Shown here piece by piece: positions 1-40,386 of a DNA stretch of 40,386 nucleotides. The translations under genes were made by a program, and so were the position numbers. The notes under the pieces were generated by a model. It ran no database searches and was not told the DNA's origin. It saw nothing but the letters and a program-made list of their open reading frames with translations. The DNA comes from Bacillales bacterium (GTDB lineage Bacteria; Bacillota_I; Bacilli_A; RF39; UBA660), in the NCBI GenBank assembly GCA_016282415.1, contig JAEEKO010000012.1, positions 1 to 40,386 of the forward strand. Direction: 5' to 3'. The stretch's first letter is position 1. Every line of letters begins with the position of its first letter.

Positions 1-156
1 AGAATCATCAAATATTTCTTTTATTATTAAATAATCGTAATAATCTTTATCTTCAGCATTCCTATATTTATAATAAGTCCTTTTGCTTATTTCTAAAACA
101 GCACACATATTTGAAACCTTATATTCATTTATATATAAGTTAATAAATGTTACTTT
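1..156 (-). CDS. IS3-family transposase OrfB, N-terminal fragment. It lies in the -1 frame relative to orfA and is truncated by the window edge.
   Basis: My own translation of the reverse complement of 1..156 gives KVTFINLYINEYKVSNMCAVLEISKRTYYKYRNAEDKDYYDYLIIKEIFDDS. The segment (V)CxxLxISxxxYYxY is the HTH_21-like start of IS3 OrfB. The frame stays open upstream across the orfA stop, as expected for programmed -1 frameshifting. Confidence 0.75.
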
Positions 157-425
157 CTCTCTCGTTGTGCCTTTAGGAAGGCTTGGTATTTTTTTAGTAT
201 TTCATATCTCTCTTTATAATCAATGTTTTTTACACTTTTTCTACCACGTGAATTATTTATATCATTAATTTGATTCCCTTGCTTATGATTTTTTTCTATC
301 CAATGCCACACTGTTCCAGGAGATAAACCATATCTTTTTGCCAATTGTGGGTAGCCACCAAAATTACCAGATTTATATTCATCTATAACTTTCTGCTTAA
401 ACTCAATAGTATAATGCTTGCCCAT
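150..425 (-). CDS. IS3-family transposase OrfA (helix-turn-helix DNA-binding part)
   Basis: 91 aa. The sequence MGKHYTIEFKQKVIDEY...GYPQLAKRYGLSPGTVWHWIEK has the HTH and leucine-zipper-like tail pattern of IS3/IS150 OrfA. The stop is TAA at 150-152. Confidence 0.85.
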   Translation of the reverse strand: MGKHYTIEFKQKVIDEYKSGNFGGYPQLAKRYGLSPGTVWHWIEKNHKQGNQINDINNSRGRKSVKNIDYKERYEILKKYQAFLKAQRERK

Positions 426-523
426 AAAAATAACACCTTACTTTCTTGAGATGTTATTCTATAACAAATTACTCTTTTTTAAAAGTGTCCAAAATAGGGT
501 TCACTTCAATTGATTCATCTTTT

Positions 524-2848
524 TTATTTAACATACTTTTCAGCAGTTTTAATAAGATCTTTGGTACTATATATTTTAATTTTATAATACTTATCAGTTT
601 TCTTTAAAATAATTTGATTATGTTTTTTATCTAATCCAACCAGATTATCAATAGTTGCAATCTTTTCATAATCTTTATTTAATACTAAACCTTCAATATC
701 ATTAGTTAAATGAATATTGCCATTATTATCAATACCAACTAAACGTGTTACCTTAGTAGCATTCTTAACTGTACTTAATAGTTTCTTGGTTTTAGTATCA
801 TAAACTTCTAAAGTATGATCTTTATATGTAAATATCATAATATTCTTAGCTTTAACTTCAACATAACTAGTTGCTAAATCTTTTTTATTTGATGGATATT
901 TAGCTATATTCTTGGTTACATCAGTATCCTTAATAACATCTGATTTATATTCAAATTTATCTAAAGCATCCATCTTATTATTAATTTTGTCATAAATAAT
1001 TACACGATTATCATTATTTGGAATTGCTAAGAAACCATTGTCAGTATATTCATATGATGCATATTCCGTAACATTCAAATCAAATAAATCTGGGTTTTGA
1101 ATCGCATCTTTATATTTTGATCCGCAAGCATAATAATTACCATCACTTGTAAAAACTAAGAAATTATCAGAATTTAAAAATACCAAAGCCTTTAAGGTTG
1201 ATGCTCCAACCGCATAGTTTCTTATTTGAGAACCATCTTTAGTATCTAAAACATAACCAGATGATCCAGCAGCAACATATAAAGCATTATGATTATCACT
1301 TAATGCTATTAAGTTGCTAAAATTGTTATTATATTTTTTACTCCAAATAGTATCCATACTCTTTAAATTAATTTTATAAATATTCATACTTTCTGAACCA
1401 GTATTAAAAGTGTTGTTTAGTAAGTATAAATCATCCTTATAAATAATATATTGATCTCCTAATAAAGAATCAAACTTCATTTCTTTAGCTTTTAAAGTAT
1501 TTAAATCAATAATATTAACTACTTCTTCAGTTGCTTCTTTATCACTTAACATTGATACTTTAACAGTAAAGATTAAATAATCATCAGTTATTGCGGTAGT
1601 AGTATTATATAAATGATCACGATCAAGCTTATGAGCATATACCTTTTTAAAATTATAATCATATACTTCTAACGAAGTTCCACTATAAACAACTAAGTAT
1701 TTATCAGATGAGTTAACATAAGAGACTCCTTTAAAGGTCTTTACTTTCTTACCTTTGAAATCCCTAATTATCATATTATTATCATTTGCATAATAAGCAA
1801 TATATTTATCACCTATAAAATCAAAATAGAATTTATTGCTTACATAATTATATAAATCATCATATTTTTTTAGTACTTTATTATTTTTTAAATCATATAA
1901 AGTTATTGTACTTGAAGTGTCAGTTATTAATACTTTATCTCCTTTATCATTAGCTTTCATGTAGTTAGCTATTCCTAAAGTATCAATTTGATCAACTGCT
2001 CTATTAGTTATACCTAAATCATATACCCCTAATGCCGAAGTAAGACTGTCAATGGCTTCACTAGTTTTAGGCATTTTCATACCATCATATTTAGTTAAAG
2101 CTTGATATGATTTAGTAATTGCGCTCATGCGATCATCATTACTTAAATCGACATTAGCTTCTTCAGCTAGTTTTAATGACCATAAATTTAATATGGTGCT
2201 TTGTTTACTCTTAATAATAATTAAATTCGCTGATGCATATATCAAAAAGAATAATAAAACACCGGTTAATGTTCCAAAAATACGAATCATATTTTTTACT
2301 TTTCGTTCATGATGTCTTCTTTTTAAATCATCATAATTCAAATTAAACATTGGTGCAATTAAACGTAATAATTCTTTCTTTAAATTTGCTAGTACTTCTT
2401 TTTTCGATGCACCACGGCAATCTAAAGCAAGGGGTTCAACCGCTTTTTTGGTTTTTTCATCATATAATAATTCTTTAGGGAAAGAATCAGCTGGTTCCCC
2501 TTCTACTAAAACAGCTAAAACATGGCTACGACCATGAAGTTTAATAAAAGTTTCAATTTCTTTTTTACACCAAATTGATTCCTTTAATCGTGGTGAACAA
2601 ATAACAATTAAATATTCACTGTTTTGTAATGCTTGAATAATTGGATCCTCTAAACTATTAGCAAGAGGTAATTCTTCCTGATCACGGAAAACACGTTCTA
2701 TTTTTGTTTTTTCTAAATTGTTCGTCTTAATAATACTTTTTGGTAATTTATAAGTTTCTAATAAACGATGTAGATTAGTTGCAACAAACTTATCTAAATC
2801 ATTATGGCGATAACTAATAAATGCATCATATTTTAACTCTTTAGACAT
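524..2848 (-). CDS. Transmembrane TIR-domain protein: N-terminal cytoplasmic TIR, one TM helix, C-terminal extracytoplasmic beta-propeller-like repeat domain
   Basis: 774 aa. Residues 7-120 (DAFISYRHNDLDKF...LIVICSPRLKESIWCKKEIETF...LAVLVEGEP) show TIR hallmarks. A basic stretch RRHHERKVK precedes the hydrophobic helix IRIFGTLTGVLLFFLIYASANLIII (aa ~187-213). About 550 aa of recurring blades follow, for example TITLYDLKNNKVLKKY, SLEVYDYNFKKVY, GYVLDTKDGSQIRNY and TLEVYDTKTKKLL. Confidence 0.8.
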   Translation of the reverse strand: MSKELKYDAFISYRHNDLDKFVATNLHRLLETYKLPKSIIKTNNLEKTKIERVFRDQEELPLANSLEDPIIQALQNSEYLIVICSPRLKESIWCKKEIETFIKLHGRSHVLAVLVEGEPADSFPKELLYDEKTKKAVEPLALDCRGASKKEVLANLKKELLRLIAPMFNLNYDDLKRRHHERKVKNMIRIFGTLTGVLLFFLIYASANLIIIKSKQSTILNLWSLKLAEEANVDLSNDDRMSAITKSYQALTKYDGMKMPKTSEAIDSLTSALGVYDLGITNRAVDQIDTLGIANYMKANDKGDKVLITDTSSTITLYDLKNNKVLKKYDDLYNYVSNKFYFDFIGDKYIAYYANDNNMIIRDFKGKKVKTFKGVSYVNSSDKYLVVYSGTSLEVYDYNFKKVYAHKLDRDHLYNTTTAITDDYLIFTVKVSMLSDKEATEEVVNIIDLNTLKAKEMKFDSLLGDQYIIYKDDLYLLNNTFNTGSESMNIYKINLKSMDTIWSKKYNNNFSNLIALSDNHNALYVAAGSSGYVLDTKDGSQIRNYAVGASTLKALVFLNSDNFLVFTSDGNYYACGSKYKDAIQNPDLFDLNVTEYASYEYTDNGFLAIPNNDNRVIIYDKINNKMDALDKFEYKSDVIKDTDVTKNIAKYPSNKKDLATSYVEVKAKNIMIFTYKDHTLEVYDTKTKKLLSTVKNATKVTRLVGIDNNGNIHLTNDIEGLVLNKDYEKIATIDNLVGLDKKHNQIILKKTDKYYKIKIYSTKDLIKTAEKYVK

Positions 2849-2871
2849 TTAAATCAACTCATTTCAAAATT

Positions 2872-2878
2872 ATTATAA

Positions 2879-2880
<2 letters not shown>
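2872..2880 (-). promoter_or_regulatory. Extended -10 promoter element TGTTATAAT for the TIR gene
   Basis: The minus strand reads TTTTTTTTGTTATAATAATTTTGAAATGAGTTGATTTAAATG. This is a TGnTATAAT match 24 nt upstream of the ATG and immediately after the ligA terminator T-run. Confidence 0.5.
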
Positions 2881-4892
<2,012 letters not shown>

Positions 4893-6965
4893 CTATAATT
4901 TTTTTAAATTCTTATGGGTTTTCATAATCTTTTTAATGCCAATGTTCTTACTAAATGCAACCGATACAAAATCACCATCTATTGCTACTATTGTACCACT
5001 TCCATACATTGTATGGATAACACGATCACCAACAATGTAATTTTCAGTACTTGAATAAATATCTTTTTTATTAATAACGGCTTTTTCTTCCATTTGTGGA
5101 TTAACAATATCTAAGTCATCAGCATTTACTTCACTAATAAATCTTGATGGTGGATTTAATTGTTCATTACCATACAGAATTCTTCGCTTTGCATTAGTTA
5201 AATAAAGTCTTTTCTTAGCGCGAGTCATTCCAACATAACATAAACGGCGTTCTTCTTCGATACCATTTTCTTCATTAAAGGAATTAGCGTGTGGGAAGAT
5301 ACCCTCTTCCATTCCAACCATGAACACAACATCAAACTCAAGTCCCTTAGCACTATGTAAAGTCATTAAGGTTACCGCATTTTCATAAGTCTTATGTTCA
5401 GAAATGTCAGCAATTAAACTTATTTCTTCTAAAAAATCATTTAAATTGACACTGCCCGTTCTTTCCTCGAAGGAACTAGTAATTGATTTAAACTCTTCTA
5501 AGTTATCTAATCTTAATTCATTTTCTAATGTGCTGTCAGTTTCTAGTTCATGACGCATTAAAGACTTATCTAAAACATCCTCAATTAATTCCGTAAGAGA
5601 TAATGATTCACTATCCTTAGTTAATTCCTCAATTAATTGTTTAAATCCTAATTCTTTATCAGTACTTAAGGCATCGTACATAGAAACACCTTTTTCATTA
5701 GCTAAATCTTCTAATTTAGTAATGGAAGATTCACCAATTTTTCTTTTCGGAACATTTATAATTCGTTTTAAACTAATATTATCATTCTTATTAGCAATTA
5801 ATCTTAAATAACATAATAAATCTTTAATTTCTTTACGTTGATAAAAATAGTAACTACCTACTACTTTATATGGAACATTAGCTTTAATAAATTGTTCTTC
5901 AACTAAACGCGATTGACCATTGGTGCGATAAAGAATAGCAATATCTTTATAATCAAAGCCACTTAATGTTAAACGATTAATTTCATCTAACACTTCTTTA
6001 ATTTCATGTTTATCATCATAAGCACGAATATATTTAGTTTTAACCCCAGTACCTAAATTACTAATTAATTCTAGATCTTTACGTTCTTTATTATTCTTAA
6101 TAACGGCATTAGCAGTGTCTAAAATATATTTAGTAGAACGATAATTTTGATTTAAAGTAATAACTTTACAATCCGGATAATCACGTTCAAAGTTTAAGAT
6201 GTTTTTATAATTAGACCATCTAAAACCATATATTGCTTGATTAGAATCCCCTACTACAAACAAATTCTTTTCTTTTTTCGCTAGTAACTTAACTAAATTA
6301 TATTGTACTTCATTAGTATCTTGATACTCATCAATTAAAATATACGGATATTTATTTTGATATTTTTCTAAAATATCAGGATTAGTATTAAATAGATTTA
6401 CTGGAAGTAATAATAAATCATCGAAATCAACACAGTTATTATTTTTTAAAGTTTCTTGATATTTTAAATAAATCTCATAAGCTTGTTTTTCCGGTTCAGT
6501 ATTAAAGTAACGAATAATATCGTTTTCTGATAACATTTCATTCTTAATAAAACTAATACGATTACGGACATAACTAGGACTTAGTGATTTAATGTCCATT
6601 CCTTTATCTTTCATAACTTTTTTAATAATACTTAAAGAATCATCCGAATCCATAATCGTAAAACTTTTAGTTAATCCTAAGTGTTCACATTCATTTTTAA
6701 CAATACGTAACCCTAAACTATGGAAGGTTCCTAAAAAAACATCATTGGATGGACATAAATTATTTAAACGTTCTTTCATTTCTTTAGCTGCTTTATTGGT
6801 AAAAGTAATTGCTAAAATATGATAACTTGGTATCCCTTGTTCAATTAAACGATTAATACGATATGTTAATACTTTGGTTTTCCCAGATCCAGCTCCTGCT
6901 ACTACTAAACAAGGCCCATTAAGGTGTTCTACCGCTAATTTTTGTTGTTCATTTAAATTGTCCAT
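4893..6965 (-). CDS. pcrA: ATP-dependent DNA helicase PcrA/UvrD (SF1)
   Basis: 690 aa. Walker A is AGAGSGKTKVLT. Other helicase motifs are DEYQDTN, VGDSNQAIYGFR, TLHSAKGLEF and VGMTRAKKRLYL. The pcrA-ligA pairing is the classic Firmicute arrangement. Confidence 0.96.
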   Translation of the reverse strand: MDNLNEQQKLAVEHLNGPCLVVAGAGSGKTKVLTYRINRLIEQGIPSYHILAITFTNKAAKEMKERLNNLCPSNDVFLGTFHSLGLRIVKNECEHLGLTKSFTIMDSDDSLSIIKKVMKDKGMDIKSLSPSYVRNRISFIKNEMLSENDIIRYFNTEPEKQAYEIYLKYQETLKNNNCVDFDDLLLLPVNLFNTNPDILEKYQNKYPYILIDEYQDTNEVQYNLVKLLAKKEKNLFVVGDSNQAIYGFRWSNYKNILNFERDYPDCKVITLNQNYRSTKYILDTANAVIKNNKERKDLELISNLGTGVKTKYIRAYDDKHEIKEVLDEINRLTLSGFDYKDIAILYRTNGQSRLVEEQFIKANVPYKVVGSYYFYQRKEIKDLLCYLRLIANKNDNISLKRIINVPKRKIGESSITKLEDLANEKGVSMYDALSTDKELGFKQLIEELTKDSESLSLTELIEDVLDKSLMRHELETDSTLENELRLDNLEEFKSITSSFEERTGSVNLNDFLEEISLIADISEHKTYENAVTLMTLHSAKGLEFDVVFMVGMEEGIFPHANSFNEENGIEEERRLCYVGMTRAKKRLYLTNAKRRILYGNEQLNPPSRFISEVNADDLDIVNPQMEEKAVINKKDIYSSTENYIVGDRVIHTMYGSGTIVAIDGDFVSVAFSKNIGIKKIMKTHKNLKKL

Positions 6966-6988
6966 ACTATCAACACCATTCTTATATA

Positions 6989-6997
6989 ATTATACCA
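6989..6997 (-). promoter_or_regulatory. Extended -10 element TGGTATAAT upstream of pcrA
   Basis: The minus strand reads GATATTTGGTATAATTATATAAGAATGGTGTTGATAGTATG. It lies downstream of the terminator at 7040..7065. Confidence 0.5.
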
Positions 6998-7039
6998 AAT
7001 ATCATGATTAAAAACTATATCTTTACAATCTTTTAGACA

Positions 7040-7065
7040 TAAAAAAATGGTTATTTCTAACCATT
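7040..7065 (-). terminator. Rho-independent terminator ending the five-gene operon 9641..7057
   Basis: The minus strand reads AATGGTTA-GAAA-TAACCATT followed by TTTTTAT. The stem overlaps the TAG stop of the 70-aa gene. Confidence 0.8.
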
Positions 7066-7269
7066 AATTTTTTCTTTAAATAAATCTAAAGCTTCACTAT
7101 ATTCACTGTCTTTGACAACTTCTAGAAATTCGCTATTTCCAACTTTTTTAACTTTTCTAATTAAAAAATTATTAGGATTATCAATATCAACTAGATAAAC
7201 GTAATCTAAGATACGATGACTAATTAAATAATCTATTCCATTAATCATTACAAAACTTACTCGGTTCAT
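7057..7269 (-). CDS. Small acidic protein, DUF1292-like (weak call)
   Basis: 70 aa. The pattern INGIDYLISHRILDYVYLVDIDNPNNFLIRKV...EFLEVVKDSEYSEALDLF resembles DUF1292/YrzB-type proteins. The RBS is GGTGG. The start lies 1 nt after the upstream stop (TAGtATG). Confidence 0.7.
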   Translation of the reverse strand: MNRVSFVMINGIDYLISHRILDYVYLVDIDNPNNFLIRKVKKVGNSEFLEVVKDSEYSEALDLFKEKING

Positions 7270-7270
7270 A

Positions 7271-7684
7271 CTACGCCACCATTTGATTCTCTATTTTTTC
7301 CAAATCCCCTGGCTCATAATCCTTCATTGTAATATTATTAATATTTTCACTTTCAAGATAAGCTTTTAAATCAGCTTTTCCAAGATTATGGTTATTGTTA
7401 ATAATATCAAAGATCTCTTGAGCTTTTTTATAGCCATATTTCATAGCAATGCAATAAAGTGAAACCGCTTTATTATCATTATCAATTGCTTTAGCAATCT
7501 TTTCGTTTTCCGATAATTGTTTATCTTCAACTACTGTTTTCTTTTTTTCTGCCTCGTGGCGATTTAACATATCCACTCTTTGAGCATCAAGGATAGAAAA
7601 AATACCAATATTTATTGTCCTTTGAACATCAATTGGTCCACGTTTTTTTTCGATTTCTTCTTGCGTTTTGAAAGTTACTGACAA
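7271..7684 (-). CDS. Hypothetical cytosolic protein; probable TTG start
   Basis: 137 aa. There is no ATG near the 5' end. The RBS GAAGGTGA is followed 4-5 nt later by TTG at 7684. No TM segment and no recognisable domain. Confidence 0.7.
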   Translation of the reverse strand: MSVTFKTQEEIEKKRGPIDVQRTINIGIFSILDAQRVDMLNRHEAEKKKTVVEDKQLSENEKIAKAIDNDNKAVSLYCIAMKYGYKKAQEIFDIINNNHNLGKADLKAYLESENINNITMKDYEPGDLEKIENQMVA

Positions 7685-7699
7685 AATGTCACCTTCTAT

Positions 7700-7987
7700 C
7701 TATAAAAATTCTACAACCCTAATGTCTTCTTTTAATCTTTCTACTAATGATTCTTTATCATATTTATCAAAAATACCTCTAAATGTTGATGGTTCATTTA
7801 AGAATATTTCATAATACTTAACAAATATATCACGATAATTATCAACACCTAGATCTCTTAAATAATCTAAATTTACCGTTATTAGTTTTTTATTGTCTCT
7901 AATAGCTTCACATAATAATGTAGATGCGGAATTATTAATTGCTTTAATTTGTTCTTTAGTAAAACCTAAATCCTCTAAATACTTCAT
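7700..7987 (-). CDS. Hypothetical helical-repeat protein (mTERF-like LxxLG[FV] repeats)
   Basis: 95 aa. It contains YLEDLGFTKEQIKAI and LDYLRDLGVDNYRDIFVKYYEIFLNEP. The start overlaps the upstream stop (ATGA at 7984-7987). Confidence 0.75.
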   Translation of the reverse strand: MKYLEDLGFTKEQIKAINNSASTLLCEAIRDNKKLITVNLDYLRDLGVDNYRDIFVKYYEIFLNEPSTFRGIFDKYDKESLVERLKEDIRVVEFL

Positions 7988-8316
7988 GCTGCTTTAACAA
8001 CTCCTTTAATGTCTTCCAAAGCTTCTGGTTTTTCATAACCAATTAAGTGAGCTTGAAAAACGTTGCTAGCACTTAAATCAACATCTCTTTCTTGTAAAAA
8101 TTTAACCTTATCTTCAAAAAAGTCATTACATACACAACTTACTAAAGAATAGTTAGATTTACGATTTAATTTTTCAAATGATATACTAGCTAATTCAAGA
8201 TTTCTTTCTACTAATTCTGGATCAGCAAGTGATAATGTTGTTTTAAGCTTATTAGCACACTTACTAATATCAATTCCATACTTTTCAAAAAGTGCTACAT
8301 TATTACAATAATTCAT
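7984..8316 (-). CDS. Hypothetical helical-repeat protein, same repeat family
   Basis: 110 aa. It contains LFEKYGIDISKCANKL and VKFLQERDVDLSASNVFQAHL. The RBS is GGAGGA with a 6-nt spacer. Confidence 0.75.
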   Translation of the reverse strand: MNYCNNVALFEKYGIDISKCANKLKTTLSLADPELVERNLELASISFEKLNRKSNYSLVSCVCNDFFEDKVKFLQERDVDLSASNVFQAHLIGYEKPEALEDIKGVVKAA

Positions 8317-8333
8317 ATGAATTCCTCCAAATT

Positions 8334-9641
8334 TTAGTAAGCCATTAAAGGTACTTCTCTTGGTTCTAATCCTTTTTCTTTAATACGGTCAATAGCTTCT
8401 TTTAATTCATCATAACTATATTTAATTAATACACGAGCATTAAAATAAATATCTAATGTTTCTTTACCATTATTCATTAATAAATCAATTTTATCTTTTA
8501 ATTCTGAATCATAGAATAATACTGGATTCTCAGTTAAGATATCTAAATCAATACCTAAATCTTTTAATGTATTAATATTATTTTTAAATGTTGCTTCATC
8601 AAACTTACTTTCAAGTTCTTCTAATGCAAATTGATCAATATCTAAGTAATCAATACCAGCATCATTTAATAAATCACGCATTGATTGTTTACTATTTTCA
8701 CGATCTAATTCTTTTTTCTCTAATTCTAATGTAATAGTTTGTGCTAAATCAGAATCATTAACTTCATCATTTTCATCTAAAACAATTACATCACTATCTT
8801 CATTAACATCAGTGTCATTTAAATCTTCAACACTAAAACTATTAGTATTTTCTAATTCATATTCTTCATTAGCAAAGACTGGTTCTTCAATAACGATTTT
8901 TTCTTCTTCAACCTTTACTGGTTCATCATCTAAAACATTATCATTAGCTTCTTTGATAACTTCTTTAATAGATTTTCCTGATGTATCTTCGTTATAACGA
9001 CGATCATATTCAAATAAAGCATCTTCAGGGAACATTAATAATTTAGCAGCTTCTCTAGCTTCTTCACGATCTAAATCAAATTGTTGTAATAAATCAATAA
9101 TTTGGTCACGAGTAATATTAATATCACCAGTTAAAGCCATATCAAAATATTCATTTAAACGTTTTTGATTAACAATTTCAGCATCTCTCTTCAAACTTAT
9201 TTCTTCAATTGTAGTTTCAGCAAGACTAGCTTCTTCTTCAACATCTTTAAGTTTATCTTTAGCTTCATTAATTTCATCAGAGATTTTATTAATTGTTTCT
9301 GGTAATTTCTTATCAAGAGTTTCTTTAATAAGAGTTGGTTCGAAATCAATATCTAAACGATCAAGAACAGTCTTAAAATCATCACGATTAATACCAGCTA
9401 AAACAATACCTAATTGTTCACCTTGTTTATTAAGTTCATTGTTCTCTGCTTCTAAATCAGCAATTTTAGTTTGTAACTCAGATTTTTCTTTAGAAGTACG
9501 TTCTTTACTTTCTAATGCACTTTGTCTTTTACGATCCATTTCGATTAAGATAGTACTATCTTCTCCACGGAAATTATAAAGTTTGTCTAATAATGCTGTT
9601 GTTTCTAATGATAGCATTTTACGTTCGATCACATCGACCAC
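8334..9641 (-). CDS. Hypothetical coiled-coil, acidic-linker and helical-repeat protein
   Basis: 435 aa. The N-terminal half is coiled-coil (KEKSELQTKIADLEAENNELNKQ). A D/E-rich linker follows. The C-terminus carries repeats: LLNDAGIDYLDI, INTLKDLGIDLDILTENPVLFYDSELKDKIDLLMNNG and IDRIKEKGLEP. The start is GTG at 9641 or, better spaced from the RBS GGGAG, GTG at 9632. Confidence 0.8.
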   Translation of the reverse strand: MVDVIERKMLSLETTALLDKLYNFRGEDSTILIEMDRKRQSALESKERTSKEKSELQTKIADLEAENNELNKQGEQLGIVLAGINRDDFKTVLDRLDIDFEPTLIKETLDKKLPETINKISDEINEAKDKLKDVEEEASLAETTIEEISLKRDAEIVNQKRLNEYFDMALTGDINITRDQIIDLLQQFDLDREEAREAAKLLMFPEDALFEYDRRYNEDTSGKSIKEVIKEANDNVLDDEPVKVEEEKIVIEEPVFANEEYELENTNSFSVEDLNDTDVNEDSDVIVLDENDEVNDSDLAQTITLELEKKELDRENSKQSMRDLLNDAGIDYLDIDQFALEELESKFDEATFKNNINTLKDLGIDLDILTENPVLFYDSELKDKIDLLMNNGKETLDIYFNARVLIKYSYDELKEAIDRIKEKGLEPREVPLMAY

Positions 9642-9702
9642 TCCCTTATTTTAATCATATTCTTCTATTTAAAATTATAGCAATAATCAAGTTGAAAGTA
9701 AA

Positions 9703-9734
9703 GAAAAAAAGTTACCGCTTAATGGGTAACTTTT
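9703..9734 (-). terminator. Rho-independent terminator after the 9735..10115 gene
   Basis: The minus strand reads AAGTTACC-CATTAAGC-GGTAACTT followed by TTTTTC. Confidence 0.75.
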
Positions 9735-10115
9735 TTAACTAGCAATTTTATTTTTATGATTGAGAACTAAGAAATTTAAATCTTGGTCAACATGACGGAA
9801 AATGGTGTTATGATCATGTAATTCACACTCATAACATTTTTTAATAGCATTAAAGGTTGTTCGATTATAATCACGAGCAGCTTCAGTTTTAGAACCGCAA
9901 ATTTTTTGTAAGTTTTCAATATAAGCTTTATTTAATCCTAGTTTATTATAAAGTTGAATAATTAATCCGATACGTAAATAATAAGTACGTAATTCGCGAG
10001 CTTTTTCACTAATAATTTCTGTTTCAATACGATGTAATTCAGCTTCATATTTTTCAAATAATTCGGTAATATCTTTGTTTATAATACTTGTTTTTACCAT
10101 TTTAATATTTTCCAT
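9735..10115 (-). CDS. Hypothetical cytosolic protein
   Basis: I trimmed the ORF to the ATG at 10115 (MENIKMVK...) because AAGGAAG lies 7 nt upstream. There is no recognisable domain. It is monocistronic, with its own promoter and terminator. Confidence 0.7.
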   Translation of the reverse strand: MENIKMVKTSIINKDITELFEKYEAELHRIETEIISEKARELRTYYLRIGLIIQLYNKLGLNKAYIENLQKICGSKTEAARDYNRTTFNAIKKCYECELHDHNTIFRHVDQDLNFLVLNHKNKIAS

Positions 10116-10149
10116 AGTTTCACTTCCTTTTTTACAGCAGATGTTCACA

Positions 10150-10178
10150 ATAATAACAAACGTTTATTTAGATGTCAA
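10150..10178 (-). promoter_or_regulatory. SigA-type promoter for the 9735..10115 gene
   Basis: The minus strand reads TTGACA (10178-10173), a 17-nt spacer, then TATTAT (10155-10150). Confidence 0.6.
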
Positions 10179-10192
10179 GGGTTATTTATAAT
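10164..10192 (+). promoter_or_regulatory. Candidate promoter for the ABC transporter operon
   Basis: TATAAT lies at 10187-10192. The -35 (TTATTT) is weak at 17-nt spacing. The element is back-to-back with the divergent promoter. Confidence 0.35.
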
Positions 10193-10240
10193 GAACAAAA
10201 ACCGTCATATTACATACTCTATTAGTGAATGGAGGAATTT

Positions 10241-11218
10241 ATGAAAAAGTATTTGATTGTTTCAATAATCACATTGTTTTTATTAATTGGTTCTGTATTT
10301 ATTTATCAAAATCACAAATCAAATAAAGACTTGACGACTATCAAAGTAGCCGAAGTAACCCATAGTCCTTTTTATGCCCCTTTTTATGTTGCCATTGAAA
10401 ATGGTTATTTTAAGGATGAGGGATTGGACATTGATTTAATTCTAACAAGTGGTGCAGATAAAGTAAGTGCTGCCGTATTATCAAAAGATGTTGAAATTGG
10501 TTTCTGTGGTCCAGAAAGTACCATTTATATTTATAATGGTGGCGAAAAGAACTATTTAGTTAGTTTTGCCGGATTAACTAAGAAAGATGGTCAATTTATT
10601 GTTAGCCGTAAAAAGGAAAAACATTTTGAATTAACTGACTTAGCTAACAAAGAGGTTATTGTCGGACGCCTTGGAGGAATGCCTGCTATTAACTTTGATA
10701 ATGCTTTAAATAAAAAGGAAGTTAAAAATGTTAAATTGAATTATTCAGTTGAGTATGCCAATTTATCTAGTGCTTTTATTAGTGGCGTTGGCGATTATGT
10801 TAATCTATTTGAACCTAATGCCACAATCATGGAAAAAATGGGTTTTGGACATATTGTTGCTAACATTGGTTCCGAAGCTGATACGGTTCCTTATACTGCT
10901 TTTAATACTAGAAAAGCTTATGCTGAAAACAACAAAGATGTCTTAATAAAATTTAACAATGCCTTAAACAAAGGATTAGATTATGTTCATCATCATGATA
11001 GCAATGATGTTGCTAAAATCATCAGTCCCCAATTTCCAGATATAGCATTAAATGATTTAACTAAGATTGTTAAAAATTATCAAGAAGCTGATACCTGGTA
11101 TCAAAACACTTCAATTAATAAAGATGATTTTGTTAATCTTGAAAACATGTTAATAAAAAATGATCTTATTAAAAAATATGTAAGTTATGATAAGTTAATC
11201 ATTGATTTAAATGAATAG
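10241..11218 (+). CDS. ABC transporter substrate-binding protein, NMT1/THI5-like (NitT/TauT family), membrane-anchored
   Basis: I set the start at the ATG at 10241 (MKKYLIV...) because GGAGGA lies 6 nt upstream. The N-terminal hydrophobic anchor has no lipobox Cys. The motif FYVAIENGYFKDEGLDIDLILTSGADKV is typical of NMT1/SsuA-like binding proteins. Confidence 0.85.
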   Translation: MKKYLIVSIITLFLLIGSVFIYQNHKSNKDLTTIKVAEVTHSPFYAPFYVAIENGYFKDEGLDIDLILTSGADKVSAAVLSKDVEIGFCGPESTIYIYNGGEKNYLVSFAGLTKKDGQFIVSRKKEKHFELTDLANKEVIVGRLGGMPAINFDNALNKKEVKNVKLNYSVEYANLSSAFISGVGDYVNLFEPNATIMEKMGFGHIVANIGSEADTVPYTAFNTRKAYAENNKDVLIKFNNALNKGLDYVHHHDSNDVAKIISPQFPDIALNDLTKIVKNYQEADTWYQNTSINKDDFVNLENMLIKNDLIKKYVSYDKLIIDLNE

Positions 11219-11951
11219 TATCTTAGAAATTCAACATTTATCAAAACATTATTTTATTAACAAAGAGATTATTGAAGTGCTAAAAGATATCAATTTTAAA
11301 GTTAAAGATGATGAAATTATCGCTATTGTTGGGGCATCCGGATGTGGTAAATCTTCTTTACTATCAATTATTAGTAACCTACTCGATTATACTGATGGTA
11401 AAATCATTTATCGTAAACCCCTAACCTTTGGTTATATGTTTCAGTCTGATACGTTATTTCCATGGTTAACCGTTAGAGATAACTGCTTATTAGGATTAAA
11501 AATAACAAAAAAAGATTACCCTTCCAAAGAAAAAGAATTAGATTCTTTATTAAAAAAATATCATCTTGATGCTTTTAAAGATAAATATCCCCATAATTTA
11601 TCAGGAGGTATGCGCCAACGAGTGCAACTGATTAGAACAATCTTAATTAATCCGGATATTTTATTATTAGATGAACCTTTTAGTGCTTTAGATTATCAAA
11701 CACATCTTTATATTGCTGATGATGTTTATAAGTTAGTTAAAAGTAATAAAAAAGCCATGATTATTGTCACCCATGATATTGAAGAAGCTGTAAGTATTGC
11801 AGATAAAGTTATTGTATTAAGTAATCGCCCTAGTTCAATTATTAAAGAGATAGCTATTAACAAACATAATCTTAATCCCCTACAGTTTCGTAAAACTGAA
11901 AAGTTCCTAGAATACACTAATGAAATATGGGAGTTGATGAATAATGGTTGA
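11211..11951 (+). CDS. ABC transporter ATP-binding protein (NitT/TauT family)
   Basis: Walker A is GASGCGKSS, the signature motif is LSGGMRQR, and Walker B is ILLLDEP. It overlaps the upstream gene by 8 nt. Confidence 0.93.
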   Translation: MNSILEIQHLSKHYFINKEIIEVLKDINFKVKDDEIIAIVGASGCGKSSLLSIISNLLDYTDGKIIYRKPLTFGYMFQSDTLFPWLTVRDNCLLGLKITKKDYPSKEKELDSLLKKYHLDAFKDKYPHNLSGGMRQRVQLIRTILINPDILLLDEPFSALDYQTHLYIADDVYKLVKSNKKAMIIVTHDIEEAVSIADKVIVLSNRPSSIIKEIAINKHNLNPLQFRKTEKFLEYTNEIWELMNNG

Positions 11952-12732
11952 GCAAAAATATCATGATTATCTAAAAAAGCTTAAACTAGAAAAAATCATA
12001 ATCTTATTATCCCAGATTAGTATCACCATTCTCTTCTTAGGTTTATGGGAATTATTAAGTTATTTCCATGTTATTAATAGCTTTATCTTTTCATCACCAT
12101 CAATGATTATTAAAACTATTATTAATCTACTATTACAAGGACGATTAATGACCCATATTTTAATTACATTAAAAGAAGTATTTATGGCCTTTAGTTTAGG
12201 AATAATGATTAGTTTAGGAATAGCCATAATGATGTATGAAGTACCCCTACTAGCCAAAATCATTGAACCTTTCTTAACTATTATTAACTCACTACCAAAA
12301 GTTGCATTGGGTCCAATAATTATAATATGGTTTGGTGCTAATGAATTATCAATTATCGTAATGGCTCTGTTAATAAACTTAATTGTAAGTGTTTTAACAA
12401 TCTATAATGGATTAAAAGAAGTTGATGCTAACCAAATATTATTATTAAAATCGCTAGGAGCTTCAAGGTATGATATTCTCACTAATTTAGTTTTAAAATC
12501 AGCTAGAAATGCAATTATTTCTTCCTTAAAACTTAATATATCAATGACTTTAATTGGAGTTATCATGGGTGAATTTTTAGTATCAAAGTCAGGAATTGGT
12601 TACTTAATTATTTATGGCACACAAATCTTTAATTTAAATATTGTAATGAGTGGAATAATTTTATTGTGTTTTATATCAATCATACTATATCAATTAATAT
12701 TATTAATCGAAAAAAAGCAAATAAAAAAATAG
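11944..12732 (+). CDS. ABC transporter permease (BPD_transp_1 type)
   Basis: 262 aa with about six TM segments. It overlaps the ATPase stop by 8 nt. It carries an EAA-like loop region (LKSLGASRYDILTNLVLKSARNAIISSLK). Confidence 0.9.
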   Translation: MVEQKYHDYLKKLKLEKIIILLSQISITILFLGLWELLSYFHVINSFIFSSPSMIIKTIINLLLQGRLMTHILITLKEVFMAFSLGIMISLGIAIMMYEVPLLAKIIEPFLTIINSLPKVALGPIIIIWFGANELSIIVMALLINLIVSVLTIYNGLKEVDANQILLLKSLGASRYDILTNLVLKSARNAIISSLKLNISMTLIGVIMGEFLVSKSGIGYLIIYGTQIFNLNIVMSGIILLCFISIILYQLILLIEKKQIKK

Positions 12733-12749
12733 TATCAATAAATGATACT
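12731..12749. terminator. Bidirectional hairpin terminator between convergent genes
   Basis: The hairpin is AGTATCA-ATAAA-TGATACT. It is flanked by an A-run upstream and TATTTTAT downstream, between the permease stop and the WG-repeat gene stop. Confidence 0.6.
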
Positions 12750-12752
12750 ATT

Positions 12753-14468
12753 TTATCTGCCATAAAACCTTTGGCCATTCTTATATGAGTAATAATCAAT
12801 TGATGATCCTTTATTAACTAAGAAATAATGTTCATATAATGCTGGTTCAGATATTACTGAAGTTATTTCTTTTTCTTTACTAATATTATAAATAATATAA
12901 GAATTAGAATTAGTAATAAGTGCCATATAACCATAACTAGTTTCTTTTTCTAAAATTTTAATATCAATACCACTAGTTATTTCTTTACCTTTTTCATCTA
13001 ACAATACCTTTTTATTATCATCACTAGCAATATAGTAATTAGCAATTTTAGTATAAGTAATTGCATTATAACCTTTTGATAATTTCTTTAGTTTATTATT
13101 TACCAAATAATAACTATCACCATCTTTAACGATTGCCAATCCATTAATAAATACAGTAGCATCTTGATAAGAAGTCCCAACTTGTTTACCTTTTACCGTA
13201 TAATAACGGAATTCATTATTATCACAACCATTAAATAGATAAATCTTGTCTTTAGTATAACTACTTACAATACCAGAACAATCAATAACCTTTTTAACTT
13301 TATTATTAATATAAAGTTCAATCACATTATTGTTTGTTAACTTAGCATAATGTTTATAATCAGCATATGTGGTATTAAGGGTGGTAGTAACACTATCACC
13401 ATTATTATTTAAAATATATTCTTGGCCATTCTTTTTATAAACAATAACATCACCAACAAAATGTGGAGATTGATCATCATTTGAAACTAAATCAAATTTA
13501 ACCTTTTTATTAACAATTGCGCGATAACTGTAAGGCATTAAACTATCCCCAACACTATCACATGTATTTATTATTAAATCACGATCTGGGACATCCGTAA
13601 TACAAAAACGTTCTTTAGATTTAAAAGCTATAATTTTTTTAAAAGTTCTAATATTATAAATAGTTATTTGATTATCATAATAAATTGAGATAAAGTCCTT
13701 CATATCACTAATAGCAGGAATTTCCTCGGAACTCTTATCTTTAAAACTAGTAATAACTTTACCGTTATGATTCAATAATTTATATTTATCTTTATGCTTT
13801 AATAGCACATAATTATCGGTAAAATTGATTATTTCAAAACCAATTTCATCATATATTTTTTTACCTTTAGCATTTATTAAATAATAATCTGAATCATAAT
13901 CAGTAAGAAAGTATAATGGCCCTTCATTAAATACATATGGATATTTGCCAAACTTAACAACCATTTTTCCTTTATTGTTAATAACTCCAAATTCACCATT
14001 TTTATTAGTTACTAATGACGCATTATTATTAAAACTAGTTACCGTAGTAAATTCAAACTCACTTAATTGTTTACCAGCATCATTAAATAAAGCATATATT
14101 CCTTCACCATTTTCAAGATAGAAGGCATCAGTTTTTAAAACATCAAAATTTTTAATATAATTATTATGAATACTAATAATTCCAATAACTATTGCTATTA
14201 CTATAATTACAGGAATAGGTATTAACCATAATTTATTAAACTTGATTGATGGTAATTTAATTTCTTTTGTTTTTTTACTATTTGATTTGGTTTTTTTAGG
14301 TTTCTTCGAAACATTTATTTTTAATTTAGGTAGTTTTATAGTTTTATCATCATCAATAATATCTTTTTTTTCAATTAATGTTCCGGTTTCTGGATCATTA
14401 ATATAGGTTGGTTCTTTTTTATTATCAAACGTATTCTCATCATTAACATAATTAATGAATTTACCCAT
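12753..14468 (-). CDS. Membrane-anchored WG-repeat (KWG-like) protein
   Basis: 571 aa. A Lys-rich cytoplasmic N-terminus precedes one TM (WLIPIPVIIVIAIVIGIISI). Repeats follow, such as NKNGEFGVINNKGKMVVKF, YYLINAKGKKIY, YKLLNHNGKVITSF and VLLDEKGKEITS. The RBS is GGTGA. Confidence 0.75.
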   Translation of the reverse strand: MGKFINYVNDENTFDNKKEPTYINDPETGTLIEKKDIIDDDKTIKLPKLKINVSKKPKKTKSNSKKTKEIKLPSIKFNKLWLIPIPVIIVIAIVIGIISIHNNYIKNFDVLKTDAFYLENGEGIYALFNDAGKQLSEFEFTTVTSFNNNASLVTNKNGEFGVINNKGKMVVKFGKYPYVFNEGPLYFLTDYDSDYYLINAKGKKIYDEIGFEIINFTDNYVLLKHKDKYKLLNHNGKVITSFKDKSSEEIPAISDMKDFISIYYDNQITIYNIRTFKKIIAFKSKERFCITDVPDRDLIINTCDSVGDSLMPYSYRAIVNKKVKFDLVSNDDQSPHFVGDVIVYKKNGQEYILNNNGDSVTTTLNTTYADYKHYAKLTNNNVIELYINNKVKKVIDCSGIVSSYTKDKIYLFNGCDNNEFRYYTVKGKQVGTSYQDATVFINGLAIVKDGDSYYLVNNKLKKLSKGYNAITYTKIANYYIASDDNKKVLLDEKGKEITSGIDIKILEKETSYGYMALITNSNSYIIYNISKEKEITSVISEPALYEHYFLVNKGSSIDYYSYKNGQRFYGR

Positions 14469-14568
14469 ATAATATCACCATCCGATCATAAAATTATTAT
14501 ATCAATAATATAATTTGCAAACAAGTCAAAATATGATAAAATATCATATAGAAAAAGGGATGAGGCTG

Positions 14569-15084
14569 ATGAATAATAAGAAAATATATATTGTTCTAAG
14601 TTTTACAGGAACTGCTCCCGCTACTTTAATTCGTATGTTTACTCGCAAAAAATATAGTCATTCATCAATTGCCTTAGACAAAGAATTAAATGAGATGTAC
14701 AGTTTTGGTAGACTTAACCCATATAATCCTTTTAAAGGTGGCTTTGTTCACGAAGGAATCTATCGTGGAACCTTTAATCGCTTTAAAAAAACTAAAGCTA
14801 AAGTGTTAGAAATCGATGTTACCGAAGAAGATTATAATCGTATTAGTGACGAAATAGCTAGTTTTAAAAATGGAAAATGGAAATATAATTATTTAGGTGT
14901 ACTGTTATACCCATTAAAAAAAGCAATTCGTTTTAAAAATCGCTTTTATTGTTCAGAATTTGTTAAACATCTACTTGATTTAACTAATGTTGATTTTGCT
15001 TTACCAGAAGTTGTTGAACCATATGATTTTAACAGTATTGAAAAATCTAATGTTATTTATGAAGGAATATTAAGAAAGTATTAA
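14569..15084 (+). CDS. Permuted papain-fold (NlpC/P60-like, YiiX/DUF830-like) protein
   Basis: The His-then-Cys order (KKYSHSSIAL ... RFYCSEFVKHLL) resembles the YiiX family. The start is uncertain: ATGs occur at 14515, 14533, 14560 and 14569. I chose 14569 because the purine-rich GGGATGAGG lies just upstream. Confidence 0.55.
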   Translation: MNNKKIYIVLSFTGTAPATLIRMFTRKKYSHSSIALDKELNEMYSFGRLNPYNPFKGGFVHEGIYRGTFNRFKKTKAKVLEIDVTEEDYNRISDEIASFKNGKWKYNYLGVLLYPLKKAIRFKNRFYCSEFVKHLLDLTNVDFALPEVVEPYDFNSIEKSNVIYEGILRKY

Positions 15085-15097
15085 TATTCTTTTTTTA

Positions 15098-16354
15098 TTA
15101 ATATAAATTAGTCGGGTAAACTGATATTACTGGACGAACTCCATATTTATTACTAGTAGTCTTATCTTCAACAGATAATCGTCCATTATGATCAACAAGC
15201 CATGCATCACTAGTATTAACATTTAATAAATCACTTGTCCAATATCCAGAAGGAGCGCCTTGTTCATCAAGATATTCATAAGTACAACCACTATATGTAC
15301 ATTCTTTAGTATAGTCAAATAACCACGCTGCTTTTTGCTGAGCAGCACTATTCTCACAGTATGTTTCACCATTGTATGTTGGATAATCTTTAACATGGGA
15401 GCCAAAGCAGAACCAATCATCATCAGTTTCAAGATCAAAACTCCATCCATTTTTTGGATTTATTGCAAGTGATGCATCAATTATATCTTGTGCAGTAGGA
15501 AGTTCAACACTTAAAGCGGAACTCCAAGCTTGCTTAACTGTATAACCCGTATTACCTTGATTAAAGAATGTTAATGCATTAGCATAACTCATAGTTGTAG
15601 CATTACCAATTAAATCAGTTACATTTTTTTCAAATATTAACTTAACCGTATTATTAATTGGATTTCTACCCAATAGATAGAAAGTACGTGTAACGCCATC
15701 CCCTAAACTACATTCATATTTAGCACCAACTTCACCAGCATTACCATAAGCATTACTAACAAAGTGACATATTTGTTGTCTCATACGAAAATCGTATTCA
15801 TTGGTAGCTTCACTGGTAACACGCGTTTCTAGATAAACGTACTTTCCAGCTTCAGAACTAGGAATATCATTATCTAACCAAACATCAATATTATGGGTTG
15901 CTGAAGAATTTGGATTTAATAACGAAGATCCAAATTGATAATAAGTAACGCCACCTTCAACATAAGTTGATAACGTCGACATACGTAATGGATGACTATC
16001 AATAGCAATCCAGATATATTGTGGATTAACTAACTCTCCACTAAAGTTGGCAGGAGGATTAAAAAAAAATTCAAATTTATAGATTGCACCATAAACAGAT
16101 GCACTAGTTGACGATACAGTAACTTGAAAATCATGCTCAGCTAAAGCTTCCTGGTTAGTCATCGAATATATATTTCCCGATATAGTTGGACTACCAGAAG
16201 AATATGTTACATTAAACGCCTGTGTTTTTTGATTATAAGTAGTTAATTGACTATCAGTTTTAAATAATGCAAAAGAAGAACTAATAATGGTTAAAATCAT
16301 TAATATAATGATTGCAACAAATAAGCCAATTTGTTTCTTTATTAGTCCTCTCAT
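15098..16354 (-). CDS. Secreted protein with a SipW-cognate-type signal peptide and a Cys-rich DUF1566/DUF6273-like C-terminal domain
   Basis: The N-terminus is MRGLIKKQIGLFVAIIILMILTIISSSFALFKTDSQ; the A-x-F-x-(T)D motif after the h-region matches TasA/camelysin substrates. The C-terminus reads GYWTSDLL...DAWLVDHNGRLS...KYGVRPVISV. The strong RBS AGGAGGG lies 11 nt after the sipW stop. Confidence 0.75.
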   Translation of the reverse strand: MRGLIKKQIGLFVAIIILMILTIISSSFALFKTDSQLTTYNQKTQAFNVTYSSGSPTISGNIYSMTNQEALAEHDFQVTVSSTSASVYGAIYKFEFFFNPPANFSGELVNPQYIWIAIDSHPLRMSTLSTYVEGGVTYYQFGSSLLNPNSSATHNIDVWLDNDIPSSEAGKYVYLETRVTSEATNEYDFRMRQQICHFVSNAYGNAGEVGAKYECSLGDGVTRTFYLLGRNPINNTVKLIFEKNVTDLIGNATTMSYANALTFFNQGNTGYTVKQAWSSALSVELPTAQDIIDASLAINPKNGWSFDLETDDDWFCFGSHVKDYPTYNGETYCENSAAQQKAAWLFDYTKECTYSGCTYEYLDEQGAPSGYWTSDLLNVNTSDAWLVDHNGRLSVEDKTTSNKYGVRPVISVYPTNLY

Positions 16355-16365
16355 TATAAACCCTC

Positions 16366-17106
16366 CTATTGTTTCAATTTAGGTAATTCTATCGGTTCAT
16401 CATCAATGTCTACTTTATTTAATTTTACCTTTATTTCTTCTTTCTTAAATTCTTCTTTTTCCTTTTTAATACTTTTTTCTTCTTCACTATCACTATCTAG
16501 TAATGAAACTTTTTTATTAATTTTTAACATTCTTATTAATTTAACAATATCCGTAATCAATATTACTACTGCTGGAATAAAGATTACTAATAACCATCCT
16601 CCACGACTTGCTAAGAAATACTGAATACGTCCTAATTGCGGAATACGGTATTTAACTTTTCCTAAAACATTATCTTGGCTTACTAAAGAACTATCAACGC
16701 TCTTATTATTATCACCTTTAGTAGTAAAGTAATATCTACCACCGACTTTTTTAATATCGGTTACACGGTGTGTAACAGTCATTCCTTTAGATATACTTGA
16801 TTCTGATTTAAAAGTAATTACATCATTTACTTTTACGGTTCTAAAATCACGAATTGGAAGATCAATTATAACATCATAAACTCTAATGTTAGGTTCCATT
16901 GATGGACTAACAATAGTATATAATGAGAATAATGGTTCATATCCTCTACCCTTTTTAGAATAACGATAACTTGCTACTACACAATAAACTAATAAAACAG
17001 CAATAATCAATAATAATATAAATACAGTCCATGCAATAACATCTTTAAGAAAATTAAACATGCCAACAAATGACCAATATCTTCTTTCACCTTTTTTATT
17101 CTTCAT
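16366..17106 (-). CDS. sipW: Signal peptidase I, SipW/archaeal-ER type
   Basis: Motifs seen are SPSMEPNIRVYDVII (catalytic Ser), VTHRV (His) and KGDNN, plus a second C-terminal TM and a charged tail. I set the start at the ATG at 17106 because AGGTGG lies 8 nt upstream. Confidence 0.85.
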   Translation of the reverse strand: MKNKKGERRYWSFVGMFNFLKDVIAWTVFILLLIIAVLLVYCVVASYRYSKKGRGYEPLFSLYTIVSPSMEPNIRVYDVIIDLPIRDFRTVKVNDVITFKSESSISKGMTVTHRVTDIKKVGGRYYFTTKGDNNKSVDSSLVSQDNVLGKVKYRIPQLGRIQYFLASRGGWLLVIFIPAVVILITDIVKLIRMLKINKKVSLLDSDSEEEKSIKKEKEEFKKEEIKVKLNKVDIDDEPIELPKLKQ

Positions 17107-17192
17107 AACGGTTACCACCTATCATAATAATTATATAAATTTTTTTGATTTAAAACAATAGTAAAAACCAAGTTATAGTCGGTTTTTTCATA

Positions 17193-17771
17193 TTATTCCA
17201 CATTATCAACAATTAATACGCCCGCAAATGTCTTATTCATATCAACACTTTGATCATAATCACGATTTTTATAATCAACGTAAACGTTAATATTATGTTC
17301 ATCCCCTTTAACAAGAGATACATCAGCTAGGATAACACTATCCGTTTTAGGGAAACTTCCTTCAGCGATTCGGCGATCATTAATATCAATGTAATAAACT
17401 AAATCTTGGTAATTAACAAAATCATTGGTTACATTTATCCACTTAAGGTTATATTTTAAATCTGCATCACTTTTATTAGTTATTTTAATTTCCTTGATAA
17501 TACTCATTTGACCTGGTACTACATCAGTAGTTTTTATAGGTTTAACCTCTGATCCAGTAGGATAAACAACTTTAATAACTTTGGTAACAGTCTTTTCAGG
17601 AAGTTCTTCACTACTTTCATCAGATACATCAGTTACTGGTTCAGATTCATAGGTATCAACAAAACGATAAAAATATAAACACGTACTAAATATTGCAAAT
17701 AAAAAGCATAATGAAAACAAGATATAAAGAAAGTATCCGTTATGTTTTTTCTCATTTCTTGTTTCATTCAT
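17193..17771 (-). CDS. Membrane-anchored camelysin/TasA-like beta-sandwich protein (weak family call)
   Basis: An N-terminal TM (YFLYILFSLCFLFAIFSTCLYFY) is followed by VVPGQMSIIKEIKITNKSDADLKYNLKW, which resembles the PGD...N.G...Y motif of the Peptidase_M73/TasA family. The start is the ATG at 17771, with RBS AGGTGA 5 nt upstream. It abuts the upstream stop. Confidence 0.65.
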   Translation of the reverse strand: MNETRNEKKHNGYFLYILFSLCFLFAIFSTCLYFYRFVDTYESEPVTDVSDESSEELPEKTVTKVIKVVYPTGSEVKPIKTTDVVPGQMSIIKEIKITNKSDADLKYNLKWINVTNDFVNYQDLVYYIDINDRRIAEGSFPKTDSVILADVSLVKGDEHNINVYVDYKNRDYDQSVDMNKTFAGVLIVDNVE

Positions 17772-17780
17772 GCCTATCAC

Positions 17781-19358
17781 CTATTTTAATTTAATAAAAT
17801 AACTACGATTTCTTAATGATATTACTAATCTTATGTCAGTACTATTAATAAATCTTTTATCTACTTGTAATAGCGTTACTCCTTTTAAATCACTTGGAGT
17901 TATATCCATTACATCACTCATCAAATAATTATCACCATATTTATAATAAATACTACCATGATTATTATACAATTCTTTTTTACTTATTTTGTTTGCATAA
18001 TAATTAATATTACTTGAAATAAATTCATCTTTTAATCCAAGAACTGCATAACCAAATCCATAATTGGAATAATCTGGTGTAACTACTTTTTTAATACCGT
18101 TAACGGTATATTCGTAATATCCACCTAAATATGCTTCAAAAACAGTTAATTTGGAACTACCAATAATTGATCCTTTAAAAACCATTCCCTTATTTAATCC
18201 AACTTCATTAATTTTATTAGAAGATAAAATTTTATTTGGACTTAATTTAATATACTTCTTAGTAGCAACTAAATCATTCTTATGAACATTATATTCATTA
18301 ATAATTAATAAACTGAATTTCTTATTTATTTTCTTTTTAGGTATTTCATAAATTATTGCATATGTTTTAGTAGCCTTTGGTCTTATTTTTTCACCACGAT
18401 AAGGGACTCCTAAATCACTAAAGTAATCACTACGATCATAGATTGGATAATAATACTCACCATCTACTTCTAATGTTAAATCTTTCTTTTGTAGTTTTAG
18501 TGAATTACTAGTAATATTAGTTGCATCAATACTGATACCTAAATAATACTTATCATCTTTATTGTTATTACCGCGATAATCTAAGTTAGTTAAGATACTA
18601 GAATTAATTTTATATTTAAATCCATTGATATTAACCACTTGCATTTGTTTATAGGTACGATGATATAAAATGTAATTATAGAATCCAAAAATTGCTAAAC
18701 CGACAGCTGCAATAATACCAATAATGGTAATAATAAATTGATTTTCAAAGAAATAATATTTAAATTCTCGAATATAACGATGAATTTTTCTTTTTAATTT
18801 ATAATTATCACGATCAAATGAGATTTCTACTTCTTCACTATCTTTTTCTTCGATTTCAAGTTCTTTAAGATCTTTATTAAAATCAAATTTTTTAATATCA
18901 AATCCAATCGCACGAATAATATCGTAAATTAAGAAGAAATATTGTGGTAAATACAAGATTAATGAAACATCACGATAAATTCGAACGGAAGTAATTTTCA
19001 TTATTTCATCTTCTAATGATGCTAAACCGGAATAAGCAATAGTAAAACCAATCATTAAAATAATATAGTAAATAATAATGCCTAAATAAAGTTTGATTGA
19101 TTTTTTCTTTATCAAGAATAAGTAAGTAATTACAATAACAATCGCTAATATTAGGATTACTGCTAAATACATAAAGACATTAACATAACTACTTGCTAAA
19201 TTATTAGCATATTCATAATTACCATTAGTAGCATAACTACCAAAGAATGAAACAATACGACTAGTACGATATAATACGTAGATAATAGGGAGAATCAATA
19301 TAGCATGGATTAAACGAAAGTGTTTAATTAAAAACGCGTAAGGCTTTTTAAATACCAT
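17781..19358 (-). CDS. Polytopic membrane protein with a DUF4352-like extracellular domain
   Basis: 525 aa with about five TM helices. The segment LGISIDATNITSNSLKLQKKDLTLEVDGEYYYP...IRPKATKTYAIIYEIPKK follows the DUF4352 Ig-like pattern. The RBS is AAGGAGG. Confidence 0.7.
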   Translation of the reverse strand: MVFKKPYAFLIKHFRLIHAILILPIIYVLYRTSRIVSFFGSYATNGNYEYANNLASSYVNVFMYLAVILILAIVIVITYLFLIKKKSIKLYLGIIIYYIILMIGFTIAYSGLASLEDEIMKITSVRIYRDVSLILYLPQYFFLIYDIIRAIGFDIKKFDFNKDLKELEIEEKDSEEVEISFDRDNYKLKRKIHRYIREFKYYFFENQFIITIIGIIAAVGLAIFGFYNYILYHRTYKQMQVVNINGFKYKINSSILTNLDYRGNNNKDDKYYLGISIDATNITSNSLKLQKKDLTLEVDGEYYYPIYDRSDYFSDLGVPYRGEKIRPKATKTYAIIYEIPKKKINKKFSLLIINEYNVHKNDLVATKKYIKLSPNKILSSNKINEVGLNKGMVFKGSIIGSSKLTVFEAYLGGYYEYTVNGIKKVVTPDYSNYGFGYAVLGLKDEFISSNINYYANKISKKELYNNHGSIYYKYGDNYLMSDVMDITPSDLKGVTLLQVDKRFINSTDIRLVISLRNRSYFIKLK

Positions 19359-19385
19359 TCATATCTCCTCCTTATTCTATCTTTT

Positions 19386-19394
19386 ATTATAACA
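19386..19394 (-). promoter_or_regulatory. Extended -10 element TGTTATAAT upstream of the 525-aa gene
   Basis: The minus strand reads GATATGTTATAATAAAAGATAGAATAAGGAGGAGATATGAATG. Confidence 0.5.
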
Positions 19395-19400
19395 TATCAA

Positions 19401-19850
19401 TTATTTTTTTAAAACCATAATCTGCCCTGGTAGAAGATAAATCGTTGAATTATTATTTAGTAAATTATTAATACTACTATTAAATATTTCGCTAACAGAA
19501 TTTAAAGTATCCCCCTCTTTAGTAAGATAATAATTAAAATTCTTTTTAGGAATTAAAAGTGTATTTCCTGGATAAATATAATCGTCCATATTCATCCCAT
19601 TAATACTTGCTATTAATTCTGGATTAGAATTAACTTTAGAAGCTATACCATAAAGCGTATCGCCACTATTAATTAAGTATTTATCAAAATAAATTACTTG
19701 ATTGCTTGGTACAATAATTTCACTACCAGCACGTAACTTATCTTCAAAATAGATATTGTTTATATTTTTAAGCATTTCTTTAGTAGTATGGTATCGATTG
19801 GCGATTGATTTTAATGAATCACCATTTTTTATCTCATATTTAAAAAACAT
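19401..19850 (-). CDS. Triple-LysM protein without a signal peptide
   Basis: 149 aa with three LysM units: YEIKNGDSLKSIANRY...GSEIIVP, YLINSGDTLYGIASKV...GNTLLIP and YLTKEGDTLNSVSEIF...GQIMVL. The RBS AAGGAG fixes the start, and no hydrophobic leader follows it. Confidence 0.85.
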   Translation of the reverse strand: MFFKYEIKNGDSLKSIANRYHTTKEMLKNINNIYFEDKLRAGSEIIVPSNQVIYFDKYLINSGDTLYGIASKVNSNPELIASINGMNMDDYIYPGNTLLIPKKNFNYYLTKEGDTLNSVSEIFNSSINNLLNNNSTIYLLPGQIMVLKK

Positions 19851-19896
19851 ATTTTAAGTCTCCTTTACTTTAAAATATGTTTCTTAGTTTAAGATG

Positions 19897-21018
19897 TTAA
19901 TAAATAATAATTTTAATATTTTTATTAAATTGCCATTCATTATATTGTAATATTCTAGTTTCTAAATGATCAGGATCATAATAATATAAAGTATCGTTAA
20001 CAATATAGTAAACTCCTAAATCCGTTTGATACATTATCTTATCAACACTATTATTACTAACTAATATGTTAGTTTTGTCATAAGTCATATATAATTTATT
20101 ATCGATTATTTGATAATTAATTAGATAATAATTATTCCATGTTACTTCATTATTGACTAGCTTTTTAATCTTCGTATCACGTAATTCTTGATCAAGATAT
20201 ACCGGCTTTTTTAATAAACGAATTTTTAAATATTCTGGAACGATTTCATATTCGCGTTCATGCTTTTTGTCAATTAGATAAACACTTTTTTTATAATTGC
20301 CTAAAATTTCACTGTTAAATGAAATATCTTTAGTTGTTTTAAATTCATCATCTTTATTCTTTTTCATGTTATAAACAATAAATTTATTAAAATAATAATT
20401 TTGATCATAATTAGCTACTAAAATATAATCATCAATTTTAGTAATTAATTCCGCATCATAAGTATCGTTTTTAAATAAGCGAATATCAAAGACATTCTTA
20501 TTATGAATTTTTGTAAAACCATGATAATTCCATAAATAATAGGTTTTATTCATTAAGTTATAAGTAGTTATTTTTTGATGTTTATTAACTTCCTCATTAA
20601 CTCCTTTATAACCTAATTGTAATTGTAAATCAAAATTGATTAAATTATGATTTACAATTCCATCACTATTGTAACAGAATGGTTCTAAGTTAATACTATC
20701 ACTTTTAATTCTTGCACAATCAGTTACATCATCTTTAATAATATCAATCTTATTAATGATGTTCTTTTTATATTTTTTATAGTAACGCTTATAAGTGTAT
20801 GTTTTATGATCTTTTGTAACATTAATAACATATAAGCTTTTTTTATAATAGTATTTTTGTTCAATCTTATAACCGTTAATTGTATATTTATCAAAATGGT
20901 TAACTGGTTTAAATGTTTTAATTAGTAACAGAATAATTATTAATAAAAGAAAAAAGAAAAGAAAGATAGTTTTTTTCTTTGGCTTTGGAAAACGAAATCT
21001 TCTTTTATTTCTTTTCAT
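19897..21018 (-). CDS. Membrane-anchored hypothetical protein, N-in with a beta-rich ectodomain
   Basis: The basic N-terminus MKRNKRRFRFPKPKKK precedes the TM IFLFFFLLLIIILLLI. The ectodomain is rich in Y, N and K. I took the ATG at 21018; the ORF-track start at 21027 is TTG. It overlaps the end of the PH-domain gene. Confidence 0.7.
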   Translation of the reverse strand: MKRNKRRFRFPKPKKKTIFLFFFLLLIIILLLIKTFKPVNHFDKYTINGYKIEQKYYYKKSLYVINVTKDHKTYTYKRYYKKYKKNIINKIDIIKDDVTDCARIKSDSINLEPFCYNSDGIVNHNLINFDLQLQLGYKGVNEEVNKHQKITTYNLMNKTYYLWNYHGFTKIHNKNVFDIRLFKNDTYDAELITKIDDYILVANYDQNYYFNKFIVYNMKKNKDDEFKTTKDISFNSEILGNYKKSVYLIDKKHEREYEIVPEYLKIRLLKKPVYLDQELRDTKIKKLVNNEVTWNNYYLINYQIIDNKLYMTYDKTNILVSNNSVDKIMYQTDLGVYYIVNDTLYYYDPDHLETRILQYNEWQFNKNIKIIIY

Positions 21019-21448
21019 TTTTATCAAAATACTTCTTCTTTTCTTCCATCATAAATTCTGTTACTTTTGTTTCAATTTCGGTTAATGATTTTTTATCTAA
21101 GTTGGTTACATATACTTGTTCTTTAACAGTATCAATTTCAACACGGCCCCAAATAATACCAGAATAAACACTTAAATCATTAAATAAATCTGGTGTAATT
21201 ACGGTTAGAAAATAGCCGAAGAATAAACGTTTACGTCCAATTAGAATACGTTTATTAGTTATTGCAATAACTGCTGTTGAGAATAAATCATAAAAACTGT
21301 TATTCTTTTGTCCAACAAAAGCATATGTTACTTTTTCCCCTGGGTTTAGGTGTTGTTCAACAATTGCAGCATGCTTTTTCACACGCCACCAATAAACTCC
21401 CATTGGAAAACGTTGACAAAATGTTTTAGCTAATTCATATGTTTTCAT
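21005..21448 (-). CDS. Bacterial PH-domain protein (YokE-like bPH)
   Basis: The pattern EQHLNPGEKVTYAFVGQ...AVIAITNKRILIGRKRLFFGY...GIIWGRVEIDT...VYVTNLDKK matches YokE-like PH-domain proteins. The RBS AGGTGA lies 5 nt before the ATG at 21448. Confidence 0.6.
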   Translation of the reverse strand: MKTYELAKTFCQRFPMGVYWWRVKKHAAIVEQHLNPGEKVTYAFVGQKNNSFYDLFSTAVIAITNKRILIGRKRLFFGYFLTVITPDLFNDLSVYSGIIWGRVEIDTVKEQVYVTNLDKKSLTEIETKVTEFMMEEKKKYFDKNEKK

Positions 21449-21499
21449 AAACATCACCTAACTTTATTATATATTATAATTACTAAAAATACTATTATT

Positions 21500-22909
21500 T
21501 TATACAATTCGCGTACTTACTTCATTATTATTAGTATCGATTGCATGAATATAATAATTTTGACCACTAGCTTTCGTAAATGAACCGCTATACTGTTTAC
21601 CACTAATTGAGTCATAAGCTGATGGTGTGGCATTAGAATTGGTTAATTTAAATCCACTTAAAGTTCCATTATCAGTGATTGTATAGTTAACAACGCCATT
21701 TACTATTTCATAAGTAACCACTGGTGCATCTAAGTCAACATAAATTGCTTTTGATGCTAGATTATCTTGACTATCATATAAGTATACATAATAGTTACCA
21801 GTTTCATTTATAGTAGTAGTAACTGTTATATTTTTAACTTTATCTGAAATACTAATCCATTCTGCATCACTTGGTAAAGTAGATAAATTAGTAATAAAAT
21901 ATTCTTTTAAACCAACATTATCACTGAAATTTAAAGTTACTTCAGAACCATTAGTAGAATATGTTATTTTAGGTTTGGTAAACTCAATAGTTACTTTATA
22001 ATATTTCTTATTATTATAATAATCGATTACATGTAAGTAATATGATCCTGCAGTAGTAATTGGATCAAGAGTAACTTCTTTAGTTTCGCCGCCAACTGCA
22101 ATATCAGCAGTTGATAAGGTTTTATTATAAAGCATGGTATATGTTAAAGGATCATTACTACTATTAGTTAAGGTATATCCTTTAATCTTTAAATCATCAT
22201 ATAAAACCGCTTTTATTACGCCGCGTGAAATTGTATCAATAGTAATCACTGGTTTAGTAGTATCAACATCATTCTCCGTAATAGTAAATGAAGGATGGGC
22301 CGGATTAGAAGAACTAACCGTAGCAAAATTATTATACTTATCAGTAGCATGAATATAATAAGTTCCACTCATTCTAGGTTCAAAATAGATTTTTTTTGAT
22401 TTAACGTTACCAAAAGCAGTTGCACTACTCATATTTTTAGGTGACGTATTTATTTCATATTTACCTAAATAATTAGTATCAGCCACTTGAATTTCAACTA
22501 AACCATAGGATTTATTAATTGTTACATTAGGTCCAATAAAATCATATGAAGCATTATCTTCACTATAGTAACAAGTTCTTTTACCATTTTCATTTTGAAC
22601 AAAAACGGTTGCATCAATATTTACTTCTGTATCAGTCTGAGGATTATATAAATTATCATCAAGTAATCCTTCAGAGATTAAACTACCAATAGTTACAATA
22701 CAGTTAGTGCTACCACATTCCGTTTTCATTTTATCCAATCCAGCATATACACAAGCAGCCTTTTCAATGCTTCTTTTAAAATCTTTATATTCCGTATCAC
22801 TTTGACGATTGGTAAGGGCAACTATATTGTTAGCAATAATTAAACCGATAACAACAATTAAACTTAATGTAATAAGTAATTCGGTAAGTGTGAAACCATT
22901 CTTTTTCAT
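21500..22909 (-). CDS. Type IV pilin-like (prepilin signal) protein with four Ig-like repeats
   Basis: The N-terminus is MKKNG|FTLTELLITLSLIVVIGLIIA: Gly at -1, Phe at +1, Glu at +5 and a hydrophobic helix. Four domains of about 85 aa each end in G.YY(I/L/V)(H/Y).(I/T/Y)D..(N/D)N: YYIHATDKYNN, YYLHVIDYYNN, YYVYLYDSQDN and YYIHAIDTNNN. Confidence 0.85.
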   Translation of the reverse strand: MKKNGFTLTELLITLSLIVVIGLIIANNIVALTNRQSDTEYKDFKRSIEKAACVYAGLDKMKTECGSTNCIVTIGSLISEGLLDDNLYNPQTDTEVNIDATVFVQNENGKRTCYYSEDNASYDFIGPNVTINKSYGLVEIQVADTNYLGKYEINTSPKNMSSATAFGNVKSKKIYFEPRMSGTYYIHATDKYNNFATVSSSNPAHPSFTITENDVDTTKPVITIDTISRGVIKAVLYDDLKIKGYTLTNSSNDPLTYTMLYNKTLSTADIAVGGETKEVTLDPITTAGSYYLHVIDYYNNKKYYKVTIEFTKPKITYSTNGSEVTLNFSDNVGLKEYFITNLSTLPSDAEWISISDKVKNITVTTTINETGNYYVYLYDSQDNLASKAIYVDLDAPVVTYEIVNGVVNYTITDNGTLSGFKLTNSNATPSAYDSISGKQYSGSFTKASGQNYYIHAIDTNNNEVSTRIV

Positions 22910-22978
22910 TATTACACCCTCTTTATTATCTATAATATTAGTATAAAATAATTAACCTTTTTTTTCAATAAAAAAGAC

Positions 22979-24202
22979 TTAGTATCGTCTATAGAACCAA
23001 GTCCCTTTTTTAGGGAAATAACCTCCCGGATCAATCATTTTTGCTTTAAATGTTGAGAAAGATGAATAACCATCTTTTCCACCACCTAAATAGTGTCCTT
23101 TAGAAACGGCATAATGTAAATGAACTCCGGTTGAGCATGTATCCCAACCACCATTTTTCTTTAATGTAGATCCACCACCACCAACATAACCAATTACGGA
23201 TTGGTTAGTAACAGTGTCCCCTACTTTTACATTAACACTTAATAAATGCGCATATTGAGTGGTATAAGCAACACCGTTAACATTATGGTGTAAGTAAATT
23301 ATATTACCACCACAACTACTCTTATAAGTTACCGCTGCAACCATTCCATTAGCAGCAGCATATACTGGAACACCCATAGCAGTTGTTCCTAAATCAATAC
23401 CGTAGTGGAAACTAGTAGTTTTACCAGTTAATGGATTGATTCTACTACCATATGGAGAAGTTACAACACCCTTTTGAAGTGGTCTAATTAAACTGGTTGA
23501 TGCTAATACCTTAACACAATCTGTTAATAACTGCGTTTCACTAGTACATATTTTTTGATAATACTTAATTAACTCTTCTTGGTTTTTGATTTGTTCATTA
23601 ATATCATCACCAACATCTTCTAGTTCATCCATATAAAGATCTAATTGTACAATCGCCTTATTATAATTACCAATAGCAACATCTAAGTCAGCTTGCTTTT
23701 GTCTTAATTCAACCTTTAAACGTTCATTTTCTTCAATTAAATCGCTTAAAGTTTGTAATTGATCTTGATTATAATTAGTGATTAATGATATTGCCTTACT
23801 ACGCATGGACATATCTGCAATACTTGTTGATTGCATTAAATATTCCAAATAAACATTTTCATTACTAGTTAACTCACTAAATTTTAATATTTCGGCAGTT
23901 TCACCTTTAGTTTTTTCAATATTACTTTCACATTCCGCTATTTTATTATTAGCAGCAACAATGTCATCTTCGGCTTTTTTCTTTTGATCATAAGCATCAT
24001 ACATTGCTTGCTTCTTTTGATTAATCGAACTACGCGTATTATTCTTATTTTGATTATTAATATTACGTTGTCGTTTTAATTCTTCTAATTCAGCTTTCAA
24101 ACCTTTAATGGTCGTTGCTTTAGATTCTGCTTTAACATTATAAGGAAGAACTAATAGTGAAAACATACTAATGATTAATAATCCACTAATTATCTTTCTC
24201 AT
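22979..24202 (-). CDS. Coiled-coil M23 (LytM) peptidoglycan metalloendopeptidase, likely FtsEX partner
   Basis: A signal peptide (cleavage after VKA) is followed by about 200 aa of coiled coil and a C-terminal M23 domain. The metal ligands are intact: FHYGIDLG (HxxxD) and GVHLHYAV (HxH). The start overlaps the ftsX stop (ATGA). Confidence 0.88.
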   Translation of the reverse strand: MRKIISGLLIISMFSLLVLPYNVKAESKATTIKGLKAELEELKRQRNINNQNKNNTRSSINQKKQAMYDAYDQKKKAEDDIVAANNKIAECESNIEKTKGETAEILKFSELTSNENVYLEYLMQSTSIADMSMRSKAISLITNYNQDQLQTLSDLIEENERLKVELRQKQADLDVAIGNYNKAIVQLDLYMDELEDVGDDINEQIKNQEELIKYYQKICTSETQLLTDCVKVLASTSLIRPLQKGVVTSPYGSRINPLTGKTTSFHYGIDLGTTAMGVPVYAAANGMVAAVTYKSSCGGNIIYLHHNVNGVAYTTQYAHLLSVNVKVGDTVTNQSVIGYVGGGGSTLKKNGGWDTCSTGVHLHYAVSKGHYLGGGKDGYSSFSTFKAKMIDPGGYFPKKGTWFYRRY

Positions 24203-25092
24203 ATTTTCAAATACTTTCTAACCGCTCTAATTGATGAAATCATACCAATTATTGCTCCTAATACTAAGATAAATAATGAAGAATATAAAATAAATGGATA
24301 TGGTTTTACCATTTTTATTACATTACTATAAATGTAACCATTAGTACGATCATATAAGATTAAATAACCATAAATCATAATCATTATTGGAATAATTGAA
24401 CCAAGTACTCCTAGTATTAAACCTTCAAATAAGAATGGTAATTTAATAACAATGTTACTAGTTCCTACTAAACGCATAATCTCAATTTCAGTTCGCCTTG
24501 AGAATATTGTTAGTTTAATCGTATTACCAATTAAAAATGCCGTTACTAATAATAATGCTACAATTAATATAATTGAAATCTTTTCTACTAAATTAAATAT
24601 TACACTAATTTTTTCAACTAAGCCTTCGTTATAATCCACTGATTCAACATAATCACTTTGAGCTACTTCATCAGCAACTTTTTTCATATTCTTTAATTCA
24701 TCTACTTTAATTGTATATGAATCAAGTAATGGATTATAACTTAAACTATTTAGAGCATTATTTAAAATATCACTATCATCTTGGCATTCTTTCTTCCAGT
24801 CTTCTTTTGATTTATATTTATATTCAATAATATGCTTATTAGCTTTTAATGAATTATCAAGTTCTTTAATTTGTTCTTCGTTTGCATCATGATATAGATA
24901 AGTTACAATTGTTAACTCGTTTTCATATTGCTTTGTCAAATAATTAATATTAACTGTTATAACAAGTGCAATTGTTACAAGTAAAAGGGTAATTGCAGAA
25001 CAAGTTATTGATGCAAAGCTTAAACTAAAATTACGAAAAACACTTCTAAAAGCATCACGAATATTTCTAATTATTACTCTTACTGCTCTCAT
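24199..25092 (-). CDS. ftsX: Cell-division ABC transporter permease FtsX
   Basis: It has four TM segments, a large first extracellular loop, and the typical N-terminus MRAVRVIIRNIRDAFRSVFRN. I set the start at the ATG at 25092 because GAGAAAGG lies 8 nt upstream. The stop is TGA. Confidence 0.9.
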   Translation of the reverse strand: MRAVRVIIRNIRDAFRSVFRNFSLSFASITCSAITLLLVTIALVITVNINYLTKQYENELTIVTYLYHDANEEQIKELDNSLKANKHIIEYKYKSKEDWKKECQDDSDILNNALNSLSYNPLLDSYTIKVDELKNMKKVADEVAQSDYVESVDYNEGLVEKISVIFNLVEKISIILIVALLLVTAFLIGNTIKLTIFSRRTEIEIMRLVGTSNIVIKLPFLFEGLILGVLGSIIPIMIMIYGYLILYDRTNGYIYSNVIKMVKPYPFILYSSLFILVLGAIIGMISSIRAVRKYLKI

Positions 25093-25774
25093 AATACTTG
25101 CCTTTCTCTTGATCATAAACAACTACACCATTTTCAATTGCAATAACACGCTTTTTCATCTTGTTTACGATTTGACTATCATGAGTAGCCATAATGATAG
25201 TTGTTTTTAATTCTTTATTAATATCTTCCAATAATTTAACAATTTCAAGTGATAAGTTAGGGTCTAAGTCCCCCGTTGGTTCATCACATATTAACACTTT
25301 TGGATCATTAACAATCGCACGTGCAATACAAACACGTTGTTGTTCCCCACCAGACAATTGATTAGGGAATGCTCTAACTTTATCTTTTAATCCAACTAAC
25401 TCTAAAGCTCTAATAACTTTGGTACGAACTTCATCATCTTTAATACCAATTGATTCTAAACCAAACGCAACATTTTCATAAACAGTTAGTTTTGGCAATA
25501 ATTTAAAATCTTGGAATACAACACCAATTTTTCTTCTTAATTTATAAACGCTACCATTTCTTAATTTAGCAACATTAATACCACCAACCAAAACTTCACC
25601 CTTAGTTGGTTTTTCTTCACGATATAATAATTTAATTAATGTTGATTTACCAGATCCAGAATTACCAATTACAAAAACGAATTCACCTTTTCCAATTGAT
25701 AAATTAGTATCTACTAATGCTGTAACACCATTATTATATACTTTATATACGTTTTTTATTTCAATAAATTTCAT
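25067..25774 (-). CDS. ftsE: Cell-division ABC ATPase FtsE
   Basis: Motifs are GNSGSGKSTLIKLL, LSGGEQQRVCIARA and VLICDEPTGDLD. It lies directly upstream of ftsX. Confidence 0.93.
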   Translation of the reverse strand: MKFIEIKNVYKVYNNGVTALVDTNLSIGKGEFVFVIGNSGSGKSTLIKLLYREEKPTKGEVLVGGINVAKLRNGSVYKLRRKIGVVFQDFKLLPKLTVYENVAFGLESIGIKDDEVRTKVIRALELVGLKDKVRAFPNQLSGGEQQRVCIARAIVNDPKVLICDEPTGDLDPNLSLEIVKLLEDINKELKTTIIMATHDSQIVNKMKKRVIAIENGVVVYDQEKGKYYESSKSNN

Positions 25775-25810
25775 GCTTTCACCTACTAATATTATAAAAT
25801 AATCATGTTT

Positions 25811-26707
25811 CTAAATAAATGGTAATCTTTCCCTCTTGACGCCGCCACTTACTTCATAACAATCACTAATTACAAAGAATACTGATGGGTCAACCTGAAG
25901 CAAAACCTCTTTAAAGAAAATGTAATCTTTATTTGGAACAACGCACATAATTATTTCTTTTTTATCTTTTAAATAACCACCTTTAGCATCTAAAAGAGTT
26001 ACGCCACAATTTAATTCCGTAATAATAAAGTCTTTAACTTTATCAATGTTGTTAGTATGAACAAAGAATAATTTACTATCACTAATACCAATCATAATAC
26101 GATCAATTAATAAACTACCAATATAAATGATAATGATACCATAAATCATCTTAGTTAATCCTAACTTAATAGCAGCAATACCAATTATTAAAGAGTTGGT
26201 TAATAAGTTTGCGCGACCAGTAGGCACTTTTAAATATTTTGCTAAAATGGCATTAACAATATCACTACCACCTGATGAGAAACCATATTTATATAAAAGG
26301 CCATAGCCTAGTCCATCTAAAATACCAGATATTAATAGTGTAATAATAATGTTATCAAAGTGAACATATTCTAATATATATGGTACTAAAGGTGAAGTAA
26401 AGCGAATTATTAGTGGAACTAATAATGCCCCAATTACTGCATCTTTAAAATACTTTTTACCTAATAGGAAGAAAGCTAAAGTTAATAATACAATGTTGCC
26501 ACAAAAGATTAATGTAGATGGCTCAATTTGATTTTTTAATACAATGGCAATACCACTTAAACCACCAGCAACAATATCATTATGTAGTAAAAATACATTA
26601 TAATTTATAGCAATAATAAAAGCACTAACTAGCAACATAAAGTATCTAGCTATGAAATCTTTGCTACGTAATTTACGGACAAATGATTTATAAGTGTTCT
26701 TGGCCAT
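25811..26707 (-). CDS. YitT-family membrane protein (two DUF161 repeats plus a C-terminal DUF2179)
   Basis: 298 aa, polytopic, with GGLSGIAIVL and a soluble C-terminal domain (ITELNCGVTLLDAKGGY...). Confidence 0.8.
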   Translation of the reverse strand: MAKNTYKSFVRKLRSKDFIARYFMLLVSAFIIAINYNVFLLHNDIVAGGLSGIAIVLKNQIEPSTLIFCGNIVLLTLAFFLLGKKYFKDAVIGALLVPLIIRFTSPLVPYILEYVHFDNIIITLLISGILDGLGYGLLYKYGFSSGGSDIVNAILAKYLKVPTGRANLLTNSLIIGIAAIKLGLTKMIYGIIIIYIGSLLIDRIMIGISDSKLFFVHTNNIDKVKDFIITELNCGVTLLDAKGGYLKDKKEIIMCVVPNKDYIFFKEVLLQVDPSVFFVISDCYEVSGGVKRERLPFI

Positions 26708-26739
26708 ATCGCTACTCTCCTATTATTAATTATAGAAAC

Positions 26740-26748
26740 ATTATAACA
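26740..26748 (-). promoter_or_regulatory. Extended -10 element TGTTATAAT upstream of the yitT-like gene
   Basis: The minus strand reads TTTTTTATGTTATAATGTTTCTATAATTAATAATAGGAGAGTAGCGATATG. Confidence 0.5.
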
Positions 26749-26778
26749 TAAAAAAACTAACTATTAAATAGTTAGTTT
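26749..26778 (-). terminator. Rho-independent terminator after ychF
   Basis: The minus strand reads AAACTAACTAT-TTA-ATAGTTAGTTT followed by TTTTAT. Confidence 0.8.
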
Positions 26779-26796
26779 AAAAAAATTCAATACGAC

Positions 26797-27897
26797 TTAA
26801 ACATTAAATCTAAAGTAAACAATGTCACCATCTTGCATTAAGTATTCCTTACCTTCAAGTCTTACCTTACCAGCAGCCTTAACACTTACTTCAGATTTAT
26901 AGATTTTTAAATCATCATAACTCATAATTTCAGCACGAATAAAACCACGTTCAAAATCGGTATGAATAATCCCAGCACATTGTTTAGCAGTCATACCATC
27001 ACGGAATGTCCATGCTCTTACTTCATCAGTTCCACAAGTAAAGAAAGTTTTAAGGCCAAGTAAATCATAAGTTGCAAAAATCAATTTATCAAGGCCACTA
27101 TTGCGGATTCCAACATCACTTAAGAAGATATCTCTTTCCTCATCAGTTAACCCTGCTAATTCAGCTTCTAATTTGGCACACATAACAATCACTTGTGAAT
27201 TTTCAGCACTAGCATATTCACGAACTTTTAAAGTGTATTCATTATCACCAACAGCAGCATCTTCTTCATTAACATTAGCACAATAAATTATTTTTTTAGC
27301 GGTTAAGAAGTTGAAACTTTGTAATAACTTTTGTTCATCTTCATCAAATTCTAAGCGACGAATTGGAATATTTTTTTCTAATGCTTCCTTACATCTTCTT
27401 AAAACACCTACTTCAAATAAGGCTTCTTTATCTTTTGATGTTTCTGCTTTCTTAGCTATCTTATCAATACGATTACTAACTATTTCTAAATCAGCCAAAA
27501 CAAGTTCAATGTTAATAACTTCAATGTCACGTACTGGATCAACCGTTCCTTCAACATGAATAACATCCGGATTATTAAAGCATCTAACTACTTCAACAAT
27601 GCAGTCGACTTCACGAATATGAGATAGAAACTTATTACCTAAACCTTCACCGCGAGACGCTCCCTTAACTAATCCCGCAATATCCGTAAATTCAAATGTT
27701 GTTGGAACACGACTCTTTGGTGTGTATAAATCATATAAGAATTCTAAACGTTGATCTGGAACAATAACTACGCCAACGTTAGGTTCGATTGTTGCAAACG
27801 GATAGTTCGCAGCTAAAATATTTAATTTAGTTATAGCATTAAAAAGAGTTGATTTACCAACATTAGGTAAACCAACAATTCCTGCTTTTAAACTCAT
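26797..27897 (-). CDS. ychF: Ribosome-binding ATPase YchF
   Basis: 366 aa. It has GIVGLPNVGKSTLFNA, DIAGLVKGAS and a C-terminal TGS-like domain. The RBS is GGGGGA. Confidence 0.96.
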   Translation of the reverse strand: MSLKAGIVGLPNVGKSTLFNAITKLNILAANYPFATIEPNVGVVIVPDQRLEFLYDLYTPKSRVPTTFEFTDIAGLVKGASRGEGLGNKFLSHIREVDCIVEVVRCFNNPDVIHVEGTVDPVRDIEVINIELVLADLEIVSNRIDKIAKKAETSKDKEALFEVGVLRRCKEALEKNIPIRRLEFDEDEQKLLQSFNFLTAKKIIYCANVNEEDAAVGDNEYTLKVREYASAENSQVIVMCAKLEAELAGLTDEERDIFLSDVGIRNSGLDKLIFATYDLLGLKTFFTCGTDEVRAWTFRDGMTAKQCAGIIHTDFERGFIRAEIMSYDDLKIYKSEVSVKAAGKVRLEGKEYLMQDGDIVYFRFNV

Positions 27898-27912
27898 TTA
27901 TATCCCCCACTT

Positions 27913-29490
27913 CTATAATTTAACAATACCGTTAATACCAATTGGTAAACCAATGATATAAACAATAATAATTAATACAATAAAGAATACAACGGTAAAT
28001 AAAACATATGGTAATTGATAACGAATTGCCTTAAAGATACCAATTGGTTTAGAATCTTGATTGTATTTTTGTAATAAAGCTAAATAGATAACAAAATATG
28101 CAAATAAAGGTGTTATTGATAATGAACACGCTTCCGCTGCTTTAATAATAAATTGAGTAAATTCTGGACTAATACCAGCGTTCATCATTACTGGCATAAC
28201 ACTACTTACTAATATTTGCCATCGCGTTGCTGAAACTGGAATTAAAATTGTGGATAATATACCAACTATAAACAATAATACTACTAACGGAATACCATTA
28301 AAGTTAATAATATCAAATAAATTAGCAGCTTTTGCAACAAATACAGAACCAATATTAGTATATTTAAAGAAACTAATAAAGGCTGATGCAAATAAAATTA
28401 ATACTAAGGTTTTACCAATACCATCTAATGAATGGCCTAAGTTATCACAAACATCATGATTATTTCTAATGGTCTTAGCGCCAATACCATATAATAAACC
28501 AGCAATAATAAATAATACTACTACAATAAACACAAACCCATTACTAAAGAATGAATTGTAACTAAATAGTTTATCAATATACAATGCTTGACTATCATCT
28601 AATAATCTTCCAGAGAAAGGAAGTCCTGGAATAATATTATATAAGAAGAAAATCAAATATAATCCACTACCAATTAAACTAAATCTTAATCCACGACGTT
28701 CATGAACATCAATAACTTTATCTTCTTCAACAATGTCAGCCATTGATTTATCAACTTCAGTTGGTTCATCATTTAATTCATACTTACCAAAGAATGGTGC
28801 AGTTACTCTTTCACCAATATTAGTAATAATAAAGGCCATAACAATTACTGCTACCATGCTTACAAATAAGAAACACCAAATACCTAATGTGTAATTAGGA
28901 TCCAAAATGTGTGCTCCCTCTAATGTAAGATTTAATAAAGCACTATCTTTTGCTGTAAATAATAAGTTAATACTACTACCAAAAGTTAATGCTGCAAAAG
29001 AAACGGTAATACCAGCAAGCGGATTTCTTTTACCATGTAAATATAATAATGCACTCAAAGGCATTAATATAATAAATGATAAATCACCCATAATACTTGA
29101 TAAAATACAAATTAAAACTAAGTAAAAAGTAACCGTATTTTTCTTAACATTACGAGTAAGAATCGTAAATACCGTTTTTAAGAATCCACTCTTTTCCATA
29201 ATACCAATACCAATTAAAGTAATAATCAACATTGATAATGGTGCAAAACTTACAAAGTTACTAACAGTATTACTAAAAATATATTTTAATCCTTCAATTG
29301 ATAATAATGATTCAACCGTTACTAAAGTATTAACAAATTCTTTTGAATTAGGATTTACTTTAATATAAGTTGCATCTAATCGTAACAGTGCAAATAAAAC
29401 ACTAATTGCCATCATAATAACAATCATGATGACATACGTCATTATCGGATTTAAATGGATTTTATCACGATTAATTTTCACTTTGATCAC
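27913..29490 (-). CDS. abgT: AbgT-family transporter (p-aminobenzoyl-glutamate / antimetabolite efflux family)
   Basis: 525 aa and polytopic. GIGIMEKSGFL and RRGLRFSLIG resemble AbgT/MtrF motifs. It uses a GTG start at 29490 or 29481 that overlaps the DUF951 gene end. Confidence 0.7.
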   Translation of the reverse strand: MIKVKINRDKIHLNPIMTYVIMIVIMMAISVLFALLRLDATYIKVNPNSKEFVNTLVTVESLLSIEGLKYIFSNTVSNFVSFAPLSMLIITLIGIGIMEKSGFLKTVFTILTRNVKKNTVTFYLVLICILSSIMGDLSFIILMPLSALLYLHGKRNPLAGITVSFAALTFGSSINLLFTAKDSALLNLTLEGAHILDPNYTLGIWCFLFVSMVAVIVMAFIITNIGERVTAPFFGKYELNDEPTEVDKSMADIVEEDKVIDVHERRGLRFSLIGSGLYLIFFLYNIIPGLPFSGRLLDDSQALYIDKLFSYNSFFSNGFVFIVVVLFIIAGLLYGIGAKTIRNNHDVCDNLGHSLDGIGKTLVLILFASAFISFFKYTNIGSVFVAKAANLFDIINFNGIPLVVLLFIVGILSTILIPVSATRWQILVSSVMPVMMNAGISPEFTQFIIKAAEACSLSITPLFAYFVIYLALLQKYNQDSKPIGIFKAIRYQLPYVLFTVVFFIVLIIIVYIIGLPIGINGIVKL

Positions 29491-29662
29491 CTATTATTCT
29501 TTTTAATTTCTTTTCAAATTCTAATCGATCAAGCATTACTTCATGCCCACAATTAACGCATTTAATCTTAATGTCTACCCCTACTCGTGTAATAACCCAA
29601 AGATTAGTACCACAAGCATGGTTCTTTTTCATGATTACTTGATCATTAATTTTATATTTCAT
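29471..29662 (-). CDS. DUF951-family small protein (YyzM-like)
   Basis: 63 aa. The sequence MKKNHACGTNLWVITRVGVDIKIKCVNCGHEVMLDRLEFEKKLK fits the family. Its position between parB and ychF matches other Firmicutes. Confidence 0.8.
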   Translation of the reverse strand: MKYKINDQVIMKKNHACGTNLWVITRVGVDIKIKCVNCGHEVMLDRLEFEKKLKRIIGDQSEN

Positions 29663-29671
29663 AAAACCATC

Positions 29672-30562
29672 CTAGTCATCAATTTTAACGTTTAATATGT
29701 CTAAAATACGTTCTAAGTCTTTTTCAGAATCAAAAGGAATTTCAACTTTACGATTTGAAATCTTAACTTTAGTTCCAACTAATTCACGCATCGTATTTTC
29801 ATAAATTTGATAGCGAGGATTAATAACAGCTTTAGTACGAATAATTGGATTATTCTTTTTAACTTCACTATTACCACTAACAATTTCCTCAATTTCACGA
29901 ACACTTAATTTTTCCTTAATAATACGTTCCGCTAATTCAGAAATTTTTTCTTTATCCTCAATCTTACTTAATACACGGGCATGACCCATAGAAATACTAC
30001 CATTTTCAACGTATTTTTTTACTGTTTCTGGTAATCTTAATAAACCTAAAAGATTGGTAATATAACTTCTGCTTTTACCAAATTTTTTAGATACTTCTTC
30101 TTGGGTTAAACCTAATTTCATAATAATAGCTTGGTATCCCTTAGCTTCATCAATTGGGTTTAAATCTTCACGTTGAATATTTTCAATTAAAGCAATCTCC
30201 ATCATTTGTTCATCATTAAATTCACGAATAATTGCTGGAATTGTTTTTAATCCGGCGATACGAGCTGCCTTTGTTCTTCTTTCACCAGCAATTAGTTCAT
30301 AACCATTAATACTTTTTTTAATAATAATTGGTTCAACAACACCATGTTCTTTAATAGATGCTGCTAACTCATTTAATGATTCTTCATTAAAAGTTTTACG
30401 AGGTTGATATGGATTACTACGAATTTCATCTAAGTTAATTTCCTTAATGTCATTCTTGCTTGCATTACGAACGATATCTTTTTCAAAGTTATCAAAATTA
30501 ATATGTTCATTTGTAAATAATTGTTCTAAGCCTTTACCTAATGCTTTTCTCTTAGTTTCCAT
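29672..30562 (-). CDS. parB: Chromosome partitioning protein ParB/Spo0J
   Basis: It has the N-terminal KALGKGLEQLF, the ParB box GERRTKAARIAGL and the HTH segment QEEVSKKFGKSRSYITNLLGLLRL. Confidence 0.95.
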   Translation of the reverse strand: METKRKALGKGLEQLFTNEHINFDNFEKDIVRNASKNDIKEINLDEIRSNPYQPRKTFNEESLNELAASIKEHGVVEPIIIKKSINGYELIAGERRTKAARIAGLKTIPAIIREFNDEQMMEIALIENIQREDLNPIDEAKGYQAIIMKLGLTQEEVSKKFGKSRSYITNLLGLLRLPETVKKYVENGSISMGHARVLSKIEDKEKISELAERIIKEKLSVREIEEIVSGNSEVKKNNPIIRTKAVINPRYQIYENTMRELVGTKVKISNRKVEIPFDSEKDLERILDILNVKIDD

Positions 30563-31337
30563 CTCTCTTAATCACTTCCTTTGCTAAATTATTATAAGCT
30601 TCTGTAGCTCTACTTTCAGGATCATAATAACAAATTGGTTTACCATGACTTGGAGCTTCTACTAATCTTACTAAGCGAGGAATAATGGTGTTAAATACTT
30701 TGTTCTTAAAGTAACTTTTTATTTCTTCAATTACTTCAAGTCCAATATTAGTACGACCGTCTAACATTGTTAATAGTACTCCTTCAATTTGTAATTTAGG
30801 ATTAATATCACTTTGAACCATCATAATTGTTACCAGTAATTGAGTAATACCTTCAAGAGCATAATACTCACATTGTACTGGAATAATTACCGAATCACTA
30901 GCAACTAATGCATTCATGGTAGAAATACCTAATGATGGTTGGCAGTCAATAATTATATAATCATAATAATCTCTTACTTCTGCTAATTTATTTTTTAATT
31001 GTTCATTTTGACGGAAAGTATTATCATCTAGCATCTTCTTAACGAATTCCACATCGATACCAGCTAGATTGATAGTTGACGGAATCATATCTAAATTATC
31101 AAATGGCGTTTTAATGATTGCTTCATTAATCGAAATGTCACGAGTAATAAGATCATAAACATCATGAACGATTTGCGTATTAGTAACACCCAATCCAGTT
31201 GTAGCATTGCCTTGACTATCTAAATCGATAAGTAACGTTTTTTTACCTAATTTACCTAAAGCAGCTGCTAAATTAATACTAGATGTTGTTTTACCAACAC
31301 CACCTTTTTGATTAACTAAAGATATAATTTTTGCCAT
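30552..31337 (-). CDS. parA: Chromosome partitioning ATPase ParA/Soj
   Basis: It has the deviant Walker A NQKGGVGKTT and is 261 aa. It overlaps parB by 11 nt. Confidence 0.95.
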   Translation of the reverse strand: MAKIISLVNQKGGVGKTTSSINLAAALGKLGKKTLLIDLDSQGNATTGLGVTNTQIVHDVYDLITRDISINEAIIKTPFDNLDMIPSTINLAGIDVEFVKKMLDDNTFRQNEQLKNKLAEVRDYYDYIIIDCQPSLGISTMNALVASDSVIIPVQCEYYALEGITQLLVTIMMVQSDINPKLQIEGVLLTMLDGRTNIGLEVIEEIKSYFKNKVFNTIIPRLVRLVEAPSHGKPICYYDPESRATEAYNNLAKEVIKRDGN

Positions 31338-31394
31338 AACTTCACGTCCATTCCGTTCACTTATCTATTTTAACACATAGATATTTTTTTGTCT

Positions 31395-32144
31395 TTATAA
31401 AATTAATATAATCATTCCAATAACAACAGTAATTAATACTGATAAGAAATTGACTGTGCTATTGTCAATAAATAAGAAGCCACTAATCTTCTTTGTTTTA
31501 CGATTACAATGTCTTTTTTCTTCAACAATTTTTTTACATTTAGAACATTGGTATTTGTTTTGAACAAAGGCACCTAAAACACTATCAATAAAGGCACCAA
31601 CAACACCTAAAACCGTTATTAATACAAAGTGGAAAAAGTTAGGATTAATAAGTTCATAGTAAGTAAATGATATTATTAATGCCCCAAATAATGATGCTAG
31701 AATACCTAAGACACTAACATCTCCACTTAATTCATTCTCATCACGTTTAAGATTTCTTAAACATATATGATATTTAGCATGTTTACCAATAGTACTTGAT
31801 AAGGTGTCTGCTAAACATTCAGCAAATCCTGCTGATGCTAAAATAATTAAAATATCATTTTTATAATACGCATACAATAAAACACATACATATGGAATCA
31901 AGGTATTAGAAAGAATTTGAATTTCATTTCTTTGATCATCGCTTTGATCATCAGTAATAATACTAAAGATTTTATCAACAATGTAAAAAAGGAAAATCAT
32001 CAAAAACATTGGTATACCACCATAATACGCTAAACCAAAGGTAATAATACCACCGGTAATAATACCGCGAGGAGTAATTGATTTTCTAACATATGTTATA
32101 AACATAAAAATTAAAGTTAAACTTAAACAAATAAATAATTTCAT
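31395..32144 (-). CDS. DUF92 (TMEM19/VTE6-like) integral membrane protein
   Basis: Motifs are ADTLSSTIGKH, GDVSVLGILASLFGA and IDSVLGAFVQNKYQCSKCKK...RHC (a zinc-ribbon insert), followed by IDNSTVNF. Confidence 0.7.
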   Translation of the reverse strand: MKLFICLSLTLIFMFITYVRKSITPRGIITGGIITFGLAYYGGIPMFLMIFLFYIVDKIFSIITDDQSDDQRNEIQILSNTLIPYVCVLLYAYYKNDILIILASAGFAECLADTLSSTIGKHAKYHICLRNLKRDENELSGDVSVLGILASLFGALIISFTYYELINPNFFHFVLITVLGVVGAFIDSVLGAFVQNKYQCSKCKKIVEEKRHCNRKTKKISGFLFIDNSTVNFLSVLITVVIGMIILIL

Positions 32145-32146
32145 AA

Positions 32147-32767
32147 TTAATAAAACAGGATATACACTAGCATCGATGTTCCTAATGGAAGCAGAATATT
32201 ATCCAACCCTTTCTTAGAATATAATTCAATAAATGTTGCAAACAATGCTGTTAATAAAACATACACATAACTTGGACTTTTAAGAGTTATTAGCAAAAGT
32301 ACAAGTGCAACAGTAAATATTGTAAAACTCCCTGAAAGTGTCTTGTCATTAACTATTGGTTTAGTTTTAATAATACTAGCAGCAACTGGTGCTAAACCAT
32401 CACCAAGTGCCATTAAGAAGAAACCAATAAAATAAGCATCTTGAAAGCTATGAAGGAAATATGTAATTAATGCCATTACTGTCATACTAATTGCATAATA
32501 AATAGTTCCTAAAGTATTGTTCTCTTTTCGTTCCATTCCTTTAAATATTTTAAATTTATATGATAAAAAATTTATTAATATAAAGGTTGCCGGAATAATT
32601 ATACTATGAATACTAAACTTTAAATAATGATTAATAATAAAATAAGCAAATGCTACAAAAATATGAATGAACTTACGACTATATTCTTCTTTTTTTAACA
32701 AACGACTAATAATGATGATTAAAAAAATATATAAATAAGTAAACAAATAACCTTGTAATATATCCAT
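32147..32767 (-). CDS. Polyprenol/dolichol/phytol kinase-family (CTP-dependent) membrane protein
   Basis: Motifs are RKFIHIF, ALGDGLAPVAAS and KTLSGSF. 206 aa with about six TM segments. The extended -10 is TGGTAAAAT and the RBS is GGTGG. Confidence 0.7.
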   Translation of the reverse strand: MDILQGYLFTYLYIFLIIIISRLLKKEEYSRKFIHIFVAFAYFIINHYLKFSIHSIIIPATFILINFLSYKFKIFKGMERKENNTLGTIYYAISMTVMALITYFLHSFQDAYFIGFFLMALGDGLAPVAASIIKTKPIVNDKTLSGSFTIFTVALVLLLITLKSPSYVYVLLTALFATFIELYSKKGLDNILLPLGTSMLVYILFY

Positions 32768-32790
32768 AGTACCACCATTATCATTTTACC

Positions 32791-32830
32791 AAAAAAAAGA
32801 TAATTATAAAAGTAGAATTATAATTATCTT
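32791..32830 (-). terminator. Rho-independent terminator after the 32856..34190 gene
   Basis: The minus strand reads AAGATAATTATAA-TTCTACTT-TTATAATTATCTT (13-bp stem) followed by TTTTTT. Confidence 0.8.
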
Positions 32831-32855
32831 TTAAAAATTTTTGTTTTTTTATTTA

Positions 32856-34190
32856 CTAAATTTTATATAATCTGTTTTTCTTTTTAATTACAACAATTGA
32901 TACCATTATTGATACTAATAATGCGCTTGTTACAACTAATGAAATAAACATACCAGTATTTGGATTTTTAATATCTTCAGTAGCAGCAGGTGTTTCTTCT
33001 ACATCACTTGCAGGTGTTGCAGAAGTATTAGATAAATAAGCTGTTAACGAACCATCTTCATTCTTGTCATATTTAATAAAGTATCCTTCAGGAATAGTTA
33101 CATCTTCAGCATGAAATCCTGTTCCTTCACTTGCTTTTCTGATAATTTCACCTTTTTGAATAATCGTTCCATCATAAAACTCTAATAAATCATCGTAATA
33201 ACCTGATCCAATTGTTCCTTTAGGAATATTAATTAAAGGAGAATCCTTTGTAACAGTTCCATCATTTTTACCAATGATTAATTTATTATTAGAATAAACA
33301 AATATTCCTTTACTATTTGGTGCATTAATTGTACCACCATAAATAGCAACGCCGCCAGATGTTCCTTCAGCAAAATTGTCTGGATTTTCAGATACAGATG
33401 TAAATGATGCAATAACATCTTCTGTTGAATTAGAATTAATAGTTCCTCCGTTAAATTCAATTAATGATGTACCACCAATTGAATTAACAAATGCATAATA
33501 ATAAGGATTAAATGTACCATCATTAACTATTATTTTACTTAGACTAGTTAATGAAGATGTACCACCAATTCCAACTGCATATGTTGTATTTTCAAACATA
33601 TTTTTAGCTTTTTCAGTAGTTGTAAATGTTCCTCCATTAACTGTTAATGTTCCTGAATTACCAAATAAATAATTATGATGACCATCTTCAGTAAATGTTC
33701 CTCCATTAACTACCATGGTTCCACCCTTATTAGCAAACGCGGAAACATATATACCAGAATTAATAGTTACTGTTTTTCCTGCATTATTTACTATTTCAAA
33801 TCCTAATCCAGTTCCAGCTAATACTTCAACATCGTTAAAAATTGCTGTACCATCATTTAAGAAACTTGAACCCCAAGAAGTATTATTTACTAACTTACCA
33901 TTTTTAATAGTTACCGTACCATTATTTGTTGTTCTACCTGATAATGTATGTTCATTTAAGTTAATAACAATATTTTTGTCTTCTGGAATATCCATATGTG
34001 CCATATATTCTGTTATAGTATAATCAGCTTGTAATACAATTTCTGCTCCTTCAGTTGTTGCGGCAGTAATAGCTGCTTCTAATGTTTCGTATTCGTTATC
34101 ACCAATTTTAGCAACTGTTTCAGCTGATACAAAAACTGGTAAAGCAATTGCAAGCACCAATAAGTATTTTAAATTTTTAATCAGTTTCAT
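32856..34190 (-). CDS. Surface protein with a parallel beta-helix-like NGGT repeat region and a C-terminal NPNTG sorting-signal-like anchor
   Basis: I trimmed the ORF to the ATG at 34190 (MKLIKNLKYLLVLAIALPVFVSAE), which gives a signal peptide. Repeats include VVNGGTFTEDG, TVNGGTFTTTE, IVNDGTFNP, EFNGGTINS and IYGGTINAP. The C-terminus is KNPNTG, 22 hydrophobic residues, then KKKNRLYKI. Confidence 0.8.
   Translation of the reverse strand: MKLIKNLKYLLVLAIALPVFVSAETVAKIGDNEYETLEAAITAATTEGAEIVLQADYTITEYMAHMDIPEDKNIVINLNEHTLSGRTTNNGTVTIKNGKLVNNTSWGSSFLNDGTAIFNDVEVLAGTGLGFEIVNNAGKTVTINSGIYVSAFANKGGTMVVNGGTFTEDGHHNYLFGNSGTLTVNGGTFTTTEKAKNMFENTTYAVGIGGTSSLTSLSKIIVNDGTFNPYYYAFVNSIGGTSLIEFNGGTINSNSTEDVIASFTSVSENPDNFAEGTSGGVAIYGGTINAPNSKGIFVYSNNKLIIGKNDGTVTKDSPLINIPKGTIGSGYYDDLLEFYDGTIIQKGEIIRKASEGTGFHAEDVTIPEGYFIKYDKNEDGSLTAYLSNTSATPASDVEETPAATEDIKNPNTGMFISLVVTSALLVSIMVSIVVIKKKNRLYKI
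32857..32978. repeat. Direct repeat copy A (122 bp, 3 mismatches against copy B)
   Basis: I aligned it base by base with 34292..34413 (offset 1435). The mismatches are at 32872, 32874 and 32972. It encodes the shared C-terminal NPNTG-TM-basic tail. Confidence 0.95.
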
Positions 34191-34263
34191 TAAATCCCTA
34201 CTCTCTATGATAAGAATACCATAAATGAAATAAAAATGGCAAGTTTTTTTATTTATATATAAA

Positions 34264-34290
34264 TTTAAAAAGATAATCATTTGATTATCT
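34264..34290 (-). terminator. Rho-independent terminator after the 34291..35658 gene
   Basis: The minus strand reads AGATAATCA-AA-TGATTATCT followed by TTTTAAATTT. Confidence 0.65.
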
Positions 34291-35658
34291 TTAAATTTTA
34301 TATAATTTATTTTTCTTTTTAATTACAACAATTGATACCATTATTGATACTAATAATGCGCTTGTTACAACTAATGAAATAAACATACCAGTATTTGGAT
34401 TTTTAACATCTTCTTCAGTTGATGTAGGAGTTTCTTCACTAACACCATCAGCTGGAGTTGTAGCAGGGGTATTATCAGGTGTTGTATCAGGAGTAGTATC
34501 AGGCGTTGTAGTAGCTTCTGCTAAGGCATATGACATTATGAATCCGTCATATCCACCCATATTATTTTGTCCATTTAAACTTGTTTGTGTTTCTCCAACA
34601 AAATAATAATTATTATTTAATGGACTTACCGCAAAATCGGTGATTCCAAATTTATTACTATTATGTTTAAATTCTTTTTGACTGATTAAATTTAAATCGC
34701 TATCAAGTACATTAATATATGAACTTGTAGGTATAGTTGGTCTTGTTATAAAATTTAAGATGTTGCTATCACTTAAAACCATAGATTCCATGTTATGCGC
34801 ACCAAAACCAACATTATATTCTTTAACAATTTCAAATGCTGAGTTTAATTTATATAATTTAGAATTACTTAAGCTTGATATTACTGAAACAATGTAGCCA
34901 TCTGTAATTTTTTCAATATCATAAGTTCCAACAGAAGGTACATCAGTATCGATGGTACTAGCAGTTGTTCCATCATTCTTATTTACAAAATAGAATACTG
35001 CTTTGCTAGAAGCATGACCACCAAATAAATAGTAATTATCAGTTTCAACGAATGAATTAACATTCGTAAGTTCAACAGTATAGCTAACATTGCCGTCTAA
35101 ATCAATTTTGTGGATTTCATTAGACATTGCATAATTCATTACTAATATATGATTGTCTGTAGTTTTGATTATTTCTAAGTGACTTTTTTCTCCTTCATTA
35201 CCAACGCCTTGACCAGTTAAGCCCATTCCTTGGCTCCAAACTTTTTCACCAGCAGTTGTTACTTTAGCACAAAACGCTCCAGAATGTGACCCACATACAA
35301 TAAAGTTAGTGTCATCTAATACTAATACTTGCGATAAAGTTGTTGCGCCTGGATTAGCACTATAAGCAATGTCATCATATCTATATTCATGAATTAAAGT
35401 ATTATCTTTATCATAAATAGCAATAACTCCCATGTTCACAGGTTCATCTAAATTAGTAATACCACGATATGTAGATTTAGTATTACCAACAACAACATAA
35501 GATCCATCACTAAAGAAATCAATATCGTTTAACACATCGTCTTCAGAACCGCCATATAAAGTTCCTACTTTTGTATCAAAATATTTTTCAGCATTAACCA
35601 TAATAGGCATCACTAGTATTGCCATTAACATTACAGCTAAAAATTTAAGTCTCTTCAT
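34291..35658 (-). CDS. Surface protein with a beta-propeller-like (SBBP-like) region, a Thr/Pro linker and a C-terminal NPNTG sorting-signal-like anchor
   Basis: The signal peptide is MKRLKFLAVMLMAILVMPIMVNAE. YGGSEDDVLNDIDFFSDGSYVVVGNTKS resembles SBBP propeller repeats. The linker is TTTPDTTPDTTPDNTPATTP. The last 37 aa are identical, except for one residue, to those of the downstream paralog. Confidence 0.8.
   Translation of the reverse strand: MKRLKFLAVMLMAILVMPIMVNAEKYFDTKVGTLYGGSEDDVLNDIDFFSDGSYVVVGNTKSTYRGITNLDEPVNMGVIAIYDKDNTLIHEYRYDDIAYSANPGATTLSQVLVLDDTNFIVCGSHSGAFCAKVTTAGEKVWSQGMGLTGQGVGNEGEKSHLEIIKTTDNHILVMNYAMSNEIHKIDLDGNVSYTVELTNVNSFVETDNYYLFGGHASSKAVFYFVNKNDGTTASTIDTDVPSVGTYDIEKITDGYIVSVISSLSNSKLYKLNSAFEIVKEYNVGFGAHNMESMVLSDSNILNFITRPTIPTSSYINVLDSDLNLISQKEFKHNSNKFGITDFAVSPLNNNYYFVGETQTSLNGQNNMGGYDGFIMSYALAEATTTPDTTPDTTPDNTPATTPADGVSEETPTSTEEDVKNPNTGMFISLVVTSALLVSIMVSIVVIKKKNKLYKI
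34292..34413. repeat. Direct repeat copy B (122 bp)
   Basis: See copy A at 32857..32978. Confidence 0.95.
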
Positions 35659-35682
35659 TTACTTCCCTACTCTCTACTTTAA

Positions 35683-35711
35683 AGTATACCTCATTATTAG
35701 TATTGACTCAA
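35683..35711 (-). promoter_or_regulatory. SigA-type promoter for the 34291..35658 gene
   Basis: The minus strand reads TTGAGT, a 17-nt spacer, then TATACT. The paralog downstream has an analogous TTGCCA / TATTCT pair, and both share the 5' UTR core AGAGAGTAGGGA. Confidence 0.5.
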
Positions 35712-35726
35712 TCATTTTTTCTATTC

Positions 35727-35754
35727 AAATAAAAAATAGCATGTTAATGCTATT
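35727..35754 (-). terminator. Rho-independent terminator after the 385-aa gene
   Basis: The minus strand reads AATAGCAT-TAAC-ATGCTATT followed by TTTTATTTG. It overlaps the TAA stop. Confidence 0.8.
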
Positions 35755-36910
35755 AATTATTAGTCATCATATATGTTTGAACATGTTCACGATATGCTTC
35801 TTCAGCTTTTTCATATTCTTCATCCGGTATTGCATAAGAATCCAAAGGATCTTCATGGTTAACAGCTTCTACTGCCTTTTTACGCATAGTGTTTCGATAC
35901 ATTTTTGAAGCTTGTTTTATTAACTCTTCTTTAATAGCTTCGGATTTCTTTTGCGCAGTATTATCTACTACCTCATTATTATCATGTTGATCTTCTTCTA
36001 GTATTTCGTAAGCTTCATCCGGTATTGAATAAGCATCATATGGATCAAGCGGATCATTTGATTGAACTTTTTCAACTTGTTCATAATCATATAACGGATT
36101 ATTACTTACCGTTTCATTTAGTAGGTTTTCATTACTAGATATAACCATTTCACCATGTTTTTGCAAGTTTAATCTATACTTATACCCCGTTCCAGCGGCA
36201 TCAGGAATAATGGTGGCACCAAAGATTACGTCATCACCAATAATCCCTCGGATTTTATCATAATCATTCCTAAATCTTTTATAGAAGATATAAGCTTCAC
36301 GGAAATTACTATATTGATTAATTGCTTCATCATATATACCTTCATTACCTAAACCGTCACGGTTTGGCATTTCATATTTACAAGAAGTACGTAAATTATA
36401 ACTATATAACATTAAAAAGGATAAATGATAATCAGTTATCTTACTCGTATATAAAGCAGTCATAATAGTTAATGCTTGATAGTCTCCAGTAGCATCTTTA
36501 AGTTTTTTCTTTAAATCATCAACTAGCTTCTTACCATATTCTTTATCACCATCACGATTAATTTCACCAACTAATGCTGCTTTATAAGTCGATGGTCTTC
36601 TCTTAACAATTTCACCTGCTACATAATTGATTGTTGGGTCATCAAAAATAACAGCGCGATAACGTGATTCAAGCGGTGCTAATTTAATACTAACCGGTTT
36701 AAATATCATAATTTGATTGATATCATCCATGAACTTAGCTTGACTACGATAACCAGAAGTTAAATAGTCCGCTTCCCATAGTGAAACCTTGCTGTTTTTA
36801 CCAACAACTATTGAACTATTAAACATTGGAATGTTTAATACATCCACCTCTTCTGGCTTTTCACCACATATATAAATCTGATATTGGCGACTTACACTTC
36901 TTTCTATCAT
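35753..36910 (-). CDS. Hypothetical cytosolic protein with a duplicated DPLDxY..IPDE.YE motif
   Basis: 385 aa with no TM segment and no recognisable domain. The RBS is GGAGGG. The start overlaps the upstream stop (ATGA at 36907-36910). Confidence 0.8.
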   Translation of the reverse strand: MIERSVSRQYQIYICGEKPEEVDVLNIPMFNSSIVVGKNSKVSLWEADYLTSGYRSQAKFMDDINQIMIFKPVSIKLAPLESRYRAVIFDDPTINYVAGEIVKRRPSTYKAALVGEINRDGDKEYGKKLVDDLKKKLKDATGDYQALTIMTALYTSKITDYHLSFLMLYSYNLRTSCKYEMPNRDGLGNEGIYDEAINQYSNFREAYIFYKRFRNDYDKIRGIIGDDVIFGATIIPDAAGTGYKYRLNLQKHGEMVISSNENLLNETVSNNPLYDYEQVEKVQSNDPLDPYDAYSIPDEAYEILEEDQHDNNEVVDNTAQKKSEAIKEELIKQASKMYRNTMRKKAVEAVNHEDPLDSYAIPDEEYEKAEEAYREHVQTYMMTNN

Positions 36911-37263
36911 TTTTTATAACCCTCCGTTTTGTATTTACCGCAATCAATGAAGGCTTCATACTCAATATTACTTTTAGTTTCGATTACGGTTACATAACCA
37001 ACACAATTATTATCATTAACTTCTAGTTTTTCAATGTATTCATCAGTTTTTAAATCTTTAATATTAACTTTAAGCTTCTTAGTTTCTTCATTAATCAATT
37101 TATTATCATCAACATATTTTTCACATGCTTTAACTAGCTTATTTTCAAAAGCTTGGTAATCTTTTAATTTTTTATTATAAGTGAACCCAATAAAGGTTAA
37201 AACACCTACAATTGAAACAATCATCATTCCCCATATTATGGTCATTGACTTCATTCGTTCCAT
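36907..37263 (-). CDS. Pilin-like small membrane protein (no cleavage motif), paralog of 37272..37601
   Basis: 118 aa with an N-terminal TM. The segments KLVKACEKYV...IKDLKTDEYI...NNCVGYVTVIE...FIDC share an A.C.Y / C.GYV.V / C scaffold with the neighbouring gene and with the head domain of the 469-aa pilin-like protein. Confidence 0.7.
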   Translation of the reverse strand: MERMKSMTIIWGMMIVSIVGVLTFIGFTYNKKLKDYQAFENKLVKACEKYVDDNKLINEETKKLKVNIKDLKTDEYIEKLEVNDNNCVGYVTVIETKSNIEYEAFIDCGKYKTEGYKK

Positions 37264-37271
37264 AATATCAC

Positions 37272-37601
37272 CTATTCATCACAAGATATTTTATTTTTAA
37301 TTACAGCATTTCCGCCTTCATAAACAACCATAACATAGCCTTTACAATCATCACTTATTTCTAAGCTTGTTTCTTCTTTTAAGGTATCAAGTGAGATCAT
37401 TAAGTCATATGGTGCATTTTGAGAACCAAATTTTTTATATAAATATTCATTAACTGCCGATTCAATTTCAACATTTCGATTCTTATCAGCTAATCCACCA
37501 TATAAACGCAATACATAAAATGTAGCTACTAATAAAAAGAATAATAACATTCCAATTAGAAGAAGCATTTCTCCTAATCCCCATCCATGATTATTTTTCA
37601 A
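37272..37601 (-). CDS. Prepilin-like small protein with a degenerate class III signal
   Basis: The ORF-track start at 37610 is a GTG that lies inside AGGTGA. A TTG at 37601 sits 5 nt after that RBS and gives MKNNHG|WGLGEMLLLIGMLLFF, with Gly at -1 and Glu at +5; compare MKKNG|FTLTE at 21500..22909. The C-terminus is DDCKGYVMVVYEGG...ISC. Confidence 0.7.
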   Translation of the reverse strand: MKNNHGWGLGEMLLLIGMLLFFLLVATFYVLRLYGGLADKNRNVEIESAVNEYLYKKFGSQNAPYDLMISLDTLKEETSLEISDDCKGYVMVVYEGGNAVIKNKISCDE

Positions 37602-37620
37602 TTTAATCACCTATTCTAAT

Positions 37621-37902
37621 TTATTTTTGACTTGCTTTTAATTCATCTATTGTCTTTTCTTCAATAAAGAATGGTCCAAATTGAGTAGCTTTTACGCCAT
37701 CACGATCATATTTAAAGAAACGGTATCCCAGACCATCACAACGATATACCGTACCATCATCATACTTTTTAGTTTTTTCATTTATACAGAACAATAACGC
37801 TTTATCATTTACCGCTTTATAATAATCTATTACCACGATTGCAACCCAACAACCGATGATAATACATAGTAACATTCCAATTAGTTTTTTTACCCTTTTC
37901 AT
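37621..37902 (-). CDS. Small membrane-anchored hypothetical protein
   Basis: 93 aa with the N-terminal hydrophobic segment LIGMLLCIIIGCWVAIVVI. The RBS is AGAGGTG. It is the first gene after the rplL terminator. Confidence 0.7.
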   Translation of the reverse strand: MKRVKKLIGMLLCIIIGCWVAIVVIDYYKAVNDKALLFCINEKTKKYDDGTVYRCDGLGYRFFKYDRDGVKATQFGPFFIEEKTIDELKASQK

Positions 37903-37941
37903 CTTAGAACACCTCTATATGTATTATAAACTATTAAACAC

Positions 37942-37970
37942 AAAAAAAACAATAGATTAAATCTATTGTT
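37942..37970 (-). terminator. Rho-independent terminator after rplL
   Basis: The minus strand reads AACAATAGAT-TTA-ATCTATTGTT followed by TTTTTTG. Confidence 0.85.
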
Positions 37971-37980
37971 TACATTAGAA

Positions 37981-38352
37981 TTAAGCTAATTCTACAGTAG
38001 CTCCAGCTTCTTCTAATTGAGCTTTTAAAGCTTCAGCGTCAGCAGCAGGAATATTTTCTTTAATATTTCCACCTTCATCAGCGATCTTCTTAGCATCTAA
38101 TAAGCCTAAGCCAGTTGCTTCTTTAATAACTTTGATAACTGCAACTTTGTTATCACCAGCAGCTTTTAAAACTACAGTTTTATTTGCGCTACCAGCGTCT
38201 TCAGCAGCACCAGCAGCAGGTGCAGCAGCTACAGCTACAGCACTAGGATCAACACCTAATTCTTCTTTCATTAAATCAACTAATTCTTTGCATTCAAGAA
38301 TAGTCATTTCTTTTACTGAATCAATAATTTCTTTTGCACTTAATTTTGCCAT
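37981..38352 (-). CDS. rplL: 50S ribosomal protein L7/L12
   Basis: 123 aa. It has an Ala-rich hinge (AVAAAPAAGAAEDAG) and the conserved C-terminal domain KVIKEATGLGLLDAKK. Confidence 0.98.
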   Translation of the reverse strand: MAKLSAKEIIDSVKEMTILECKELVDLMKEELGVDPSAVAVAAAPAAGAAEDAGSANKTVVLKAAGDNKVAVIKVIKEATGLGLLDAKKIADEGGNIKENIPAADAEALKAQLEEAGATVELA

Positions 38353-38370
38353 TTAAAATCTCTCCTTTTC

Positions 38371-38865
38371 TTATTTACTTTCTAACCCTTCAGCATATAG
38401 GTTAACTCCAATTGCAAATTCTTTTGCATATTGCATTAAGCCAGCAGCAAACATTGTAAGTAAGCCGTCTCTTGATGGAATACTTGCATATTCTTTAATA
38501 ACATCTAAAGAAGCTATATCGCCACTGATTACACCAACACGGATATCAAGCATACTGTGATCTTTTTGGAAATCTGCTAATACCTTAATTGGTTCTAATA
38601 AATCTTTACCAAATAACATTGCATTTGGTCCTTCTAAGAACTCATCAACATTATAGTTAAGTTCATCCATAGCACGTTTAACTAAAGTGTTTTTATAAAC
38701 TTTAACTGTACCATTAGCATCTCTTAGTTTTTTTCTTAAATCACTAATGTCATCAACAGTTAATCCTTGGTAAGTAAAGATAATAACAGATTCACTACCT
38801 TTGATCTTGTCAATAATTTCATTAACTGTTTCAGTCTTTTGAGCTAAGATTTTTTGACTTGCCAT
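38371..38865 (-). CDS. rplJ: 50S ribosomal protein L10
   Basis: 164 aa with a typical L10 N-terminal domain. It lies upstream of rplL. The RBS is AGGAGG. Confidence 0.96.
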   Translation of the reverse strand: MASQKILAQKTETVNEIIDKIKGSESVIIFTYQGLTVDDISDLRKKLRDANGTVKVYKNTLVKRAMDELNYNVDEFLEGPNAMLFGKDLLEPIKVLADFQKDHSMLDIRVGVISGDIASLDVIKEYASIPSRDGLLTMFAAGLMQYAKEFAIGVNLYAEGLESK

Positions 38866-39008
38866 ATTTCTCCTCCTATCAGGTTTAATATATAATAAAA
38901 AGCTTTCTCCAAAAGAAAGCTTACTAAAACAAAAGATTTTAATAAGATTTCCTCGGTAAGATAATTTTTAAGCATACGCTCTTACTGTCTTTGGTAATCG
39001 CTTTTTAT
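38866..39008 (-). promoter_or_regulatory. rplJ leader (candidate L10-leader attenuator RNA) with a terminator hairpin at 38891..38922
   Basis: A leader of about 140 nt lies between a consensus promoter and rplJ. It contains AAGCTTTCT-TTTGG-AGAAAGCTT followed by TTTTATTAT, and upstream complementary segments GTAAGA / TCTTAC. The position matches the Firmicute L10 leader. I could not verify sequence-level similarity to the Rfam model. Confidence 0.55.
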
Positions 39009-39014
39009 ATCGAT

Positions 39015-39043
39015 ATTATAGTTTGTTAATTATTAATTGTCAA
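39015..39043 (-). promoter_or_regulatory. Perfect consensus SigA promoter for rplJ-rplL
   Basis: The minus strand reads TTGACA (39043-39038), a 17-nt spacer, then TATAAT (39020-39015). The -35 lies inside the last codons of rplA (..TCA ATT GAC AAT TAA). Confidence 0.75.
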
Positions 39044-39731
39044 TTGAATTTTTATCAATTTTAATGCCAGGACCCATAGTAGCACTAATTGAAATATTTT
39101 CAATGTAGTTACCTTTAACTGTTGTAGGTTTAGCTTTAACAATTACATTAATAATATATTTTAAGTTTTCTGCTAATTTATCTTCAGTAAATGAAACTTT
39201 ACCAATGATTGAATGAACATTACCAAATGTATCAGTTTTATATTCAACCATACCTTTTTTAATGTCTTCAATTGTTTTAGCAGGAGTCATTGTAACTGTT
39301 CCAGTCTTAGGATTTGGCATTAAACCTTTAGGTCCTAAAACTTTACCAATTTTACCTAAAGCAGGCATCATTTCTGGAGTAGCGATAATTACATCATAAT
39401 CAAACCAGTTTTCAGTTTCGATTTTATTAATTAAATCTAAATCTCCAACGAAATCAGCACCAGCATTTTTAGCTTCAGTAGCTTGTTCACCTTTTGCTAA
39501 AACTAAAATCTTTTTAGATTTACCAGTACCATTAGGTAATACAAGTGAACCTCTTAATTGTTGATCAGCTTTTTTAGGATCAACATTTAATTTGAAAGCT
39601 ACTTCAACAGTTCCGTCAAATTTAGAAAAAGATGTTTCTTTAACTAATTTAACTGCTTCTTCGATAGTATATAATTTATTTTTATCTACTTTACTAGAAG
39701 CTTCCACATATTTTTTACTAGCTTTTTTCAT
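39033..39731 (-). CDS. rplA: 50S ribosomal protein L1
   Basis: 232 aa. It contains [24 protein letters not shown] and [18 protein letters not shown]. Confidence 0.98.
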
Positions 39732-39787
39732 TTTTATTTCCTTTCTAATTGTGGTTTATTAGCGGATAAATATTTATATTTAAAAAA

Positions 39788-40381
39788 TTATTCTTCAGTT
39801 GTTTCTTCAGTCTTTTCATTAATAGCTTCAACTTCAACATTTTGAGAACCAGCTTTTGCTTCTTCTTCCATTTTCTCGAATTCAGCATCACGTTTTTCTT
39901 GTTCTCTAGCTTCAATTTCAGCTTCATGAGCTTGTTCTTTTAATTCTTCATCGTTTACGCCTTCGATAGCAACACCCATATTACGAGCAGTTCCTTCGAT
40001 AATAGCCATAGCTCCTTCAATATCATAAGCGTTTAAGTCAGGTAACTTAGTTTCTGCAATCTTCTTTAAATCTTCTTTAGAAATAGTTGCAACTAATTCA
40101 TTAGCACCTTTGCTTGAACCTTTTTTAATTTTAGCAGTTTTCTTAATTAAGAATGCTGCAGGAGCAGTTTTTAATACAAAATCAAATGAACGATCATCAT
40201 AAACAGAGATTTCACAAGGAATAATATCTCCCATTTTATCACGAGTTGCATCATTGAATCTTGTACAGAATTCTTGTAAGTTGATACCAGCAGGGCCTAA
40301 AACTGTTCCAACTGGTGGAGCAGGTGTAGCTTTACCAGCTTCAACTTGAAGTTTAATTTTCTTTACGACTTCTTTTGCCAC
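39788..40381 (-). CDS. rplK: 50S ribosomal protein L11 with a 56-aa Glu-rich C-terminal extension
   Basis: Residues 1-141 are canonical L11: PPVGTVLGPAGINLQEFC...EGTARNMGVAIEG. The frame then continues open through VNDEELKEQAHEAEIEAREQEKRDAEFEKMEEEAKAGSQNVEVEAINEKTEETTEE. The start is GTG at 40381, next to the window edge, so the RBS is not visible. Confidence 0.93.
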   Translation of the reverse strand: MAKEVVKKIKLQVEAGKATPAPPVGTVLGPAGINLQEFCTRFNDATRDKMGDIIPCEISVYDDRSFDFVLKTAPAAFLIKKTAKIKKGSSKGANELVATISKEDLKKIAETKLPDLNAYDIEGAMAIIEGTARNMGVAIEGVNDEELKEQAHEAEIEAREQEKRDAEFEKMEEEAKAGSQNVEVEAINEKTEETTEE

Positions 40382-40386
40382 GAAAA

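Follow-up and report, generated by a model that had tools for sequence, protein, structure and literature searches.

A predicted type II transmembrane TIR protein with a hypervariable beta-propeller in Bacilli and Lachnospiraceae

The gene and its chromosomal setting

The window (the whole 40,386-nt stretch of DNA that was analyzed) contains, next to ligA and pcrA and a fragment of an insertion sequence (IS), a gene for a 774 amino acid protein in which we predict a cytoplasmic TIR domain, one transmembrane helix, an extracellular helical stalk, and a beta-propeller (Table 1). The open reading frame is real, as initially annotated. It had been described as a stand-alone gene, and it is indeed monocistronic, without a partner gene in the lineage of the window. 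The claims that it follows the ligA terminator and has its own promoter also find their counterparts in the sequence: an intrinsic terminator was located upstream of the gene and is followed by a promoter-like element, TGTTATAAT. Terminator and element are both conserved in the relatives L001 and L004; L006 instead has TGATATAAT within a longer spacer. A promoter consensus scan made no call at TGTTATAAT, which it missed because no -35 element is present.

Table 1. Features of the gene and its flanks, in window coordinates.
Feature	Position	Strand	Basis
IS3-like fragment at contig end, with HTH OrfA at 150-425 (context only)	1..508	minus	HTH_28, HTH_Tnp_1
Whole gene, TIR / transmembrane / beta-propeller protein, 774 aa	524..2848	minus	ORF list
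C-terminal helix, aa 762-773	530..565	minus	AF2 models
Predicted extracellular beta-propeller, aa 276-760, hypervariable	569..2023	minus	AF2, Foldseek
Predicted extracellular helical stalk, aa 213-275	2024..2212	minus	AF2 helices 213-236, 240-251, 263-273
Predicted single transmembrane helix (signal-anchor, N-in), aa 187-212	2213..2290	minus	Hydropathy, AF2
Basic juxtamembrane stretch KRRHHERKVK, aa 176-185, predicted cytoplasmic side	2294..2323	minus	Sequence, charge bias
Predicted cytoplasmic TIR domain, aa 7-167	2348..2830	minus	Pfam, AF2 model, PDB matches of profile
Putative catalytic Glu97 (codon GAA) within W93-C-K-K-E97	2558..2560	minus	Alignment to Roq1 Glu86
Extended -10 promoter-like element TGTTATAAT, 23 nt upstream of ATG	2872..2880	minus	Sequence
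Intrinsic ligA terminator, 10-bp stem then T-run	2884..2907	minus	Terminator prediction

The IS fragment begins 15-20 nt beyond the stop codon, as had been noticed. Homology to L001 ends at position 509, the 'TGAACCC' end of the IS lies at 503, and genes other than the IS follow the TIR gene in relatives. The IS is a strain-specific insertion at the contig end and no marker of a mobile island.

The initial annotation took the gene to be an accessory one and proposed to compare the locus downstream of pcrA-ligA in related genomes. That comparison overturns the accessory status. The gene lies directly after pcrA-ligA in relatives whose LigA proteins are 99.5%, 92%, and 85% identical, and its synteny is kept within each lineage. 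Its GC content (25.9% vs 28% for the window) indicates native composition, and the surroundings are core chromosome, with rplKAJL, parAB, ychF, and ftsEX. PADLOC matched 0 of the 10 uncharacterized neighboring ORFs of the window. Patchy presence, atypical composition, and defense neighbors, the marks of a mobile or accessory defense island, were not found at this locus. It has the behavior of a chromosomal gene that has long been resident and is inherited vertically, unlike one from a mobile defense island.

Three other assignments were considered and rejected. Recent horizontal acquisition has composition and synteny against it. A scan of IMG/VR returned no relative of the protein, which speaks against a phage origin. 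Membership in a known defense system was set aside, as PADLOC gave weak, TIR-level matches only for the protein itself and none for the 10 neighboring ORFs.

Cytoplasmic TIR domain

The TIR call stands, with two Pfam models above their cut-offs: TIR_2 (PF13676; 43.2 bits against a cut-off of 28, E 6.8e-11, amino acids 10-119) and, more weakly, ThsB_TIR (29.2 bits against 21.2). The AF2 model has the flavodoxin-like fold of a TIR domain, in which five strands (7-12, 53-55, 77-84, 110-114, and 140-143) alternate with helices. Its pLDDT is about 80-88 and is lowest in the BB-loop, at 61-64. In the PDB, a profile of the family TIR domain finds the TIRs of TLRs, plants, AbTir-like proteins, Cat1, and TcpB, and the top matches are the TIR domains of TLR2, TLR15, TLR6, and TLR1.

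The three motifs first picked out lie where they were said to lie (DAFISYRH at amino acids 8-15, LIVICSP at 80-86, and SIWCKKEIE at 91-99). Glu97, which had been placed at the catalytic position of TIR NADases, pairs with Roq1 Glu86 in a WC-x-x-E alignment. W93, C94, and E97 are invariant in the 63 (alignment A1) and 38 (alignment A3) aligned homologs from Bacilli and Lachnospiraceae, as is F10-I-S-Y-R-H15, which we take to resemble the plant NADase motif F-x-S-F-R-G. The PDB matches show the Glu aligned to E97 kept in animal TLR TIRs as well, which reportedly lack NADase activity. The residue is therefore necessary evidence for catalysis but not sufficient. Judged by its motifs, the family TIR carries the hallmarks of an active enzyme, with a putative NADase activity.

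Membrane topology

Hydropathy gives one hydrophobic segment (amino acids 187-212, Kyte-Doolittle peak 2.3), matching the single helix proposed at about 187-213, and this segment is embedded in a continuous AF2 helix spanning 172-236. Exactly one such hydrophobic segment is found in the same place in 119 of 120 homologs. Lys and Arg are more numerous in the N-terminal than in the C-terminal flank in all 120 (mean 6.5 vs 3.1), which places the TIR side inside, as the positive-inside rule had been taken to imply. Inspection of the protein sequence found no N-terminal signal sequence. Hydropathy and charge bias predict a type II (N-in, C-out), single-pass protein. Pfam, hydropathy, charge bias, AF2, and Foldseek together give the domain order originally suggested, in which a cytoplasmic TIR domain is followed by one transmembrane helix and an external propeller.

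Stalk and propeller

The AF2 model has a pLDDT of 87 for the full-length protein and 91.8 for the ectodomain alone (pTM 0.83). About 43-44 strands are modeled in the ectodomain, and AF2 and Foldseek agree on a closed ring of four-stranded blades, that is, a beta-propeller irrespective of blade number. The best rigid Foldseek matches are 8-bladed: Tako8 (TM 0.77, E 1e-14), ODA16, BamB, and Fbw7, with target TM of 0.64-0.77, rmsd of 4.3-5.8 Å, and sequence identity of 10-14%. These matches cover about 350-376 of 503 ectodomain residues and leave about 130-150 outside; given this partial cover and the strand count, the figure of eight blades is provisional. The model may contain eight blades plus extras, or more blades. 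Extra blades occur in other family members, and blade number varies in the family. The initial annotation had described a roughly 8-bladed propeller of about 550 amino acids; the propeller is borne out, with best matches among 8-bladed ones, but the length is about 485 amino acids. Pfam propeller matches in the ectodomain are all under their cut-offs, and sequence matches to PQQ_2/BamB are weak.

The stalk is more conserved than the propeller (mean pairwise identity 57% vs 39%). Its invariant residues in the homolog alignment are L227, T252, P260, T262, and L269.

Evolution of the domains

The two ends of the protein evolve at different rates. Within the family, pairs of TIR domains are on average 76% identical and pairs of propellers 39%. 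Against L004, whose LigA and PcrA are 92% identical to those of the window, the TIR domain is 93% identical and the ectodomain 44%, with the break in conservation near amino acid 181. The ectodomain has a dN of 0.51 in this comparison, vs 0.05 for ligA and pcrA, and an omega of about 0.49, vs 0.06 for the neighboring genes. Near-identical strains differ by 0-1 substitutions on the cytoplasmic side (186 residues) and by up to 22 in the propeller. The ectodomain evolves about 10 times faster than the neighboring genes, and the cytoplasmic TIR is very conserved, being 59-71% identical across two bacterial classes. As omega is below 1, fast evolution of the ectodomain also fits relaxed constraint.

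A more distant relative (LigA 85%) has an ectodomain identity of 74%, compared with only 44% at LigA 92%, so the ectodomain is discordant with the species tree. The divergent L004 ectodomain may have been imported from a distant donor or may have evolved rapidly in place; every comparison has dS close to saturation, which does not separate the two. Some Lachnospiraceae have 2-3 tandem paralogs with diverged ectodomains.

Distribution and genomic partners

The family is large and conserved, with at least 582 species-level genomes and at least 4,350 clusters at 50% identity (E<=1e-30). It is carried by gut and rumen Bacilli and Lachnospiraceae, the latter including cultured ones such as AB2028 and NC2008. 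The initial annotation held that this mode of action had not been characterized, and our literature search likewise gave no published characterization; the literature searched, to which the 2015 NAR survey by Burroughs et al. did not belong, contains no description of a TIR-transmembrane-propeller family.

In Lachnospiraceae, a distinct gene for a DHH/DHHA1 phosphoesterase directly precedes the TIR gene, and the DHH stop and the TIR-gene start often overlap. Across the related loci, such a gene is directly upstream in 53 of 85, and the median distance between the two is -1 nt. Two look-ups anchored on DHH again found a TIR gene downstream, with different flanks. The Lachnospiraceae DHH protein has intact DHH and GGGH motifs and no transmembrane segment. 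HMMs built from neighbor clusters found no DHH homolog in the window or in Bacilli-type loci, so DHH is not an obligatory component here. The HD and HAD neighbor-cluster profiles hit related loci only, among the matches listed, and these neighbors may be there by chance in the few Bacilli loci that have them. A DHH, HD, or HAD partner was rejected for the window on these matches.

An NrtR-type Nudix regulator precedes the DHH-TIR pair in 6 loci, and GH3, uxaC, and KDPG-aldolase genes flank these loci. Regulators of the NrtR family can control sugar catabolism (AraR, PMC4666351), and with such flanking genes the link to NAD through NrtR is only suggestive.

Predicted function

We propose, at a probability of roughly one half, that the protein is an outside-in, single-pass receptor whose putative output is NAD+ cleavage catalyzed by the TIR domain or a signal in nucleotide form. 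Genes for FtsEX, an M23 peptidase, and a LysM protein point to a cell wall in this organism, and in such a peptidoglycan-bearing Firmicute the stalk and propeller would face the cell-wall side and the TIR domain the cytoplasm. The propeller would bind a surface or extracellular ligand, and binding would alter the packing or oligomeric state of the transmembrane and stalk helices. This would bring TIR domains together and switch on NAD+ cleavage, and the result would be a nucleotide signal of the ADP-ribose type or a local drain on NAD+. In Lachnospiraceae, the cytoplasmic DHH/DHHA1 phosphoesterase is a candidate to process or terminate the TIR product. The analysis shows the identity of the domains, the topology signals, the pattern of conservation, the synteny, and the linkage of genes; we infer the enzyme activity, the ligand-driven oligomerization, the nature of the product, and the role of DHH.

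A more specific version, which we offer tentatively, is a prokaryotic outside-in pathway in which the variable propeller senses a surface, host- or phage-derived ligand, the TIR domain makes an NAD+-derived messenger, and DHH/DHHA1 turns it over in Lachnospiraceae. Such a pathway would serve gut Firmicutes as a resident second-messenger system and not as a suicide defense, and bacteria would thereby have a first counterpart of receptor-type TIR signaling.

Suicide defense is itself an alternative, one that we regard as rather unlikely: the propeller would detect phage adsorption or envelope damage, the TIR domain would deplete NAD+, and the cell would be killed or arrested. Phage adsorption heads the cues that the initial annotation had proposed. 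All characterized bacterial TIR enzymes that we know of act in phage defense. The ThsB_TIR score, the PADLOC matches at the TIR level, and a hypervariable, species-tree-discordant ectodomain with tandem paralogs, as in an arms race, would also suit such a sensor. The setting argues otherwise, with core chromosome in place of a defense island, neighbors that PADLOC does not match, stable synteny across relatives, no effector partner in the window's lineage, and no relatives in IMG/VR. The identity of the TIR domain across two classes is, in our judgment, also unusual for defense genes.

It is improbable that the TIR domain, like that of animal TLRs, serves as a scaffold without catalysis and signals, or organizes an envelope process, by contacts with other TIRs or with partners. 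The profile matches to TLR TIRs that keep the aligned Glu fit this proposal, and the extreme conservation of the TIR surface fits a conserved protein partner. Yet W-x3-E is invariant together with F-I-S-Y-R-H, which recalls the plant motif, and a non-catalytic prokaryotic TIR with a Glu at the catalytic position is not known to us. In addition, a gene for a nucleotide phosphoesterase accompanies the TIR gene in Lachnospiraceae, and no second TIR protein is encoded nearby.

Least probable is that the ectodomain is the functional end (an adhesin, glycan binder, BamB-/YxaL-like wall scaffold, or phage receptor) with the TIR domain regulating or anchoring it: the BamB matches in structure and, weakly, in sequence, the strain variability of an exposed domain, like that of surface antigens, and the variable blade number agree with this, but the cytoplasmic TIR is by far the most constrained part, which is unexpected for a mere anchor, and an anchor has no need of an invariant catalytic-type Glu.

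The bacterial TIR enzymes known to us are all cytoplasmic components of anti-phage systems, and transmembrane TIR receptors are, as far as we know, regarded as an animal invention. In this family an enzyme-type TIR sits behind a predicted membrane helix, and the domain outside diversifies rapidly. If the receptor reading is true, bacteria too wire TIR chemistry to extracellular events. Since the carriers abound as commensals in gut and rumen, the ligand could be derived from the host, the diet, phage, or neighbors. The family is tractable, as the isolated TIR domain can be assayed directly and cultured carriers exist, and the co-located DHH phosphoesterase gives a handle on the TIR product.

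Comparison with known systems

The protein shares a TIR fold, a helix-C Glu, and a Trp at -4 with ThsB, AbTir, TIR-STING, Cat1, and plant Roq1, L6, and AtTIR. Those proteins are, as far as we know, soluble and cytoplasmic and respond to intracellular cues or partner domains, and we know of no bacterial or plant TIR NADase with a transmembrane helix plus an extracellular sensor. PADLOC and the neighboring ORFs show no ThsA, STING, SAVED, or Argonaute partner in the window. Thoeris was rejected on the same grounds, as there is no ThsA and the neighbors are ligA, pcrA, and the IS fragment. On a ThsB type of TIR the models diverge: ThsB_TIR is above its cut-off, though weaker than TIR_2, and the NCBIfam Thoeris model scores 17 bits on the protein against a cut-off of 220. 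Clustering the 85 related loci revealed no recurrent ThsA-type effector (SIR2 or Macro/TM with SLOG).

For the propeller, the likeness to Tako8, BamB, ODA16, and Fbw7 is structural, with low sequence identity and partial cover. External-propeller, single-pass sensors include M. tuberculosis PknD (NHL propeller) and the Bacteroides hybrid two-component systems (Reg_prop). [quoted passage not shown]

The ADP-ribosyl cyclases CD38 and CD157 convert NAD+ to ADPR or cADPR signals. Their fold is unrelated, and their catalytic domain usually faces the exterior; the TIR domain here is predicted to face the cytoplasm. The likeness lies in the type II, single-pass layout, as described for CD38 (PMC9454491), and in NAD+-derived signals, putative for the family protein.

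Animal Toll-like and IL-1 receptors also cross the membrane once, between an external repeat domain that binds ligand and a TIR in the cytoplasm, and the predicted layout here likewise has one transmembrane helix between external sensor and cytoplasmic TIR. Of the Toll-like-receptor topology claimed by the initial annotation, this layout of sensor, helix, and TIR holds. The chain order does not: in place of the type I arrangement of TLRs, with N-terminal LRR or Ig and C-terminal TIR, the family protein has an N-terminal TIR, a type II orientation, and a propeller as ectodomain. It also differs from these receptors in having no MyD88-type adaptor and in a TIR domain that carries the motifs of enzymatic TIRs.

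TIR domain, ectodomain and predicted topology

The TIR motifs read from the sequence in the initial annotation are all present in the protein: DAFISYRH at residues 8-15, LIVICSP at 80-86, and SIWCKKEIE at 91-99. The basic stretch that it described is found as KRRHHERKVK at residues 176-185. Pfam TIR_2 matches residues 10-119 (43.2 bits, E 6.8e-11; curated cut-off 28), and the ThsB_TIR profile also scores above its own cut-off. In a phmmer search of the PDB, the TIR domain of the plant receptor Roq1 aligned to residues 52-115. The alignment places Glu97 on Roq1 Glu86, the catalytic residue of Roq1, in W-C-x-x-E, which agrees with the catalytic position proposed for it. The protein belongs to the TIR superfamily and has a catalytic-type Glu, and we consider its catalytic competence fairly probable. 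Shortly after the Glu97 codon, the TIR coding sequence contains a terminator-like hairpin followed by a T-run (2521-2536, minus strand), which in such AT-rich DNA has probably arisen by chance.

Every propeller match by sequence falls below its cut-off. An AlphaFold2 model of the full-length protein, built from 63 family members, is confident (pLDDT 87, pTM 0.72), and a model of the ectodomain by itself surpasses it (pLDDT 91.8, pTM 0.83). The best rigid Foldseek matches of the ectodomain are the 8-bladed Tako8, ODA16, BamB, and Fbw7, with the designed Tako8 at a TM score of 0.77 and an rmsd of 4.3 A. Tandem-propeller proteins give the best E-values, yet superpose poorly. The suggested propeller is thus borne out by modeling, while the suggested count of about eight blades is only partly so, as the 8-bladed matches span only about 350-376 of 503 residues and do not fix the number.

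Hydropathy gives one TM-grade segment in the protein, and 119 of 120 homologues likewise have exactly one, at the corresponding site. The 15 residues before it hold more Lys and Arg than the 15 after in all 120 (averages 6.5 versus 3.1), and an N-terminal signal sequence is absent. These features together predict a type II orientation (N-in, C-out), in agreement with the single helix, inner TIR domain and outer propeller originally proposed. The organism's genes include FtsEX, an M23 peptidase and a LysM protein, which indicates the presence of peptidoglycan, so the propeller would lie on the wall side of the membrane. We hold the TIR, TM helix and propeller architecture with high confidence.

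Features of the gene, its flanks, the modeled protein and a linked gene cluster in relatives
Feature	Location	Strand	Remarks
TIR-TM-propeller ORF	524-2848	minus	774 codons; directly downstream of pcrA and ligA
ligA	2898-4883		immediately upstream of the TIR-TM-propeller gene
pcrA	4893-6965
ligA terminator	2907-2884		no terminator-like site in the first 3.2 kb is clearer
-10 element TGTTATAAT	2880-2872		23 nt before the ATG, after the ligA terminator
IS3-like fragment (HTH_28/HTH_Tnp_1 OrfA)	1-508 (ORF 150-425)	minus	runs into the contig end
TIR domain, five-stranded alpha/beta	aa 7-167		AlphaFold2 model
One unbroken helix	aa 172-236		AlphaFold2 model; includes hydrophobic stretch 187-212
Two short helices	aa 240-273		AlphaFold2 model
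About 43 beta-strands	aa 282-758		AlphaFold2 model; followed by a terminal helix
NrtR, DHH, then one to three tandem TIR-TM-propeller paralogues	L036: 5667-15499; also L037, L054, L056, L063, L078		loci of relatives; paralogue ectodomains strongly diverged

Genomic setting

The gene had been considered accessory, and this is wrong. The window consists of core chromosome (rplKAJL, parAB, ychF, ftsEX, and ABC transporters), and the GC content of the gene (25.9%) matches that of the window (28%). The order pcrA-ligA-TIR is kept in three relatives whose LigA is 99.5%, 92%, and 85% identical. None of the 10 neighboring ORFs scanned matches a PADLOC model. Other lineages also keep the gene in stable places: after rplS-lepB in another group of Bacilli and, in many Lachnospiraceae, between glnS and purine genes. 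Core surroundings, native GC content and kept positions are as expected of a long-resident, vertically inherited gene.

The initial annotation correctly placed the gene after the ligA terminator with a promoter-like element of its own; both are kept in the related loci L001 and L004, and the related locus L006 has its own TGATATAAT within a longer spacer. It was also right about the IS3 end, which begins ('TGAACCC...') at 503, 20 nt beyond the stop codon. Homology to the 96%-identical L001 ends at position 509. Past the TIR gene, L001 has a convergent gene for a peptidase S55, and L004 has a gene with an ALK_LTK_GRD domain. Because the IS is absent here in L001 and other genes follow in relatives, it is a strain-specific insertion, and it probably caused the assembly break at this contig end.

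In this lineage ligA, of the NAD+-dependent DNA ligase family (Pfam DNA_ligase_aden, OB, and BRCT domains), adjoins a putative NAD+-cleaving TIR gene. Since a terminator lies between them, the adjacency is most likely coincidence.

Upstream of pcrA is a minus-strand run of ORFs (7271-10148) with no Pfam or PADLOC match, three of which reach 120 aa (137, 435, and 137 aa). L001 and L004 have a similar run there of small to mid-sized genes without Pfam matches. Many large minus-strand ORFs at 12753-22909 and 32147-36910 have no Pfam family or only weak matches to repeat or surface-type domains (WG_beta_rep, DUF4352, LysM, and bPH_3); they are possibly lineage-specific envelope proteins.

Size and spread of the family

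A search of 5.8 billion protein sequences returned at least 2,609 matches. All of the top 120 are full-length proteins of 773-825 aa with 35-96% identity, and the only named ones among them are called 'TIR domain-containing protein [Bacilli bacterium]'. Searched with a profile, 1.84 billion representatives clustered at 50% identity yielded 4,350 clusters at E<=1e-30, of which the top 150 reach E<=1e-143. One genome per GTDB species was scanned, and at least 582 of these genomes carry relatives. Among the 80 best, Lachnospiraceae predominate, alongside Bacilli and Erysipelotrichaceae MAGs from gut and rumen; Butyrivibrio, Acetatifactor, Wujia, Blautia, and the cultured strains AB2028 and NC2008 are included. 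No relatives were found in IMG/VR. Proteins of a 950-1060 aa subfamily (P0298, P0340, P0371, and P0389) have the same TIR-TM front and extra propeller repeats, so repeat number varies within the family.

Uneven evolution of the inner and outer halves

Mean pairwise identity in the family falls from 76% in the TIR domain to 57% in the helical stalk that joins TM helix to propeller, and to 39% in the propeller. TIR domains of Bacilli and Lachnospiraceae are 59-71% identical, with 33 invariant columns. Four alleles more than 90% identical differ at 0-1 of 186 cytoplasmic residues and at up to 22 in the propeller. Some Lachnospiraceae have two or three tandem paralogues with ectodomains 27-37% identical and cytoplasmic parts 52-64% identical. 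In the comparison with L001, the propeller has an omega of 0.17 and the neighbors one of 0.02.

Relative to L004, dN is 0.05 for PcrA and LigA, 0.07 for the TIR domain, and 0.51 for the propeller; omega is about 0.49 for the propeller and 0.06 for the neighbors, and identity falls steeply near residue 181. Relative to the more distant L006, propeller dN is only 0.17 (LigA 0.12), so the ectodomain tree conflicts with the species tree. In the L004 lineage the TM-ectodomain module was either swapped or underwent a burst of evolution, two histories that look alike because dS is near saturation.

A constrained inner module with a diversifying outer module has the look of a surface receptor. The pattern also fits a surface antigen or phage receptor, and the fast change of the propeller is compatible with relaxed constraint, with omega remaining below 1.

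Linked genes in relatives

In 53 of 85 loci, each one of Lachnospiraceae type, the TIR gene directly follows, on the same strand, a gene for a distinct DHH/DHHA1 phosphoesterase of about 510 aa. The two genes have a median gap of -1 nt, and stop and start often overlap. Carriers are L009, L014, L036 (6388-7935), L060, L086, L087, and 49 others. The DHH and GGGH motifs are intact in this protein, which lacks a TM segment and carries an additional conserved domain at its C-terminus. No named NCBIfam equivalog matches it, neither NrnA, GdpP and RecJ nor the pyrophosphatase. When the DHH protein was taken as the starting point in two MAGs, one of Blautia and one of Clostridium, the TIR gene again overlapped the DHH stop codon, so the pair is kept there though flanking genes differ.

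In six loci, a gene for an NrtR-type regulator (Nudix and NrtR winged helix; 65 bits) lies 8-11 nt before the pair. NAD metabolism is under the control of NrtR regulators, which respond to ADP-ribose (PMC2330246), but some family members govern sugar use instead (PMC4666351), and all six loci are flanked by sugar-catabolic genes (GH3, uxaC, and KDPG-aldolase). The tie of the DHH-TIR pair to NAD metabolism is therefore suggestive only. Both the DHH and the NrtR gene are absent from the window and from the Bacilli-type loci compared.

In the Bacilli-type loci L011, L057, L002/L003, and L047, a 187-aa HD-domain protein and HAD hydrolases adjoin or lie near the TIR gene. L057 has HD genes on both sides, directly downstream and two genes upstream. 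This proximity may be chance or another phosphohydrolase link. The matches listed for the window include no HD or HAD homologues.

Proposed function and comparison with known systems

We propose, with a probability of about 0.5, that the protein is an outside-in receptor. The propeller would bind a ligand outside the cell, and the signal would pass via the conserved stalk and TM helix. Self-association activates other TIR enzymes; here, association of the cytoplasmic TIR domains would switch on NAD+ cleavage. The likely output would be an ADP-ribose-type nucleotide signal or NAD+ consumption.

The protein could instead be a dedicated anti-phage abortive-infection sensor. Strong conservation, resident genomic behavior and the phosphoesterase partner make a regulated signaling role somewhat more likely than pure suicide defense. 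Other alternatives are a TIR domain that acts as a non-catalytic scaffold and a surface function centered on the ectodomain. The protein is not a Thoeris component, as ThsA is absent.

We found no published description of the family in the full-text literature searched, which does not cover subscription journals, so we call it undescribed provisionally. The new element would be putative TIR NAD+ chemistry with transmembrane, extracellular-sensor input. Among PDB entries, TLR TIR domains match the family's TIR profile best; however, the protein is not a TLR homologue in architecture, since its domains run in the opposite order and its ectodomain is a propeller. Its logic, with a propeller outside and an enzyme in the cytoplasm, is like that of PknD and of Bacteroides hybrid two-component sensors, and its proposed chemistry and its topology class resemble those of CD38.
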